DNA of 64,000 bases, from positions 6,848,001 to 6,912,000 of the forward strand of contig CAVTTN010000002.1 of NCBI GenBank assembly GCA_963737655.1, given 5' to 3'. A program made the translations under genes and the position numbers. Positions 1 through 64,000 of the stretch are shown piece by piece (positions within the stretch are counted from its first letter, which is position 1; every line of letters starts with the position of its first letter). The notes beneath the pieces were generated by a model. The model was not told where the DNA came from and made no database searches. It worked only from the letters and a program-made list of their open reading frames with translations. The stretch comes from an uncultured Planctomycetota bacterium (GTDB taxonomy: Bacteria; Planctomycetota; Planctomycetia; Isosphaerales; Isosphaeraceae).

Positions 1-1176
1 GGATTCCCGGGCGTAATCCCAGACGCTCAGGCTCTGCAGGAGCAGCGCGGCGACCAGCAAGCCCGAGGCGAGCTTGCCGGCGGCCCGCGAGAGGTCCAGG
101 ACGATCACCGAGGCCAGGGCCATCAGGCCGATCAGGACGACCCGTTGCGGCAGGTAATTGCCGTGGGCCGGGCCCAGGGTGTCGGGCGTGAGGGCTCCCC
201 CGACGATCAGGAGGCCCGCCAGGACCGCCCAGCCGAGGCGATCTCGGGGGACCTTCCGGACCGTCGCCACGATCGCCACGACGACCGCCGAGGCCGCCAG
301 GCCCGAGGGCGACACCAGCCCGAGCCACGCCGATTCGGCCGAGAGGAACGGCGGGACGCCCTTCTTGCCCAGGCTGATCGGGTCGACCCAGCCGAGCTGG
401 CCCTTCCACGAGGAAAGCGCCAGGGGGGCGGCCTCCAGCTCCCCCCAGATCGGCCTCATCGCGCCGCCTCGGCTCATGAATCCTCGATAGATCGGGCCCA
501 GGACGAGCAGGGGGGCCAGGCCGAGCAAGGTCCAGCCCGCCCGGGCGACCCGGGACGGGCCGGGCGTGATCGCGGCCAGGACCATCACGCCGAGGACCGT
601 CAGGCCGAGGCTCACGAGATGGGCGAAATATCCCAGGACCACGAGCCCGGCCAGCCCGCAGGCCAGCTTCGGCCCCGGGCGGTCGCGAAAGGCCCACCAC
701 AGGCCCAGCGTCGGCGGGAACAGCGAGGCGCCGAGGAGGAACCCCCAGAAGCCGAACGACCACGCCACGTTCAGCCCCACCAGCGCCGCCAGGGGGACCG
801 CGGCGGCGATCCCGCGATCGCCGACGACCCGGAGGCGGAGCCCCAGCGTCGCGACCGCCGGGGCGATCAGCGAGAGCGAGACCATCGCCCGTTCGGCGAA
901 CCGGATCGGCAAGAGGCCGATCGCGGCGAGGGCGGCGAGGTGCCCGGCCCAGTTCGGCAAGGGTTCCAGGCGGACCGAGAACGTCGAGGAGAGCGGGCCG
1001 GCTCGCCACCAGTCGGCCAGAACCTGAGCATTATAAAGGTGGGCCGGGCCGTCCTGGGTCGCGAACGCCGGCGCGGACCAGACCGCCAAAAGCGACGGCG
1101 CCAGGGCCAGGAAGAGCAGGGCCCAGGCCGTCCGGACGGCCCTGGGGTCGGTCTCGGCTCGGGTCGGGACGTCCAT
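1..1176 (-). CDS. Polytopic membrane protein (possibly GT-C-like); 3' end runs off the window
   Basis: Not in the ORF track. Manually translated from ATG at 1176 (GGAGG upstream): MDVPTRAETDPRAVRTAWALLFLALAPSLLAVWSAPAFATQDGPAHLYNAQV..., with many hydrophobic segments. Confidence 0.75.
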   Translation of the reverse strand, partial: MDVPTRAETDPRAVRTAWALLFLALAPSLLAVWSAPAFATQDGPAHLYNAQVLADWWRAGPLSSTFSVRLEPLPNWAGHLAALAAIGLLPIRFAERAMVSLSLIAPAVATLGLRLRVVGDRGIAAAVPLAALVGLNVAWSFGFWGFLLGASLFPPTLGLWWAFRDRPGPKLACGLAGLVVLGYFAHLVSLGLTVLGVMVLAAITPGPSRVARAGWTLLGLAPLLVLGPIYRGFMSRGGAMRPIWGELEAAPLALSSWKGQLGWVDPISLGKKGVPPFLSAESAWLGLVSPSGLAASAVVVAIVATVRKVPRDRLGWAVLAGLLIVGGALTPDTLGPAHGNYLPQRVVLIGLMALASVIVLDLSRAAGKLASGLLVAALLLQSLSVWDYARES

Positions 1177-1824
1177 GAGCGACGGTCAGGCGCCTCCGGC
1201 GAGGTCCGAAGGGAAAAAGGTCGGGGACAGGGGCCAACCCGACCCCTTCCGACGCCCAGAGGGCCTCGGAAGGGGCCGGGTTCGGGTGCGTAACAACCGG
1301 ACGGACGCCCGTCGAAGAAGCCGCCCCCGGCGTCCCGGAGACGGTGGGTCGGGTCGCAGCCGCTGGTGCGCGGCAAGGTCCTAAATCACGCGGTGACGAC
1401 CGACATCGGGCAACCACGGCCCGATCTGGCGATGCAATCACTATAGCCGATCCCCAACCGCCCTGCTCGGGAATTCTCCCAGGACCCAGGGCCGTTTCCC
1501 TCTCGGTGGACGAATCTTCCGAAGGAGTTTGGGTGGCACGGGATCCGTCCTCGAGACCCGTGGGCCGTCCCTCACGGGTCCCGAGGACGGATCCCGTGCC
1601 GCCTACAATGCTTCCGGCCGAAACTTCTCGGAGAAGGAAACGGCCCGGACAACCGGCCTCTCAACTGACATTTTCGGGGCTCGGTGGTAAACTCGGGAGG
1701 GTGGGGTCGTCCCCGGACGATCCTTTCCTCCGTGAGTGAGCGATTTCGCCCTTCCGCTCCCGCCGGCGGGGGTGGCGACCCGATCGAAACGACCGGACTG
1801 GTCCGGACCGGAAGGGGGCAGACG

Positions 1825-4479
1825 ATGGCCCGACGACTCATTGCCCCGGCCTTGCCGTCCTGGGTGGGAGACTTGCCCGTCTTCGAACGGGCCCTGGGCA
1901 ACGGCCTGAAGGCCCTGGCCCTCCCTCGGCCCCATTCGCCGGTCGTCGTGTGCGACCTGTATTACCCCGTGGGCTCGGTCGATGAGCCTCCGGGCAAGAC
2001 CGGCCTGGCCCATTTCGTCGAGCACATGCTCTTCAAGGGCACCGCCCGGTTCCCCAAGGGGCAGATTGACCGCCTCGCGTTCCTCGCCGCCGGGCAGTCC
2101 AACGCCGAGACCGGCGAGGACCTCACCCATTACTGGTTCGCCTTCCCGGCCGATCGCTGGGAGGTGGCCCTGGCCATCGAGGCCGACCGGATGCGAGGCG
2201 CCGGCTTCGACCCCGCCGAGGTCGAGGCCGAGCGCCGGGTGATCGTCGAGGAACGGTCCCGGGAGCTCGATTCCCCGCTCGGGCGGCTCGACCAGCACCA
2301 CCTGGCCACCAGCTACCAGACCCACCCCTACCGCAACCCGATCCTGGGATGGCCGGACGACTTGCGGAAGACGACGGTCGAGGATTTGACCCGGTTCTAT
2401 CGCGATTACTACCGGCCCGACGGCGCGGTGGTCGTCGTCGTCGGCGGGATCGACCCGGAGAAGGCCCTGGACCGCGTCGAGGCCCATTTCGGCCGGCTCG
2501 CCCGGGGCCAGACGCCTCGACCGGCCCCCCCTCCGAGCGAGCCCCGGCAGAACGGCCGCCGCGAATTCGTCCTGATGGAGCCCGATTCGGTCGCCCGCGG
2601 TTTGTTTGGCTGGCATTCGACCCCCAGAGGGCATGCCGACGGCCCCCCTCTGGACGTCCTGTCCGACCTCTTGACCTGCGGCCGACGCTCGCGGTTGTGG
2701 GATCGCCTGGTCGAGCGAGACCGCCTGGCGACCTGGGTGGAGGCGGCGCAGGAGCCGTCCCGGCAAGCCGGGCAATTTCTGATCCAGGTCGAGGCCGCGC
2801 CGGGCGTCGATCCGAAGCGTCTGGAAGCCGCCATCCTCGCCGAGATCGCCGAGATCGTCGCCACCGGTCCGACCCCCGAGGAGCTCGTCCGCTCGCGAAA
2901 CCGCCTGGAAGCGGCCTGGCGATGGGAGCAGGAAGACGTGTTCGGCCTGGCCTCGGGCCTGGGGCACGTGGCGCTCTGGGACGACTGGCGGGCCTGGCAG
3001 GCGGAGCATCGGGCCGCCCTCGCGGTCTCGGCCGAGAGCGTCCGCCGGGTCGCCTCGGCGTACCTGGTCGAATCGGGGCTGACGCTGGGATGGTCGTTGC
3101 CCAAGGGGTCGAGGACGGTCGTCGAGCGGGTCGCTCCTCCGCTCCCGCCCGGCCCGAGCCGCGAATCCGCCCCGCCGGCCCCGGATCGGCCGATCGCCGT
3201 GGCGTTGCCCTCGGGAGGCTCGACGCTGGCCGACTTCCAGCCCTCGAAATCCGTTCTGCCCAACGGCTTGCGCCTGCTGACCGAGACCCGGCCGGGCACC
3301 GGGATCGTCGCTTTGGACCTGTACGTGGACGCCGGCTCCCTCCGGGAGTCCAAGCCCGGCCTCGCCCACCTGACCGGCCGGCTCCGCGAGGAGGGGACCC
3401 GGCGGCGATCGGCCGAGGAGATCGCCTCGGCGATCGAGGACGTGGGCGGGACGCTCGACGTCGGCTCGACGGGCGCCTCGCTGCGGGTCCGGGCCGAAGA
3501 CCTGGACCTGGCGATGGACCTCCTGGCCGACGTGACGCTCCGGCCCGCGTTCCCGGCCGACGCCGTGTCCTGGACCCGGAGGCGGATCGCCTCGGAGCGC
3601 CGGGCCGATCGCGACGACCCGTCCTATCGCGCCGAAGAACGGTTCCGGGCCTTGATTTACGGCGATCACCCCTACGGCCGGGATTTCCGGGGGTCGGCCC
3701 GGACGCTGTCGGGGATCACCCTGGAGGACGTCCGCGGCCACCACGACCGCTTCTTCGCCGCCGATAACGCGATCCTGGTGGCGGTCGGCGATTTCGACCC
3801 GAAGGCCCTGGACGGCCTGACCCACCGCCTCCTCGGTCGCTGGAAGCCGCGAGGCCCGCTGCCGCCCGCGCCTCGAGTCCCGGCCCGACCGGGCCGGAGG
3901 GTCTCGCGGAGGGTGGCGGCGACGGGCGAGCAGGTCCATATTTTGATCGGTCACCTCGGGATCACCCGGACCGACCCGGACCATGATGCGTTGATGGTCC
4001 TGGACCACATCCTGGGCAGCGGGCCCGGGTTCACCGATCGGCTCAGCCGCATCCTTCGGGACGAGATGGGCCTGGCCTACAGCGTCGGCGGAGGGATGAC
4101 CGACTCGGCCGACCTCATCCCCGGCCTCCTGAGGATCTACCTCGGAACCGCCCCGGCCGAGGCCGACCGCGCGGTCAAGGCGGCGGTCGCCCAGATCGAG
4201 GCGATCCACCGGGGCGAGTTCTCCGACGAGGAGGTCGATCGGGCCCGCCGCTACCTCGCCGGCTCCTGGGTCTTCGACTTCCAGACCGTCGGCCAGAGGG
4301 CCGAACGGCTCCTGGAGCTCGAACGCTGGGGCCTGCCCCTGGACGACCCGCTCGGCCTGCCCGGCCGGATGGCCGCCATCACCACCGAGCAGGTCCGCCA
4401 GGCCGCCCGCCGCCACATCGACCCGCGATCGCTCGTGAGGGTCGAGTACGGGCCGATCGTCCGCCGGCGGTCCTCCTGA
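1825..4479 (+). CDS. M16 (insulinase/pitrilysin) zinc protease with two fused halves
   Basis: Inverted zincin motif GLAHFVEH in the N-half. The second M16 half (LPNGLRL...PGLAHLTGRL) lacks the motif. ATG at 1825 follows GGAAGGGGG. Confidence 0.92.
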   Translation: MARRLIAPALPSWVGDLPVFERALGNGLKALALPRPHSPVVVCDLYYPVGSVDEPPGKTGLAHFVEHMLFKGTARFPKGQIDRLAFLAAGQSNAETGEDLTHYWFAFPADRWEVALAIEADRMRGAGFDPAEVEAERRVIVEERSRELDSPLGRLDQHHLATSYQTHPYRNPILGWPDDLRKTTVEDLTRFYRDYYRPDGAVVVVVGGIDPEKALDRVEAHFGRLARGQTPRPAPPPSEPRQNGRREFVLMEPDSVARGLFGWHSTPRGHADGPPLDVLSDLLTCGRRSRLWDRLVERDRLATWVEAAQEPSRQAGQFLIQVEAAPGVDPKRLEAAILAEIAEIVATGPTPEELVRSRNRLEAAWRWEQEDVFGLASGLGHVALWDDWRAWQAEHRAALAVSAESVRRVASAYLVESGLTLGWSLPKGSRTVVERVAPPLPPGPSRESAPPAPDRPIAVALPSGGSTLADFQPSKSVLPNGLRLLTETRPGTGIVALDLYVDAGSLRESKPGLAHLTGRLREEGTRRRSAEEIASAIEDVGGTLDVGSTGASLRVRAEDLDLAMDLLADVTLRPAFPADAVSWTRRRIASERRADRDDPSYRAEERFRALIYGDHPYGRDFRGSARTLSGITLEDVRGHHDRFFAADNAILVAVGDFDPKALDGLTHRLLGRWKPRGPLPPAPRVPARPGRRVSRRVAATGEQVHILIGHLGITRTDPDHDALMVLDHILGSGPGFTDRLSRILRDEMGLAYSVGGGMTDSADLIPGLLRIYLGTAPAEADRAVKAAVAQIEAIHRGEFSDEEVDRARRYLAGSWVFDFQTVGQRAERLLELERWGLPLDDPLGLPGRMAAITTEQVRQAARRHIDPRSLVRVEYGPIVRRRSS

Positions 4480-4575
4480 TATTTTGTCCAGGTTTTTGCT
4501 GGACCCGGGCCGGTCGTCGCGTTATTCTCCCATTTCGAGGGAACGATCGGCCCACGGACGACCGGAGGCAAGGCG

Positions 4576-5469
4576 ATGGCCCGCGTCGAATCGATCGAGG
4601 AAGCCGCCTATCCCGACGCCTCGGAGCTGATCTCGGAGGACGGCATCCCCTTGGAGACGCCCTGGCACCGGGCCGAGATCGGCGTGTTGATCGATTCCCT
4701 GGCCTACCACTGGCGGGACCGCGACGATTTCTACGTCGGCGGCAACATGTTCATCTATTTCAGCGCCGAACAGGCGAGGAACCGCGACTATCGGGGGCCG
4801 GACTTCTTCTTCGTGGACGGCGTCCGCCGCCGGCCCCCTCGGCCGTACTGGGCCGTGTGGCTGGAAGGGTTCAAATTCCCCGATCTGATCATCGAATTGA
4901 CCTCGCCCAGCACCGCCCGGGAGGACCGAACGACCAAGAAAGACCTCTATGAGAGGACGTTCCAGACCCGGGAGTACATTCTCCTCGATCCCGACGACCG
5001 CCGGACCGAGGGCTGGAGGCTCGACGAGGAGGGGCATTATCAACCGATCCCGCTCGACGCCCGAGGGCGGCTCTGGTGCGAGACGGTCGGCTTCTACCTC
5101 GGCCCGTGGGAGGGCCCTTACGGCGAATTCGACGAGCCCGCGTCCTTCCACCGCTTCTTCACCCCGAGAGGGGACCTGATCCTCCTGCCCGGGGAGGCCG
5201 AACGAGTTCGAGCCGACGAGGAACGGAACCGCGCCGACGAGGCGAGCCTCCGCGCCGACGAAGCGAGCCTCCGCGCCAATGAAGCGAGCCTTCGAGCCGA
5301 CGAGGCAAGCCTCCGCGCCGACGAAGCGAGCCTTCGGGTCGAGGAGGCGCGTCTCCGCGCCGAGGAGGCCGTCGCCCGTGCCGAGGCCGAGCGCCAGCGG
5401 GCCGACGCTTCGGCCGAGGAAGCGGCGAGGCTTCGGGCGTTGCTGGCCGAGCTTCAGGGGCGTCAGTAG
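4576..5469 (+). CDS. Uma2/DUF820 family endonuclease with C-terminal coiled coil
   Basis: GPDFFFV, PDLIIELTSPST and EYILLDP motifs; repeated heptad tail; GGAGG RBS. Confidence 0.9.
   Translation: MARVESIEEAAYPDASELISEDGIPLETPWHRAEIGVLIDSLAYHWRDRDDFYVGGNMFIYFSAEQARNRDYRGPDFFFVDGVRRRPPRPYWAVWLEGFKFPDLIIELTSPSTAREDRTTKKDLYERTFQTREYILLDPDDRRTEGWRLDEEGHYQPIPLDARGRLWCETVGFYLGPWEGPYGEFDEPASFHRFFTPRGDLILLPGEAERVRADEERNRADEASLRADEASLRANEASLRADEASLRADEASLRVEEARLRAEEAVARAEAERQRADASAEEAARLRALLAELQGRQ
5230..5334 (+). repeat. Five tandem 21-bp coding repeats (RADEASL heptad)
   Basis: cgcgccgacgaggcgagcctc-like units x5, with synonymous variation and one D-to-N change. Confidence 0.9.
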
Positions 5470-6470
5470 GCCCGGCGGACCACGTAGGCCGTCAGGGCCT
5501 GGAGGACCTGCCGGGCCTGCGAGTCGGGCAGTCCGTCCAGCGCCCTCCGGGCCGATTCGGCGAACTCCCCGGCGCGGTCCCAGGCGTATTGCAGGGCCCC
5601 GGAGTCTTCCAGGAGGGGGCGGAGGGCCCGTCGGGCGTCGGTCCCGGGGTGGCCGAGCAGGTCGCGGATCCGCTCCGCCTCGGCGGGCCGGGCCGTGGCG
5701 AGGAGGCGAATCAAGGGGAGAGTGAGCTTTTGCTTCTCCAGGTCGGTGCCGAGCGTCTTGCCCGTGGTCCTCTCCTCGCCCCAGAGGTCCAGGACGTCGT
5801 CGGCGATCTGGAACGCCACGCCGAGGTCACGCCCGAAGCCGTCCATCGCCTCGACGACCTCGGCCGAGGCCCCCGCGTAGTGCGCCCCGAGCCGGCAGGA
5901 GACCGCCGTGAGCTCGGCCGTCTTCCCCCGGACGATCTCGTAATACGAATCCTCGTCCAGGTCGAGATTGCCCCGGTTGTGCACCTGCTGCATCTCGCCT
6001 TCGCACACCAGGTTCGTCGCCCGGCCGATCAGCCGGCAGGCCAGGGTGGTCTCCAGGCTGGCGGCGAGGTGGAATGCGTGAGTGAACAGGTAATCGCCGA
6101 TCAGCACGGCCGACTCGTTCCCCCATTCGGCGTTGACCGTCGCGGCGTGGCGGCGGACCAGGGCCTCGTCGAGGATGTCGTCGTGGACCAGGGTCGCGGT
6201 GTGGATCATCTCGACCACGGCGGCCAGGACCGGATGCTCGTCGCGGATGCCTCCGCAGGCCTTCGCCGTCAGCAGGAGGAGGGCCGGCCGGAGCCTCTTG
6301 CCCTGGAGCTCCGAGCAGTGCTCGACCAGCCGGGCCACATACGGCGATCGGCTGGCCAGCTCGGTCGCGTAGATCCGATCGGCCTCGGCCAGCTCGGCGG
6401 CGATCGGCGCGTAGGCGTCGGCCAGCCGTCGGCGGGCGTCCTCGGGCTTCCTCAGGACCGTCAGGCTCAT
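5463..6470 (-). CDS. Trans-polyprenyl diphosphate synthase (IspB/HepT-like)
   Basis: GKRLRP, first Asp-rich motif LVHDDILD...RR, GKTA, and second motif FQIADDVLD. Confidence 0.93.
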
Positions 6471-7000
6471 CCGTCGGCTCCCCCGGGATTCGGTGACGAG
6501 GCCGGGGGCGACGGGCCGCCGTCCGAGTCGCCTCGGAGATACGTCCCGCTCCGGCCCCCGGTCTTCTCTTCGAGCCTCACGCCGTCGATCGTCATCCCGC
6601 GATCGACGGCCTTCGCCATGTCATAGACGGTCAGCGCGGCCACCGCCGCGGCGGTGAGCGCCTCCATCTCCACGCCGGTCCGTCCCCGGGTCCGGGCCCG
6701 GGCCTCGATCCCCAGGGTCGAGGCGTCGAGGAACGAGAACCCGACCTCCACCGCGTCCAGCCCCAGCGGGTGGCACAACGGGATCAGGTCGGCGGTCTTC
6801 TTGGCCGCCATGATCCCGGCGATCCTCGCGACCTCGAAGACGTCCCCCTTGGCCAATCCCCGATCGCGGATCAGCGCCAGGGTCTCCGGCCTCATCCGGA
6901 CCAGGGCCGACGCCCGGGCCGTCCTCTCCGTCGCCTCCTTGCCCGAGACGTCCACCATCCGGCTCGCCCCGAGTTCATCGAAATGGGTCAGGCCGGCCAT
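6467..7000 (-). CDS. moaC: Cyclic pyranopterin monophosphate synthase MoaC
   Basis: LTHFD...[37 protein letters not shown]. Confidence 0.97.
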
Positions 7001-7101
7001 GACGGGTCTTCCCGTGACGTTCAATTCATTCTGAACGAATTGTAGGCCGATCGCCCGGGAGTTTCAATCTCGGTTGAAAGATTTTTCCGGGCCCATTCCG
7101 T

Positions 7102-8709
7102 TCACCTCCGCCAGAGGCCCGAGAGCCAGACGCCCTGCCGCGATCGGACGAAGGCCGGCGGTCGCGAGGCCAGGGCGCGCATCTCGGGCGTCCAGTACGC
7201 GTCCCGGCGGTAGAGGACGACCCATTCGGAGCGGTCCAGGGCCTCCTGATCGTCCAGCGCCACGGGTTTTTGCGCCATCTTGCGGGTGGTCATCGCCCGG
7301 CCCTGCTCGGGGACGAGCGTCGGGGCCAGGGCGCACGGCGATCCGGCCTGCGCCTCCCGGGCGAGGCGATCCAGGAGGACGCGATCGACCGAATCGCCCC
7401 AGTACGTCAGCTCCAGGCCGAGTTTCTCGGCGCCGGGCAGACCTCCGACGAGGACGTTGTAATAGCTCAGCCCGAACGGGTGGATCGTCACCACGCCGAC
7501 GGCCTGGAAGAGCGTGGCCGCCACGAGCGCCGCTTTCCAGGTCGGTCGATTCGTCAGGTCGTCCCAGACCGCCGCGAATCCTCGGCCGACGAGCAGGGCG
7601 AGCAGGGGAAACGCCGGCAGGAACAGCCTCTCGCCGTCGTAAATCGGCACCTTCGTGCTGAACAGGACGAGCCAGCCGACGATCGTGCCCAGGAGGAGCA
7701 GGCCGAACGGGTCGTCCCGGCGGTCGCGGACGCCCCGAGACGCGCCGATCCCGCCCAGGATCAGCAGGCCGACGGGCACCGTCGCCCCGAAATAGACCCA
7801 CGGGTAATGCCAGGGGACCTCGCGATCGGCATAAATCGAGCCGAAATAGAGGACGCGGATCGGGTCCCGGCGGACGCCCGTCGCCAGATATGCGGAGAGC
7901 CGGTCCCACGAGTCGTACCAGAGCCACGGCCATCCGGCGAAGAAGACGGCCAGGCCGACCAGCCCCCACAAGGCCATCGCCGGGATCGCCCGGCGGATCG
8001 GCAATCGCACGAGGACCCACGCGAGGACGACCGGAGGCAGGAGCCATCCGTGGATCTTGGTCAGCAGGGCCAATCCCCAGAAAACGCCCGAGAACGCCAT
8101 CGCCAGGGCTGGCCTCGGCGAGTCGGCCGCCTCCACCGCCTTGAGCAGGGCGAGCGTCCAGAACAGGGCCACGAACGTATCCAGGGCCCCGAGATGCGCA
8201 TGGGCGAACGCCCGGGGCATGACCGCCAGCGAAAAACCCGCCACGACCGCCGCGCCCGGGCCATATCGACGCCCGGCCGCCGCCGAGACCAGCCCCACCA
8301 GCGCCGCGAAGCAGACGGCCGGCGCGACCCGGGCCGAGAGCAGATAACTCTCGGGCCGGACCGGATCGCGACCGAGGAAAATCGTCTCGACCGGCTCGCC
8401 CAGGGTCGAGGCGATCCCCAGGAGCCATCGGCCCAGGGGGGGATGCTCCTTGTTGTGGAGGAACACGCGATCGACCGTCTTCCGGTCGAAGAACCCGATC
8501 CCCCGGGCCCGCAAGGTCTGAACATATTCGCGACCGGGGCGAACGTCGAGCCGTTCATCCATCGTCTGGCCGGGGTCGCCGAGCGTCAGGAGGACGCTCA
8601 GCCCCGACCCGAAGGCCAGGGCCAGGGCGATCCGGCCGACGGTCCAGAAGGATGGACGGCCCGGGGGGAACCGGGGAGGCAGGGGGATCGTCGTCGAGGC
8701 GTCCCCCAT
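7102..8709 (-). CDS. ArnT/PMT-like (GT39) membrane glycosyltransferase
   Basis: Early DE motif, EHPPLG, GLALLTK and multiple TM helices. Confidence 0.85.
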   Translation of the reverse strand: MGDASTTIPLPPRFPPGRPSFWTVGRIALALAFGSGLSVLLTLGDPGQTMDERLDVRPGREYVQTLRARGIGFFDRKTVDRVFLHNKEHPPLGRWLLGIASTLGEPVETIFLGRDPVRPESYLLSARVAPAVCFAALVGLVSAAAGRRYGPGAAVVAGFSLAVMPRAFAHAHLGALDTFVALFWTLALLKAVEAADSPRPALAMAFSGVFWGLALLTKIHGWLLPPVVLAWVLVRLPIRRAIPAMALWGLVGLAVFFAGWPWLWYDSWDRLSAYLATGVRRDPIRVLYFGSIYADREVPWHYPWVYFGATVPVGLLILGGIGASRGVRDRRDDPFGLLLLGTIVGWLVLFSTKVPIYDGERLFLPAFPLLALLVGRGFAAVWDDLTNRPTWKAALVAATLFQAVGVVTIHPFGLSYYNVLVGGLPGAEKLGLELTYWGDSVDRVLLDRLAREAQAGSPCALAPTLVPEQGRAMTTRKMAQKPVALDDQEALDRSEWVVLYRRDAYWTPEMRALASRPPAFVRSRQGVWLSGLWRR

Positions 8710-8734
8710 GATCGTCGCGGCCCTCCCCGGACCG

Positions 8735-11700
8735 TCACTCTCCCGCCTGGGGCGTGGTGTGCTGCGGGTCGGCCCCGGGTTCGACCTGGGGCGGGGCGTC
8801 GGTGGCGGGGGATTCGGCCGGGGCCGATTCGCCTTCGCCGCCCGGCTGGTCCTCGTCGTCGGGGCCCTTGGAGCGGGCCTCGAAGAGTTGCTTGAGCTGG
8901 CCGAAGGTCCGCAAGGGGACGCTGCCGGTCAGGGCGTCCTTGGACAGCGGAGGCGGAGGGGCGGCGGGCTTGGGCTTGGGCTTGGGGGCATTCGGATCGA
9001 CGGGGGTTTGCGGGTCCCGGGCGCCTCCGGGGCCTCCTCGGTTGGGTCCGCCTCGATTCGGCCCGCCTCGGCCTCCGGGGCCTCCTCGGCCGCCCTGGGC
9101 CCTCTGCGGGAGGAACTTGGCGAAGCGGTCCTGCGGGGCGGGCGGGCGGTTCTGGCCCCCGCCCGGGGGCCGATCGCCCCGGGGGGCGCCTTCGCCCGGA
9201 GGGCCTCCGCCCTCGCCGGCCGGGCGCACGCCCCGGGCCGGTCCCGGCCTCCGGTCGCCCGGGGGGCCTCCGCCCGGTCCGCCGGGGCCCGGCCCCTGAC
9301 CCTGGGGCCGCCCCTCGCCGCGACGAGGGCCGCGTTCGGGTCGCTCGCCCCGCTCCCCGCGTTCGCCGGCACCCCGGGGGCGCTCCGTCCCCGGCTTGAC
9401 CATCGTCAACGAGACCCGCTTCCGCTCGTTATCGACGCCCATGACCCACACGCTGACCACGTCCCCCACGCTCACCACGTCGTGGGGGCTCTTGATGTAG
9501 CGGTTGGCGAGCTGGCTGATGTGGACGAGCCCCGAGTCCTTCAAACCGATGTCCACGAACGCGCCGAAGTCCACGACGTTCAGGACGGTGCCCTTGAGCT
9601 CCATCCCGGCGGCGAGGTCTTCGAGCTTCAGGACGCCCTTCTTGAAGATCGGCTTGGGCAGGTCTTCGCGCGGGTCGCGCTCGGGCCGGGCCAGGGCCTC
9701 GAAGATGTCGTGGAGGGTCGGCTCGCCGATCTCCAGCTCCTTGGCCATCGCCGGGAGGTCGGCCGTGTTGAGCTTCTCGTGGAGCTCGGGGAGCCGGTCC
9801 TTCTGGGTCAGGATCTCGGGCGCGAACCCGAGCTTTTCGAGGACCTTGGTCGCGACCTCGTAGCTCTCCGGGTGGATCCAGGTCCGGTCGAACGGGTTGG
9901 CCGACTCGCGGACCTTCAGGAACCCGGCAGCCTGGGTGAACGTCGCCGGGCCGACGCCCTCGACGCCCTGGATCGCCGATCGCTCGGCGAACGGGCCGTG
10001 GGCCGTCCGGTGCTCGACCAGGCGGCGGGCCGTCAGGGCGTTCAGGCCCGAGACGTGGCGGAGCAGGGGGATGCTCGCCGTGTTCAGATCGACCCCGACG
10101 AAGTTCACGCAGCTCTCGATGACCGATTCCAGGCTCTCCTTGAGCTGCTTCGGGCTGACGTCGTGCTGATACAGGCCCACGCCGATGTTCTGGGGCTCGA
10201 TCTTGACGAGCTCGGAGAGCGGGTCCTGGAGCCTCCGGCCGATCGAGACGGTGCCCCGGGTGGTGGCGTCGAGGTCCGGGAACTCCTCGCGACCCACCGG
10301 GCTGGCCGAGTAGACGCTGGCTCCGGCCTCGTTCACGATCACGTAGGAAAGCTGGGCCAGCATGGGGTCGGCCGAGTGGGGCCGGGGAGGAGGGGGCGGC
10401 CCCTTGGGCTTCGGAGGCCGGGGGGCGGACTCCTTCTTCTCCCCGTGTTCCTTCGGTTCCCTCGGCTCCCTCGGCTCCTTCGGGGCCTTGGGAGGCCGGG
10501 CGAAGTCGGGCGCCGGCGCGGGCGCCGAGGCCGGCTTGTGCGAGGGAGGGGTCGGCGAGGCCGTGGCGGCCGGGGCCTCGCCGTTGGCTTCGCCGCCCTC
10601 GCCTTCGACCGGCGCCGAGGCCGTCGCGGCGACCTCCGGGGCCTCGTGACCTTCCGCCGGGGGCGGGACGGTCTCGATCGGCGTCTCGGCCGGGGCCGAT
10701 TCGGGGGCCGCCGAGGCTTCGGGCTCGGCGGGGGCCGAGGGCGCGGCCGCTTCATGGGCCGAGGGCGCGGCCGCTTCATGGGCCGGGTTGCGGGTCGCCT
10801 CGGCGTCGGGGTTTTCCAGGACGTCCGCCTTGTGGGCCGAGCCCTCGGGCTCCTCGGAGTAGGCGGACGAGGGCGGCGCCGCGGCGCGGGGTCATGGGGC
10901 GGAGGCGGGCTTTCCTCCCCTTCGTCGGGCGCCCCTCCGGTGATCGGCGGCATGGCCTCGACGGGCTCGGCGCCGTCGGCGTGGCCGATCGGCCCGTTCT
11001 CGGTCGGGGCGGAGGAGTTGTGATCCGATTGGGGGTCGAGCGCCGGGGCGGCGTCGAGGGTCGGCGCCTCGGCGGCTTCCTCGGCCTGGTGGACGGCCTC
11101 GGCCATCGTCACCGGCGAATCGGCCGGTTCTTCCGGGGCGGCGGCCTCCGAGTCGGGCGATTCCGGGGCGTCCTCGGCCGGCGCCTCCGGGTGAGACGCC
11201 CCCTCGGGAGCGGCCGGAGCCGCGGGCGCCGGGACGGCCATCGCCCGGGCGGCGGCCTCGGGGTCGGTGTGGAACATCGTCCCTTCGGAGATGATCTCGG
11301 CCACGAGCTCCTCGGTCTCCCGGCAGGCCGTGCCGTTGCCGATCGCCACCACGCCCACCTGATGCTTGCCGACCAGGTCCTTCAAGACCTGCTTGGCCTC
11401 GTGGCGGCGATTCTGGGGCTGGTGCGGGTGGATCGTCGTCTGTTCCAGCAATTCGCCGTGGGGGCCCAGGACCGCCACCTTGCATCCGGTGCGGAACCCG
11501 GGGTCGATGGCCAGGACCGTCTGCTTCAGGATCGGCGGCTGGAGCAGCAGGCTGCGGAGGTTCCGGGCGAACACGTCCACGGCGTGCCGCTCGGCCATCT
11601 CGGTCAGGTCGCGACGGACCTCGCGCTCCAGGCTGGGCAGGAGGAGCCGATCGAGCGCGTCCAGCGCGGCCCGGGCGAAGAAGTCGCCGTGGGGGTGGCC

Positions 11701-12486
11701 GTCCAGGGGGAGCTGGCCGAGGATCGAGCGTTCGAGCTCCTGGCGGGGGACGTCCAGCTTCACCTTGAGCTGGTTCTCCTTGTCCCCCCGGTTGATCGCC
11801 AGGACGCGGTGGGGCGGGATGTGGCCGACGGGCTCGGAATAGGCGAAATAGTCGCGATATTCGAGGCCCTGGCCCTCGGGCACGCTCTCCGCCTTGGTCG
11901 TGGCCACCTTGCCCAGCTTCCACACCGTCCGGCGGACGGCCTCGCGGACGATCGCCAGCTCGTTGATCGACTCCGAGAGGATGTGGCCGACGCCTTCGAG
12001 GACGCTCTCGGGCGTTTCCAGGCCATTCTCGGCGTTGACGAACTCGGCGGCGGCGGCGGCCAGGTCGGTCAGGGTCTCGTCCCGGTTCCAGATCCGCAGC
12101 GCCAGGGGCTCCAGGCCCTTCTCGCGGGCCTCGCTCGCCTTGGTCCGCTTCTTGGGCTTGTACGGGAGGTACAGGTCTTCGAGCCTCTTGGGATTGTCGG
12201 CCGCCTTGATCGCGTCGCGGAGGTCGTCGGAGAGCTTGCCCTGGGCCTCGATCGCCTTGAGGATCGTCTCCTTCCGCTCGGCCAGGTCGCGCAACCGCTT
12301 GACCCGCGCCTGGATCTCCCGGATCGCGACCTCGTTCAGGTTGCCGGTCCGCTCTTTTCGGTAGCGGGTGATGAACGGCACCGTGTTGCCCTCGTCGAGC
12401 AACTGAACGACGCTCTCGACCTGGACGCGCCGGATTTGCAAATCCTGCGCGATCCGGCCCAGGTCGACCGGGATCGGGGTTTCCAT
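8735..12486 (-). CDS. tex: Tex family RNA-binding protein, frameshifted near 10885, with a large low-complexity insert
   Basis: N-part: GNTVPFITRYRKE, EDLYLPYK, AIDPGFRTGCK, IGNGTACRE. C-part: VNEAGASVYSAS, GVGLYQHD, HhH and S1 (NVVDFGAFVDIG). The two frames join by restoring one base. Confidence 0.9.
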
Positions 12487-12952
12487 GAGAGACCTACTCG
12501 GAGGAGGGAGGGACGACGACGTTTCGGGCGGTCCCCTCGGGGGTCGAGGGCCCGTCCACTGGAACCCGGCCAAGTTTCCCGGACGGACGCGCGCGGGCCG
12601 ACCGGCCTGGCGCAACAGTCCGGCCAATCTATGAGATGGCACGCCCCGATGTCAAGCGCCGCAAACGGGATTGGGCCGAATCACCGACACGGCCTCCGGG
12701 CCGTCCCCGTTCAACCCGTTCGACTCGCGAACATCCCGTGGCAGACCAAGCAAGTCCGGGGGATTTTGACGATCGCCGACGCGGCCCAACCCGGGGCGCA
12801 CGCCCGGAAGCCCCGATCGGATCCGGGCCGACCGCACCATCGCCGAGGTCCGACGCGAAGGAGGGAACGCCGAGGCGAGCCCGGCGTCGCGCCCGTCGAT
12901 GGGCTCGCACACGGCCGGCGATCGCCGATCCGGCCCGGTCTCGCCGTCCGCC

Positions 12953-13396
12953 TCACCGGGACCTGGCGCGCTCCAGGGCGATCTCGGCTTCCAGGCGGTC
13001 CGCCGTGGCCTTGAGGGTATCCGCGAAAGAGGCTCGCGCCGCCTTGTGATCTGCCTGGGCAATCGCCTCGGAATTCCGGGCCTCGGCCACCAGCTTCTCC
13101 AGGACCGCCACCCTCGCCTTGTCCGTCTCGCAGAGGTCGAGTTCGGCGCGGAGCGCGTCTCGGTTCGCCTCCGCGACCTGGCGATACGAGGCCCGGCCGT
13201 TCTGGAAGCTCGCCCGGACGGCTTCCGCGGCCTGTTCGAGGATGGCGTGCCTCTCCTTGAGGAGCGCCTTCAGCTTGGTGTCCCGGTCCTCCGCCGCAAC
13301 CGCTCGGGGCGAAGTGCCGCACCAGGCGGCGACGCCTCCGCCGATCACCAACGCCGCGATGCCGAGAGCCGCGAGCCGGGATTCGCGTGAAAGCAT
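12953..13396 (-). CDS. Secreted helical hypothetical protein (possible distal cassette gene)
   Basis: N-terminal signal peptide, amphipathic helices and a GAGGGGG RBS; lies just downstream of an attC-like site. Confidence 0.7.
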   Translation of the reverse strand: MLSRESRLAALGIAALVIGGGVAAWCGTSPRAVAAEDRDTKLKALLKERHAILEQAAEAVRASFQNGRASYRQVAEANRDALRAELDLCETDKARVAVLEKLVAEARNSEAIAQADHKAARASFADTLKATADRLEAEIALERARSR

Positions 13397-13431
13397 GGGA
13401 GCGCCCCCTCGTCAAGCCGTGATCGTGAGCC

Positions 13432-13520
13432 GCCGAACGACCAGCCTCCGCGGGCCCGCCCCCCGGAGCGACCCTGACCTTAGCATAAAACCGCCGAGGC
13501 GGTGAGGGGCGAGGTCAGGC
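13432..13520 (-). mobile_element. Degenerate attC-like site (4th)
   Basis: Minus strand GCCTGAC-CTCGC...CCGCGGAGGCTGGTC-GTTCGGC; both ends resemble the intact attC at 14564-14663. Confidence 0.5.
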
Positions 13521-13602
13521 GAGGTCGTCCCGAGGCGCCGATGCCCCGGATGGGCGACGGAGCGGCGTGGCCCGCGCCGCACCGGGTCGGCGGCGGGCGC
13601 CC

Positions 13603-13995
13603 TCAGGGCGGTTGTTGGGGAGCATCCTCGAAGGGGCTCGACTCCTCCGCGGGCAACGCGGGCATTCGTCCGTTCCTGAGCGGGTCGGCCGCGCTCATCT
13701 TGGCAGGTTCGGGCGGATCGGCCTCCACCGGAAGCCAGGGGAAGCGGGCCGCCCGCTCGTACTTGCGCTGCATGGCCCAGTCGTAGAATGCTTGCCGAGG
13801 GATGAGGAAGCCCGGGTAGAGCCAGACATGACGCGAGGCGTCTTCGTACCGGGCCGCGATCCGGAGGAACCTCGCCCGACGCTCGGCCAGTATCCCGAGC
13901 GCCACGCCGGCGACCGCCACGGCAACCATCGCCCGTCGCAGGGTGAACCGGGGACCGCGAATGAGAGTAGGCACCGGCAATCTCGCCCCCAACAA
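13603..13995 (-). CDS. Small planctomycete-type membrane protein (start uncertain)
   Basis: RFTLRRAMVAVAVAGVALG leader and KYERAARFPWLPVEADPPEP motif, which I recall as typical of a small Isosphaeraceae paralog family. Confidence 0.65.
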   Translation of the reverse strand: MLGARLPVPTLIRGPRFTLRRAMVAVAVAGVALGILAERRARFLRIAARYEDASRHVWLYPGFLIPRQAFYDWAMQRKYERAARFPWLPVEADPPEPAKMSAADPLRNGRMPALPAEESSPFEDAPQQPP

Positions 13996-14019
13996 CCTTG
14001 CCCGATCGCTTCCCGGGCC

Positions 14020-14120
14020 GCCTCACGCCAAAGCTCAGCGGCCCAGCACCGCCGAGCAAGATCAGGATCGTCTGGTGAGCGCGGCGGCGGTTGCTGAAGC
14101 CGATCTTCGAGCGGTAAGGA
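14020..14120 (-). mobile_element. Degenerate attC-like site (3rd), following an almost empty cassette
   Basis: 3' half GGGCCGCTGAGCTTTGGC-GTGAGGC closely matches the 3' half of attC2. The 5' half is eroded, so the boundary is approximate. Confidence 0.5.
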
Positions 14121-14138
14121 GGTATGACGCGGTGTGCC

Positions 14139-14239
14139 GCCCAGCCACAAAGCTCAGCGGACCCGGACACTGACCAGTGAGCTTGAGATTAGAGAAAGCG
14201 CCGACCGTGGCTGGGGTCCGCTGCAACGCGAGTTTAGGC
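14139..14239 (-). mobile_element. attC site (2nd)
   Basis: GCCTAAA-CTCGCGTTGCAGCGGACCC...GGGTCCGCTGAGCTTTGTG-GCTGGGC. Imperfect 101-bp palindrome; the upstream gene's stop TAA lies in R''. Confidence 0.75.
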
Positions 14240-14545
14240 CATGTCGGCGATCGAGAAGATAACCACCTCGTCGCGAACCACCGGGAACTCTTGAGACCAG
14301 CAGGCGACGGTTGCGGTTTCGGGACTGAGACGACGAATGGCCGCCACACAGGATACCAAGCCCCAGCGCCGCATGAGCCTGGCAATTCCACGACTGCATG
14401 CCCCGTCGATTTGGAAGGGCGTCCCAGCCGGGGAGGTTAGGAGAGCGGCTCGCAAGTCGTCGTCGAACGTCACGACGTAGGCGCAGACGATGGTGAGGAA
14501 CCGGCGGTGTAGTTTCTTCCTGAGACGCCTCCGATGCCGCATCAT
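14234..14545 (-). CDS. Integron cassette hypothetical protein (103 aa)
   Basis: ATG about 18 bp after attC1 GTTAGGC; stop inside the attC2 R'' box. Confidence 0.65.
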   Translation of the reverse strand: MMRHRRRLRKKLHRRFLTIVCAYVVTFDDDLRAALLTSPAGTPFQIDGACSRGIARLMRRWGLVSCVAAIRRLSPETATVACWSQEFPVVRDEVVIFSIADMA

Positions 14546-14563
14546 CCCTCGACCGCGAGAGCG

Positions 14564-14663
14564 GCCTAACGCCCAAGCTCCGCGAACCGGCCGCCGACCT
14601 GTGACGTGGATATTACCAGAAATCGACCTCGGCGGCCGGGTCCGCTGCGGCGCGAGGTTAGGC
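14564..14663 (-). mobile_element. attC site (1st, intact)
   Basis: GCCTAAC (RYYYAAC) ... GTTAGGC (GTTRRRY), 100 bp, with an inner inverted repeat CCGGCCGCCGA/TCGGCGGCCGG. Confidence 0.88.
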
Positions 14664-15005
14664 GCGATTCGGCTCGGTGACCTCGACCACCGAGGCCGCC
14701 CAAAACGACGGCACGCACCAGTCCGGCTCGAAGGTGCCCACCCGCACGCCGATATCTTCCATCTGCCGGCCTGACACGTCCGAGACGTACACCCGGGACC
14801 AGGCGCCCAGCCGCCCGCGGGGCAACTCCACATCCCGAGGGGCGAAGAACCGCAGGCGTCGCTCAACCCCGTTTCGGACGAATGCCAGATCGATGTGCGT
14901 CTGCCGCCAATCGTCCGGGGCGAGGCGGTAAGCGAACTCGACCAGCGCCCACGAGTAGGGGTCGGGCAAGATCGGGTGGAATGGATCGTCTCCGGGGTCC
15001 GACAC
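14658..15005 (-). CDS. Integron cassette 1 hypothetical protein (about 115 aa)
   Basis: GTG start after a GGAGAAG RBS just downstream of GTTAGCC; stop TAA inside the attC1 GCCTAAC. Confidence 0.72.
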   Translation of the reverse strand: MSDPGDDPFHPILPDPYSWALVEFAYRLAPDDWRQTHIDLAFVRNGVERRLRFFAPRDVELPRGRLGAWSRVYVSDVSGRQMEDIGVRVGTFEPDWCVPSFWAASVVEVTEPNRA

Positions 15006-15022
15006 CGCGAGTCTTCTCCGCC

Positions 15023-15045
15023 GGCTAACAAGTATTGGACGGACC
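15023..15045 (-). mobile_element. Candidate attI recombination site
   Basis: Minus strand GTCCGTCCAATACTT-GTTAGCC. The GTT core sits immediately before cassette 1, has no attC left half, and lies next to the divergent intI remnant. Confidence 0.6.
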
Positions 15046-15196
15046 GCACGCAATGTGGGGTCTTACGCCCTTGCTCCGCATGCTTTTCAGCATTTCTTGA
15101 AATTATGGGCCGCCTGTTTGCGATGCAAGCGTTATGTCGGAAAGATTCGGGAATGAGGGCGTGGACGGGTGTAGCCCCCGAATCTGGAGTTTTTTC

Positions 15197-15228
15197 GGGT
15201 GCCCCCGGTTCTCGAACCGGGGGCACCC
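15197..15228. repeat. Perfect GC-rich hairpin between attI and the intI remnant
   Basis: GGGTGCCCCCGGTT-CTCG-AACCGGGGGCACCC, 14-bp stem. Confidence 0.8.
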
Positions 15229-15260
15229 CAGAAGTTCCGGATTCCAGAGCTATACCCGGC

Positions 15261-15423
15261 GTGGACGGTTGCGGACCGAGGGGTTTTTCGCGATCGACGC
15301 GGCATCTTCACCGCGTTCGCGCGGACGTGAGGCGATTGCATCCCGGCCTTCGCACGGAGGATGCTTATGTGCTATGGTCCGTCGATCCGTCCGGTTCATG
15401 AGACACGGCCTCCGGAGGAGATG
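15261..15423 (+). pseudogene. intI: 5' remnant of an integron integrase (N-terminal SAM-like domain)
   Basis: LHRVRADVRRLHPGLRTEDAYVLW, then after frameshifts RRSVRF and HETRPPEEM. Parallels IntI1 [37 protein letters not shown]. No catalytic domain follows. Confidence 0.72.
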
Positions 15424-15463
15424 TGTCTATTTGTAGGTATTCGCGGGGTCGAGGGCGGTTTTT

Positions 15464-15533
15464 GTCGGGTCCGCTATTGCGGACCTCCTGGCGACGAAGG
15501 GATGGCGAAGAGGTCCGCAATAGCGGACCCGAC
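15464..15533. repeat. REPIN, family A (GTAGGGTCCGCTATTGCGGACC type)
   Basis: Inverted pair gtcgggtccgctattgcggacc / ggtccgcaatagcggacccgac; homologous to 29686-29755 including the flanks. Confidence 0.88.
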
Positions 15534-16313
15534 GAGCCGCGATTCGATGCACTACACGGATGATTGCTAAGATGTAAGCATGCCACGCGAGCCTCGATCC
15601 TTGAGGGATCACTCGACGGTTCCCAGGGCTTGCGATCCTGGGGAATCTGGGGCTTTCGGGAAATCCGCTGGAGAGACTCGGATGGGGTGGGGTTTGCGGG
15701 CGGTTGGCTATGGTTGATTTGCCGATGTTTTCGAATTTATGGATTTGTATTCCATTTTTAAGTAAGATTGATCAAATTTCCTATGGATAAGAAATGCGGG
15801 TTCGATGTTTTGTAGGAAGTTGACTACACTTTTTCCCGAAAAACGCGCCGAAGGGCTTTTTTTCCAGGGTTTTCGGGCGCGCAGTCACTCGTGTCGAGCC
15901 ATGATTATTAATTTGAGAATTTGTTTGATTTTGACGAACAAAGAGCGATGGATAAACGGTTTGCGTCAATCGGAGTTTGGGGCTTCGTCGCCGACTTTTG
16001 TCCGAAAAGTGGACGGCTTGCGGATCGCAAGCGAGGGGGCGGTCGGGAGGGGCGATGGGGGTGGTGGCGGGATTGGGTGATCGGGGGTGGGGGCGGCCCT
16101 CGATGATGGGTTCATGGGGGCGGCGACAATGGGGGGCGGGTTCGATTGGCAGAGCTGGGGAGGGTGGGCCGTGATCGATGGGGATGGGTTCGCGCGATCT
16201 CTCGTCTCGGTCGAGGGGGCGGGGTCCGGGGACGGGGCGGGCCTGGCTCGTCGAGCCGGGATCGGCGGCTCGGGCGCGGGGCGGTCCCGGCGACCGGTCG
16301 AGGTTGACGGCGA

Positions 16314-17756
16314 TCAGAGGTCCCAGGCGCGGGCACCGTCGAGGAAGCAGGAGACGACGCCGTCCTCGCTGACCTTGAGGACGGGGCCGAAGCGGCTGGC
16401 GGCGAGGGCGGCGGTGGTCCGGGCGCCCTCGGCGGCGGCGAGGTTGGGGAGGTCGGCGGCGTCGTGACGGAGGATGGCGCCGAAGGCCAGGATCTTGCCG
16501 GCTCGATCGACGGCCAACGCCCCATCCAGGCCGGCGAGGGCCTCCAGCACGGTGGGATCGAGGTCGAAGACGGATCGGCCCCGGGCGAGGTAGTGCAGGG
16601 CGCGGCGGGCCAGGGGGTCTCGGGGGGAGACCTCGGCGGGAGGGCCGTCCGGAGCGGGGCCGGTCAGGACGTCGCTCGGGGCGATCAGGCGGCCGATGGC
16701 GTCGTCGGGCCGGTCGAGCACGACGAACAGGGCGCCCCGGCGGCCCTCGGCCAGGTTCAGGGCCGCACCGAACAGCGAGCCGGCCAGGGGCAGGTCGCCG
16801 ACGGCCCCGGTCCACTCGGCCGACCGGGCCCGGGGGTTCAAAAGCCGCCATCGGCCGTGGGCGAAGGCGAAGGCCTGGGCGCCCTCGGCAAAGACCTTGA
16901 TTTCCTGGTGAGGGCTGAGGACCACGCAGACATGGCCGCCCCGCCGGGTGGCCCTGGCGTGGGGGCGATAGGTCCGGGCGCAGAGGGTGCATTCGGGGCC
17001 GTCGTCGGGCAGGTCGGCGGCCCATCGGACGATGTCGGCGATCCCCGCGAGCTTGCCCTGGCGGTCCACCAGGAACAGCGTGCGCTCGCCGTCGCAGAGG
17101 CGGTGGATGCTCTTGAGGCCGGTCAGCTCCACGCCGTAGGGCAGGGCGTCGGGGGCGGCGGGGGGGAAGGGGCGGGTTGAGGCGTCTCCGGGGCCGACCA
17201 GCAGGGCCCCGGTGGAGACCCGGTGGTTCTCGTAGGTGGAGAGGGCGGCCGTTCGAAGCGTCTGGATCGTCCCGGCGACGCGGCTGGGTTCGTGGGCCGG
17301 GGGGCGGTAGGCGTCGGGCTCGACGAACGCGGCGACGTAGTGGTCTTCGGAGCCGCCTCGATAGAGTTCCAGGCGGGCGGCGCGGGACATGTGGAACAGA
17401 TGATAATATCGCAGGCCGAGGACCGCCCCCAGGGCGCGGACCATCCTCGTCTCGTCGGAGGAGAGGCGGGCGCCGTCGCGAGAGGCCAGCCGGTGGCGGA
17501 TTCCGTAGAGCTCGACGACGTCCCCGCCCTCGTCCTGGTAAAGCCGGAAGCCGGGGCCGAGCCGGAAGACGGCCTGGGATGGGTCGTCCAGGGGGTCCAG
17601 GCGGCTCTGGGGGAAGAAGGCGAGCAGGTCTCGGCGGAAGACCGAGAAGAACAGGTCGGCCACGGCCGGGGCGTCGCGAAGACCCTCGGAGGAGTCGCCC
17701 GGCAGGTGGGGAAGAAACGGGCCGGGCCCCGACGGTCCGTCGATCCTGGGTCGCAT
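16314..17756 (-). CDS. DisA_N/diadenylate cyclase (DAC)-like protein with N-terminal putative sensor region
   Basis: C-terminal GALFVV...LDGALAVD...GAIL...EGARTTAALAASRFGPVLKVSEDG. DGA is present and the RHR motif reads RTT. Start uncertain. Confidence 0.78.
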   Translation of the reverse strand: MRPRIDGPSGPGPFLPHLPGDSSEGLRDAPAVADLFFSVFRRDLLAFFPQSRLDPLDDPSQAVFRLGPGFRLYQDEGGDVVELYGIRHRLASRDGARLSSDETRMVRALGAVLGLRYYHLFHMSRAARLELYRGGSEDHYVAAFVEPDAYRPPAHEPSRVAGTIQTLRTAALSTYENHRVSTGALLVGPGDASTRPFPPAAPDALPYGVELTGLKSIHRLCDGERTLFLVDRQGKLAGIADIVRWAADLPDDGPECTLCARTYRPHARATRRGGHVCVVLSPHQEIKVFAEGAQAFAFAHGRWRLLNPRARSAEWTGAVGDLPLAGSLFGAALNLAEGRRGALFVVLDRPDDAIGRLIAPSDVLTGPAPDGPPAEVSPRDPLARRALHYLARGRSVFDLDPTVLEALAGLDGALAVDRAGKILAFGAILRHDAADLPNLAAAEGARTTAALAASRFGPVLKVSEDGVVSCFLDGARAWDL

Positions 17757-18057
17757 CCCGCGCCTCCGTCCCTGGATGGCCTCGGGGCGCTCGCTCGGGC
17801 CTCGTTGCCCACGGATCTTGCCCCGCCCCGGACGGGGAACTATACCCGAGACCGGACTCGGGGGCAATGGTGCGAGGAGGCCCCGCCAGGGCCGTTTCAG
17901 CGTCAGGGGTTCCTCGGCCGGAAATGCTTGATGGGGCACGGGTTCCGAAGAGGAAACGCGTGCCACCCGAGATCCTCGCGGCCGGATGTCTCCCGAGAAC
18001 GCAACGGCCGGGGAGGCCGTCGGCCCCGGTCGCGGAGTCCCGCTCCGCCGGGTCGGC

Positions 18058-18390
18058 TCAACCCCCCGGGGCGACGAGCCGAGCGGCGGCCAGGGCCCGG
18101 TTGTCGCGGTGGTCGTCAGGCCGGGCCTTCACGGCCGATTCGAGCCGGGCGACCCCGGAGGCGATCCGGGCCCGGCCCTCGTCGGCCCTCCCCTGGCGGA
18201 TTCGGAGGCGGCCGAGGGCGATTTCGGCCTCGGCGAGCCGGCCGGGGAGGCCGAGGTTCGCCCGGTCCCGGTCCTTCATGAGGTCCGAGAGGGCCTTTTG
18301 AACCTCCTGCAAGGCGGCCTCGGCCTCGGCAACCGGCCCGGCCTCGGCGAGCCGTTCGGCCCGGAATCGAGGCCGGCCCGACCGGCGGGC
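18058..18390 (-). pseudogene. Orphan TPR-like helical fragment
   Basis: LAEAEIALGRLRIRQGRADEGRARIASGVARLE resembles a TPR tail; no clear start or RBS. Confidence 0.35.
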
Positions 18391-18582
18391 GGGTCCGGCC
18401 TGGCTCCCGTCACCGAGGGCCTCGATCCAGAGGGGCGGCGACTCTCGGCCAGGCCATCCTAACCCCGCCCCCGGCGATCCCGCCAGGAGATCTGGGCGAA
18501 TTGCGGGTGACACCCGTGATCCTTCGCAAAACCGTTCCCGTCCCCGGGATCTTCCAAGGCTCAACTCTCGCCGGTGACCGGC

Positions 18583-19656
18583 TCAATGCCGGACCAGCGC
18601 CAGGACGATCTCCACGGCGATCAGGACCACCACGACGATCTCCAGGGCCTCCATCCGCGAGCCTCCGGCCTGCTGGACGAGCAGGTCATACACGTCCCCC
18701 ACGGTGTCCAGCTTCCGGCGGATCGATTGCTGCCAGTCCCCGAGGTGGAACCGGGCCGAGGCCAGGGCGTAGACCCGCGAGAGGTACTGATCGCCGATGA
18801 GCTTCAACGCGTTGTCGGCCCTCTCGAACAGGCTGGTGGCCTCGATTTCCAGCTCTCGGACGCTGCGGACCGCCCGCTCGTGGGACCTCCAGGGGAACCT
18901 CGGCCGCGTCTTCCTCCGCTCGGGGCGGATCAGCCGATAGGCGGCCTCCAGCCGGTCGTCCAGGCGGTCGTCGATGTGTCGGAATTCCAGGAGCTGGACG
19001 TTGGCGAACTCGATGACTTGCAAGGTGTCGGCGCAGTCGCGGTCGGCGACGAGCCCGGCGGCCCAGTCGATCAGGACCAGGTCATTCGGGGCGTAGGAGA
19101 TGGCCAATCGGGTGGCCTCGCGGACCTCGTCCGGGCTGTAGGGGCCGCCCTCCAGGCGGACGAGCCCGGCGGCCCACTCGGCATGGTCGGCCAGCCAGCC
19201 GCTGCGGACCTCGCCGAGCTGGAAGATCACGTATTCCTCGCTCAGATCGCTGAATTCGAATTCGATCACGGCCGGACGGACCCGCTCGATCCACGGCGAG
19301 AGCGCCCGGCGGGCGGACTCGGTCAAGGGGCCGAGGTCGGCCAGGGCCGAGGCCAGCCGGGCGAGTCCCTCGGGCGTCTCCCGGACCGGGAACCGGGCCA
19401 TCAGCGACAGGGCGCCGAAGTCGTAAATGCCAAGCTCCAGACGATTTGGGGCGATCCCGCCGGGCAGCGCCATCGACCCGGGCTCGACCGTCAGCCGCAG
19501 GGGGGCCGGACGGTAGCGGATCGATTCGGGCGTCCTCCGGCGACGGGGCAGCGCCCCGGCCTCCACCGGCAGGAGCGTCCGGGCCCGGTCCAGGTCGATC
19601 TCGTACCCCACGTCGAAGGCGAACGCGAGGTGGATGGTGGCGTCGAGGATTTCCAT
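18583..19656 (-). CDS. RMD1/DUF155-like protein with C-terminal TM helix
   Basis: FAFDVGYEIDL, EFANVQLLEFR, YLSRVY...RFHL..W and a C-terminal LEIVVVVLIAVEI. Confidence 0.7.
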   Translation of the reverse strand: MEILDATIHLAFAFDVGYEIDLDRARTLLPVEAGALPRRRRTPESIRYRPAPLRLTVEPGSMALPGGIAPNRLELGIYDFGALSLMARFPVRETPEGLARLASALADLGPLTESARRALSPWIERVRPAVIEFEFSDLSEEYVIFQLGEVRSGWLADHAEWAAGLVRLEGGPYSPDEVREATRLAISYAPNDLVLIDWAAGLVADRDCADTLQVIEFANVQLLEFRHIDDRLDDRLEAAYRLIRPERRKTRPRFPWRSHERAVRSVRELEIEATSLFERADNALKLIGDQYLSRVYALASARFHLGDWQQSIRRKLDTVGDVYDLLVQQAGGSRMEALEIVVVVLIAVEIVLALVRH

Positions 19657-19791
19657 GCCGATACTCTCCCCGGTCCGGCCTCCCGGATGCAAGTTGGCCG
19701 CGAGGATCGGCCTCGTCCCGGGCCGGATTTCCCGGCCGTCGGGTAGAATATCCGACCGAGGAATGGCCCGACGATCCGGGGAGGAGTGCGC

Positions 19792-20751
19792 ATGTTCTTT
19801 GGTCGGAAGTTGCACACGCCGTTTTCGTTCTGGCTCCAGGCCCTGCAAATCCGGGGGTCGGCGGTGCCGTTGGTGGTGATCCGGGTCCTGGTGTTCACGG
19901 TGATCACGGTCCTGCTCGCCTGGATTCATCGCAATGACCACCTTCCCGACCTGAACATCCCCGTGGCCCCGTACGAGGCGGCCGGGGCGGTCCTGGGCTT
20001 GCTGATGGTGCTCCGGACCAATTCGGGGTATGAGCGGTGGTGGGAGGCACGGAAGCTCTGGGGCTCGATGGTCAACACGTCCCGGTCTCTGGGGGTGACG
20101 ATCGTGACCTACGGCCCCAAGGACCCGGCCTGGCGGGATCGGGCGGCCCGGCGGGTCGCGGCGTTCGGGCATGCGGCCCGGCGGAGCCTCCGGGGCCAGG
20201 CGATCGCCCCCGAGCTCGTGACCCTGCTGGGGGCGGAGGAGGCCCGGTTCGTGACCGAGGCCGACCACATGCCCTCGGCCGTGGCCCGATTGATCGCCGA
20301 GTCGCTCCGCGAGGGCCTGGCCGGCCCGCCGTTCCTCCAGGCCGACGCCCTCCGCGTCCTCCTGATCGACAACCTCGGCGGCTGCGAGCGGATCGCCAAG
20401 ACGCCCTTGCCCCAGGCCTATACCATCGAGGTCCGCCGCTTCATCTTCCTGTTCCTCTTCAGCTTGCCGTTCGTCCTGTTCAACAAGCTGGAGAAGTCCG
20501 AGGCCGTCTGGCTGGCCCCGCTGATCATGATCCTCGTCTCGTACCCGCTCCTGGCCATCGACAAGATCGCCCACGAGCTCCAGGACCCGTTCCAGCCCTA
20601 CCGGCTGAACCACCTCCCCCTGGACGACCTCTCGGCGATGATCGAGCGGAACGTCCTGGCGATCGTCGGCGAAACGCCGGCCCTTGACTCCTCTCGGACC
20701 TCGCCGATACAGTCGCCCATGATCTCCTGGGGCGACCTCCGAAGCGTCTAG
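19792..20751 (+). CDS. Bestrophin family (YneE-like) channel
   Basis: LRTNSGYERWWEARKLWG, GGCERIAKTPLP, ELQDPF. Confidence 0.92.
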   Translation: MFFGRKLHTPFSFWLQALQIRGSAVPLVVIRVLVFTVITVLLAWIHRNDHLPDLNIPVAPYEAAGAVLGLLMVLRTNSGYERWWEARKLWGSMVNTSRSLGVTIVTYGPKDPAWRDRAARRVAAFGHAARRSLRGQAIAPELVTLLGAEEARFVTEADHMPSAVARLIAESLREGLAGPPFLQADALRVLLIDNLGGCERIAKTPLPQAYTIEVRRFIFLFLFSLPFVLFNKLEKSEAVWLAPLIMILVSYPLLAIDKIAHELQDPFQPYRLNHLPLDDLSAMIERNVLAIVGETPALDSSRTSPIQSPMISWGDLRSV

Positions 20752-20781
20752 AGCCGCGGCGAAGCCGAGGACGACCCGACC

Positions 20782-21438
20782 ATGACCCGCGACGCGACCC
20801 TCCGGCGCATCCTTCTCGGGGGGATCGTCGCCGTGATCCGTTCGGAGACGGCCGAGCCGATCGTCGGGGCGGTCCGGGCCCTGGCCGAGGGGGGCGTCAC
20901 CGCGGCGGAGGTCACCTTCACCGTCCCGGACGCCCCCGACGTGATCCGTGAGGTCCGCCGCGAGATTGGAGACGCCGTCGTCCTGGGCGCGGGGACGGTC
21001 CTCGACACCGAAACCGGTCGGATCGCCCTCCTAGCCGGCGCCGAGTACCTGGTCTCCCCGGTCCTCAATCCCGACCTGATCCGCCTGGCCCATCGGTACG
21101 ACAAGCTCGCGATGCCCGGGGCGTTCTCGCCGACGGAGATCCTGGCGGCCTGGGAGGCCGGGGCGGACGTGGTGAAGGTCTTCCCGGCGGAGGTCGGCGG
21201 CCCGGCCTTCTTCAGGGCCATGCGGGGGCCTCTGCCCCAGATCCGCCTGATGCCCACCGGGGGCGTGGACCTGGACTCGGCCCGCAAGTTCCTCGACGCC
21301 GGCGCCTGCTGCCTCGGCGCCGGAAGCTCCTTGGTGGAACCCAGGGCGATGGCCTCGGGCGACTTCGGGCGAATCCGCGACCTGGCCTCGAAGTTCTCCG
21401 CGATCGTGGCCGAGGCCCGTCGGGGCCGCGATGCCTGA
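20782..21438 (+). CDS. eda: KDPG/KHG aldolase
   Basis: VAVIR, EVTF, GAGTV, SPTE, VKVFPA, MPTGGV. Confidence 0.95.
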   Translation: MTRDATLRRILLGGIVAVIRSETAEPIVGAVRALAEGGVTAAEVTFTVPDAPDVIREVRREIGDAVVLGAGTVLDTETGRIALLAGAEYLVSPVLNPDLIRLAHRYDKLAMPGAFSPTEILAAWEAGADVVKVFPAEVGGPAFFRAMRGPLPQIRLMPTGGVDLDSARKFLDAGACCLGAGSSLVEPRAMASGDFGRIRDLASKFSAIVAEARRGRDA

Positions 21439-22180
21439 CCTCCGCGAACCCCGATTCGTCCGCCTCGTCCGCCTGGCGATCGGCGGCCTGACGACCCTCC
21501 CCGCCGGGCGGTTCCGCCAACCGGTCTCGGAGCGCGACCTCGCCGCCTCGCGGTTCGCCTTCCCCCTGGTCGGCGCCTATCTCGGCCTGATCCTGGCGGC
21601 CGTCCAGGTGGTTCTGGAACGATGGGGGGTTGGCGAAGGTCCGTCGGCCTGGGTCATCGTGGCGATGGCGGCGGGCCTGACCGGCGGCCTCCATCTCGAC
21701 GGCCTGGCCGATACCGCCGACGGCCTGTTCCTCGCCGGAGGCCCCGACCGGCGATTGTCCGCGATGCGTGACCCGAGGATCGGCAGCTTCGGGGTGATCG
21801 CGGTCGTCCTGGTCCTCCTGGGGAAATACGCGGCCCTGGGGAACCTGTCGGTTCCCGAGCGAGTCGTGAGGCTGATCGGGGCGTTCGCGGTCAGCCGGAC
21901 CCTCCTGATCGTGGCCGCCGGGTCGGCACCTTACGCCAGGCCCGAGGGGACGGGCCGGACGATCATCGACGCCGGGACTCCGGGAGAGGCTCTCATCGCC
22001 TCGGCCGGGGTCTGCCTGATCGGTGCCCTGACCGGGGGGAGCCGGGGTCTGCTCGCCTCATTGGCCAGCCTGGCCGTGGTCCTCATCCTGGTCCGGGTCG
22101 CCGATCGCCGGATCGGGGGGATCACCGGAGACATCCTGGGAGCCGCCGTCGAGCTCGCCGAGCTGACGTATCTCCTGTAG
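21431..22180 (+). CDS. cobS: Adenosylcobinamide-GDP ribazoletransferase
   Basis: TGGLHLDGLADTADG, MRDPRIGSFG, GGITGDILGA. Confidence 0.95.
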   Translation: MPDLREPRFVRLVRLAIGGLTTLPAGRFRQPVSERDLAASRFAFPLVGAYLGLILAAVQVVLERWGVGEGPSAWVIVAMAAGLTGGLHLDGLADTADGLFLAGGPDRRLSAMRDPRIGSFGVIAVVLVLLGKYAALGNLSVPERVVRLIGAFAVSRTLLIVAAGSAPYARPEGTGRTIIDAGTPGEALIASAGVCLIGALTGGSRGLLASLASLAVVLILVRVADRRIGGITGDILGAAVELAELTYLL

Positions 22181-22387
22181 GGTGCATGCAATGCACCGTC
22201 ATGTCGGGTGCATGCAATGCACCAACCCGCGGCGGGCGAAGCCCGCTTCCTTGGGATCGTCGGAACCGATCGGGAGAGGCGGGGGGTTGTTGCGGGCTTC
22301 GCCCGAGGCGGGTTGGTGCATTGCATGCACCCTACATGACGGTGCATTGCATGCACCCTACATGACGGTGCATTGCATGCACCCTAC
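22177..22387. repeat. REP cluster, family B (GTAGGGTGCATGCAATGCACC): two forward and three reverse copies
   Basis: Copies at 22177 and 22203 (forward) and at 22315, 22341 and 22367 (reverse), with a 26-bp period. Confidence 0.92.
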
Positions 22388-22515
22388 AGGGATCGCTTCC
22401 CCTGCATCCCGACCGTTCCATTCAAGCCGCGTGACGCGATCCGTCGATACAACCGGACATACGGTCCTTTCCGCGCCCGATTCCGGTCCGGGAACTCCTG
22501 GGGGAACCCCTGTCG

Positions 22516-23049
22516 ATGGGCAAGACGATCCTGGTCCTGGGCGGGGTGCGATCGGGCAAGTCCCGGCTGGCCGAGGGGCTGGCGGCGGGTCGGCCTCCGG
22601 TCGTTTACGTCGCGACGGCCGGGCTCGACCCCTCGGACCCGGAGATGGGCGAACGGGTGGCCCGGCACCGGGCGAGCCGGCCGGAGTCGTGGCGGACCGA
22701 GGAGATCGGTTACGGCCTGGATTCGGCCTTGCCGGGGTTGGTGGAGTCGGGCGGGACGGTCCTGGTGGATTCCGTGACGCTCTGGATCGCCTCGCTGCTC
22801 CTGGGTTTCGGCGGCGAGCCCCTGGAAGGCCCGGCGATCCTGGAGCGGGTGGAGGCGGTCGGCCAGGCGGCGAAGCGCGGAAATTCCGACGTGGTTTGGG
22901 TTTCCGACGAGGTCGGGCTCGGCGGGATCGCCGGGGACGCCCTGGCCCGCCGGTTCGCCGACGTCCTGGGGCTGGCCAATCAAGCCCTGGCCGAGGCGAG
23001 CGACGAGGTCAGCCTGAGCGTGGCGGGGCGGCCCGTCCGGATCAAATAA
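22516..23049 (+). CDS. cobU: Adenosylcobinamide kinase/guanylyltransferase
   Basis: GGVRSGKS, YVATA, EMGERVARHR, LVDSVTLW, VSDEVGLG. Confidence 0.95.
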   Translation: MGKTILVLGGVRSGKSRLAEGLAAGRPPVVYVATAGLDPSDPEMGERVARHRASRPESWRTEEIGYGLDSALPGLVESGGTVLVDSVTLWIASLLLGFGGEPLEGPAILERVEAVGQAAKRGNSDVVWVSDEVGLGGIAGDALARRFADVLGLANQALAEASDEVSLSVAGRPVRIK

Positions 23050-23111
23050 CGCCGAGATGGGCCGTCGCCCCCGAAACGGGGAGGGGACGACGGGCCCGAA
23101 AGGACGAGGCG

Positions 23112-24656
23112 ATGCCGAGGAGGGCCTGGGAGCGTCTGGCGAGCATCGGGCTGGGCCTGGCCCTGGCCCTGACGATCGCCTCGCGCCCCGGGACCGCCGC
23201 CCCGGCCGGGCCTCCGGCCGAGGTCAAGTGGCAGAGGTCGCGCTCCTTCCGCATCCCCGTCAACTTCTCCCCCGAGCACCGCGCGGCGATCAAGGAGATT
23301 TACCTGATCGCCTCCGATGATCTCGGGACCACCTGGAAGAAGAACGGCCGGACCACCCCGGACCAGCCCGAATTCTCGTTCCGGGCCCCCCGGGACGGCG
23401 AATTCTGGTTCGCCGTCCAGACCAAGGACACCCGAGGCAACTTCTATCCGTCGGGCGACCGCGAGGTCGAGCCGTCTCTGAAGGTGATCGTCGATTCGAC
23501 GGCGCCGACGATCGCCCTGGAGCCCCGGGGGCGTCGCGGCAGCCAGGCCGCGGTAAGATGGGAGGTCCAGGACGAGCACCTCTCGCTCCGGACCCTGACC
23601 CTGGAGTACCAGTCCGAAGGGGCCCGCGACTGGAGGCAGGTCCCGCTGGCCTCGAAGGACTTCGCCCTGATCGGCGAGAAGACCTGGGACGCCGGCACGG
23701 CCGACCCGATCCGCGTGAGGATGACCGTCCGCGACCGCGCCGGCAACGCCCGGACCGTCGAGGCGATGCTGCCCGACGGCCTGGCCTCGGACCCCGGCCC
23801 GGCGTCGCCCGAGACCCGGGTCGCCGGGGCGCCGGTCACGCCGATTTCCAACCGGGTCGCCCCGGCCGACGAGCCCGAGGACGGCTTCGAGCCCGCCGAG
23901 ACGACCGCGCCGCCTCCTCGGGTCGAACGCGCCCCCGTCGCCGAGCCTCCTTCCCGCGAGCGAGAGCCCGACCCCGCCTCCAACGGCGGAGGCCAGACGC
24001 TCCTGGTGGCCAAGCCGCAATTTCCGTTGCGATACGAAGTTGAGGACGCGGGCCCCGGCGGCCCGGCGCTGGTCGAATTGTGGGTCACTCGCGACGGAGG
24101 CCGGACCTGGAGCCGCCAGCCCGAGGACTCCGACCACCAGTCTCCGTACAACGTCGATCTCGGAGGCGAGGGGACGTTCGGCCTCTGGCTGGTCGTCCAG
24201 TCCGCCTCCGGCCTCGGCGACCCCCCGCCCGGGCCCGGCGACCGCCCTCAACAATGGGTGGAGGTCGATAACGCCCCGCCAAGCCTCTCGCTCGACCGGC
24301 CGATGATCGGCAAGGGGGCGAACGTGGGCCGGGTGGCGATCACCTGGAGGGCCGGCGACGCCCATCCCGCATCCCGCCCCGTCAGCCTGTTTTATCGCGC
24401 CGACCGAACCGGCGCCGATTGGACGCCGATCGTCACGAACCTGGACAACACCGGCAAATACGTCTGGACCGTCCCGCCCGAAGTCCCGCCCAAGTTTCAC
24501 GTTCGGATCGACGTGGTGGACGCCCTGGGCAACCGGGCGACGGCCGACACGACCGACGCCGGGGCGATCGTCCTCGACCGGGCCCGGCCCCGGGGTAAGA
24601 TCCTCGGCCTCGACCCCGCCGCACGGACCGGCGCCGACGGCGCCTATCGGCGATGA
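23112..24656 (+). CDS. Secreted beta-sandwich repeat protein
   Basis: Signal peptide and two similar beta-rich modules separated by a Pro-rich linker. Confidence 0.75.
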   Translation: MPRRAWERLASIGLGLALALTIASRPGTAAPAGPPAEVKWQRSRSFRIPVNFSPEHRAAIKEIYLIASDDLGTTWKKNGRTTPDQPEFSFRAPRDGEFWFAVQTKDTRGNFYPSGDREVEPSLKVIVDSTAPTIALEPRGRRGSQAAVRWEVQDEHLSLRTLTLEYQSEGARDWRQVPLASKDFALIGEKTWDAGTADPIRVRMTVRDRAGNARTVEAMLPDGLASDPGPASPETRVAGAPVTPISNRVAPADEPEDGFEPAETTAPPPRVERAPVAEPPSREREPDPASNGGGQTLLVAKPQFPLRYEVEDAGPGGPALVELWVTRDGGRTWSRQPEDSDHQSPYNVDLGGEGTFGLWLVVQSASGLGDPPPGPGDRPQQWVEVDNAPPSLSLDRPMIGKGANVGRVAITWRAGDAHPASRPVSLFYRADRTGADWTPIVTNLDNTGKYVWTVPPEVPPKFHVRIDVVDALGNRATADTTDAGAIVLDRARPRGKILGLDPAARTGADGAYRR

Positions 24657-24683
24657 TCGGAGCGATCGGCCGCGCCCGGCCCG

Positions 24684-24992
24684 TCATCGATGGAAATGCA
24701 AGGTCGCCGAGTGGCCCGGGGCGAGGCCGTCCTCGACCCAGGAGCTATAGCGGCATCCCTGATCCGTGACCCAACCTTCGATCCAGGTCTTCAGCGAGTC
24801 CCAGCCGACGGCCTTGCGATCGACGATCACGGCGTCGGCCTCCGACGGGCGCCCGGCCGCGTTCATCACGGCGACGGCCGGGCCATATTCGGCCGAAAGC
24901 GCATCGTTCAGGGCGGAAACGTCCAGTTCCGCCGGTTTGAGGCCCTCGATCAGGTAGCTCATTCCGACGGTTCGGAGGGTCAGCGTCGGCAT
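24684..24992 (-). CDS. Hypothetical protein (102 aa)
   Basis: ATG 24992 (MPTLTLRTVG...), with protein-like composition. Confidence 0.55.
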   Translation of the reverse strand: MPTLTLRTVGMSYLIEGLKPAELDVSALNDALSAEYGPAVAVMNAAGRPSEADAVIVDRKAVGWDSLKTWIEGWVTDQGCRYSSWVEDGLAPGHSATLHFHR

Positions 24993-25074
24993 CGGTCGTC
25001 TCGCCGCGAGATCGGTCGGTGAGGCGGCCCGGTCCGTGGCCCTCGAAGGCGGCTCATTCTCGGGTCGCAACCTC

Positions 25075-25133
25075 GTAGGGCAGGCCTTGGCCTGCCGTCC
25101 TCGCGGATCTCGGCAGGCCAAGGCCTGCCCTAC
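25075..25133. repeat. REPIN, family C (GTAGGGCAGGCCTTGGCCTGCC)
   Basis: Inverted pair of 22-bp palindromic units. Confidence 0.9.
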
Positions 25134-25242
25134 GAAGATCGGCGTGCGTCCCCGGTCCGCGAATGGCTGGAAGTCGCGATCTTCGCGGATTTCGGGGCGT
25201 GAATCAAGCCGCCCTGGGATCAGTTCGTGACCGCGGATGCAC

Positions 25243-27936
25243 TCAATCCGCCACCCGGGCCGGCTGGGGGATCGTCAACACCTTGGGCTGGGTCTCTCGC
25301 CTCCGTTCGTTCCTCCGGTGGATCAGCCAGTGGCCGATCGGGACGAGCAGGGGACGGACCAGGATCGCATCCACGACGATGCCCACCACCAGCGCGAACC
25401 CCAGTTGCTTCAGCGACCCCAGGGGGCTGAACAGCATGGCCGCGAAGCTGCATGCGGTGATCGCCGCCGCCGAGGAGATCAGCCCGCCGGTCTGGGCGAT
25501 CGCGCGATTGATCCCCGCCTTCAGGCCCAGGACTCGCGTCTCTTCCTTCAACCGGGTCATCAGGAAGATGTTGTAATCCACGCCCACCGCCACCAGGAGC
25601 ACGAACAGGAAGTACGGGACCTTCCAGTCCAGCCCGTCGTGGCCGAGGATCGAGACGAAGACCAGGTGCGTGGTCCCCAGGGCGAAGGCGTAGGTCAGGA
25701 GCATCGTCGCCACCAGGTTCAGGCAGGCCCAGCCGTCCCGGAGGGTCACGAGCAAGACGAGGAAGACGCCGATGGGCACGACGATCCACGTCTGCCTCTG
25801 GTCCGAGCGGGTCAGGGTCCACACGTCGGCGCTCTCGGCGTTGGCGCCGGAGATCCCGAGCGAGACGGGGAAGGGGGTCCGCTCGGTCAGGTAGTCTCGG
25901 AGGCGTTTGCGGAGGGTCAAGACCTGCTCCATCGCCTCGTTGGAGAACATCCGGTGGTCCTGCTCGACGTCGAACCGGGCGAGGCGGCCGTCGGGCGAGA
26001 GGTAGGCGTCGAAACTCTTCTGCAACTCGGGATGTTCGCGGATGTCGCCGGGGGTGATGAGCAGGCGATTGAGCGTCTCGTGCCCCACCGGGTCGCGGAG
26101 GATCTTGGTGAGTTCCTGATTGGCCCTCTCGGCGCCGTCGGCGATCTGCGAGGCCCCCTTGGAGGCGGCGTCGAGCTCGCGGAGCATCTGCTCGCGGGGG
26201 TCGTCGACCTTGTTGGCGGCGGTCGTCTTCTTGTCCTCGTGGGACTCCGGCTTCTTCGCCCCGAACAGGGCGGCGGACGCCTGGCGGAGGCCCGAGGCGA
26301 CGGAGTCCCGGGCTTCCTTGTCGGTGATCGGGCCCCCGGTCAGCGGCAATCCGGTGATCTTTTCGAGCTTCAAAGCAAGCTGGAGCTTGACCTTGCCCTC
26401 GGCCAGGCCGTCCCGGAGCTTGCGGGCCCCTTCGGCCATCCGGCGGAAGCCGTCGTTGACCTCGGTGAGCCGGGATTCGATCCTCGCCTTCTCCAGGGGG
26501 GCCGGGCTGCCCAGGGGTTGGGTGGCGGAGCGGACCTCGGCGATCTTCTTCTGGGTCAAGTAGCGGCTGACGTCGTCGATCAGGGCGAGGCCCTCGGAAT
26601 CGCGGAGGTCGCGGTCGGTCCGGAGCACGATCGCCAGGGGCGCCACCCGTCCCGGGCCGAACTTGTTGGGCTCGGAGAGCATCGCCAGGGCCTTCACCGC
26701 CGGGGTGTCCTTCGGGAGCTCGCTAAACAGGTCCTGGAGGAACTCGGTTCGGACGCCGATCACGGCCACCGGCACCAGCACCAGGATGGCCGCCAGCCAC
26801 GTCCGAATCGGCCGGGCCAGGACGCGATGACCCACGTCGTCCCAGAAGCCGGTGGAGGGGGCCGTCAGGCCCGCGAACGACTTCGGCCGCAGGCGGGCCA
26901 GCAGGATCAACAACGCCGGGGTGAACGTCAGGCCGACGAGGACCGTGATCCCCAGCCCCAGGGCCACGCTCGGCCCGGTGCTCGAAAACAGCTTGAACCG
27001 GGTCGTCCCCATCAGGGAAAGCCCCACGATCACCGTCCCGGCGCTGGTCAGCACGGGCTCGAACGAGCGTTTCAACGTCGCCCTCATCGCCCCGGCGGGA
27101 TTCGCCGCGTTCCAGTGCTCGCCGAACCTCCAGGAGAGGAACAGGCAGAAATCGGTCCCGCAGCCGAACAACAGGACGACCAGGAACAGCTCGACCAGGG
27201 GGGAGACCTCCCAGCCCGCCAGGGCCAGCCACGCCAGGACGCTCCGGGACAGCACCAGCCCGATCCCGATCGTCACCAGGGGGATCGTCGCCAGCAGGAA
27301 CGAGCGATAGACCAGCAGCAACACGCCCAGGAGGAGGAACACCGTGGCATAGGCGGCGCGGTCCAGCGACTGCCGGATCTTCTGCATGTAATCGCGGCCG
27401 ATCACGGCGTCGCCGGTCCACTCCACCAGGAGCCCCTCGGGAGGAGGGCCGAGCCTCTTAGGCTTGGCCCGTTCCTGGAGCCAGACGACGGCCGCCTGGA
27501 GACTCGGCGAGACGAACGCCGTCTTGAACGGGATCACCAGGAGCTGGACCGTCCGGTCCCGGCTGACGAGCCTCTGGGCGATCTCCGGGGCCGACGCCGG
27601 GCCGAGGACGCGGAGGATGTCGGCCGGTCGGCGGGGGTCCTCGAATCCGGCGGCCATCTTGCGGGCGAATTCCCGGTCCTCGGTCGTCAGGCCGGCGGGC
27701 CTCTCCATCGCGACGACGGCGATGGCCTGGGACGCCTGGTCGGGCCAGGTCTGGCGGACGAGCTCGGCCACGCGGATGCTCTCGGTGTCGGCGGGCAGGA
27801 GGTCGGCCTGCCCCTCGGCGGCCAGGCGGGTCAGGCTGGGCGAGACGGCCAGGGCGACGACGGCCACGGCGAACCAGAACAGGACCACCCGGCCGGGGTG
27901 GCGGGTCACGACGAGGCGCAAGAAGTCAAGCGGCAT
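25243..27936 (-). CDS. MMPL/RND family transporter
   Basis: Two TM bundles with FGCGTDFCLFL and AVGVDYNIFL motifs, and a large periplasmic loop. Confidence 0.93.
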   Translation of the reverse strand: MPLDFLRLVVTRHPGRVVLFWFAVAVVALAVSPSLTRLAAEGQADLLPADTESIRVAELVRQTWPDQASQAIAVVAMERPAGLTTEDREFARKMAAGFEDPRRPADILRVLGPASAPEIAQRLVSRDRTVQLLVIPFKTAFVSPSLQAAVVWLQERAKPKRLGPPPEGLLVEWTGDAVIGRDYMQKIRQSLDRAAYATVFLLLGVLLLVYRSFLLATIPLVTIGIGLVLSRSVLAWLALAGWEVSPLVELFLVVLLFGCGTDFCLFLSWRFGEHWNAANPAGAMRATLKRSFEPVLTSAGTVIVGLSLMGTTRFKLFSSTGPSVALGLGITVLVGLTFTPALLILLARLRPKSFAGLTAPSTGFWDDVGHRVLARPIRTWLAAILVLVPVAVIGVRTEFLQDLFSELPKDTPAVKALAMLSEPNKFGPGRVAPLAIVLRTDRDLRDSEGLALIDDVSRYLTQKKIAEVRSATQPLGSPAPLEKARIESRLTEVNDGFRRMAEGARKLRDGLAEGKVKLQLALKLEKITGLPLTGGPITDKEARDSVASGLRQASAALFGAKKPESHEDKKTTAANKVDDPREQMLRELDAASKGASQIADGAERANQELTKILRDPVGHETLNRLLITPGDIREHPELQKSFDAYLSPDGRLARFDVEQDHRMFSNEAMEQVLTLRKRLRDYLTERTPFPVSLGISGANAESADVWTLTRSDQRQTWIVVPIGVFLVLLVTLRDGWACLNLVATMLLTYAFALGTTHLVFVSILGHDGLDWKVPYFLFVLLVAVGVDYNIFLMTRLKEETRVLGLKAGINRAIAQTGGLISSAAAITACSFAAMLFSPLGSLKQLGFALVVGIVVDAILVRPLLVPIGHWLIHRRNERRRETQPKVLTIPQPARVAD

Positions 27937-28115
27937 GCTCGGCGGCCCTGGGCCCCCGGAAAGGACAGCGCGGGGGCATCGCCTCGGTCGTCTCGCTCGG
28001 GTCCGCTCCGGGAGGGCCGATCGGTCGGTCAAGCGAGAGGCGCCCGATCCCGGCCCCGCCCGAGGCACCGCGCCATTGTGCAAACTTCGGGCCCCACGCC
28101 TAGGGGGAACCGCCG

Positions 28116-28286
28116 GGAGGGCCTCCTCCTACGGAGTGCGGAGTGCTGAGCCCCTTCCGTAAGGCAGGCCTCGGCCTGCCGAGACGCCAGGCCGGCAGGC
28201 CGAGGCCTGCCCTACGAGAGATGGTCGTCCCCTGCGACCGCGAATCGCCGCGCCCGCGGCACTCCGCACTCCGGAGGAGGCCCTCC
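28116..28286. repeat. Family C REPIN (28159-28215) nested in a 28-bp outer inverted repeat
   Basis: Outer arms ggagggcctcctcc(ta)cggagtgcggagtgc / gcactccgcactccggaggaggccctcc; inner gtaaggcaggcctcggcctgcc / ggcaggccgaggcctgccctac. Confidence 0.85.
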
Positions 28287-28432
28287 GGGGAGGAAGCCCG
28301 AGCCCCTTCCCGGCACGTCGGGCGCCGGGTATCTTGAAAGGGGATGAGGCCCCCGGTCGCCGTCGGTTCCGGGAAACGCTCCAATAATGCCGGTCGGCCA
28401 GCGAACGCCGAGCTAGAGGAGGGACATCGATC

Positions 28433-28744
28433 ATGTCGTACGGCGGAAGCGCGGATGCCACCGGGATTCAGGTCTCATTCCTGGACCAGACCGGGGCCAA
28501 ATCGGTCAAGGCCGTGATCGCGTTCAGCGTCCCGGTCAGCCGAATTTTGCCAAACATCATCACCAAGATGAACCTGCCGACGGTCTCGCCCGACGGCCAG
28601 CCGATGAGCTATTCGCTCGACCACAAGGAAGGCGGCCGGCGCCTCCTGGAGAGCCAGACCCTGCTGGAGGCGGGCGTGCAGAATGGCGACCACCTGATCG
28701 TCTATCCCGAGGTCGTGGCCGGCTCGGCGCGACGGTCGCGGTAA
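28433..28744 (+). CDS. Ubiquitin-like beta-grasp protein (EsaB/YukD-like)
   Basis: LLESQTLLEAGVQNGDHLIV is like ubiquitin's [20 protein letters not shown]. Ends VVAG-SARRSR. Strong RBS; adjacent to the E2. Confidence 0.85.
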   Translation: MSYGGSADATGIQVSFLDQTGAKSVKAVIAFSVPVSRILPNIITKMNLPTVSPDGQPMSYSLDHKEGGRRLLESQTLLEAGVQNGDHLIVYPEVVAGSARRSR

Positions 28745-28817
28745 CTCCCCCGCGGGGGCGACCTTGCGAACCGTCCCCGGACCCCTTCGAATCGAACCTC
28801 GCGGAGCCCCGAGAGCG

Positions 28818-29543
28818 ATGGCCGGCCCCTCGTCGTATGAATCCCCCCAGATGCGCCGGCTCCGCCACGACGCCAAGGCGATGGAGGAACTCCGCGAGGA
28901 AAGCTCGATCCTCCGGTTCCGCGCCTTCGGCCAGCCGGCCCAGCGGTATCTGATCGAGTTTCGCGGCCGGAGCCTCGCCCGGGACAAGGGGAAGGTGGTC
29001 CATCGCGACTCGCACGAGGTCGAGATCAAGCTCGGCGTGTCGTATCCCCGGACCATGCCGGAGCTTCGGTGGCTCACGCCGATCTACCACCCCAACATCT
29101 CGGAGATCGGCCTGGTCTGCCTCGGCGGTTACGGGACGCACTGGGTCCCCAGCCTCCACCTGGACGACCTCTGCGTGATGCTCTGGGACATGGCCCGCTA
29201 CCACAACTACGACATCCGCAGCCCGTATAACCGCGAGGCCGCCCTCTGGGCCGCCAACCAGACCACCTTCGCCTTCCCCACCGACGCCCGCCCGCTGAAG
29301 GACCGGCGCGCGGCCCTGGGACGGATCGACTACGACCTCAAGTCGGTCGAGCTGGTCAAGGACGCGCCTCCGCCGGTCGAGGCCTCGAAGCCCGTCGAGC
29401 CGCCGCCGAAGCCGCCGTCCCGCAAGAACGACGAACCCATCGAGATCTGCGTGATGGATTTCGAGGTCGATCTGCGAAGGCCCTCACCGCCCCCCGCGCC
29501 CCGGCCCCGGCCGGCGGACCAGGAGGTCATCTTCCTGGATTGA
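28818..29543 (+). CDS. Ubiquitin-conjugating enzyme E2 (UBC fold)
   Basis: YPRTMPEL...TPIYHPNISEIGLVCL (HPN plus catalytic Cys), W-x-P, SPYNREAA; Pro-rich C-terminal tail. Confidence 0.93.
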   Translation: MAGPSSYESPQMRRLRHDAKAMEELREESSILRFRAFGQPAQRYLIEFRGRSLARDKGKVVHRDSHEVEIKLGVSYPRTMPELRWLTPIYHPNISEIGLVCLGGYGTHWVPSLHLDDLCVMLWDMARYHNYDIRSPYNREAALWAANQTTFAFPTDARPLKDRRAALGRIDYDLKSVELVKDAPPPVEASKPVEPPPKPPSRKNDEPIEICVMDFEVDLRRPSPPPAPRPRPADQEVIFLD

Positions 29544-29685
29544 TCGGTTGATCGTTTGATCGATCGATCTCCGCGAACGGCGGCAGGACTCGGACCGGCG
29601 CCCGACGCCGTTTCCTCCTCGGATGAAACGTCCCGGATGGCGCGGGTTCCGTCCGTTCGCGTTGATCGCGTCGAATCGCGCTCTT

Positions 29686-29755
29686 GTAGGGTCCGCTATT
29701 GCGGACCTCTCCGATTTCGATTTGTCGCGAAGTGGTCCGCAATAGCGGACCCTAC
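29686..29755. repeat. REPIN, family A
   Basis: gtagggtccgctattgcggacc / ggtccgcaatagcggaccctac. Confidence 0.9.
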
Positions 29756-29942
29756 AAATACCGCCTTCGACCACGCTCAACCCATGCTTCCGGCCGCGGG
29801 ACGCCCTGAGGAGCGAACGGACCCGCCGGGGGCCGCCCCCGGCTTGACCGGGCCGTCGGCGGCCTGTCCAATGCAGGAACCTGGCCTCGGGTTGGGCGGA
29901 GCGTGGCATCGGGCCGGGCGGACATTCGGGAGCGTCGAGGCC

Positions 29943-32632
29943 ATGAAGCACGATCCGAGAGTCTCCCGGGCCGTGACGTGGCTCCTCGCGTCGCTGTGGA
30001 TCGGGCCGGCGATCGCTGGCGCGGCGGACGGTTATGTCCCGTTCGAGGGCGAGAAGTCCTCCTGGCACGAGGGGTTCGACCGCTTCGATTTCGTGATGGA
30101 CGAGGGCACCCTGGAGGTCTCGCCCTTCAAGAAGCCCGAGAGGGAGGGCTTCGGGGTCGGAGGCCCCGAGGCGGGGAAGCGCCGGTGCCTCGTGATCGTC
30201 CCCAAGCAGCCCGCCCCCGGCCAGCCCTGGGCGTGGCGAGGCCAGTACTGGGACCATGAGCCCCAGGCCGAGGTCGAGCTGCTCCGTCGGGGCTTCCACG
30301 TCGCGTTCATCACGCCCGACCCGGGCAAGCCGTGGGAGGCGTGGCACGCCTACCTGACCGAGAAGCACGGCCTTTCCCCGCGTCCCGCGTTCGTCGGGAT
30401 GAGCAAGGGCGGGGTCAACGCCTATGAGTGGGCCGCCGCCCATCCCGACAAGGTCTCGTGCATCTACGCGGACAACCCCGCGATCCGTCCGGCGCCTTCG
30501 CAAAGCTCGGGGACCTGGCGGCGCACGAGGTCGCCCTCCTGAACGTCTGCGGCAGCCAGGATTTCCTCCTGGAACGGCACACCCTGGCGATCGAAGCCCG
30601 CTATCACCAGCTCGGCGGCCGGATCACCGTGATGATCAAGGAAGGCCCGGCCCACCATCCTCATAGCCTCCGCGACCCCGGGCCGATCGCCGACTGGATC
30701 GTCGAGCACGTCCGCCCCGAGGCCGACCGGCCCGGCTTCTCCGGCTCGGCCTTCGTGAAGTCGTCTTACTACGGCCCGGGGGTCGAATTCGTCCCCCTGG
30801 AGAAGGAGAAGACCTTCGTCACCTGCCGGGGGCCCGGGTTCGTGCCGTGCTACGAGCGTTTCGACGCCCGGACCGACAGCCCGTGGGGCGTCACGGGGAT
30901 GGCGGTGATCGCGCCGAAGACCGCCGCCCCGGGGATGCCCTGGGTCTTCCGGGCCGACCCGATCGGCCGGGAGGCGCCCGTCGATCAGGCCCTCCTGGCC
31001 GAGGGGTTCCACATCGTGGTGGCGCCCCTGGTCGCCCAGGCGGGGCCGGTCCGGAGCCAGTGGGACGAGCTTTACAAGCGACTCGTCGCCCAGGGCTTCT
31101 CCACCCGTCCCGTCCTGGAAGGGGCCGGGGCGGCGGCCGGAGAGGCGTATGCCTGGGCGATCGAGAACCCGGAGAAGGTCTCGTGCATTTACGGGGAGAA
31201 CCCGGCCCTCCGCAGCCTGATGGCCCCGGGATCGCTGCTGGACCGGCTCGAACCGCTCGCCCGCGCCAAGGTGCCCCTGATCCACGCCTGCGGCAGCCTC
31301 GACCCGTGGCTCGAAAGCCAGACCCGGGCGGCCGAGGCGCGGTATCAGGCGCTGGGCGGCCGGATGACGGTCCTCATCGACGAGGGCAAGGGCCACTTCC
31401 CCACGGCCCCGAGAGACCCGAAGCCGGTCGTGCAATTCGTCCTCGCCCAGCAGCCCAAAGCGTCGGCCAAGGCCGAGGCCAGGCCGCCAGACTACCGCTT
31501 CGACCGCGAGATCTCCCGGGAAGTCCTGGAGAACTACCTCTCCCGGGCGATCTCGATGGAGGGCCTGCTCAACGGTCGGGGTGACCTGGACGACAACATC
31601 CGGATGGTCAAGGACACCGGGGCCAAGTTCGTCGGGCGGGCCCTGTGCCTGTGGGGAGGGGAGGCCGACCTGCTCCGCAACCTCGACCGGGCCCGTCAGC
31701 AGGTCCCGAAGCTCCACGCCGCCGACCCCGACCTGGTCCTCCAGGCCTGCATCTTCGAGATCGTGACCGCCCAGGTCGAGCGGGTTCCGGTCCCGGACTG
31801 GGCGTTCGTCGCCCTGGGGCGGCCGGTCGAATCACGAAATTTCCGATACGCCGACATGCTCTACCCCGACGGCCGCCGGGTGAACCACTGGCGGAGGGGC
31901 CAGTCGGTCCCGGACGTCAGCCGGCCGGAGACGAAGCTCTGGTTCTTCTTCCTGGCGGCGTCGTTCCTCGACCTGGGCTTCGAGGCGATCCACCTCGGGC
32001 AGACCGAGTTGATGAACGGGAACGACCGCGACCTGGCCCATTATTCCGAGGTCCTCGGCCTGATCCGCGCCCACGCGGCCACCCACGCCCGCCGCCACCT
32101 GGTCCTCTGCGACTCGCACGTGCCCGGCGGCGGGCTGGTCCGCGACGGGCGGCTGCTGATGGACTTCCACTCGTTCCCCCTGAGGATCAAGGAGGTCCCG
32201 GATTCGCCCCAGAAGGCGGTCCTGGAGGCGGGATTCTCCGACAGCCTCTACGGGCGGAGCAAGGGCGGAGTCACGCCCAGCGGCTGGTCGTGCGAGCACT
32301 TGCCCTACCTCGTCGAGCTCGACAACTGGGGGGCCAGCCGGCACCCGGGCGAGGCCGGGCAGGGCGGGATCTGGGTCTGGGGTTATGATGAAATCACCTG
32401 GTTCGCCCACCAGCCGGAGGCCGTCCGGGCCTCATGGCTCCGCTACGCGAACGACTGGGTCCGCGCCACCGATCCAAACGGCCACCTCCAGATGCCCGGC
32501 AGCCGCACTTTGAGGTCGCCCCTCGACGACAAGCGATGGTATTTCGCCAATCGCCCGAGCCCGGCCGTGCCCGAGGGCCTGGGGGACGAGGCGGCGATCC
32601 GGGCGATCTGGGCGGACGATTCCAGTAAATGA
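29943..32632 (+). CDS. Secreted tandem alpha/beta-hydrolase with an extra C-terminal domain; frameshift near 30490
   Basis: Signal peptide and GMSKGG nucleophile motif. A second repeat has GAGAAA at the equivalent position. The frames join as YADNPAIRP-AFAKLGDL with +1 base. Confidence 0.75.
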
Positions 32633-32734
32633 GGACCTGTCCCGCGGTCTTGATCCTTGCGGGGCCGCCGCCCAAGATGATCGGAGGGCGGCCCTCCACC
32701 TCGCCGACTCGCCGAACCGCCTCCGAGGCCCTTG

Positions 32735-33962
32735 ATGGATGACGACGACTCGCTGACCTTCCTGGACGACGACGCCCCGGGCGAAGCCCCGGCCCCCCCG
32801 GACGACGGGCCCGACCTCGTCATCGACGATTCCGACCGCTATTCCCGCCTGAGACTGATCCCCTGGTGGCGCCAGGAGCGACTGGCGGCGGCCCGGGTGC
32901 TGGTCGTCGGCGCGGGCGCTCGGCAATGAGGTCCTGAAGAACCTGGCCCTTCTCGGCGTGGGCCGGACCGTCGTGATCGACCTGGATTGCGTCGAGCCGT
33001 CGAACCTCTCGCGATCGGTCCTGTTCCGGGCCGAGGACGGCGGCCAGCCCAAGGCGGAGGTCGCCGCCAGGCGCTCGATGGAGATCAATCCGGAGGTGGT
33101 CGTCTCGCCGATCCGGGGGGACGTGATCACCGACCTGGGCCTGGGCCTCTTCGCCGACGTGGACGTGGTCATCGGCTGCCTGGACAACCGCGAGGCCCGG
33201 CTCTGGGTCAATCGCCAGTGCTGGAAGGTCGGGACGCCCTGGGTGGACGCCGGGATCCAGGAGATCCAGGGCGTCGTCAAGGTGTTCGTCCCGCCCGATT
33301 CCGCCTGCTATGAATGCGCGATGACGGAAAAAGACTATCAATTGCTCAATCTTCGCTACAGTTGCCCGCTGCTCCGTCGCGAGGACATCCTGGCCGGCAA
33401 GGTGCCGACGGCGCCGACGATCGCCTCGATGATGGCGGCGATGGAAGTGCAGGAGGCGCTGAAGCTCCTCCACGGATTGCCCGTCCAGGCGGGTTCGGCC
33501 CTGGTGTTCAACGGAGTGACGAACCAGTTCTATTCGACGAAGCTGCCGTTCCGCGAGGACTGCCTGAGCCACGAGACCTATCCCGAGCCATCGGCGCTGG
33601 AAATCGGCCATTCGGCCACGGCCCGAGCGCTTTTTGACCTCGCCCGGCCGACCGTGGGAAGCCCGATGAGCCTGGCGCTGGACCGCGACCTCGTCACGTC
33701 GCTGGATTGCCCCCGGTGCGGGTGGCATCGGGAGGTCTTCCGCCCCCGGACCAAGGTCACGATGGCCGAGGCGGTCTGCCCGAAGTGCCGCGAAGGCGCG
33801 AGGCCGGAGGTCGTCGGCTCGATCGACGAAGGCTCGCCGCTGGCCGACCGGTCGCTGGCGGACCTGGGCGTCCCGGCTTACGATATCGTCCGGGTCGATG
33901 GGTCCGAGGGCAGCGGATTCTTCCTCCTGGCCGGCGACCGCGACGCCGCCTGGAAGTTGTGA
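32735..33962 (+). CDS. ThiF/UBA-type E1 activating enzyme; frameshift near 32920
   Basis: DRYSRL...RVLVVGAG[A]LGNEVLKNL, DLDCVEPSNLSR, CLDNREAR, CYEC, putative catalytic RYSCP, and C-terminal CPRC/CPKC. Confidence 0.9.
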
Positions 33963-33974
33963 GGACGATCGATC

Positions 33975-34718
33975 ATGGCCACCGCGACGGAATCCACGAC
34001 GACGCCTCGTCCCTCGAAGATTGAGCCGGTCCCGGCCCTCCACAATGGCGACCGCCTGAGCGCCGCCGAGTTCGAGAGGCTCTATCGCGAGACGCCGACG
34101 AAATTCAAGGCCGAGCTGATCGAAGGAGTCGTGTACGTGGCCTCACCCGTCTCGAATTCTCATGGCTCATCGCACTTCGATGCCGCCGGATGGCTCCTGG
34201 TCTACAGGGCGTCAACGCCCGGGATCGTCGGTTCGGACAACGGGACGATCCGTCTCGATCTCGACAATCGGCCCCAACCCGACCTCCACCTGCGAATTAC
34301 CCCGGAGTACGGTGGCCGGGCCCGGCTGAGCGAGGATGATTACGTCGTCGGCGCCCCGGAGTTCGTCCTGGAGGCCTCGTTTTCCAGCGCCAGCTACGAC
34401 CTCCACGACAAACTAAACGCCTATCGCCGGAACGAGGTCCAGGAATACGTGGTCTGGAGGGTCGAGAACCGGGCGATCGACTGGTTCATCCTCCGGGACG
34501 GCCAGTATGAGCGGCTCCCGATCACGCCCGAAGGGCACTACCGAAGCGAAGTGCTGCCGGGCCTCTGGCTCGACCCCAAGGCGATGCTCGACGGCGACCT
34601 CGGGCGAGTCCTGGCGGTCCTCCACCTCGGCCTGGCCAGCCCGGATCATGCCCGGTTCGTGGCCGATCTGCGGGCCCGGATCGCTCCCGACCGCCCGGCC
34701 GGGGAGGCCCGCCCTTGA
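33975..34718 (+). CDS. Uma2/DUF820 family endonuclease
   Basis: LHNGDRL, AELIEGVVY, PQPD, GAPEFVLE, YDLHDK..AY, EYVVW. Confidence 0.9.
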   Translation: MATATESTTTPRPSKIEPVPALHNGDRLSAAEFERLYRETPTKFKAELIEGVVYVASPVSNSHGSSHFDAAGWLLVYRASTPGIVGSDNGTIRLDLDNRPQPDLHLRITPEYGGRARLSEDDYVVGAPEFVLEASFSSASYDLHDKLNAYRRNEVQEYVVWRVENRAIDWFILRDGQYERLPITPEGHYRSEVLPGLWLDPKAMLDGDLGRVLAVLHLGLASPDHARFVADLRARIAPDRPAGEARP

Positions 34719-36145
34719 GCGACGAGGACATCCAGTTCGACGACGTGACCTATCGCGAGCCCCACAAGGCCCGGCGGCCGGACTTCGAGCGCAAGCTCGC
34801 CTGCTCGGCCTACATGGTCCCCGGCGCGATCGACTTGCCCATCTTCCTCGACCTCGAGCCGGCCGACGCGATCGAGCGCCACGCCCTGCGCGACGTCTCG
34901 GTCGAGCTCGGCGGCATCCTCCTGGGCAAGGAGTGCATCGACGAGGAGACGGGCCGCCCGTTCGTCTGGGTCACCGAGTCGATCGAGGCGAAGCATTACG
35001 AGAACACCCAGGCGAGCTTCACGTATACTCACGACTCCTGGGAGGAGATCACCCGCGAGCGCGACGCGAAGCATCCCGACCTGGACATCGTGGGCTGGTA
35101 TCACACCCACCCGGATTTCGGGATCTTCCTCTCGGGTCATGACCTGTTCATCCATCACAATTTCTTCGCCCAGCCGCTGCAGGTCGCGTATGTGGTGGAC
35201 CCGATCCGCCAGACTCGCGGGTTCTTCCAGTGGCGGGACGGGCAGATGGTCCAGGTCGGCGGGTTCCACCTGACGGCCCCCCGGGCCGATCGGCCGAAGC
35301 TCGCGAGGTTCGTCAACGAGCTGGAAGGGCTCCCCTCCGCCGACGGCGGCGGAGGGTCCGGGATGTCCCCCCGACTGGAGGCCGAGCTGATCGCCATGCT
35401 TTCGCGACCCCACACCGTGGCGGCGGCGACCGATCGGTCGCAGACGGCCGCGATCTTCACCCTGATCGGGGTGTTCCTGGCGTCCCTGGTCTTCGCCGGG
35501 GCCTACTGGCTCCAGACGATCGGCAAGGGGGTGCAGGACCAGGCCAAAGCGATCGAGATGCTGGCCCAGGCCCAGGAAAAGGCGGCGGCGGCCTCGGAGA
35601 AGTCGCTGGGCTCCGAGCGCGTCCGCGCCAAGGAGGAGGCGCTCGACTCGCTCCTCAGAGACGTGAAGATCGACCCCGCCGCCTCGCCCGCGAAGGTCCT
35701 CTCCCGCCTGACCGAGGCGAACGCGAAGAAGGACGAGGCCGTCCGGGCGATGGAGAGGATTCGCACGGAGAAGGAGGCGCTCGTCGACAAGGCCACGGCC
35801 CTCGACGGCCAGCTCCGGCTCCGGGAGCGGGAGTACGAGAACAACCTGGCGAAGGTCCAGGAGGACGAGAAGAGGGCCCGGGCCGAGCAGGAGAGGCTGG
35901 AGGGGGAGGTCGATTCGCTCAAGAAGGACCTCGAGGCCAAGGCCGGGGTGATCCAGGACGACAAGACCGGCGAGCTCCTCCGCCGGTACAACTGGTCGTG
36001 GTATCTCGCGCTGATCGGCTGGATCGGCTTCCTCCTCTGCGGGGTGGGCCTGGGGGCGGTGTTCGCCCGGCAGTCGGAGGAGGCGGAATCGCGGTCCCGG
36101 GAGGTGGCGAGCCACGATCCCGAGCCTCCCCACCAGATCACCTGA
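34715..36145 (+). CDS. JAB/MPN+ (Mov34) metallo-isopeptidase with two TM helices flanking a coiled coil
   Basis: E-LGGIL...VGWYHTHPDFGIFLSGHD (JAMM HxHx7Sx2D), followed by TM, heptad-rich region and TM. TTG start overlaps the Uma2 stop. Confidence 0.92.
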   Translation: MSDEDIQFDDVTYREPHKARRPDFERKLACSAYMVPGAIDLPIFLDLEPADAIERHALRDVSVELGGILLGKECIDEETGRPFVWVTESIEAKHYENTQASFTYTHDSWEEITRERDAKHPDLDIVGWYHTHPDFGIFLSGHDLFIHHNFFAQPLQVAYVVDPIRQTRGFFQWRDGQMVQVGGFHLTAPRADRPKLARFVNELEGLPSADGGGGSGMSPRLEAELIAMLSRPHTVAAATDRSQTAAIFTLIGVFLASLVFAGAYWLQTIGKGVQDQAKAIEMLAQAQEKAAAASEKSLGSERVRAKEEALDSLLRDVKIDPAASPAKVLSRLTEANAKKDEAVRAMERIRTEKEALVDKATALDGQLRLREREYENNLAKVQEDEKRARAEQERLEGEVDSLKKDLEAKAGVIQDDKTGELLRRYNWSWYLALIGWIGFLLCGVGLGAVFARQSEEAESRSREVASHDPEPPHQIT

Positions 36146-36196
36146 GAGGCCCGAGCCCGAGAGCCCAAGAGGCGGCGGCCCTCGCCGGTTCCCCCC

Positions 36197-37480
36197 ATGA
36201 AGAGTGTCCTCCTGGCGATCGCGTTGGTCTTGCCGGGGGCCGACGCCCCGGCCGTCGCCCCTCCGCCCGCTCCCGACGCCTCGAGCACCGACCCCGTCCC
36301 GGTCCCCGAGCCGACGGCGAAGGCCGTCCGCTTCTACCGGACGAGGCTGGTCGTCTGGGCCGTGAGCTGGGCCTGGACGCTGGCCATCCCCCTGGTCCTG
36401 GTCGTCACCGGGCTGTCGGCGAGGCTCCGGGCGTTGGCCTGGAGGCTGGGTCGGCGCTGGTTCTTCGCCGTCACGCTCTTCGTCGTGATGTACCTGGTCC
36501 TCGCGTACGTCCTGACGCTCCCCCTGGCGTTTTATTCCGGGTTCTGGCGGCTCAAGCAGTACGAGCTCTCGACCGAGACGTTCGGCGAATGGCTGCTGGA
36601 TTCGCTGAAGGGGCTGGGCGTGGAGGTGGTCACGATCTCGGCCGTGGCGTGGATTCCCTGCCTGCTCCTGGAGAGGAGCCCGAGGCGGTGGTGGCTCTCC
36701 ACGACCCTGCTCTCGGTCCCGATCATGTTCGGCTTCATGTTCCTGGCGCCGATCGCGGTGGACCCGCTCTTCCACGACTTCCACCCCCTCCGGGACAAGG
36801 CCGCCGAGGCCGAGATCCTCGCCCTGGCCCGTCGCGCGGGGATCGACGACGGACGGATTTTCGAAGTGGACATGAGCAAGAAGACCTCATCCGTGAACGC
36901 CTATGTGAAGGGGTTCCTCGGGACCAAGCGAATCGTCCTGTGGGATACCCTGCTGGCGAAGCTCGACCGCCGCCAGGCCCTGTTCGTGATGGGGCACGAG
37001 ATGGGGCATTACGTGCTCGGGCACGTGGTCCGAAGCCTGTTGCTGGGGGCGGTCGGGCTGGGGATCGTCCTGGGGTTCGTCCACCTGGCGGGATCGGCGC
37101 TGATCCGCCGGTTCGGGCCTCGATGGAAGATCGACCGACTCGGCGACCTCGCCGCGTTGCCCTTGCTCCTGTTCCTCGGCCGGGCGTTCGTGCTGGCGGC
37201 GATGCCGATCGGGATGGCCTACAGCCGCTACCAGGAACACGAGGCCGACCGCTTCGCCCTGGAACTGACCCGGGACAACCACGCCGGCGCCTCGGGATTC
37301 GCGAAGATGCAGGACCAGAACCTCAGCTACCCGAGGCCGGACTGGCTCGCCCAACTGTGGATGTCCACGCATCCCTCGCCGGGTGAACGGATCGACTTCT
37401 GCAACACCTATCGCCCCTGGGCCGAGGGCAAGCCGCTCCGATACGCCTCGCTCTTCCAGGAACAGCCGCCAGCCCCGTAG
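36197..37480 (+). CDS. M48 (Ste24/CAAX-like) membrane metallopeptidase
   Basis: NAYVKG, RIVLWDTL, GHEMGH, EHEAD, STHP and multiple TMs. Confidence 0.93.
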   Translation: MKSVLLAIALVLPGADAPAVAPPPAPDASSTDPVPVPEPTAKAVRFYRTRLVVWAVSWAWTLAIPLVLVVTGLSARLRALAWRLGRRWFFAVTLFVVMYLVLAYVLTLPLAFYSGFWRLKQYELSTETFGEWLLDSLKGLGVEVVTISAVAWIPCLLLERSPRRWWLSTTLLSVPIMFGFMFLAPIAVDPLFHDFHPLRDKAAEAEILALARRAGIDDGRIFEVDMSKKTSSVNAYVKGFLGTKRIVLWDTLLAKLDRRQALFVMGHEMGHYVLGHVVRSLLLGAVGLGIVLGFVHLAGSALIRRFGPRWKIDRLGDLAALPLLLFLGRAFVLAAMPIGMAYSRYQEHEADRFALELTRDNHAGASGFAKMQDQNLSYPRPDWLAQLWMSTHPSPGERIDFCNTYRPWAEGKPLRYASLFQEQPPAP

Positions 37481-37677
37481 GGTGCATGAAATGCACCATC
37501 CCGGCTTCGGCTCGCGTGGGATCGAAGATGGTGCATTTCATGCACCCTACGAATCCTGGGCGTCCCGTAGGGTGCATGAAATGCACCATCCCGGCTTCGG
37601 CTCGCGTGGGGTCGAAGATGGTGCATTTCATGCACCCTACGAATCCTGGCCGTCCCGTGGGGTGCATTGGATGCACT
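37477..37677. repeat. Tandem family B REPINs (two 90-bp units plus a partial unit)
   Basis: Near-identical units at 37477-37566 and 37567-37656, each gtagggtgcatgaaatgcacc...ggtgcatttcatgcaccctac. Confidence 0.92.
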
Positions 37678-37685
37678 CGGGCGCC

Positions 37686-38516
37686 TCAGGCCGAGGTGCA
37701 TTGCTTGCTGGAGCAGCCGAAGGTGGAGCAGGCGCCGACGAACGTCCAGCAATCGCGGTGGAAGGGGGTCTTGCACGCGATGCAGACGACGTGGAGGCCG
37801 ACGATCGGGTCTCCGCAGACCTCGCATTGCGGAGGGCCGGCGTCTTCCTCGGCGGGCCCGGCCTCGACGATCTCGATCCCCTCGGCCAGCCGCGACGTCA
37901 CGCCGTGCTGGAGGCAGTCGTGGAGCTTCAACGCCGCTTTCACGGCCGAATCGAGCAGGAGGGCCTGCGTGCCGAGGTTCCGATCGACCTGGACCAGCAG
38001 CCTCTCCGGGTTGATCGACACCAGCATCCCGAACGGCGGGGCGAGCTTGCGGAGGTCGTCCACGGCTTGCCGGGCCTCGGCCGATCGGAGGAACTCGCGG
38101 GCCATGTCGGCGTCGTTGGCCTGGACGACGTACCCGCGGTCGAACTCCGGATGGCCGGCGCGGACCGGCCTCGTCCCTTTCGGGGGCTGAGGAGGCGCCG
38201 GTCGGCCGTATGGGGCCAGCTCGAACCGGAACGGCAAGCCCCGGGCGAACCGCGCGACGACCCGGGTCCTCGGCAACGCCGGCTGGCCCGCCACGACCGG
38301 GGCCAGCCCGACCCTCACGGTCGATCCCAGGTGGCTGAAGCTCACCGTCGGCGGATCGACCATCCCCCGGCTCTCGTATTTCCCGCCGTACCTCGCGGCG
38401 ATCAGGCGATAGGCCCGATGCCTCGTCCCGGTCAGCCCCGCCACCAGCCGGGAGGCCAGGCGGACGATCAGGTAGAGCACGAGGAAGACGACCCCCAGCC
38501 CGATGACCTCTTTCAT
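37686..38516 (-). CDS. Membrane-anchored protein with C-terminal prokaryotic RING finger (Prok-RING_1-like; candidate E3)
   Basis: N-terminal TM and C-terminal CEVC-x10-CIAC-x4-HRDCW-x5-CSTFGC. Confidence 0.82.
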   Translation of the reverse strand: MKEVIGLGVVFLVLYLIVRLASRLVAGLTGTRHRAYRLIAARYGGKYESRGMVDPPTVSFSHLGSTVRVGLAPVVAGQPALPRTRVVARFARGLPFRFELAPYGRPAPPQPPKGTRPVRAGHPEFDRGYVVQANDADMAREFLRSAEARQAVDDLRKLAPPFGMLVSINPERLLVQVDRNLGTQALLLDSAVKAALKLHDCLQHGVTSRLAEGIEIVEAGPAEEDAGPPQCEVCGDPIVGLHVVCIACKTPFHRDCWTFVGACSTFGCSSKQCTSA

Positions 38517-38739
38517 GAGGGGTCCGCTCCTCGCCCTTTCGAAACTTCGAATCGCTCGCTCGCTCGATCGATCCGCGCGGAACGGATCGAGTGTAAGCCC
38601 CCGGACGAACCCGACGCAACGCCCGGGAGCCGCCATCGCTCCGCCGGCCCTTCCCAATCCGTCGCGGCCGGGTTACGATCCCCCTCCGGCCCCGAACCGA
38701 TCCGAACCGATCCGAACCGGCCGAGAAGGACGCCCGGCC

Positions 38740-39639
38740 GTGACCGACCCGAGCCCTCCGCCCAGCCAGGTCGCCGACTCGCCGGCCCTCGGTCGGTTGT
38801 TCGTCCTGGCCGCCGCGATCTTGTGGAGCGTCGGCGGGGTCGTGGCCAAGGGGCAGACGCTCCCTCCGATCGCCGTTTCGTTCTACCGGAGCTTGTTCGC
38901 CGGGCTGGCGCTCCTCCCGTTCGTCCCCCGGTCGCGATGGGCGTTCCGCCCGGCGATGGTGCCGCTCTCCCTGATCTTCGGCGCGATGATCGGCGTGTAC
39001 ATCGAGGCCATCGCCCGGACGACCGCCGCCAACGCGATCCTCCTCCAGTTCACGGCGATCGTCTGGACCGTGCCCGCCAGCCTTTTCTTGCTGAAGGAGC
39101 GGCCCGACCGGCGGAGCGTGGCCGGGATCGCCGTGGCGACGGTCGGCATCGCGATCATCCTCGCCTGGGGCCGAGGTGGCAAGCCGGGCGAAGGGCTGGG
39201 GATGCTCCTGGGCCTGGCCAGCGGGATCGGCTACGCCGCGGCGATCATCGGGATGAGGTCCATGAGGGACGTCGATCCGATCTGGCTGAGCGCCGTGACG
39301 AACCTCGGAGGCGCCCTGGCGCTGGGGGCCTTCGCCCTGGTCGCGATCGGCCCGATCCCCCTGCCGACGGGCCGGCAATGGCCCATGCTGATCGCCTTCG
39401 GGGTCGTCCAGATGGCGATCCCTTACGCCCTGTTCGCCCGGGGCCTGAAGTCGATCGGCGCCCCCGAGGCGGGCCTGATCTCGCTGCTGGAGCCGGTCCT
39501 GAACCCGATCTGGGTCGTCCTGGTCCACGGAGAGCGGCCCTCGACGTTCACGATCGTCGGCGGCCTCCTGTTGCTGGCCGGGGTGGCGGTCCGTTACGTG
39601 CCGTGGGGTCGTCAACCAAGGCCTGAAAACACCAAGTAG
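38740..39639 (+). CDS. EamA/DMT family transporter
   Basis: About 10 TMs in two EamA repeats; LLEPVLNPIW...GE. Confidence 0.9.
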   Translation: MTDPSPPPSQVADSPALGRLFVLAAAILWSVGGVVAKGQTLPPIAVSFYRSLFAGLALLPFVPRSRWAFRPAMVPLSLIFGAMIGVYIEAIARTTAANAILLQFTAIVWTVPASLFLLKERPDRRSVAGIAVATVGIAIILAWGRGGKPGEGLGMLLGLASGIGYAAAIIGMRSMRDVDPIWLSAVTNLGGALALGAFALVAIGPIPLPTGRQWPMLIAFGVVQMAIPYALFARGLKSIGAPEAGLISLLEPVLNPIWVVLVHGERPSTFTIVGGLLLLAGVAVRYVPWGRQPRPENTK

Positions 39640-39782
39640 GGTGCATGCAATGCACCAATAACGCGGTGGCCATCGGCCACCCTCCGTTTCTCTCTCCCCA
39701 TTCCCGATAGAACGGGGAGACGGAGAGGATCAGGAGGGCGGCCGACGGCCGCCGCGTCGTTGGTGCATGGCATGCACCATAC
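39636..39782. repeat. Family B REPIN
   Basis: gtagggtgcatgcaatgcacc ... ggtgcatggcatgcaccatac. Confidence 0.85.
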
Positions 39783-39800
39783 AGGACTGCCCGGGGCGGG

Positions 39801-42100
39801 TTACGAGGTGTACGGTCCGTACACGTTATTGCCCGAAGTCGAGGCCCGATTCAGGAGGAACCTCGTCCTCTGGATCGAGGCGGGGCCTCCGACGATCGCG
39901 ATGGCCCCGCCGAAGCCCTGTCCGGCCGCGCCCGGGGTGGTCCCCTGGCCTCCGGCGCCTCCGAGGGCGAGGTTCAGCGAGAAGAGGCTGTCGGTGACGA
40001 CCAGGCCGCTGGGATCGCCCGCGTAGGCGAAGATGCCCCCTCCGTAGGCGTCGCCGCCGGCCCCTCCCGCCCCGGTTGCCCCGCCATTGCCGCCCTTGCC
40101 GCCGAGCGCCGCGTCGGCGAGGAACGTGGAGGACGCGACGGTCACGCCTCCCGTGGTGAACGCCCCTCCATACGCGGCCCCTCCGGCCCCGCCGGCCCCC
40201 GAGCCGGCCCCGTTGCCGCCGTGGCCGCCGATCGCGACGTCGGCCGAGAACAGCGTGTTCGTGACCGACCCGGAAAGGCCGTCGAACGCGCCTCCCGAGG
40301 CGTAGCCGCCGGCCCCGCCGTCGCCGGTGCCCGAGGCGTTGCCGCCGTTGCCGCCGGTCGCCGAGTTGCCGAGGAACGAGGAGTTCGTCACCGAGCCGAC
40401 CGGCCCGGCGACCGCCCCTCCCGAGGCCGACCCTCCGGGGCCGCCGGGGCCGGCGTTGCCTCCGTGGGCCGAATTGCCCGCGAACGACGATCCCGAGATC
40501 GCCATCGAGCTGCCATAGAACTCGAAGATCGCCCCGCCCGTGGCCAGGTTGCCGTAGCCCCCGGCCGAGGTCGAGGCCCCGGTCGTCGCGGCATTGGCCA
40601 CGAACGAATCATTCTGGATCGTCGAGGAGCCATAGCCGCTGAGGACGATCGCCCCGCCCTGGCCCATCCCGCCGATCGGGCCGAGCCCCCGGCCGCCGAG
40701 TTGCCGGTGAAGCTCGTCCCGGAGACGGTCAGGGTCGCCGGGGGCCCGTAGGAGAAGCCCGCCGAGGCGGAGAGCGCCCCGCCCTGGGCGTAACCCCCCT
40801 GGCCGAACGCCGAGGAGGTGGCCTGGCCGACGGCCTGGTTGCCCGAGAACGACGAGTTGGAGACCGTCGTCGAGCCGAGGTCGCCCTGGACGTTCAGCCC
40901 GGCGCCGGTCGCGGAATACGATCCCGTCGCCGTGTTATTCACGAACGAGTCGCCCGAGACGGTCGTGGTCGGCGGCTGGGGGAAGAACCCGTAGACGAAC
41001 GACCGGCTCATCCCCGCGCCGGCGACCTGCTGGCCGACCACGGAGTTGTCGCGGAAGGTCGAGTTGGTGACGGTGGCCGCCGAGGCGTCCTCGATGAACA
41101 GGCCGCCCCCCCGGGCGAGCTGGGCCGTGGGGTTCGCCGCGCTGTTGCCGAGGAACGTGCTGCGATCGACGCTCGCCGTGCCCGAGAGGATCGCCACCGC
41201 TCCGCCCTGGGCGAAGTTCGGGTCGGTGTCGGTGTTGCCCCGGAACGTGCTGGAGGAGATCGTCACGGCCCCCTGATTGGCCTGGACCGCGCCGCCGAAG
41301 CCCGAGGAGAGGGAATTGCCCTCGAACCGGCTGCCCGAGATCGCGAGGTTCGCGGTGTCCGGCGTGTACCCGCCGTAGTACTCCAGGCCGCCGCCGACGT
41401 TGTTCGTGACGAGGGCCCCGGAGACCGTCAGGCTCCCGTTGCCCAGGAGGATGCCGCCGCCCCCCTGGGCCGTGTTTCCGGAGATCGTCCCCCCGGTGAT
41501 CGAGACGTTCAGGCCGTAGCTCTGGAACGCGCCTCCGCCGCTGGCCGAGTCGTTGAGGAAATTGGTGTTCACGATCGTGACGGTGTTGACCGGGCCGCTC
41601 GGGTTGTAGGGCGTCTCGGCGTCGACGCCTCCGCCGAAGCTCTGGGCGGTGCTGTCGCGGACCACGTCTCGCGAGAGCGTGAGGTTGGCCCCGTAGGTGT
41701 AGAGCGCCCCGCCGGAATACGGCGAATTGCCGTCGGCCAGGGTGAGGTCGGAGATGGCCACGTCGATCGTCGGGGCGCCCGGGCTGGAATCCTGCTGGAG
41801 GACCAGGATCGTGGACTTGCCGCCTCCGCTGATCGTCAGGTGATCGGCGCCGAGGCCGTCGATCGTCAGGCTCTTGCCGGTGCTGAAGATCGGGCCGGAT
41901 GTCAGGGTGATGGTCCGGTCGGTCAGGGTCGGCGAGAAGTTGATCAGGTCGCCCGAAGCGGCGGCGGCGACCTGGGCCCGGAGCGAGCCGGGGCCGTCGT
42001 CGGCCGTGGTGGTGACCGTCAGCGTGGAGAGCAGCTCGCGGGATTCCAGCCGGTCCATTCGCGGAGCGAAGCGCGCGAGGCGAGTCGAGGGCCTGGCCAT
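39801..42100 (-). CDS. Secreted Gly-rich beta-helix (Pmp-like repeat) protein; frameshift near 40688
   Basis: Leader RMDRLESRELLS, DDGPGSLR, and repeated F-x-x-N-x-A...GGA units. One G is missing in a G5 run. Confidence 0.82.
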
Positions 42101-42757
42101 GATGCGGTCTCCGGAGAAAGAAGGACGATGAGACGGAAAGGAGACATCCGCCCGGTCGGCCTCGACGAGGCGCACGACGATCCCCGCCCCGGTCCCGGCC
42201 GATTGGCCGGAGGGGTTCGGCTCAGGCGCCATCGAGGCCCGACGGATTCCGGCGCGCCCCACCGGGGCCTTCGAGACGTCCGGCGCGAGGACGCGCCGGG
42301 ACCGCCCGAGGGCGGACCGCGATTGGGGCATTAAGGCGTCACCGCAGGATGAGAGTTGGCCGCGATCCGCGGCCCGATGAAAAGGGAACGCTCGACGACC
42401 GGGGCACGATCCTGGGACCACCCTTCGAGGCGTGCTCCTCGTCGGTCCCGGGGCGTTTCCCGGGCCGCGCGAGTGCATCCACGAAGGTCGGCCCGGAGGG
42501 GATCTCGCACGATCCCTTCCACGCCGGGATGCACTTATCCGTGACGCACCCCCGCCTCGTCAAGCGCTTTCTTGTTAATTTTTTCGTCAATCCAAATTGA
42601 ACCGTGCGGAGCGGGGAGCCACGGCATGCCCCCTCATGACCTATCGAAAATCCCAAGGCGAGCGAGGGATGGAGGATCGGCCAGGCCCGGCTGAAGTCGG
42701 GCCGGCTCGATCGGTCATCCCCGCCGAGGCGTTCGAGGGTGTCCACCCGGCCAAGCT

Positions 42758-44056
42758 TCAGCGCAACGGATTGAGGACCATCCCCGTGAGCAGCTTTGGG
42801 TAGAAATAGGTGCTCTTGGGCGGCATTTTTTCCAGGTTCGAGGCGATCGACTCGACGTGATCCATGCCCGCCGGGGGGACGAGGCAGGCGAGGTCGCAGG
42901 TCTTCGCCGACGTCGCCGCCAGGACCTCGTCGATCAGGTGGACGTACTGGCAATGGGCCGTCCCGAGCCCGCCGAGGAGCGATTTCAGGACCAGCTCATG
43001 AAGGATGCTGACGCCCAGGGACCGCCATTCGGCGGAGTGCTCCGGGACGATCGAATCCATCGTGGCGTCGGAGCGGAGCCTGGCGGTGACCCATCGGCCG
43101 TCGGCGACGGTGCCGAAGCCGAGCATGTCCTGGTCGCCCTCGGCCTCGATCGCGTCCCAGGCGGCCCGGCATCCGGCGTCCCCCTCGCCGGTCGGCGTGA
43201 CCTCGAACTCGGGCCCGAGCGTCTCGGCCAGGGTCTCGGCGGAGAGCCCGGGGAAGCCCGAGACCAGCCGGTGGGTCGGCAGGATCAGCAAGCCCGGGTC
43301 GTTCATGCTCACCAGCATCATCAGGCAGAAATTGGCCGGGTCGTCGGGGCCGGAAAGCTGCCCGGCGGCGGCCAGCTCGTCGCGATAGGCCAATCCCGTC
43401 TCGTAGCGGTGGTGGCCGTCGGCGATGAAGACGGGCCTGGGAGCGATCAGGCCGGAGGCGAGCGTGTGGGCTTCCTGGTCCGTGACCGGCCAGAGGCGGT
43501 TGACCACGCCGAGGTGGTCGGTGGCCTCCAGGGGGGTCCGGTCCTTCAAGCCGGCCTCGATGGCGGCGAGCACCTCGTTCGACGGGTCGGGATACAGCCC
43601 GAAGATCGGGCTGAGGTTGGTGCCGGTCGCGCGATAGAGGTTCAGGCGGTCGGCCTTCGGGCCCGAGAGGGTCTGTTCGTGAGGATAGATCGAACCCTGG
43701 CCGAACGGCTCGAGCCGGACCCTCGCGAAGAAGCCGCGACGGGTGAAGGTGCGGCCCTCGACGTCGAAGGTCTGGTGATAGACATAAAAAGCCGGATGGG
43801 GGTCTTCGGCCAGGATGCCTTGCCTCCTCCAGTCCTTGAGGAACCGGGAGGCCCGGTCGTAGCGGTCGTGGCCCGGGGCGTCGCCGGGTTCCTCGCGGTT
43901 GAGCTCCAGGCGGATGATATTGAAGGGGCTGGCGCCGTAGAGGCGATCCTGGAGGGCCTGGCCGATCACGTCGTACGGAGGGGCCACCACGTCGGACAGG
44001 GCGCCGACCCGGGCCAGGTCGTAGCGGACGCCTCGGAACGGTCGGATCTCGGGCAT
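42758..44056 (-). CDS. DUF1015 family protein
   Basis: PFRGVRY, APPYDVI, PHEQT, IADGHHRYET, MPPKSTYFYPK. Confidence 0.92.
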   Translation of the reverse strand: MPEIRPFRGVRYDLARVGALSDVVAPPYDVIGQALQDRLYGASPFNIIRLELNREEPGDAPGHDRYDRASRFLKDWRRQGILAEDPHPAFYVYHQTFDVEGRTFTRRGFFARVRLEPFGQGSIYPHEQTLSGPKADRLNLYRATGTNLSPIFGLYPDPSNEVLAAIEAGLKDRTPLEATDHLGVVNRLWPVTDQEAHTLASGLIAPRPVFIADGHHRYETGLAYRDELAAAGQLSGPDDPANFCLMMLVSMNDPGLLILPTHRLVSGFPGLSAETLAETLGPEFEVTPTGEGDAGCRAAWDAIEAEGDQDMLGFGTVADGRWVTARLRSDATMDSIVPEHSAEWRSLGVSILHELVLKSLLGGLGTAHCQYVHLIDEVLAATSAKTCDLACLVPPAGMDHVESIASNLEKMPPKSTYFYPKLLTGMVLNPLR

Positions 44057-44299
44057 GGCGGGCGGTCCATAGAGACAATGGGTCGGACGGCGGGCCCGGC
44101 GACCCGGCCCCTGTCGAATTCTTCCGGCCAAGCAATGTAGCGGAACGATCGACCTCCCGGCAATCCGTCCTCCGCGAGGCCCGGATCGCCGCCCTTCCCT
44201 CAAATCGTCTCCGATCGTCCGGATTGGCTGGATCGTCGCGACCCCTGCGACCGACAACCCTGGTGATCGGGGATCGATCGGACCGGCGGGGCGGCCTTC

Positions 44300-45336
44300 A
44301 TGAAATCCGTGGGAATCTCGGCCTACCTCGTCAGCCTGATTCCGGGCGTCCTGGCCGTGATGGGGAACGTCCGGGGCGGGCCCTGGGCGCTCGGGGCCGC
44401 GGGCTTCCTCGCCGCGGTGTGCGTGGCCGACTGGTTCCTGAAGGATGACGCCTCGGGCCCCCCCGATCGGCCCGAGTGGACGCCCGACCTCGTGATCGTG
44501 CTTCACCTGCTGGTGAACTCCCTGGCGATCGGGACGTTGCTGTACGGAGTGGCGAGCGGCCATCTGCCCCGCTGGCGGATCAACGACGCCACCCTGTCCA
44601 CCGGCCTGAATTCGGGCCTGTCGGGGATCATCGTCGCCCACGAATTGATCCACCGTCGAGGGCGGTTCTGGCGGGGCGCCGGCGTGTGGAACCTGATGCT
44701 CGTGAACTATTCGCACTTCGCGATCGAGCACGTCCAGGGGCATCACAAGAGGGTCGGGACCCGTCGAGACCCCTCCACCGGCCGACCCGGCGAGGACATC
44801 TTTCGCTACCTTCTGAGGACGATCCCCGGGCAATTCCTCTGCGCCTGACGATCGAGGCCGACCGCCTCCGCCGCGAGGGCCGCGGGCGGTTCGGGCTGGG
44901 CAACTTCGTCGTGGCGGCGACGCTGGGGCAGGGGGTCCTGGCGGCGGGGATCGGCCTGGTCTGCGGGCCTCGGGCGCTGGTCGCCTATCTCGGCCAGGGT
45001 GCGATCGCGGTGGGCCTGTTGCAGGTCATCAATTATCTCCAGCACTACGGGCTGGAGCGGGAGAAGGGCTCGAAGATCGAGCCGGCGCACTCGTGGCAGA
45101 GCGACCGCATCTCCAGTCGTCTGTTGATGCTGGAGCTCCCCAGGCATTCCGACCACCATTGCCACTCGACCCGGCCGTATCACCGATTGGAGTCGATGGA
45201 AGAAAGCCCCGTCCTGCCGATGGGGCTGCTCGGGTCAGTGCCTCTGGTGTTCCTGCCGCCTCTTTGGTTTCACATCGCGAAGAAGGCGAGGAAGCGCGCC
45301 GTGGTGGTCGAGGAGGCATGGAAGCGGGCGGCGTAG
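44300..45336 (+). CDS. Alkane 1-monooxygenase-like membrane di-iron enzyme; frameshift near 44845
   Basis: His boxes HELIH, EHVQGHH, NYLQHYG and LPRHSDHH. Confidence 0.88.
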
Positions 45337-45344
45337 TGTCATTT

Positions 45345-45365
45345 GGTGCATGAAATGCACCCTAC
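45345..45365 (-). repeat. Single family B REP
   Basis: ggtgcatgaaatgcaccctac between convergent genes. Confidence 0.8.
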
Positions 45366-45657
45366 GGTTCGTCGAAGAGCCGGGGCAGGTCGCGGGCGCC
45401 GTGGACGACCCGGAGGACGACGATCCCATCCTCCATCTCTCGGTAGAGAATGACGTAGGGCGGACCAGGAGGCTCCGGACTCCCGGAGCCAATTCCTCTC
45501 GGCTCCGCCCGAGTTCGGGGAAGTGGGCCGCCAGTTGGCACTTCTCGGCGATCGCCTCGGTAAATCGGTCGGCCTTGGCTTCGGAGTAGGCCGCCAGGTA
45601 CGTCCAGATGTCCAGAAGGTCCTGGCGGGCCAGAGGGGTTTGGAGCACTCGGGGCAC
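45362..45657 (-). CDS. parE: ParE/RelE family toxin; frameshift near 45460
   Basis: ARQDLLDIWTY...FPELGRSREEL...[P]YVILYR...VLRVVHGARDL. Confidence 0.85.
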
Positions 45658-45672
45658 GTTTCGACCCTTCGC

Positions 45673-45930
45673 TCAGGACCCGGCCATGCGGCGACGCCCC
45701 TCGGCCCGGATCTCCTCCATGTCGAGGGGCAAGACCTCGCCCCGCTCGACCTGATCCACGGCTTCGCCGACGAGGCGACGCAAGGCGTTGAGCTTCGCCT
45801 CGTCGCGTTTTTCCTCGGTATCGAGCAGGCGAAGGGCCTCGCAGACCACTTCGGACTCGGAAGCGAAGTGCCCAAGCCCGACCTGATCCCGGACGAAACG
45901 CTCCCATTCCGGCGGCAGGGCGAAATTCAT
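45673..45930 (-). CDS. parD: ParD family antitoxin (RHH)
   Basis: MNFALPPEWERFV..QV..G.FASESEVVCEALRLL; directly upstream of the toxin. Confidence 0.88.
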   Translation of the reverse strand: MNFALPPEWERFVRDQVGLGHFASESEVVCEALRLLDTEEKRDEAKLNALRRLVGEAVDQVERGEVLPLDMEEIRAEGRRRMAGS

Positions 45931-45984
45931 CGGATGGTTCCCTCCCAGGGCTACCCTCATTGGAGTTTCGGCGGCCGCGGATCG

Positions 45985-47052
45985 TCAATAGGCATTGGCA
46001 TCGATGACTTCCGACCCCGAGACGCTCCCCAGCGCCCTCCAGTTCACCCCGTTGATGCTGCTCTTGACGAAGGCGACGTGGCCGTCTCCGAACAGGGCGT
46101 TGACGCCTCCGGGATGGTAGCTCCTGGCGGTGATCGCGGCGTAGGACGGCCCCTTGGCCGGGACCGAGACGACCAGGTTGCTCTCCAGGTCCGAATCGCC
46201 GGCCGGGGAGATCGCCACCGGAGCGGCCACGGTGCTGCCGGGGGCCGTGAGGATCGCGAAGTTCGGCGGCCAGGCGGTGGTCATGGCCGTCTCGTGGGCG
46301 TTGCCGTCGGCCCAGAAGGTGTGGCCCTTGCCGGCCGATCCGCTGCTGTAGCCGCCGATCGAGGTCGGGCTGATCGTCGGCGAGGGGATCGGGTTGGGCG
46401 GCTGGACCTCGGGGATCGAGGCGACCCGGAGCAGCGGTTGATACACCTTCACGTCCGTGGCCAAAACCGTCGAGCTCAGGCCGTCGGTGAACTCCGAGAG
46501 CCTGCGGCTGCGGTTGGGCCCGAACGCCCCGGTGTTGTCCGGCCCGGCGATCCCTCCCCAGACCAGCCAGTCTCCCTCGCAGAACCCGTAGCTGGTCACG
46601 CTCGCCGAGACCGCCGTCCCGCTCGGCTTGGAGTTGAACGGGGTGGATTGGTCCTTGTTGATGTCGCTCGGGCAGAGGAAGACCGACACGGACATGCCGA
46701 CGACGGTCGTATTGGCGTCGTGCTGGTGGTTCACCGTGAAGTTCAGCGCGTTGAAGGCGACGCCCTGTTCCATGAACGGCAGGATGCGGACGTGGACGCT
46801 GAAGCCGTTGGTCGATTGCGACGGGATCGCCGGGTTGGCGACGACGTCGGACATCGGCAGGGCGCCGGCCACGCTCTCGTAATTGGCGAGCCCGAGGCCC
46901 ATCTGCTTCAGGTTATTGATGCACTGGGCGCGTCTGGCGGCCTCGCGAGCCGCCTGGACGGCCGGCAACAGCAGCGCGATCAGGACGCCGATGATCGCGA
47001 TGACCACGAGGAGCTCGATCAGGGTAAAACCTCGACGACACATCGTTCGCAT
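45985..47052 (-). CDS. DUF1559 prepilin-type protein
   Basis: [34 protein letters not shown] and [14 protein letters not shown]. Confidence 0.95.
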
Positions 47053-47287
47053 GGATCGCTCTCACCCGGCGTGCCGGGCCCTCCCGATTGGGGCCGTTGG
47101 TTCCATCATGCAACGATGGGGCGAAAAAGCAACCGAAAACCTTCGGTGACCACCGATCCGGCACGATCCGTCCGGGCTCCCTGATCGATCCGCCTTCGCC
47201 ATTTCAACGAGGCGCTTGACGCCGGATTCGCGACCCTGGACACTGTTCGCACCCCCCGAAACGCATTTACATCCGGGAGTCACGGCG

Positions 47288-49623
47288 ATGTCAGGCAAGC
47301 GAACACTCGAAGGCCGATCGGGGATCTCGTCGTTCCGCCTCGGCTCGTTGGCCCGAGGTCGGAGTCGCTCGGCGCTGAGCTGCGCCCGGAGGTCGAGGCG
47401 ATGGAGTCCCGCACCCTCCTCTCCGGCGGCCCGCTGCCGCCCGGGGGCCAGGGGGTGCCCACGGCCCACGACGACGTGATCGACACCGACGAGGGGAACC
47501 CGGTCACCATCCCGGTCCTCTCCAACGATAGCGACCCCAGCGAGATCAACCCTGCCAGCGTGACCGTCGTCTCGGCGCCGGGGCACGGCAAGATCGTCGC
47601 CATCGACAGCGGCACCGGCGCCATCACCTACAGCCCCGGCCCGCTGTTCTTCGGGACCGACAGCTTCACCTATACATTCAAGGATGCCTTCGGCAGCACG
47701 TCGAACGCCGCGACCGTCACGGTGATCGTCAACCGGCCGACGGCCAACGACGATTTCGCCCAGACCGTCGCCGGCCAGCCGGTGACCATCGACGTCGTCG
47801 GCAACGACAGCGACCCGGACGGCAACGACCACCTGAATCCCGGCAGCGTGGCGATCGTCACGGCCCCGACTCACGGGACCGACTCGATCTCGCCGACCGA
47901 CGGCTCGATCCTCTACACGCCGTCGGCCGGGTTCGAGGGGACCGAGCGACTCCAGTACACGATCATGGACAAGGCCGGCGCCACGTCCAACGTCGCCACC
48001 GTGACGATCACCGTCGCCGCCCCGCCCGCCCAGGCCGGGACCGTGATCAACGACGACTCGATCGACACCGACGAGGGGAACGCGGTGAACGTGCCGGTCC
48101 TGGCCAACGACGTCAGCCCCGTCGGCTTCAACCCCTCCACCGTGGCCCTGGCCAGCCAGCCGGCCCACGGCACGGCCACCGTCGATCCGTCGGACGGCTC
48201 GATCAACTACAACCCGGCCGTCGGCTTCTTCGGGACCGATACCTTCTCGTACACCGTCAAGGACAAGAGCGGCGGGATCGCCGGGCCGGGGCAGGTCTCG
48301 GTGGTCGTCAATCGGCCCACCGCCAACGACGACTTCACCGAGACCTTCGGCACGACCCCGATCGTCATCGCCGCCACGGCCAACGACACCGACCCCGACG
48401 GCCCGAACAAGCTCGACGTGACGACCCTGGCCGTGGCGACGCCGCCCCTGCACGGCGTGGCGATCCCGGCGACCGACGGCTCGTTCACCTACACGGCCGC
48501 TCCGGGCTTCTCCGGCACGGACCATTTCCAGTACACCGTCAAGGACCACGCCGGGGCCACGTCCAACCCGGCGACGGTCACCGTCGTGGTGGACCTCGGC
48601 CAGGTCTCGGGCGTCGTCTTCGCCGACTACAACGCCAACGGCGTCCAGAACGCCGGCGAGCCCGGGACGCCCGGCCAGGTCGTCTACCTCGACCTGAACG
48701 GGGACGGCCGCCTCGACGCGGGCGACCCCACCGACACGACCGACGCCGACGGCCGGTATACCTTCGAGAACCTGCCCGCCGGTTCGTATGCCGTCCGGAG
48801 CGAGCTGGGCGGCGCGACGAACGTGGTGTCCACCGCCCCGACGACCCCGGCCCAGCCGGTCACGGTGAGCCCGACGACCCAGTTGCCCGCCGGGCCGTCG
48901 TTCGGCGTGCTGACGTTCACGCCGCTGTCGTCGGTGACGATCGCCGCCAACCCGTTCCCTCAGGGCGTGAAGGACCCGGCCACGGCCTACGTCCTGGGGG
49001 CCTCGCGGAACCTGAGCGGAACGACCGCGGACGCCACGGCGTCGCCCAAGGCGGTCGCCCGTCTCGACAAGTCCTCTTCGCAGGAGGTCAGGACGGCCGT
49101 GGCGAAGTCGATCTGGGAATCGCCGGCGCACCGGGCCTCGGAGGTCCGGGCCGACGTCCAGGCGATCCTCGGCCGCGCCCCCTCGGCCGCCGAGATGAAG
49201 TCACTGACCAAGAAGCTCAAGGGCAAGAACGGCGATGAGGCCGTCGTCGCCAGCCTCCTGGCCTCGCCCGAATTCCGGGCGAAGCACTCGGGCTCGACCA
49301 GTTACGTGGCGGCCGTGTACAACCAGGTCCTCGGCCGGGCCCCGACCGCCTCGGAATCTTCGGCCCTGACGAGCAAGCTCGACGCGAAGAAGCTCACCCC
49401 GACGAAGGCGGCGACCGAGGTCCTGGCCTCCTCCGAGGCCGCCGGACTGGTGATCGACAGCCTCTACGTTGCGTTGCTCCAGCACCCGGCGGACGCCACC
49501 ACGAGGGAAACCCTCGTGACCCGGCTGACCCGAGGGCGGGCCTCGGTCGAGAGCCTGGGAGTCGGCATCCTCGCCTCGGACGAATACTATGCCCGGGCCG
49601 CCGCCGCCGCGAAGCAGGGGTAA
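47288..49623 (+). CDS. Secreted surface protein with four cadherin/Big_9-like repeats, an SdrD B-like domain and a DUF4214-like C-terminus; probable frameshift in the leader
   Basis: [10 protein letters not shown] leader, repeated AxDD...V.ND...P.HG...[21 protein letters not shown] and YNQVLGRAP. The ATG at 47288 is out of frame with 47401. Confidence 0.8.
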
Positions 49624-49777
49624 CCGGCCTCCGGGGCCGCGACGATCCGGCGCGAGCCTCACGAGCTTCCCGCTCGCGCCGGATTGCCCGATCCCGACTG
49701 AATTCCTTAGAATGGACGGTCGATGCCGATTCCGGCCGGAGACATCCCCGTGCCCGATCGGCCGACGGAGCCCGACC

Positions 49778-50701
49778 ATGACCGCCCGCCCCCGTCGTCG
49801 AGGGTTCACCCTGATCGAGCTGCTGGTCGTCATCAGCATCATCGGGGTCCTGGTGGCACTGCTCCTGCCGGCCGTCCAGATGGCCCGCGAGGCCGCCCGA
49901 CGCAACCAGTGCGTGAACAACCTGAAGCAGATCGGCCTGGCCCTGCACAACTACCAGCTCTCCCACGCGGTCTGGCCGCCGGGTTACGTCACCAACTGGT
50001 TCAAGAAGCAGGAGTTCGGGCCGGGCTGGGGCTGGGGCACGGCGATCCTCCCCCAGCTCGAACAGGGGAACCTCTACTCGGCCTGCAACCTCGACGTGAA
50101 CATCGAAGATCCCATCAACCTGACCGCCAGGACCGTCACGATCGCCGTCTATCTCTGCCCGACCGACAACCCCCCGCCGACGATGACCGCGACGTACTAC
50201 CCGGACAAGGTGATCATCCCCCGGGGGACGCCGATCTGCGACGTCTCCTCGACGAACTACTGCGCCATGTTCGGCCTGGGCGAACCCGGGATCGCCGGCG
50301 AGGGGCTGTTCTCCCGGAACGTGTCCATGGCCCCCGAGGACGTCCACGACGGACTCAGCCAGACGATCGCCGCGGGCGAACGGTCGTGCAAGCTGGGCAA
50401 CGCGACGTGGGTCGGCTCGGTCACCAACGCGGTCCTCGGGCCGCCTCCGGGCTACAACGGCACCGTCGGCCGGCTGATCCTCGAACCCGGGGCCGGGATG
50501 ACCCTGGGCCACGCCGGCGAGGGCCGGGGGCCGGGCGACAATCAGTCCGATTGCAACATGTATTTCAGCCTCCATCCCGGGGGCGTGAACTTCGTCTTCG
50601 CCGACGGCCACGTCAGCTTCCTGAAAAGCTCCATGGACGCGAAGCTCTACGCCGCCCTCTCCACCCGGGACGGCGGCGAGGTCATCCCGGACCAGTATTG
50701 A
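49778..50701 (+). CDS. DUF1559 prepilin-type protein
   Basis: [14 protein letters not shown] and [14 protein letters not shown]. Confidence 0.95.
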
Positions 50702-50732
50702 ATTGAACCGATTCGATCCGAAAGGAGCACGG

Positions 50733-51005
50733 ATGACGCGTCGATCCGCGGTGGTGGCGGTCCTCGGGGCCGTGGTCCTGGGCTGCGACAAGGCGATCGA
50801 GAACCCCGAGGTGATCTCGATCGACAAGGTCCCCAAGAACGTGATGGACGTGGCGAAGCAGACCTGGCCCGACGTCGAGTTCGAGAAGGCCTGGACCGGC
50901 AAGTTCGACGGCGAGGTCGCCTACGAGATCCGCGGCCGGACCGAGAACGGCAAGACCCGGGAGGTCCGCGTGTCGGCCTCGGGGACCGTCCTGGAGAAGG
51001 AGTGA
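50733..51005 (+). CDS. Small PepSY-like lipoprotein
   Basis: Lipobox VLGC and YEI.G....REV.VS..G.VLE. Confidence 0.75.
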   Translation: MTRRSAVVAVLGAVVLGCDKAIENPEVISIDKVPKNVMDVAKQTWPDVEFEKAWTGKFDGEVAYEIRGRTENGKTREVRVSASGTVLEKE

Positions 51006-51012
51006 GCGGGGG

Positions 51013-51810
51013 TCAGACCGCCAGCCCGTCGAACGCGGCCTCCCGGGCGGCGATCGCGATGGTCTCGGCGTCGGGCCGCTCCGCCTCTCGGGCGAAGGCG
51101 ATCAGGAGGGCGAGGTCGGCCAGGCGGTTGAGCCTCCGGGGCAGGCCGTCGGACTCGCGATGAAGCCGCGAGATCGCCTCGGAGGAAAAGATCTCCTCGG
51201 ACCCGCCGGCCCGCGCGAGCCGTCCCCGGACATAATCGTTCGCCTCGGCCTCGCTGATCGGGCCGACCACCGATCGGGCCGCGAGGCGGTCGATCAGGCC
51301 GGTCGGCATCTTCAGGGCCACCTCGGGACCTCCGACGAACAGCAACACCAGGTCGGGCGAGCCGTCGGAGGCGAAATTGCCGAGGGTCCGCAGCGCCTCG
51401 AAGGTCGCCGGGTCGTCGATCAGGTGGGCTTCATCGACCACCAGCAAGGGCCTCGGGCCGGTCGAAGCGGCCGAGGCGAGGGCGGCGCGGAGCCTCCGCA
51501 GCGAGCCGGCCATCCCGGGGCCGGGATCGGGCGGCGCGCCCAGCTCGTCGGCCAGGAACGCGAGCAATTCGGCCGGCGGCATCGCGGGGAATGCCAGGTG
51601 GACGATCGGCCCGCCCATCGCGCGAGCTAGGGCCCGGGCCAGGATCGTCTTGCCCGATCCCGGAGGCCCGAACGCGAGGGCCGGCCCTCGTTCCAGCCCG
51701 TACCGCAATCGTCGGATCGCCGCATCCCGAGACGATATCGGCACATACGCCGAGGGATCGACGGTCTCCGCGAACGGACGAGGAGACAGGCCGAAGTGCG
51801 ATTCATACAT
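51013..51810 (-). CDS. ExeA-like AAA+ ATPase
   Basis: MYESHFGL..RPF, GPPGSGKT, LLVVDEAHL, GLPRRLN. Confidence 0.9.
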   Translation of the reverse strand: MYESHFGLSPRPFAETVDPSAYVPISSRDAAIRRLRYGLERGPALAFGPPGSGKTILARALARAMGGPIVHLAFPAMPPAELLAFLADELGAPPDPGPGMAGSLRRLRAALASAASTGPRPLLVVDEAHLIDDPATFEALRTLGNFASDGSPDLVLLFVGGPEVALKMPTGLIDRLAARSVVGPISEAEANDYVRGRLARAGGSEEIFSSEAISRLHRESDGLPRRLNRLADLALLIAFAREAERPDAETIAIAAREAAFDGLAV

Positions 51811-51894
51811 CGGTTCGGGCTCGTCCTCGGCCAGTCAACAGCCAGGCAAGGCCTGGCCGCGACGACGTGGGCATGTCACTGGGGACCCGTTGCG

Positions 51895-52677
51895 TCAGGT
51901 GAAGGTCTCGGCCAGGCCGAGCAGGGGGACGCCCCCGGCTTCGAGCACTTCCTGGGCCCGGATCAGGGCACGTTCGGGCGTGAGGGCCTTGTGATGGACG
52001 AGCACGGCCGCGTCGACCGAGCGATGGAGGACCGCCGCGCTCAGGCCCGCGAACAGGGGGCTGCCGTCGATCAGGACGAGGTCGAACTCGCGGCGGACCC
52101 GGGCCATCACGGACGTCCAGCCGGGCGACGCGAGGAACTCGCGAGGGCGGGCGACGGCGGCCCGGAGCGGCAGGAGGGTCAAATGGTCGTCGGGCGCGTC
52201 GATCAGGGCGTCGGCCGGCGAGAGCTCGCGGTCGATCACGTCGTCCAGGCCGAGGGTCGGCTTCAGGCCGAGCGATCGCGCGATCATCGGGCCGCCGAGG
52301 TCGCCATCGACGAGCAGGGTCCGGCCCGGCCGGCGGGCCAGGGCCCGGGCCAGGGTCAGGACCAGGGTCGTCCGGCCTTCGGCCCGGTGGCAGCTGGTGA
52401 AGAGGAGGACCTTGAGGTTGCGGCGGTCCCGGGCTTCGATCAGCGCCTCGGCCATCGCCGCGAACCGGGCCGAGTGGGCCTTTTCGAGGGCGCGGACCGT
52501 CTCGGGCCAGAGCAGCGAGACCTCGGGCGCCGGAGAGGCCGCCTCGAACGCGAAGTGGGGGCCGGAGAGCGTGGAGGCCGAGGAGGACGAGGGCAGGGGA
52601 GGGGCCGGCGGCGTGTCCTGGTCTCGGTCACGCCTCGGCCCGTAGATCCGGGCCAGGGCCCGGTCAACGTCCCGCAT
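51895..52677 (-). CDS. CpsD/CapB-like BY-kinase domain protein (degenerate Walker A)
   Basis: TSCHRAEGRTT, LLVDGD, FDLVLIDGSP; no Tyr cluster. Confidence 0.8.
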   Translation of the reverse strand: MRDVDRALARIYGPRRDRDQDTPPAPPLPSSSSASTLSGPHFAFEAASPAPEVSLLWPETVRALEKAHSARFAAMAEALIEARDRRNLKVLLFTSCHRAEGRTTLVLTLARALARRPGRTLLVDGDLGGPMIARSLGLKPTLGLDDVIDRELSPADALIDAPDDHLTLLPLRAAVARPREFLASPGWTSVMARVRREFDLVLIDGSPLFAGLSAAVLHRSVDAAVLVHHKALTPERALIRAQEVLEAGGVPLLGLAETFT

Positions 52678-53086
52678 GACTCGCCTCCTCCCCGGCCGGT
52701 TCGGGGATAATCTGGCCGGTGGGGACGACCAGGGGGCCTTCCTCCAGGGTCGTCGTGGGCGGCTCGGACGAGAGCCAGGCCCGGGGGGCGTCGTCCGTGG
52801 GGACGGCCGAAGCCACGGCCGGAATGGCCACCATCGGCCGGGCCGAGGCGGAGGGCTCGGGGCCGAACCGTCCGAAGGCGAGCAGGGCGAACGACATCGG
52901 CAAGGCGAACGCCAGGGCCGTGCCCGCCACGCGCACCTCCCGGCGGAGCCGGCGACGCCCGCGACGAGGCGAGCGAGGGGCCGTCATTCGAGAGATCGCC
53001 GGCACCTGGATCAGGACCGGGCCGAGCGATCGAGCCGACCTCGGGGCCGTCGAGGGCCCCGGCAGCAGACCGGTATGGGGTGTCAT
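52664..53086 (-). CDS. Small single-TM hypothetical protein
   Basis: Arg-rich segment followed by a TM helix; overlaps the next gene's start. Confidence 0.55.
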   Translation of the reverse strand: MTPHTGLLPGPSTAPRSARSLGPVLIQVPAISRMTAPRSPRRGRRRLRREVRVAGTALAFALPMSFALLAFGRFGPEPSASARPMVAIPAVASAVPTDDAPRAWLSSEPPTTTLEEGPLVVPTGQIIPEPAGEEASHAGR

Positions 53087-53436
53087 GATCTCTGTCCCGG
53101 AGCGAGCGAGGACCGCGAGGGGTCGAATCGGAGGAGGGCGATCGGGTGGACTCGTCCCGAGATTCCGTCCAGTCAGACTGGCGAAGCTGGGTCGAATGTC
53201 CCGTCACCTAGAGGATCGTCCGGCGGACTCGGGAAACTTGAACGGCCATTCCGGAAATGCGCATTCCGAAGACCGGGCAAGACGGAGGGCCTCGGACCCC
53301 GGGGCGATCGGGCCGAATCCCCGGCTCGACCGGACGCACCGGACCCCTCCGGCCCGAGTCCCGAGGGAGCGGGAGGGCCGGAGGGGTCGCGGAGCCTGGA
53401 GCGGGAGGGGGGGAGGCGCCCCGTCTGGCGAACGAA

Positions 53437-55017
53437 TCAGCGGCTGAACATTCCTCGGAAGAACCCGGTCCGACGAGGGGCCACCGAGCCGTCGGTCGCG
53501 GTCGTCTCGCCGCCGGAGTTCCGGCCGAAGGCGAACCGCCGGCCGAGCGCACCGGCGCCGGACTCATAATTGCCGACCGGGCGGAAGGTCGGCGGGGCGC
53601 CGGCCAGGCGGCCCGAATAGGTCCCGCCGTTGGCGGCGTCCAGGGCCCGGACGTTGGACTCGGTGACCAGCGGGTTGTGGCCCGACCAGCGGCTGGAGGC
53701 GACCTCCATCATGTTCAGGGGGGCGAAGACCGCCTCACCGCCGACGGAGATCCAGTCGCAGTTGGCCGCCTGGGCCTCGTCCACCTTGCCGTCGAGGCCG
53801 TACACCAGCGTGTACTCGTAGGTGTTGATCCGCGGCTTGTTGTCGCTGTTGTTGAGGTTCGAGCCCGAGTTGGCGACGAGCTCGACCTCCAGGCGGACGG
53901 CGCGGTCCCCCTTGCCCGGGATGGCGTGGAACTTGGCAGTATACTTGCCGACGCCGTGGTTCCAGACCTCGTTGGACTTGCCGTTGGGCGGGAAGGCGCG
54001 GAGGTTGCCCAGGAGCGCCTCGTGGCGGCCCCGGAGGTGGGTCTCCAGCATGGCGTGGAACCGGGGGACGAACTGGTCGCACGAGTCATAGCCGGGGCGA
54101 GGGGGGCCCGGGGGGATGTTGTTGGCGTTGTCGCCGATGGTGTGGTTGAAGTGGTTCTCGCCGAGCTCGGCCCACAGGGCCTTGAGCTCGTCCTGGGTCA
54201 GGCCGGAGCCGGGCATGGGCCGGGGCTCGTTCAGCTTGATCGAGGCGATCGCGCCGCCGAGGCAGTGGCCGGGCCACCGCTGGATGTCCTTGTTCTGGCT
54301 GAAGGCGGCCTCGTGGCCCCGGGCGCCGGCGCCGAAGATCTGGTCGTACTTGAGCAGGGGAGACGGGGTCTGATACAGGGTGCCGTCGGCCCCCCGGAAG
54401 GTCAGGTCGTCATAGAGGTTGGGGAACCAGGTGGAATCGTCGCCCGGGGCCACGGCGGTCTCCAGGAGGCCGTTGGCGCCGGGCAAGATGATGTCCTGCC
54501 CCGGGGCGATGTAGGAGCCCAGGGGGACGACCTGGACGTCGTCGCTGTTGATATTGGCCTGGGTGTCCACCCGGGCGTTGCCGTTGGCCCAGGGTTCGTG
54601 GATCGAGTCCCCCTTGGTGGGCCAGTAATAGAAGTTCCAGGGCATCCGGCTGGCCTGGCCGACCTGGACGAACGTGGTCTCGACCGAATAGGGCTGTTCG
54701 GCCTCGGTCCCCTTGACCAGGAAGGTGTACCATCCGAACTGGTTGTCTCCGACTTCCTCGCCATTACGGCGGGGCTTGCCGTCGGGCCCGGTCAAGGCTT
54801 CGACGGAGCCGGCCGTGGCCTTGACGGTCAGGACCCCGCCGAACCTGGTGGGGACGTACACGCCATAGGCGCGATCCCCCGTCTGGTCCGCGAGCGTGCC
54901 TCCGAGGGGGACCGGCCGCACCCGCTCGGCGGCGGCGGCTCCCTCCGTGGTCGTCGCGGTAACCGCGGCGGCGATGGCCAGGACCATCCAACCGCCGAGC
55001 CTGTTGCCGATACGCAT
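53437..55017 (-). CDS. Secreted protein with a transglutaminase-elicitor (GP42-like) catalytic domain
   Basis: Signal peptide; PWNFYYWP, SPLLKYD, WPGHCLGGAIASI, EVWNHGV..Y and YEYTL in the family order. Confidence 0.65.
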   Translation of the reverse strand: MRIGNRLGGWMVLAIAAAVTATTTEGAAAAERVRPVPLGGTLADQTGDRAYGVYVPTRFGGVLTVKATAGSVEALTGPDGKPRRNGEEVGDNQFGWYTFLVKGTEAEQPYSVETTFVQVGQASRMPWNFYYWPTKGDSIHEPWANGNARVDTQANINSDDVQVVPLGSYIAPGQDIILPGANGLLETAVAPGDDSTWFPNLYDDLTFRGADGTLYQTPSPLLKYDQIFGAGARGHEAAFSQNKDIQRWPGHCLGGAIASIKLNEPRPMPGSGLTQDELKALWAELGENHFNHTIGDNANNIPPGPPRPGYDSCDQFVPRFHAMLETHLRGRHEALLGNLRAFPPNGKSNEVWNHGVGKYTAKFHAIPGKGDRAVRLEVELVANSGSNLNNSDNKPRINTYEYTLVYGLDGKVDEAQAANCDWISVGGEAVFAPLNMMEVASSRWSGHNPLVTESNVRALDAANGGTYSGRLAGAPPTFRPVGNYESGAGALGRRFAFGRNSGGETTATDGSVAPRRTGFFRGMFSR

Positions 55018-55600
55018 GCTGCCTCCCAATTGACCGGTAATCATTCCGCCGGGTCGTCTGCTTGGTCTGACCTAGCTCGCGGCCCCGGCCGGGGCGCCAC
55101 CCTGCCATCCCCGGCGTCGGGGCCCACCCTCGCGATGTTGCCCAGAGAGGTTCGGCTCGCCGGGGGGGGAGGGATGGACCGAAAATCGCCCGTCTGCTTG
55201 ACCAGATTACGGCGACCCGTCAAACCCCCTAGAGTTCGCCAAGGCGGCATCTCCTCGAAATTATCGGCTGGAGGTGAGCGCCACGGGGCCGGGAGCCGAT
55301 GAATAGCCTGGCCACCCCCAGGGTGCGGAACCACGGATGGCTTCCAAGGGCCTGACGATGGTCTCCGCGTTCGCTCCGAGGCCAGCGTGCAGCCCCCGTC
55401 GCGGTGCGGGGGTTCGCGGGGCGGTCCCGTGCGAGCCGAAAGGTCTCGCGGGGGATGCCCTCGACAGGAGCGGAGGCAGGGGACGGCGGACCTCCCCCGA
55501 GAGTCCCCGGACGTGCCGGCCCTGGCTCGGGTTCGTCGGCTCCGCATCGAGAGACGTCGACCGGATTCCCACCCATAATTCCTCTTCGAGGATGTTCGCG

Positions 55601-55936
55601 ATGACCAGCACTCTGCTGATGATGGCCGCTGCTAGCCTGGGCCTGGGTCACCACAACACGGCGACCTATGCCACCGGCCAGTGCCCGCCGGTCCCCTCCA
55701 AGGTGGCCCCCGCCCCCCAGGCCCCGAGCAAGGTGATGCCGGCCCCCCAGGCGCCGAGCAAGGCCTGCCCGGCCCCCGTGGCCCCGAGCAAGGCCTGCCC
55801 GGCCCCCGTGGCCCCGGCCAAGGTCATGCCGGCCCCCCAGGCCCCGGCCAAGTCGTTCCCGGCCGCCCCGGCCAAGTCGTTCCCGGCCCCGGCCCCGGCC
55901 CCCCAGGCGCCCGCGAAGGCCGCCCCCCAGTGGTAA
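55601..55936 (+). CDS. Small secreted Pro/Ala/Lys repeat protein
   Basis: Hydrophobic leader, then about seven 10-aa units (P-S/A-K-x-x-PAP-Q/V-A) encoded by 30-bp repeats. Confidence 0.7.
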   Translation: MTSTLLMMAAASLGLGHHNTATYATGQCPPVPSKVAPAPQAPSKVMPAPQAPSKACPAPVAPSKACPAPVAPAKVMPAPQAPAKSFPAAPAKSFPAPAPAPQAPAKAAPQW

Positions 55937-55955
55937 TCTGAGTCGGACCGGGGAC

Positions 55956-55981
55956 GCGGATCGGGCTTCGGTCCGATCCGC
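55956..55981. terminator. Stable hairpin between convergent genes
   Basis: GCGGATCGGGC-TTCG-GTCCGATCCGC (cUUCGg loop); no U-tract. Confidence 0.4.
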
Positions 55982-56059
55982 AATTCCCGCGCCCGATCGC
56001 CCCAAGGCGGGTCGCCCCGGAGACGGGTCGGCCCGCCTCGCGGCGTTTTCCTCCCGCGA

Positions 56060-56983
56060 TCACAACACCGGTTGCGTTCCCCGGTCCGACTTCACCTGCT
56101 CGATCATCTGAGCCACCGCCGACGGACCCGGACCGATCACCGGCTTCAGACCCCGTCGCCTCGCCAGCCCTTGATAGTTCACCAGGCTCCGGCCTCCGAC
56201 GAACACCGGCGCACCGTGAACCTTCCCCAGCTCGTCGAACCTCTTGTTGATGTTCCTCGACAGGGCGAACGAGATGCAGACCGCGTCGGGCCGGATGGCC
56301 TCCACGGCCTTCTGGATCTCCCGCGTCGGCAAGTCCACGCCGAGCGAGATCGCCCGCCAGCCCGCCGTCTCCAGGAGCAGGCAGAGCATCAGCACGCCCC
56401 CCTCGTGCCTGTCCCCCTGGACCGTGCCCACCAGCACCGAGCCGGTCGGGGAGGCGTTGACCCGTTGCGCCTCGTCCACCAGGATCTGGAGCTTCCTCCT
56501 CAGGAAGTTCGAGATGAAATGCTCCTGGTAGATCTCGCAATCGCCCCGGAACCACCGCTCGCCCGCCTCGACCAGCCCGGGCTCGATCACTCGTCGGACG
56601 CAATCGACCGGGGCCAGGCCCTGGGTGGCCCGGCGGTATTCCTCCTCGGCGGCCGGGAGGTCTCCCTCGCCCAGCCGATCGAGCAGGCCCGACGACGCGA
56701 ACCCCGACCCGACCGGCTCGGCCGGGGCGACCTCCAGGTCGAGCGTCCCGTCGCGGACCCGGGCCATCAGGTCCCCGATCGTGGCCCCCTCGCGGATCTC
56801 CCGGGACACCGCCACCAGGATCCGCACCGTGTCCGACCCGTAGCGACGGTGCCCCGAGGCCGACCTCTCCGGTCGGGGAAAGCCGTATCGCCTCTCCCAG
56901 ACCCGGAGCGCATGGCAGCCGATGCCGGTCAATTTCGACACGGCCGCGATCGAATACTCCGCCGCCTTCTCGCGATCCGACAT
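56060..56983 (-). CDS. MerR-family regulator with B12-binding domain (CarH/LitR-like)
   Basis: LRVWERRYG.P.P.R...GHRRY; W-x9-EH (WFRGDCEIYQEH); DRHEGG...LG. Confidence 0.88.
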   Translation of the reverse strand: MSDREKAAEYSIAAVSKLTGIGCHALRVWERRYGFPRPERSASGHRRYGSDTVRILVAVSREIREGATIGDLMARVRDGTLDLEVAPAEPVGSGFASSGLLDRLGEGDLPAAEEEYRRATQGLAPVDCVRRVIEPGLVEAGERWFRGDCEIYQEHFISNFLRRKLQILVDEAQRVNASPTGSVLVGTVQGDRHEGGVLMLCLLLETAGWRAISLGVDLPTREIQKAVEAIRPDAVCISFALSRNINKRFDELGKVHGAPVFVGGRSLVNYQGLARRRGLKPVIGPGPSAVAQMIEQVKSDRGTQPVL

Positions 56984-57069
56984 GACGACACCCCGAGAGG
57001 CGATCGCCCCGCGCTCGGACTTCTGACCCCGCGACGATCATCGCAATCCGAACTCCGCAATACCAGCGG

Positions 57070-57693
57070 TCACCCCGGCGAGTTCGGGAAATCAACGTTC
57101 GCCGATCGACGGAAGAATCGCACCGCGATCCGCCCGCCGATCACCGCCAGGACCAGGGCCGCCAGGCTCTGCCCGATGTTCTGGAACGGCACCCGGGTCG
57201 TCGGGGCCGTCGGCAGCGGACCCGAGAAGACGACCATTGCCCCGCCCATGGGATTCGGGTCGAGGAGATGGTTGCGGACGTCCAACGGCTCGCCGGTCCC
57301 GGCCTGGGCCGAGTTGATCCTGGCGATCACCGCCTCGTAGGGGGTCGCCAGTACGCTCGTCTGGGGCAGGGGGGGCTGCGGGTGGAGCGTGTCGTGGAGG
57401 AACCCCAGCGCCTCGGTCGTCACCAGCCTCGGCCCCACGTTCTCGGCGAACCACGGCCCGGACGTCAACGCCAGGTATCCTCCGCCGAAGATCGCGAATC
57501 CGCCCCAGAACGCCCGGGATTCCCCCCTCAAGAAGAGGGCGCCGAGGATCGCCAGGCCCAGGACCGCCAGCGTCAGGCTCAACACCGCCGAATCCCAGAG
57601 CGGGGACGCCCCCCGGAGCGCCGCGATCCCCACTCCGCAGAACAACACCCCCGCCATCAAGCCGGCGATCGTCGGACGATGCCTCGTCTTCAT
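57070..57693 (-). CDS. Membrane hypothetical protein (paralog of the next gene)
   Basis: TIAGLM leader, RAFWGGFAIFGGGYL, FQNIGQSL. Confidence 0.75.
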   Translation of the reverse strand: MKTRHRPTIAGLMAGVLFCGVGIAALRGASPLWDSAVLSLTLAVLGLAILGALFLRGESRAFWGGFAIFGGGYLALTSGPWFAENVGPRLVTTEALGFLHDTLHPQPPLPQTSVLATPYEAVIARINSAQAGTGEPLDVRNHLLDPNPMGGAMVVFSGPLPTAPTTRVPFQNIGQSLAALVLAVIGGRIAVRFFRRSANVDFPNSPG

Positions 57694-57704
57694 GGGACGT
57701 CCTT

Positions 57705-58310
57705 TCAAGAGGAGAGCCGCGAGGCCACGAGCCCACCGATCAGAGCCAGAAGAATCGCGGTCATCCCGTGACCAATCCGGTCGAAGCTCTGGCGATCCGG
57801 CCCCAGCAGGGCCGCGGGCCGACGGATCAAGAGGCTGTACAGGTCGTTCGCGCGGGAGACGCTTCGGCCTTCGACCACAAAAATATCGGGGAGCTCGGCC
57901 CGGAGTTCATCCCGTTGGCTGTTCTCGAGACGGACCATCGGCCCGGACCAGGAACGCACTCCGTCGAGGCGAAGGTCGTATTCGAACTCCTCGGGCTCGG
58001 GATGAATCCACCGCCAGGCCCGTTCGATCAGGATCGAGCTCAGGAGCCGGGGCCTGACCGACGCGGCGATCGGTGGGATCTCGACGAGGACCAGGTATCC
58101 CCCGCCGAACATCAGGAATCCCGCCCAGAACGCTCGGAGGCGCCCTCGGGCGAAGATCGTTCCCAGAAGGGCCACGCCCAGGACGGCCATCAGCGCGGAG
58201 AACACCGCGCCAGCCCAGGCCGGAGAGCCCGCCCGGATCGCCGCCGCGCCGACCCCCGCCAGCGCGACCAGCCCCATCAACCCGCCGATCGTCGCCCGGG
58301 ACGCCCTCAT
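57705..58310 (-). CDS. Membrane hypothetical protein
   Basis: TIGGLM leader, RAFWAGFLMFGGGYL, FDRIGHGM. Confidence 0.75.
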   Translation of the reverse strand: MRASRATIGGLMGLVALAGVGAAAIRAGSPAWAGAVFSALMAVLGVALLGTIFARGRLRAFWAGFLMFGGGYLVLVEIPPIAASVRPRLLSSILIERAWRWIHPEPEEFEYDLRLDGVRSWSGPMVRLENSQRDELRAELPDIFVVEGRSVSRANDLYSLLIRRPAALLGPDRQSFDRIGHGMTAILLALIGGLVASRLSS

Positions 58311-58463
58311 GACCCGACCCTCCGGGGAGGTTCGATGGTTCCCCTCGATGATAGAATTCGGAGGACTCGGCCGGAAGGGTCGGCCCTCTTTATCGGGCCA
58401 TTTCCGGTCGGTTAGGATCGAGCTGAGGCGACCAGACGCCCTCCCGAGACCCCTCGCGCCGCC

Positions 58464-59090
58464 ATGACCGACGCTTCGCCCGACGAAACGCCCGAGCTCG
58501 CCGTGACCGACCCCGAGATGAGGCAACTCCTCGGGATGTTCGACGCCCCGGCGTTCGCCCGGAGGGGCCAGGACCTGGAATTCGCCCTCGAAGGGCTGGC
58601 GGGCCGGTGCCTCCGAGAGCGATCGGCCATGCTGGAGATGGTCCGGCTCCGTCTCCGCCAGTGGGCCGCGCTGGCGACCGGATTCGAGGACCATCGCGAC
58701 GTCTTCGAGGCCCCGATCCTCGACCTCTGGAAGGCCGCCGGCGCCGACCCTCCGAACTGGGCCGCGACACCCGGCGCAGCTCGCCGCCGCCGCTCCTCCG
58801 CGCGCGACCTGACGGCCAGCGTCGAGCGGTTCAATCGGCGATGGGCCAGCTTCCTCGCCGCCCTGGACCTCGGGCCGATCAATCGCGCGATTGACCGGTA
58901 TAATCGGTATTATCTGCTCGAAAAAGAATGCCGGTTCGCGTCGGCGAGGGCCGCCGCGCGGGGGTTCCGGCCCAGGGCCTCGTTGACGACCGAGGGCCTG
59001 CTCGACGATCATCCGTTACTGCCCGTTCTCGAACCTCCCCTTGATCCCCCGGGACGCCCGGGCCCTTCCTCGACGCGGAGGCCGCCGTGA
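58464..59090 (+). CDS. Hypothetical protein
   Basis: Protein-like composition (YNRYYLLEKEC); translationally coupled to the next gene. Confidence 0.7.
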   Translation: MTDASPDETPELAVTDPEMRQLLGMFDAPAFARRGQDLEFALEGLAGRCLRERSAMLEMVRLRLRQWAALATGFEDHRDVFEAPILDLWKAAGADPPNWAATPGAARRRRSSARDLTASVERFNRRWASFLAALDLGPINRAIDRYNRYYLLEKECRFASARAAARGFRPRASLTTEGLLDDHPLLPVLEPPLDPPGRPGPSSTRRPP

Positions 59091-60574
59091 TTCGCTCGTT
59101 CCTCGCCCCGATCGGCCTCCTCACGGTCGCGAGCTCCGCCCTCGCCGCCGGCTTCCCCGGGTTCGAGGTCACCTACGACGCGAAGGTCCACCCCGGCCCG
59201 ATCTCGGCCAGGGTCTACGTGATGCTCGGCCCCGCGGAGGGCCTCGGCGAGCCGAGGAACGGCCCCGACTGGTTCAACCCCCAGCCGTTCTTCGCGGTCG
59301 AGGCCAGGGACTGGAAGCCGGGCGAGCCGCTGAAAGTCGGCCGGGACGCCGCCGGTTTCCCCGGGCCTCTGGACTCGCTCAAGCCCGGCGACTACCGGGC
59401 CCAGGCCGTCGTCCGGCTCAATCCCGACACCCACGCCCTCGGCGACGGCGCCGGCAACGCCTACGGACCCGCGGTGAAGGTGGCTATTGGCCCGGATGTC
59501 GCCGAGCCGGCGAAGTTGACGATCGAGAAGGTCGTCCCGCGCCGACCCTTCAAGGAAACCGAGCTCGTCAAGCTGGTGGACATCCCCAGCCCGATGCTCT
59601 CGGAGGCGCTGAAGAGGCCGATCCGCCACCGGGCCGCGGTGATCCTGCCGGAGGGCCTCAAGCCCGGGCAGAAGGTGCCGACGGTCTACATCATCCCCGG
59701 GTTCGGCGGGGATCATTTCATGTATGGCATGTTCACCCGGCCGGGCCGAGGCGCCTACGCCAGGGACATGATCCGGGTGGTCCTGGACCCGGACTGCGGG
59801 ACCGGCCATCACGTCTTCGCCGACTCGGAGTCCAACGGCCCGAGGGGCCGCGCCCTGATCGAGGAGCTGATCCCGCACATCGAGGCGACCTATCCGGCGA
59901 TCGCCGAGCCCGGGGCGAGGCTCCTGAACGGCCATTCCTCGGGCGGCTGGAGCAGCCTGTGGCTCCAGGTCACCTACCCGGACTTCTTCGGGGGGACGTG
60001 GTCCACCAGCCCCGACCCGGTCACCTTCGCCGACTTCCAGCGGATCGACCTGTACGCCCCGGGCGAAAACATGTTCAAGGACCCGCAAGGGGAGCGTCGG
60101 CCGATCGCCCGGAGGGGGACGCGGCCGTTCCTGTTCGTCGATCGATTCTCGCAGATGGAGGACGTGATCGGCGACGGAGGCCAGCTCCGCTCCTTCGAGG
60201 CGGTGTTCAGCCCGCTCGGGCCCGACGGCCGACCGAGGCCGCTGTACGACCGGAAGACCGGGGCCGTGGATGCCGAGGTGGCCCGGGCGTGGATGAAGTA
60301 CGACATCCTCCGAACGCTCGTGGCGCGATGCCGGACCCTGCCGCCGAGGCTCCGGGGGAAGCTGCACGTCTACACCGGCGAGATCGACACATTCTATCTC
60401 GAAGGCGCGGTCAAGCAATTGAGGGACGCGCTGGCCCCTCTCTATCCCGACGCGGCGATCGAGATCCTCCCGGGCAAGGACCACAGCACGATCCTCGACG
60501 CGAAGATGGCCGAGAGGATCGACCGCGAGATGAAGGCCGCCACGCAGAAGTATCGCGACGACGCGGCTCGCTGA
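59087..60574 (+). CDS. Secreted esterase-family alpha/beta hydrolase
   Basis: Signal peptide, ELIPHIE..Y, GHSSGG, GKDH. Confidence 0.85.
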   Translation: MIRSFLAPIGLLTVASSALAAGFPGFEVTYDAKVHPGPISARVYVMLGPAEGLGEPRNGPDWFNPQPFFAVEARDWKPGEPLKVGRDAAGFPGPLDSLKPGDYRAQAVVRLNPDTHALGDGAGNAYGPAVKVAIGPDVAEPAKLTIEKVVPRRPFKETELVKLVDIPSPMLSEALKRPIRHRAAVILPEGLKPGQKVPTVYIIPGFGGDHFMYGMFTRPGRGAYARDMIRVVLDPDCGTGHHVFADSESNGPRGRALIEELIPHIEATYPAIAEPGARLLNGHSSGGWSSLWLQVTYPDFFGGTWSTSPDPVTFADFQRIDLYAPGENMFKDPQGERRPIARRGTRPFLFVDRFSQMEDVIGDGGQLRSFEAVFSPLGPDGRPRPLYDRKTGAVDAEVARAWMKYDILRTLVARCRTLPPRLRGKLHVYTGEIDTFYLEGAVKQLRDALAPLYPDAAIEILPGKDHSTILDAKMAERIDREMKAATQKYRDDAAR

Positions 60575-60873
60575 GCGCGGCCCGGGGTCGGCCCGTCGCG
60601 GCCCGCGGCGGGCGCATCGCGGTTGCCCCCTGCTTCTGCCCCCCGCCGACGGCCCTCGGCGGTTTGGCCATTTGACGCCGGGGCATCGCGGGCCTATTTC
60701 CCCAGCAGGGGGATGGGTCGAGGAGGTGGGCACCTCGGGTCGCGAGGAGGCCGGCTCCGCGCCCGGGCCGGGGCCTCCTCGCGAGGCCCTCCGCCCCTTC
60801 ACTTGACCCGGATGGGATGTGCCCCCGCGTCCCGGCCGCCTCGCCGTCGCCCGGCCGATTCAGGAGGGTCCGC

Positions 60874-62187
60874 ATGCTCGCGCCTCGTCGGAAGAATCGT
60901 CAGTCTCGCCCCTCGATCGAGGGCCTGGAGGACCGGAAGCTCCTCTATGCCACGCTCGGGGCCCAGTGGACTTATGGAAGCCGGATCACGTATAGCTTCG
61001 TCCCGGACGGCACGAATATCGGCGGGACGCCGAGCAACCTGTACGGGGCGATGGCCAACCTGGGGATCAGCCAGTCCACCTGGCAGCAGCAGTTCCAGCG
61101 CGCCGCGGCCGTCTGGCAGCAGTTGACCAACATCAACCTCGCCCAGGTCTCCGACAATGGCGCGGCGTACGGGTCCACGGGCGACCAGCAGGACGACCCG
61201 AACTTCGGCGACATCCGCATCGGCGGCACGGCCCTTTCGCCCAGCATCCTGGCCAGTTGCTTCCTGCCGCCGCCGGACAACGGCGGGTCGCTGGCCGGGG
61301 ACGTGGTGATCAACACCAACCAGCCGTTCCGGATCAACAGCAACTACGACCTGGAGACGGTGGCGATCCACGAGATCGGCCACGCCCTGGGCATGGACCA
61401 CTCGGCCATCTCCTCGGCGATCATGTACGCCTACTACACCGGCGTGAAGCAGTCGCTGACCCCCGACGACACGGCGGGCATCCAGTCGATCTACGGCAAC
61501 CGCCAGCCCGACGCCTTCGACGCCGGGATGGGCAACAACTCGTATGTCACGGCCACGAACCTCGACCCCTACGTCAACTCGATGGGCCAGGTCGCGCTCT
61601 CGGGCCTGGACATCACCACCAACCAGGACTGCGACTGGTTCGCGGTGACGGTCCCCTCGGGGACGACCGGCTCCATGACCGTCACGGAGCAGTCGTCGAA
61701 CCTGAGCTCGCTGAACCCGAAGTTCTTCGTGTACAACGCGGCGTTGCAGTCGGTGGGCTCGGCCGCGGCGGCCTCGACGGCCTACGGGGCGACGATCTCG
61801 ACGACGATCACCGGGGTCGTCCCGGGCCAGAGGTACTACATCAAGGCGATGGCCGGGGTCAGCGGGCCGGCGGGCACGGGGGCCTACGGCCTCCAGGTGA
61901 ACTTCGGGTCGGGCGCGATGAACCCGATCGACCCGCCGAACACGGTCGTGGCCGCGAAGCCGGACTCCGGGGGAGGGTCGCTCCCGGATCAGACCCACGG
62001 CCCCACCAACCCCCACGTCCCCCCTGGCCTGATTTCCATCGGCAACCTGAACGCCCCGGGCGACGATCTGACGGTCCGCCACCAGGGCCACGGCCTCGGG
62101 GCGCCATCGCCGACGGCCGGCCACCCCTCGGGCCACCATCCCCACCACGTCCACGACGCCGCCCTGGCCGCGTGGCGAGGGCGATAG
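60874..62187 (+). CDS. Matrixin (M10) metalloprotease with planctomycete leader
   Basis: EGLEDRKLL leader; HEIGHALGMDHS...IM (metzincin motif plus Met-turn); PPC-like C-terminal domain. Confidence 0.9.
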   Translation: MLAPRRKNRQSRPSIEGLEDRKLLYATLGAQWTYGSRITYSFVPDGTNIGGTPSNLYGAMANLGISQSTWQQQFQRAAAVWQQLTNINLAQVSDNGAAYGSTGDQQDDPNFGDIRIGGTALSPSILASCFLPPPDNGGSLAGDVVINTNQPFRINSNYDLETVAIHEIGHALGMDHSAISSAIMYAYYTGVKQSLTPDDTAGIQSIYGNRQPDAFDAGMGNNSYVTATNLDPYVNSMGQVALSGLDITTNQDCDWFAVTVPSGTTGSMTVTEQSSNLSSLNPKFFVYNAALQSVGSAAAASTAYGATISTTITGVVPGQRYYIKAMAGVSGPAGTGAYGLQVNFGSGAMNPIDPPNTVVAAKPDSGGGSLPDQTHGPTNPHVPPGLISIGNLNAPGDDLTVRHQGHGLGAPSPTAGHPSGHHPHHVHDAALAAWRGR

Positions 62188-62328
62188 CCCCTCGACCGCG
62201 TCGAGCGGCGGGTGTTGATCCCAAACATCGAGAGGCGGCGGCCGGGGCCCGGCCCCGCCGCCGCGACCTAGGCTTCCAACAGACCGCTCAGATCCCGACC
62301 GAGCCGCCCGCTCCCCGAGGCCCCTGCC

Positions 62329-64000
62329 ATGACCCGCCTTCGCCGTCGCCCGAGGACCGCCCCGATCGGCCGCCGCCCCTCCTGCGAGGGACTGGAGGCC
62401 CGGCTGGTCCTCTCGGCGGTCATCGCGACCGGCCCGGCCGGGGGCGAAGCCCTCCACCAGTCCCCCCAGGCCCTGACCGTCACCTTCGACCAGCCGCTGG
62501 ACCCCACCTCGATCGGATTCGGCGATATCCTCCTCGATCGCGTGGCCGACGACGGCTCCCTGACCCCGGTCCTCGACCCGAACAACCCGCCGACGGAAAG
62601 CCTGGACGACCCCGGGACGACCCTGACCGTCCCTCTCGACGGCGCCCTGGCCCCGGGCCATTATCGCATCCTCCTGGCCGGCTGGTCGGGGCTCGCCTCG
62701 ATCGACGGCGAGCAGCCGATCGCCTCGCCCGACGGCTCCGACTCGCCCCTGGGCGACTTCACCATCGACCCCCCGGGCGTCGGCACGGCCGACGCCACCG
62801 ACCTGGGCATCGTCGGCCCGAGCCCCCGGGACGTCCCCGCCTCTCTGGACCTCGCCGCCGATCCCTCGGCGATCGCCTTGTACCGGATCACGCTCGATTC
62901 CGGGCACTTCTGGAGGCTCGGCCTCTCCGTCGGCGCGGCCGATCCGGGGTCCAACCTCCGGACCACCCTGGCGTTGTTCGACGCCTCGGGCCGGCCGATC
63001 GCCGCCAGCTCGCTCGGCCTCCCGAACGACCCGTCCGACCCCGTCCTGTTCCACGGCCTGGCCCCGGGGACGTACTTCGTCGGCGTTTCGGGATCGGGCA
63101 ACGTCCCGGGCCAGCCCGGAGGCTACAACATCGCGACGGTCCAGGCCGGGTCGGCGCCGAGCCAGCCCGGGGGGGCATTCACGCTCCATCTCGTCGCCGA
63201 CCCTGCCGACCTTCCGGCCGAGGTCACCGGCTTGACCCTCGATCGAGACGACCCGCTCGACCCCACTCCCACGCTCATGGTCGTCTCGTTCTCGGCCGCG
63301 ATCAACCTCGGGATCACCGGCGACTCGGCCTTCCAGACCGCCACCGAGGGAGTCGAGCTCGTCGATCCGTCGGGACGGAGCTGGCCCCTGGCGGCCGTCG
63401 GCTACAACCCCGACAACGCCTCGATCTGGTACCTGTTTCGCGACCGACTGCCCGCCGGCTCGTACACGCTGGAACTGAACCCGGACCACCCGCTGACGGA
63501 CCTCGCCGGCCACGCCCCGTTCGCCGCCGGCCAGGCCCCGGGCGTCCTCGGGACGTTCACCGTGGCCGTCGACGCCCGCCCCCGCCTGGCCGATGGCTCG
63601 TTCCCGTTCACCCCGCCCCCGACCGCCTCCACGGCCCCGGCGCCGATCGCCGAGGACCTCGGCCCGCTCACGCCGGACCTCGTCCTGGCCGGCTCGTTCT
63701 CCCGGAGCGTCCACCTGGAACCGGGCCAGACGTTCTTCGTCCGGTTCGTCAACCTGTATCAGGACTTCTACAAGCTGGGCGTCGGACACGACGGCGGTCC
63801 CGTCTCGATCGACCTGGACGGCCCCGACGACCTGCCTCGCGTCATCGACGCGGGGCCCTCCGGCGCGACCAACACGAGCCTCCTGAACCTTTCGGAGGGG
63901 GAGTACGTCGCTTCGTTCACGGCGACCGGGACGACCGCCGTGGACCTCACGATTCGAATCACGATCGCCTCGTTCTCGTGGGATTCGCTGCTGGCCGTGG
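62329..64000 (+). CDS. Large secreted Ig/PPC-like protein (3' partial)
   Basis: Not in the ORF track. MTRLRRRPRTAPIGRRPSCEGLEARLVLS..., with L.PG.Y repeats; appears open to the window end. Confidence 0.8.
   Translation, partial: MTRLRRRPRTAPIGRRPSCEGLEARLVLSAVIATGPAGGEALHQSPQALTVTFDQPLDPTSIGFGDILLDRVADDGSLTPVLDPNNPPTESLDDPGTTLTVPLDGALAPGHYRILLAGWSGLASIDGEQPIASPDGSDSPLGDFTIDPPGVGTADATDLGIVGPSPRDVPASLDLAADPSAIALYRITLDSGHFWRLGLSVGAADPGSNLRTTLALFDASGRPIAASSLGLPNDPSDPVLFHGLAPGTYFVGVSGSGNVPGQPGGYNIATVQAGSAPSQPGGAFTLHLVADPADLPAEVTGLTLDRDDPLDPTPTLMVVSFSAAINLGITGDSAFQTATEGVELVDPSGRSWPLAAVGYNPDNASIWYLFRDRLPAGSYTLELNPDHPLTDLAGHAPFAAGQAPGVLGTFTVAVDARPRLADGSFPFTPPPTASTAPAPIAEDLGPLTPDLVLAGSFSRSVHLEPGQTFFVRFVNLYQDFYKLGVGHDGGPVSIDLDGPDDLPRVIDAGPSGATNTSLLNLSEGEYVASFTATGTTAVDLTIRITIASFSWDSLLAV

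Follow-up and report, generated by a model that had tools for sequence, protein, structure and literature searches.

The window analysed here is a stretch of 64,000 nucleotides from an uncultured Planctomycetota bacterium, and positions 28433 to 38516 hold the genes of a putative ubiquitin-like conjugation system. Genes were placed by Pfam profile search and compared with those of 20 relative loci. On the plus strand lie the genes for a ubiquitin-like protein (Ubl; 28433..28744), an E2 (28818..29543), an E1 (32735..33962), a JAB/MPN+ peptidase (34715..36145) and a Ste24-like M48 protease (36197..37480), and on the minus strand lies that for a RING protein of 276 residues, the candidate E3 (37686..38516). 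All six were found where a first-pass annotation of this DNA had put them, but the 9-kb run of plus-strand genes that it described is interrupted by two others. One is an inserted 2.7-kb hydrolase-like gene (29943..32632, plus strand), frameshifted near 30490, which is no part of the system and whose C-terminal ORF had no match across the 20 relative loci. The other is a Uma2-family gene (33975..34718, plus strand; assigned by Pfam), a passenger that occupies the same position in seven of the 20. The usual gene order among relatives is RING-Ubl-E2-E1-JAB-M48-MMPL; the RING gene is convergent at this locus because that order was inverted, and GTAG-type palindromic repeats (37471..37683), which we take to be REP-like, lie where the inverted block ends on its right side. 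Two context genes encode an MMPL-family RND transporter (25243..27936, minus strand), which comes after M48 in the usual order, and an EamA transporter (38740..39639, plus strand), whose gene at this locus, as in many relatives, diverges from RING. A profile search of the whole genome gave a single UQ_con match and a single Prok-RING_1 match, both at this locus, and these genes lie together in relatives too; the cluster is thus not a product of chance.

The best-conserved part of the system is the Ubl, a YukD-type beta-grasp protein of 103 residues (Pfam YukD, 54 bits; cut-off 27), with a mean column identity of 88% in an alignment of 17 rows, compared with 71% for E1. Its Gly97 is invariant and is followed by a variable tail of six residues; six of 18 orthologues stop at Gly97 itself. 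A search of the PDB gave no real sequence match to the Ubl. The E2 (UQ_con, 46.5 bits) has an HPN-x7-C motif that is invariant in all 15 alignment rows; the codon of its Cys is at 29118-29120. A variable linker rich in Pro is also present, and the C-terminus carries an acidic-hydrophobic motif. The best PDB matches of the E2 are Ubc13/UBE2N (E 1e-10), and it keeps a W-x-P-S loop that aligns with the Ubc13 loop to which RING binding is attributed. The JAB peptidase (Pfam JAB, 36.8 bits) begins with a disordered acidic-hydrophobic motif, and its catalytic domain has a full MPN+ metal site (E64, H130, H132, S140 and D143, invariant in 16/16); in Foldseek the peptidase matches the Caldiarchaeum Rpn11 homologue 6fju best (E 1e-9). 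The membrane anchor previously ascribed to it is present, but as two hydrophobic segments (245-263 and 431-449) flanking a long helical hairpin instead of one.

The E1 (ThiF, 143 bits; best PDB matches UBA7/UBA1) is a protein of about 410 residues with a single adenylation domain, a Zn site, a candidate catalytic Cys that is invariant in 18/18, and a C-terminal extra domain. It had been annotated as one gene; however, its GxGxxG motif is interrupted at about 32918, where the sequence is two bases short compared with relatives, and this leaves an N-terminal part of 64 codons starting at 32735 and a C-terminal part ending at 33962. The break is most likely an assembly error, as judged by sequence comparison, because three further genes of the window (tex, a desaturase gene and the hydrolase-like gene) are split as well. 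We consider it unlikely that the frameshift is genuine and the cascade of this strain dead or recently dying, an alternative that is independent of the others weighed below. Although the break stands in the assembly, the locus is rearranged and bears an insertion, and no second E1 of the same type was found in the genome, E1 is a single intact ORF in 17 of the 20 relative loci, none of 121 invariant columns is broken in this copy, and frame changes occur at 8 of 50 homologous places genome-wide, this E1 counted.

The RING protein consists of an N-terminal hydrophobic segment (residues 4-22, with basic residues after it), a middle domain (28-212) and a C-terminal finger (223-275). The finger matches Prok-RING_1 at 29.7 bits (cut-off 29.1), or at 33.5 bits in a second search, and its ligands C230, C233, C244, C247, H252, C255, C262 and C267 form a C4HC3 set that is invariant in 24/24. 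Fold matches to a model of the finger are weak, RING, U-box and ZZ domains being tied at Z 5.3-6.0. It is improbable, in our judgement, that the finger serves, as a C1/PHD-like module, to bind lipid or peptide and is no E3 at all, the E2 selecting targets itself, as one report proposes for Bil E2s working without an E3 (PMC11601596). Such a module would agree with a sequence search of the PDB, in which C1 domains take the top four places (E 5e-4 to 1e-3), with a Pfam C1_1 match (E 0.0016), and with an orphan copy of the gene in genome G026 (99% complete), where the TM/TtfA-like/RING gene is present and a UQ_con match absent. However, C1 domains require an upstream His, which is not conserved here, and the eight invariant ligands are of the C4HC3 type. 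The model, moreover, contains a helix (253-259) and superposes on RING and U-box domains with an rmsd of about 2 Å across some 52 residues, and the finger gene disappears along with the Ubl in genus g16.

Structure comparison of the modelled middle domain gave TtfA as the top match (Z 14.2, rmsd 3.9, 160 residues aligned), followed by chain 7tut_4, which we take to contain CCDC47 (Z 13.2, rmsd 9.6, 212 aligned). Matches to the TtfA/CCDC47 fold have Z scores of 14.2, 13.2 and 10.9, the next being 8.6, and T3SS-chaperone/YbjN-like proteins trail at Z 6-8.6. In Foldseek the same fold was matched with E values from 9e-7 (TtfA) to 1e-3 (CCDC47), with 2e-4 within this range. The models thus assign to the middle domain a TtfA/CCDC47 fold, which is new here; our literature search found no paper naming TtfA together with CCDC47. 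Likeness of fold alone is no demonstration of function. TtfA is described as having a single TM and a cytoplasmic domain and as binding a multipass transporter, MmpL3, through residues 1-205 (PMC6593404).

The distribution of the system was surveyed in 60 genomes of the Isosphaeraceae family, each at least 90% complete. The Ubl is present in 54 and the RING protein in 55, and because presence of the two agrees in 59 of the 60 we count the RING protein, on comparative grounds, as a member of the system. Both are missing from all five genomes of genus g16, and no UQ_con match was obtained in the four of these tested; genus g16 lives without the system. The claim of a complete membrane-tethered set is borne out for Ubl, E1, E2, RING and JAB. 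Of 54 genomes, 30 have RING no more than 10 kb from the Ubl, and 24 have it farther away or on another contig. Farther afield, among 40 distant E1 loci, 18 include a RING gene, in differing gene orders. At 11 of the 21 distant RING loci the same TM/TtfA-like/RING protein adjoins genes of the Ubl system; for the remaining ten, a UQ_con gene was present in 9/9 genomes tested. Records named Singulisphaera, Tautonia and Tundrisphaera contain the system.

Retention in 54 of the 60 family genomes, which is new here, makes the system look like a housekeeping one and not like a mobile defence unit. The first-pass annotation had offered membrane-sensing defence as one possible role, which is hard to square with retention at 90% and with housekeeping genes as neighbours. 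A version of this role modelled on Bil, an anti-phage system that would attach the Ubl to phage proteins at the membrane and sense infection through the outer hairpin of its JAB, appears quite unlikely. The characterised bacterial cascades (Bil and type II CBASS) are indeed described as defensive and the RING-bearing operons as predicted to be so (PMC10557695), and at the level of the phylum the distribution is patchy (38/400). Within the family, by contrast, the chromosomal site is stable and Ubl identity is 68-97%, and the neighbours in the window are transporters, cobalamin genes and tex. Furthermore, E1 and JAB match PADLOC models weakly, and Ubl, E2 and RING match none; among the 42 other genes of the window, PADLOC gave only weak PDC-S03 matches, to the Uma2 gene and one similar gene.

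The M48 protease (Peptidase_M48, 124 bits, plus M48_N) had been regarded as part of the system, and this is not upheld. Its presence mismatches that of the Ubl in 12 of the 60 genomes, five of which retain M48 and lack the system, M48 not being found in seven that have it. In the 21 genomes where it lies away from the Ubl it adjoins MMPL in 15, and it is missing at all 40 distant E1 loci; for these reasons M48 is probably a neighbour by descent, outside the system. The same counts bear on an ERAD-like quality control, in which RING would tag membrane proteins that are misfolded or unassembled, and M48, as first suggested, or FtsH would destroy them. In its favour, RING and JAB are both anchored, the RING middle domain resembles translocon-associated CCDC47 chains, an FtsH-like gene is present in the genome, 31 of 47 genomes have M48 no more than 10 kb from the Ubl (RING is that near just as often), and in locus L033 M48 is still adjacent after a shift to upstream of RING. 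Against this, besides the M48 counts, no degradation machinery came to light: in this genome, which is 88% complete, no TIGR01243 match over cut-off was obtained for Cdc48, and two PF00227 hits were read as HslV and Anbu, not as a 20S proteasome. We regard ERAD-like degradation as unlikely.

The adjacent MMPL lipid transporter suggests another role, with RING as its dedicated regulator, the TtfA-like domain binding MMPL as TtfA binds MmpL3 and delivering the tag. TtfA is the top fold match, 22 of 50 genomes have MMPL no more than 12 kb from the Ubl, and MMPL directly follows JAB where M48 is missing (L032, L041 and L042). However, all five g16 genomes retain MMPL without the system, four genomes having the system gave no MMPL at threshold, MMPL is missing at 40/40 distant E1 loci and 21/21 distant RING loci, and this transporter scores far under the MmpL3 and HpnN cut-offs. 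Such a dedicated role is highly improbable.

The acidic-hydrophobic motif of the E2 C-terminus was found in 58 of 65 loci, duplicates counted. Proteome-wide such motifs are rare, with 2 hits among 5,757 C-termini and 1 among 5,757 N-termini; the motif patterns had been derived from these same proteins. No such E2 tail was seen in type-B operons. The corresponding JAB residues 1-10 have a pLDDT of 39. In 7/7 family-f28 loci with an acidic Ubl groove the motif charge is reversed; groove positions were set by means of the alignment and the usual layout of a beta-grasp fold, and the evidence for this reversal comes from about three related groups. SUMO-interacting motifs (SIMs) are described as binding a beta2/alpha1 groove lined with basic residues (PMC12687455). 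The E2 and JAB tails have the features of this type, namely a hydrophobic core, flanks opposite in charge to the beta2/alpha1 groove and a disordered end. By sequence, E2 and JAB thus bear tails that resemble SIMs and that reverse their charge together with the Ubl groove, which is new here; that the tails dock in the groove we infer from conservation and co-variation. Short hydrophobic strands in disordered ends of conjugating or deconjugating enzymes are likewise the SIMs of SAE2 and SENP, but here the tails are on a bacterial E2 and JAB, and a charge-reversed version exists in family f28.

Sequence and comparison show five genes that are inherited together and whose catalytic motifs, leaving aside the frameshift in this E1, are intact; the products of two are membrane-anchored, and the catalytic residues of E1, E2, JAB and the finger are all invariant. 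By analogy with Bil, Caldiarchaeum and eukaryotic cascades, JAB would trim the Ubl back to Gly97, E1 would adenylate it and then form a thioester, and the Ubl would be handed on to the E2 cysteine. The finger of the anchored RING protein would bind E2~Ubl, its TtfA/CCDC47-fold domain would choose membrane-protein substrates, and the anchored JAB would take the tag off again. The short, oppositely charged hydrophobic tails of E2 and JAB may dock SIM-like in the beta2/alpha1 groove, as may weaker tails on E1 and the RING linker, and so keep the enzymes on tagged proteins. We give even chances to this putative function, a vertically inherited housekeeping Ubl conjugation at the cytoplasmic face of the membrane in which a RING ligase reversibly tags membrane proteins. 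The tag is more likely to be a reversible regulatory or assembly mark than a proteasome signal, and M48 is unnecessary in this scheme. More tentatively, the Isosphaeraceae might possess a constitutive, RING-dependent membrane Ubl pathway, whose TtfA/CCDC47-fold ligase surveys the folding, assembly or transporter activity of multipass proteins and whose E1, E2 and peptidase are kept on tagged proteins by a docking code in the style of SUMO. If true, this would be a bacterial counterpart to translocon-linked membrane quality control, serving housekeeping instead of defence.

Prokaryotic Ubl/E1/E2/RING/JAB operons were reportedly predicted computationally by Burroughs, Iyer and Aravind in 2011, and this Isosphaeraceae locus may already be shown there. 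The five components are the same, as are the Pfam families (Prok-RING_1 is PF14446), and compared with the Pirellulaceae layout of two JABs, a second E2-like gene and two RINGs, the present one is minimal, with one JAB, one E2 and one RING. Such predicted operons are reported from Planctomycetes, Actinobacteria and Acidobacteria, and reviews call them sporadic, mobile and often absent from close relatives (including PMC4197634), whereas 54 of 60 family genomes have the system here. The ubiquitin operon of Caldiarchaeum subterraneum is likewise described as a minimal five-gene cascade of Ub, E1, E2, RING and an Rpn11-like protein (PMC4197634), the last being the best Foldseek match of this JAB; it differs in that here the Ubl is YukD-like, JAB and RING are anchored, and the 20S proteasome was not found. 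The RING protein resembles TtfA and CCDC47 in having a single TM at its N-terminus and, in the cytoplasm, a domain with their fold, but it has a RING finger fused on, identity is 8-14%, and, unlike TtfA, it has no co-inherited MmpL-type partner. The membrane RING ligases of ERAD, of the Doa10/MARCH type, also have an anchored C4HC3 finger; here, however, there is a single TM, and Cdc48 and the 20S proteasome were not found.

Bil and Bub share with the present system a Ubl, E1, E2 and precursor-trimming JAB. Bil is described with an IAD-AAD-CYS E1 and no E3, and Bub with BubE and Ser/Tyr nucleophiles, a Ser replacing the E2 catalytic Cys (PMC11601596). In contrast, the present system has an E1 with a single adenylation domain, a RING protein, membrane anchors and only a weak match to BilD, and its nucleophiles are Cys, that of the E2 being invariant. 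According to two sources, the bacterial conjugation systems so far characterised (Bil, Bub and CBASS) operate without a RING E3 (PMC11601596, PMC10557695), and our literature search found no bench study of RING-bearing operons. The Isosphaeraceae family has the smallest RING-bearing set, with one each of tag, E1, E2, RING and JAB, and a natural knock-out in genus g16; together these make it directly testable whether bacteria use a RING E3 and whether any bacterial Ubl system does housekeeping. The TtfA/CCDC47 fold adds a concrete class of substrates to seek and a possible link to the eukaryotic factors of membrane-protein biogenesis.

All six genes named in the first-pass annotation were confirmed by Pfam matches: the Ubl tag at 28433–28744 (YukD, 54 bits), the E2 at 28818–29543 (UQ_con, 46.5 bits), the E1 at 32735–33962 (ThiF, 143 bits), the JAB peptidase at 34715–36145 (JAB, 36.8 bits; Prok-JAB, 34 bits), the M48 protease at 36197–37480 (Peptidase_M48, 124 bits) and, on the minus strand, the RING protein at 37686–38516 (Prok-RING_1, 29.7 bits against a cut-off of 29.1). 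For the RING protein, a 323-aa version starting at TTG was rejected: comparison with relatives, and a GAGGAG lying upstream, speak for an ATG start at 38516. The E2 and the RING protein are the sole UQ_con and sole Prok-RING_1 proteins found by family profile searches in the source genome (7.63 Mb in three contigs, 87.7% complete). The usual order in relatives is EamA (reverse), RING, Ubl, E2, E1, (Uma2), JAB, M48 and MMPL, with every gene except EamA on the same strand, and a single inversion of the Ubl–M48 block accounts for the layout of the window; the idea that the convergent orientation of the RING gene is meaningful was rejected. GTAG palindromes are located in both gaps flanking the inverted block (28185–28218 and 37471–37683). 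Such GTAG-type palindromic repeats (REP-like, of several families) also occupy intergenic positions 22171–22392, 25072–25105, 29684–29757 and 39630–39787, and the M48 stop codon falls within one repeat. Two further genes were rejected as members of the system: a hydrolase-like gene (29943–32632) with an internal duplication, which is an insertion without counterpart among 20 relative loci, and a Uma2 gene (33975–34718) with a weak PADLOC PDC-S03 match, which occupies the E1/JAB gap in 7 of the 20, at times in two copies. A promoter and terminator scan gave a result at chance level.

The ThiF match and the motifs previously noted in E1 were borne out, but the gene is not a single open reading frame: it is broken within GxGxxG near 32918, in a GC run with two bases fewer than in relatives. 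A recent, real loss of E1 seems improbable, since none of 121 otherwise invariant columns is broken in its C-terminal part (0–8 in relatives), the E1 is a single intact frame in 17 of 20 relative loci, and other genes in the window are split as well, namely the adjoining hydrolase-like gene, tex (8738–12486, cut within the YqgF domain) and a fatty-acid desaturase (44300–45333). The three relative loci with a broken E1 belong to genomes that are 60–72% complete and contain further broken genes. A crude count found frame changes at 8 of 50 homologous places of the source genome, E1 included, and split-gene patterns, a proxy that may include real gene splits, numbered five among 134 informative pairs (220 sampled). 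Because the invariant columns and most relatives are intact, and other genes and places in the genome are similarly affected, the break is probably an assembly error.

We infer every chemical step of catalysis by the Ubl, E1, E2, JAB and RING proteins. Gly97 of the Ubl is invariant; six of 18 copies terminate there and the others extend by 2–11 variable residues, the pattern expected if the JAB peptidase were to trim a precursor to Gly97. A Ubl profile gave no real match in the PDB. Conserved in the E1 alignment are the nucleotide motif, a CxxC/CxxH zinc set and, at the crossover, an invariant Cys. In the PDB, E1 matches UBA7 and UBA1 best, followed by ThiF; ESM Atlas comparisons of the E1 C-terminal part, serving as leads only, gave E2_bind/UAE_UbL clusters (0.77–0.80). 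The HPN-x7-C motif first noticed in the E2 is kept among relatives, together with a W-x-P-S loop aligning with Ubc13. The complete metal site of the JAB is conserved, and its closest fold is that of the Rpn11 homologue in the Caldiarchaeum ubiquitin operon. Between two hydrophobic segments the JAB has a long helical hairpin, which, on the topology that we infer, presumably lies outside the cytoplasm.

Of the 60 family genomes with a completeness of 90% or more, 54 carry the Ubl, 55 RING, 52 M48 and 56 MMPL. The presence of RING agrees with that of the Ubl in 59 of the 60 and that of M48 in only 48, counts behind which there are few independent events. In the five genomes of genus g16 (G018 and G471–G474) both Ubl and RING are absent and M48 and MMPL are retained; none of the four tested has a UQ_con match, and at one g16 locus (L062) EamA–M48–MMPL remain with the cassette missing. 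This genus is a natural knock-out, usable for comparative work. Conversely, seven genomes (genera g20, g19 and g314) have Ubl and RING, and M48 was not found with the query used. Distance alone leaves RING and M48 alike (within 10 kb of the Ubl in 30/54 and 31/47, respectively, contig breaks being scored as unlinked). When M48 is separated from the Ubl, it adjoins MMPL in 15 of 21 cases; the two thus keep each other's company after the Ubl cassette has gone, and may form a functional pair of their own. M48 and MMPL (25243–27936 in the window) lie no more than 6 kb apart in 31 of 49 genomes. Among named proteins, those closest to the RING protein (41–71% identity) bear the labels Isosphaeraceae, Singulisphaera, Tautonia, Tundrisphaera, Paludisphaera, Aquisphaera or broader planctomycete names.

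Outside the family, an E1 of the same type occurs in 38 of 400 sampled phylum genomes. RING accompanies 18 of 40 distant E1 loci, in differing gene orders, and M48 or MMPL none of them, many of these loci being on short contigs. Ubl-system genes adjoin RING in 11 of 21 distant RING loci, again with no M48 or MMPL in any; for the other ten, all nine genomes tested hold a UQ_con gene. Genome G026, with its RING gene but no UQ_con match, runs counter to this pairing. M48, which had been linked to the cascade, is accordingly rejected as a core member, as it disagrees with the Ubl in 12/60 genomes, is kept in g16 and is absent from 40/40 distant E1 loci; MMPL is rejected as an obligatory partner on the same g16 and distant-locus grounds. 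To judge from these gene distributions, the RING protein belongs to the system and M48 probably lies outside it.

Other arrangements were also encountered. A patchy second operon type (L051–L059, L091–L099) has the order Ubl-E1-JAB-TM/FHA-RINGs-trypsin-like DUF4190-E2; many of its E2s have a Cys-rich tail, its Ubl is a paralogue found in 12/60 family genomes, and in one locus (L056:5661–7445) Ubl and E1 share one open frame, by natural fusion or assembly artefact. In family f28 the order is E1-Ubl-E2-JAB, RING going undetected at these loci (L100–L104, L107, L108), and a Ser/Thr kinase gene adjoins the three operons checked. Directly upstream of E1 at L077:1297–4866 is a tandem array of four RING genes (about 270–290 aa), which suggests an expansion of substrate adaptors.

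The membrane tether proposed for the candidate E3 is upheld by the model of the RING protein (pLDDT 82, 11 sequences), in which a TM helix and basic residues are followed by a middle domain and then the finger. The best fold match of the middle domain is the mycobacterial MmpL3 cofactor TtfA (Z 14.2, rmsd 3.9 over 160 residues; Foldseek E 9e-7), ahead of multipass and SND3 translocon chains, which we take to be CCDC47 (Z 13.2 and 10.9; rmsd about 9, flanking helices included); the next match has Z 8.6. By sequence profile neither TtfA nor CCDC47 was found in the PDB, and ESM Atlas leads were unnamed clusters (0.89–0.90) and DUF3156/DUF3137 (0.82–0.83). A search of the main text of freely available papers found none that mentions TtfA together with CCDC47. 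Passages of PMC6593404 describe TtfA as a single TM plus a cytoplasmic domain, residues 1–205 binding the transporter MmpL3; the RING protein has a TM and a domain of matching fold, plus the finger. An MMPL-specific role, which this binding would favour, is nevertheless very unlikely, given the lack of MMPL at distant E1 and RING loci and its retention in g16 without the system.

The finger has C4HC3 order, its eight ligands invariant in 24/24 aligned sequences. By fold, RING, U-box and ZZ are tied (Z 5.3–6.0), with no PHD or C1 structure among the 50 matches listed; C1 domains lead the PDB profile search. C1 domains need an upstream His, and this residue is not conserved here. A zinc finger that is not an E3 would fit the C1 matches and also G026 (L061), a 99% complete genome having the TM/TtfA-like/RING gene and no UQ_con match, but the missing His and the agreement of RING with Ubl make this quite unlikely. 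Mainly because of that co-inheritance, we regard the RING protein as a likely E3 ligase.

In 58 of 65 loci (some genomes counted twice; 50 distinct Ubl/tail pairs) the E2 ends with an acidic-hydrophobic motif after a variable Pro-rich linker, often with a second copy upstream, and at least one of the seven exceptions carries it in a different frame. A similar motif lies in the JAB N-terminus, within a segment modelled as disordered, and looser versions in E1 and the RING linker. Patterns derived from these same proteins occur at two C-termini and one N-terminus, out of 5,757 called in each case, and in 16 proteins of the proteome when position is disregarded. One further operon type lacks this E2 tail. 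Systems with these tails have a basic Ubl face at the positions assigned to beta2/alpha1, whereas in seven f28 loci that face is acidic and E2 tails (7/7) and JAB starts (6/6) are basic; this charge reversal, in loci without detected RING, points to the Ubl as the putative partner of the tails. A predicted complex between the Ubl and the final 40 E2 residues scored 0.26, the mark being 0.32, without folded controls, and weighs neither for nor against docking. In SUMO, according to excerpts of PMC12687455, SIMs bind the beta2/alpha1 groove and are found at the C-terminal end of SAE2 as well as in SENP extensions; here the motif is at the E2 C-terminus and JAB N-terminus.

Our favoured reading, with roughly an even chance of being right, is reversible tagging of membrane proteins: a cascade with an anchored RING ligase would place the Ubl on them, and the anchored JAB would remove it. 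It ranks ahead of, in order, degradative quality control, defence, a non-E3 finger and an MMPL-specific role. More tentatively, the TtfA/CCDC47-fold RING ligase might survey multipass membrane proteins, with a SUMO-style docking code and constitutive housekeeping use. The ERAD-like degradation first suggested would find an FtsH-like gene in the source genome, but no Cdc48 match exceeded the cut-off in that 87.7% complete assembly and its proteasome-family matches read, from sequences and neighbours, as HslV and Anbu, so that we consider it unlikely. The second-best Cdc48-profile match, below cut-off, is an AAA ATPase of 457 aa that has helical repeats at its N-terminus (L191, G000:C2:466819–468192); encoded away from the locus, it is a candidate for acting on tagged proteins. 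For such operons, passages of PMC3417536, PMC4197634 and PMC10557695 put forward mobile, selfish or antiviral roles; a housekeeping role appears to fit better because of the 90% family retention, the 68–97% Ubl identity within the family, the conservation of the Ubl, highest of all parts, and a window neighbourhood without recognised defence systems. Anti-phage defence, difficult to square with 54/60 genomes carrying the system, is thus distinctly unlikely.

The existence of bacterial operons with a RING gene, in planctomycetes among others, was a prediction of Burroughs et al. 2011 (excerpts of PMC4197634, PMC3417536, PMC10557695 and PMC7159879), and the Burroughs 2011/2012 text or supplements may already show the Isosphaeraceae locus or RING architecture. 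Planctomycete E2s were pointed out by Arcas 2013, as cited in part of PMC8382908; the available passages of PMC11354881 make no mention of planctomycetes. The main text of freely available papers yielded no experimental study of this operon class, and no paper was found on Isosphaera with ubiquitin or RING. The system is real and is a new member of a class apparently known so far by prediction alone; its retention across the family, its TtfA/CCDC47 fold and its putative docking tails recommend it as a starting point for experiments. Going by passages of PMC11601596, there is no E3 in Bil, and Bub relies on Ser/Tyr; the present system, in contrast, has a candidate RING E3, and its E2 has the Cys of HPN-x7-C.

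Follow-up and report, generated by a model that had tools for sequence, protein, structure and literature searches.

Do the short acidic-hydrophobic segments found near the termini of three enzymes of a bacterial ubiquitin-like operon serve a common purpose and, if so, what do they bind? The question arises from a 64,000-nt stretch of planctomycete DNA (hereafter the window, to which all positions refer), for which the original prediction was a common Ubl- or scaffold-docking code. The peptides on which it was built, namely DEPIEICVMD and DQEVIFLD-stop in the E2, DDDDSLTFLDDD and DLVIDDSD in the E1 and SDEDIQFDDV in the JAB protein, are all encoded by the + strand. Judging from sequence comparisons, we propose that these motifs probably constitute a docking code for the ubiquitin-like modifier (Ubl) that resembles SUMO-interacting motifs (SIMs).

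Organization of the operon

The operon has the gene order Ubl–E2–E1–JAB, with a membrane Prok-RING gene in its vicinity, and the four products match the Pfam families YukD (the upstream Ubl), UQ_con (E2), ThiF (E1) and JAB/Prok-JAB (JAB). The YukD-like Ubl (28433..28744, + strand; 103 residues; 54 bits, above the cut-off) is the only YukD match in the whole genome; it carries a conserved EVVAG end at residue 97, with a short, variable tail beyond it, and mean column identity among 44 orthologues is 89%. The E2 (UBC; 28818..29543, +) combines an HPN motif and the catalytic Cys101 with a Pro-rich C-terminal tail, and E2 matches are present in 90 of the 101 family genomes. According to Pfam and to the fold of an intact E1 from the same genus, the E1 (32735..33962, +) comprises a ThiF/MoeB-type adenylation domain, with a crossover-loop Cys codon at 33363-33365, and a C-terminal domain with a zinc ribbon; in this assembly a frameshift near 32915-32926 divides the gene, which is intact in 51 of the 57 family loci holding an E1. 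The JAB/MPN+ peptidase (34715..36145, +; Pfam JAB and Prok-JAB), in which E64, H130, H132, S140 and D143 are invariant among 61 sequences, displays a hydrophobic segment, a long charged helical region and a second hydrophobic segment, the two hydrophobic segments making it a predicted membrane-anchored protein. Its start frequently coincides with the E1 stop codon.

Two further genes lie within this layout: an inserted alpha/beta-hydrolase-like gene spread over two frames (29943..32632, +; weak Abhydrolase_1 match), which is found in none of 74 related loci and is unrelated to the tagging system, and a Uma2 endonuclease-like gene (33975..34718, +; Pfam Uma2), a sporadic insertion found in nine of the 74. 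Downstream, a gene for an M48 (Ste24-like) membrane peptidase identified by Pfam (36197..37480, +) is a conserved neighbour, present in 50 of the 74 related loci and absent from all four distant loci tested. It is followed by the gene for a membrane-anchored Prok-RING_1 protein, a candidate E3 (37686..38516, - strand; 30.2 bits, above the cut-off), which occurs in 49 of the 74 loci and, in three distant ones, after the JAB gene. A search with the canonical RING pattern gave no RING match, the Prok-RING assignment coming from gene neighbourhood and Pfam, and no RING pattern was found in the loci of clade B (10) and clade C (28) examined.

The E1 Cys, the E2 Cys, the JAMM motif and the C-terminal Gly of the Ubl are all kept (invariant alignment columns; HPN and Cys of the E2 read from the window sequence). 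Linked Ubl, E1, E2, JAB and Prok-RING genes, each separate and the last encoding a membrane Prok-RING_1 protein, are what this locus shares with the prokaryotic tri-ligase Ubl systems of planctomycetes; Burroughs, Iyer and Aravind reportedly predicted such operons, with Prok-RING, in 2011. PMC7159879 also credits tri-ligase Ubl systems to these authors. We thus regard the locus as a putative tri-ligase-type operon with its catalytic residues kept, and conjugation of the Ubl to proteins as a prediction. The literature searched contained no experimental study of an operon of this type. Type VII secretion, where YukD/EsaB are defined by a neighbourhood of ESAT-6 export genes (PMC1779556), was rejected as the context of the Ubl, the neighbours of which are E2, E1 and JAB in 60 mapped loci.

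Short motifs at the ends of E2, E1 and JAB

The motifs share a simple make-up: two hydrophobic residues spaced one apart, frequently ending in Phe, with acids at the flanks. The most constant copy forms the very end of the E2 (DQEVIFLD-stop, 29517..29543, +; family consensus [DE]-[IV]-[VILM]-F-[IL]-[DE]-stop): among 60 family loci, it was found in frame in 47, in a shifted frame in six and as a looser variant in six, and it was not found in one. A second E2 copy lies further upstream in the tail (29430..29474, +; family pattern hydrophobic x3-acid) and was detected with a narrow pattern in 37 of the 60 loci. In an alignment of 45 selected tails, its conserved part proved to be ICVMDFEVDL, so that, of the decapeptide DEPIEICVMD (29430-29459) originally singled out, ICVMD stands and DEPIE does not. 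Conservation in orthologues had been set beforehand as a point on which the prediction could fail; the motifs are kept at the amino-acid level, across linkers of highly variable length, and are retained even where distant orthologues lie in a different gene order. More specifically, the E2 tails measure 40-195 residues and their linker contains 18% Pro.

The E1 carries two N-terminal motifs of different standing. The distal one, DDDDSLTFLDDD (32738..32773, +), has an LTFLD core and is optional, being present in 20 of the 51 intact E1s; in the AlphaFold monomer of an intact orthologue from the same genus, residues 2-8 fall below pLDDT 50. The proximal one, DLVIDDSD (32813..32836, +), was found in every intact E1 (51 of 51), directly adjoining the conserved DRYxRL with which the ThiF domain starts; in the same model, the block has a pLDDT of 66 with no strand assigned. 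The earlier view that the E2 and E1 motifs sit on Pro-rich linkers thus holds for the E2 tail, whereas DLVIDDSD abuts a domain and is not free on a linker. The JAB motif, SDEDIQFDDV (34718..34747, +; consensus D-[DE]-[IM]-x-F-[GDE]-[ED]), is present in 55 of 57 family loci, and residues 1-7 of the JAB monomer model are also below pLDDT 50. Inasmuch as disorder can be read from AlphaFold monomers, the LTFLD and JAB motifs may lie in flexible regions. Finally, a candidate fifth motif, EGIEIVE (37863..37883, -), is located upstream of the RING finger; the pattern G[IV]x[IVF][VILF] precedes 48 of 53 distinct clade A/A' RINGs versus none of 36 clade D RINGs, but this segment may be a structural strand instead of a docking motif.

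These features raise the possibility that there is no single code, some motifs (E1 proximal, RING, JAB start) serving instead as strands in the structure of the protein that carries them, or of its dimer, and resembling the others through convergent composition. The fixed spacing of the E1 proximal, JAB and RING motifs from their domains fits such an explanation, and the E1 proximal motif could pack in an E1 dimer, the AlphaFold models covering monomers. We nevertheless consider it quite unlikely, since the E2 C-terminal motif comes after linkers of 40-195 residues, LTFLD comes and goes, and the polarity of the motifs shifts together on unrelated proteins (see below).

The motifs are not a product of chance, as comparable sequences are rare at the ends of host proteins. 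With the proviso that a crude gene caller was used and that the patterns were composed after the sequences had been seen, the strict C-terminal pattern occurs in one of the 6095 predicted proteins of the genome, the E2 itself, while the loose core occurs in 18 of 6095 last-12 windows and 21 of 6095 first-15 windows. A proteome scan for an acid-rich core near a protein end returned eight proteins, two of which are the E1 and the JAB protein and six others; no code extending over the whole host proteome was evident among the 6095 proteins. The rarity of the pattern at host protein ends argues against the motifs being degrons, metal-binding acidic ends or nucleotide-level signals (translational coupling, start-region bias), as their terminal position and the JAB start lying commonly at the E1 stop codon might suggest. 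Furthermore, metal binding is impossible for the basic versions of the motif described below, and a nucleotide-level signal is at odds with the family-wide variation of synonymous codons in the E2 C-terminal motif, which is followed by three different stop codons, and with the unconstrained gene spacing (from -4 to 992 nt between the E2 end and the next gene). Altogether, we regard this family of explanations as very improbable.

Charge swap between the motifs and the β2–α1 face of the Ubl

If the motifs contact the Ubl, the proposed binding groove is its basic β2–α1 segment (residues 23-45, including K23, K26, R37 and K45; 28499..28567, +), delineated by charge and alignment. The sign of the motif and that of this face change together between lineages. 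Of 61 clade A rows examined, six frameshifted ones and one without motif were dropped; in all 54 that were used, the last nine residues of the E2 carry a negative charge, as they do in 11 of 13 clade A' rows, the other two being neutral. In two related operon clades, the charge of these residues is positive: clade B (10 of 10 rows) and clade C (23 of 26). Conversely, the net charge of the groove is +3 to +4 in clade A (+4 in the present Ubl) and 0 to +5 in clade A', versus -5 in clade B and -1 to -3 in clade C. Outside the groove, the Ubl is positive in no clade. The summed charge change amounts to 7.2 across the 14 groove columns and to -0.6 across the remaining 74, even though one non-groove column, column 62, flips as strongly as any Ubl column. 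Among all four proteins, the β2–α1 flip is the strongest (best 23-column flip 8.2, compared to 4.4 for E1, 2.3 for JAB and 1.6 for E2). A shuffle test of the groove flip gave 37/100000, a figure that overstates the case because the groove columns were chosen after the β2 flip had been seen.

The other motifs follow less sharply: clade C JAB starts are weakly basic (10 positive, seven neutral and five negative; n=22) and the E1 proximal window is neutral in six of 10 clade B loci. The E2 terminal motif is absent from the 13 loci with an E2 in clade D, a large clade with a basic groove, and none was seen in four divergent clade E loci. Because clades B and C meet in a three-way fork of unsettled order, and a grouping of the two is not rejected (p-AU 0.46), the charge swap represents one or two evolutionary events.

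Strands and helices of the Ubl were assigned by alignment to ubiquitin-like chains, together with a SUMO register set by hand. In this register, two of the three most-flipped Ubl columns presumably correspond to SUMO1 Lys46 and Arg54, the equivalents of which are basic here, that of Lys39, another basic position of the SUMO1 groove, being Ala/Ser. Lys46 and Arg54 are among the groove residues of SUMO1 named in PMC12751080. Size complementarity between an invariant β2 Ala and the motif Phe was rejected, Ile motifs also occurring in clades having that Ala. When the Ubl and the 40 C-terminal residues of the E2, each supplied as an alignment, were co-folded, the scores were 0.03 and 0.08 against a mark of 0.32, which gives no answer either way.

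Could the partner be another component of the cascade? One option is that the motifs bind the ubiquitin-fold/zinc-ribbon domain at the E1 C-terminus, or another cascade enzyme, recruiting the E2, with the E1's own copies being autoinhibitory. The E1 C-terminal part does hold the next two charge flips in strength after that of the Ubl (4.4 and 4.05), and residues 29-400 of the orthologue E1 model align to NEDD8 and ubiquitin E1s, which recruit E2s via such a domain (PMC12355090). Yet this flip reaches half the size of the Ubl flip, the C-terminal domain of the E1 monomer model has neither N-terminal motif docked on it although both belong to the same chain, and binding the Ubl makes more sense for a deconjugase than binding an E1, so we judge this option unlikely.

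Alternatively, the motifs might bind a scaffold or membrane hub (the RING protein, the M48 peptidase or some unlinked protein) by which the cascade is brought together at the membrane, an idea in keeping with the membrane anchoring of the JAB and RING proteins and with the status of the RING and M48 genes as conserved neighbours (49/74 and 50/74 loci). We hold a hub to be decidedly unlikely: the motifs are kept in four distant loci without an M48 gene and in the clade B and clade C loci (10 and 28, respectively) in which no RING pattern was found, and a scaffold leaves the flip of the Ubl groove unexplained. Thus, of the two partners originally envisaged, the Ubl gains indirect support from the charge swap and the scaffold gains none.

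Comparison with known systems

That a motif for the modifier recurs on more than one enzyme of the same pathway is known from the LIR motifs of Atg3 and Atg4. SIMs (PMC12751080, PMC12687455) occur on SAE2 and SENP extensions, and the present motifs have in common with them a short hydrophobic core with an acidic flank on enzyme ends that may be flexible, tandem copies and, as proposed here, a basic β2–α1 face on the modifier. They differ in being bacterial, in serving a YukD-like Ubl with an Ala-Gly end, in the frequent Phe of the core, in having their best-conserved copy on the E2 and in the existence of charge-reversed versions, binding being here a prediction. Measured against the four-residue SIM core with at least three hydrophobic residues, mainly Val, Leu or Ile (PMC12751080), the E2 C-terminal and E1 proximal motifs conform, while the JAB and E1 distal motifs often have two or three hydrophobics, with Phe; the flank is acidic in clades A and A' and basic instead in clades B and C. 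The Ubl gave no significant match to SUMO, Pfam placing it as YukD-like. The motif would therefore be SIM-like in its working, yet it is not a SIM proper, the modifier being other than SUMO.

UBA5, which possesses a UFM1-interacting sequence (PMC12355090), similarly is a MoeB-like E1 whose linear motif for Ubl binding lies beyond the adenylation domain, as predicted here, but in the present E1 the motifs are at the N-terminus and the C-terminal domain aligns with canonical E1s. Bil and Bub operons (bioRxiv 2024.11.21.623966, PMC10557695 and 2024.11.21.623953) are also bacterial conjugation operons with genes for Ubl, E2, E1 and JAB. Unlike in Bil, the E1 has about 400 residues and one adenylation domain, not an IAD-AAD arrangement, and the E2 is of the UQ_con and not the CEHH type; PADLOC returned no match for either the Ubl or the E2 and only a weak BilD match. 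In contrast to Bub, the four genes are separate, without Ubl-E2, JAB-E1 or E2-E1 fusion. Both operon types are sparsely distributed, whereas the present one is near-universal within one family and has a RING partner. The archaeal eukaryote-like ubiquitin system shares the canonical E2 with HPN and Cys and the Rpn11-like JAB; we know of no terminal docking motifs in it. The nearest solved sequence match to the Ubl profile other than polyubiquitin is the 'Ubiquitin-like protein' of PDB 6fj7/6fnn (E 0.005), which we take to be of Caldiarchaeum origin.

A model for docking and its implications

The more specific scheme, to which we give slightly less than an even chance, is that this bacterial Ubl family possesses a SIM-type groove, with E1, E2, deconjugase and RING ligase all docking on β2–α1 via short terminal strands, and that inversion of the charge sign between lineages yields orthogonal systems. 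In the broader and probable reading of a Ubl-docking code, the motif strand would pair with the free edge of β2, its hydrophobic side chains inserting into the β2–α1 groove and its acids contacting the surrounding K23, K26, R37 and K45. This face would be distinct from the one engaged by the catalytic domains; therefore, E1, E2, JAB and perhaps the RING protein could each keep hold of the Ubl, or of a protein modified with it, while working on the Ubl C-terminus, and the tethered Ubl might be passed along among them. Tandem motifs on E2 and E1 might add avidity or read multiply modified targets, and the matching charge sign of motif and groove could keep co-resident Ubl systems apart.

That such motifs had not been described in bacteria agrees with our survey of the open-access literature, which yielded no paper on them (Burroughs et al. 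2011 lay outside its scope). A 2025 review states that no prokaryotic Ubl system found so far shares the SIM-binding groove of SUMO, and names prokaryotic Ubl systems as a route to the SUMO/ubiquitin divergence (PMC12687455). The concerted charge reversal of an acidic strand and a face of the tag suggests a SUMO-style docking handle, unreported so far in bacteria. If the motifs bind the Ubl, this would be a prokaryotic Ubl system with a SIM-type groove, available in cultured Isosphaeraceae, made of small soluble parts and provided with a natural charge-swapped pair, and the motif would help to trace, by sequence, the readers and substrates of bacterial Ubls. Were the groove truly of the SIM type, the principle behind it would be older than eukaryotes or have arisen twice.

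Conservation of the terminal motifs in the Isosphaeraceae

The operon encodes, on the forward strand, a YukD-like ubiquitin-like modifier (Ubl, 28433–28744), an E2 (28818–29543), an E1 (32735–33962) and a JAB peptidase (34715–36145), all assigned with Pfam. An E2 match was found in 90 of 101 genomes of the family and in 40 of 301 of the phylum (of the others, six stand at 50–55% identity and the rest are more distant); the nearest records with a name belong to Isosphaeraceae. Loci were retrieved from 60 of the 89 family genomes with a match; Ubl and E2 are present in every one, and E1 and JAB also in 57. The Ubl is highly conserved (89% mean column identity, 44 sequences). The E1 reading frame is broken near 32915–32926, a GC-rich stretch at the nucleotide-binding loop, probably by an assembly error. 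Of 57 family loci, 51 have an intact E1; in the other six the break falls at various places, in three of them (L052, L076 and L078) at this GC-rich spot.

The five peptides originally noticed on E2, E1 and JAB for their likeness to SUMO-interacting motifs (SIMs) are all present in the window as quoted, and the E2 C-terminal, E1 proximal (DLVIDDSD) and JAB N-terminal motifs are widespread in the 60 family loci. At 47 of these loci the strict E2 C-terminal pattern is read in frame, the 13 misses comprising six with motif and stop in another frame, six looser variants and one without any; the E2 internal pattern occurs in 37. All 51 intact E1s have the proximal motif and 20 of them the distal one (LTFLD); of 57 JABs, 55 carry the N-terminal motif. 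The patterns were tuned on these loci, so the counts describe conservation and are not blind tests. Among 6095 crudely predicted host proteins, the window E2 is the sole match to the strict C-terminal pattern. Mean pairwise identity is 0.73 in the E2 core, 0.35 in the linker that includes the internal motif and 0.49 over the seven C-terminal motif residues, where exchanges are conservative and the Phe is invariant; the tail itself spans 40–195 residues. Motif codons vary synonymously and the gap to the next gene ranges from -4 to 992 nt, so the constraint acts on the protein; that the motifs are a degron or a nucleotide signal we regard as very improbable. Acidic hydrophobic ends are retained in distant orthologues with other gene orders, including one in a Deltaproteobacteria-titled record.

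In AlphaFold2 monomer models, the E1 and JAB ends are predicted with low confidence: residues 2–8 of an intact same-genus E1 have a pLDDT under 50 and its proximal motif has no assigned strand (62-row alignment, mean pLDDT 88), and residues 1–7 of the JAB domain are likewise under 50, the model being confident further on (61 rows, pLDDT 89). It is improbable, in our estimate, that the motifs are unrelated structural strands. Many family JABs have a second conserved terminal motif, a Pro-rich linker and His-x-Ile-x-stop beyond the last hydrophobic segment (36119–36145). Strand β1 of the Ubl (IQVSFLD, 28466–28486) resembles E1 LTFLD and E2 VIFLD, a likeness absent in distant clades.

Charge covariation between the motifs and a proposed Ubl groove

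Clades of related operons were defined on the E1 tree; clade A includes the window operon, and clade B comes mostly from one other family of the phylum. In clade B, the same protein ends carry basic strands (for example RISIRPK at the end of E2 and LRIRVK at the beginning of JAB). The clade C count covers 24 metagenome loci, near-duplicates among them, and two genomes; here the usual E2 ending is KPRIRLK-stop, and E1 carries KPLRIPN, spaced like the acidic proximal motif. We scored the charge of the last nine E2 residues and of 14 Ubl columns, which we take, by a SUMO register set by hand, to match the SIM groove of SUMO, and which were selected only once the β2 flip had been seen. The roles of SUMO groove residues were taken from PMC12751080.

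The E2 end is negative in 54/54 clade A loci (groove +3 to +4; 61 ends examined, six frameshifted and one motif-less dropped) and in 11/13 loci of clade A' (groove 0 to +5). It is positive in 10/10 clade B (groove -5) and 23/26 clade C loci (groove -1 to -3). Outside the groove columns, the Ubl has no net positive charge in any clade, and the E2 core is mostly positive in all; thus, neither flips. JAB starts are negative in 55/55 clade A and 13/13 clade A' loci and positive in all seven loci of clade B that have a start codon; clade C is mixed (10 positive, seven neutral, five negative, from automatic start calls). At the E1 proximal window, 56/58 clade A loci are negative, clade B is mostly neutral and 9/10 of clade C are positive. 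In a small nested group whose β2 column 20 is Lys or Arg, an acid is central in the JAB motif in 4/5 loci, judged by eye. Most clade C operons (L259–L280) have two Ubl genes flanking E2, both with acidic grooves.

The largest 23-column charge flip among the four proteins falls on Ubl β2–α1 (8.2); one single column outside the groove flips as strongly as any other column. Lesser flips affect two E1 C-terminal windows (4.4 and 4.05), JAB (2.3) and E2 (1.6). Docking of the motifs on the E1 C-terminal domain is unlikely, and their binding to a scaffold somewhat less likely still.

Clades B, C and D make a polytomy on the E1 tree. As polarity needs two changes and the AU test does not reject a single origin of B with C (p-AU 0.46), the covariation amounts to one or two events. 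The groove is basic in clade D, but the E2 end motif is absent in its 13 loci (six ends negative, five neutral, two positive), so the code is not universal. A clear motif was not seen in four clade E loci, which were omitted from the charge table.

Clade D operons (L100, L101, L105–L107, L110 and L111) encode several extra Prok-RINGs together with DUF4190, FHA and trypsin proteins, and their E2 tails are rich in Cys; the FHA proteins begin with a strand-like motif, e.g. KIRITRDEL. Clade A and D operons coexist in some Isosphaeraceae genomes (L110, L111). A clade D operon also occurs in four 10–13 Mb genomes of another phylum (L289–L292); a Ubl match was present in 6 of 251 genomes searched.

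A putative SIM-like docking mode

The original suggestion of a shared docking code for the Ubl or a scaffold is partly supported, and its Ubl reading is strengthened by the charge covariation. We consider it fairly probable that the motifs dock in a SIM-like manner: each would add a β-strand to Ubl β2, inserting its hydrophobic residues into the groove between β2 and α1, and its flanking charges would pair with the matching groove charge. According to PMC12687455, binding of E1, E2 or protease to SUMO leaves the SIM groove open, SIMs lie on flexible extensions of SAE2 and SENPs, and the prokaryotic systems found to date do not share this groove; UFM1 engagement by UBA5 requires a linear motif (PMC12355090). 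By analogy with SUMO SIMs and the UBA5 motif, the motifs of this operon may tether the Ubl through activation, transfer and removal. Literature searches of an open-access library listed no description of such terminal motifs.

Genomic context and possible role of the operon

Burroughs et al. reportedly predicted, in 2011, prokaryotic Ubl systems complete with E1, E2, RING and JAB. Such systems are cited in PMC7159879, which mentions related ones in planctomycetes. The operon lacks the defining architecture of Bil or Bub systems, and that of secretion-system YukD.

A hydrolase-like gene in two frames (29943–32632), inserted between E2 and E1, is found in none of the 74 related loci, and a Uma2 gene, also inserted among the operon genes, in nine. 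Short intergenic inverted repeats, REP-like by eye, lie at 29687–29756, ~22180–22380, 28150–28220 and 37320–37680. Distant clade A' JABs (L092–L097, L184, L249, L252 and L253) lack the membrane and helical extension and keep the N-terminal motif. Conserved neighbours include a divergent MMPL-family transporter (25243–27936, reverse strand; 32/74 loci), a downstream M48 peptidase (50/74) and a Prok-RING_1-finger membrane protein encoded downstream in the opposite orientation (49/74). The near-universal syntenic presence in one family, together with the membrane-anchored JAB, RING and M48 partners, suggests a housekeeping, membrane-linked function for the operon more than a mobile defence island.
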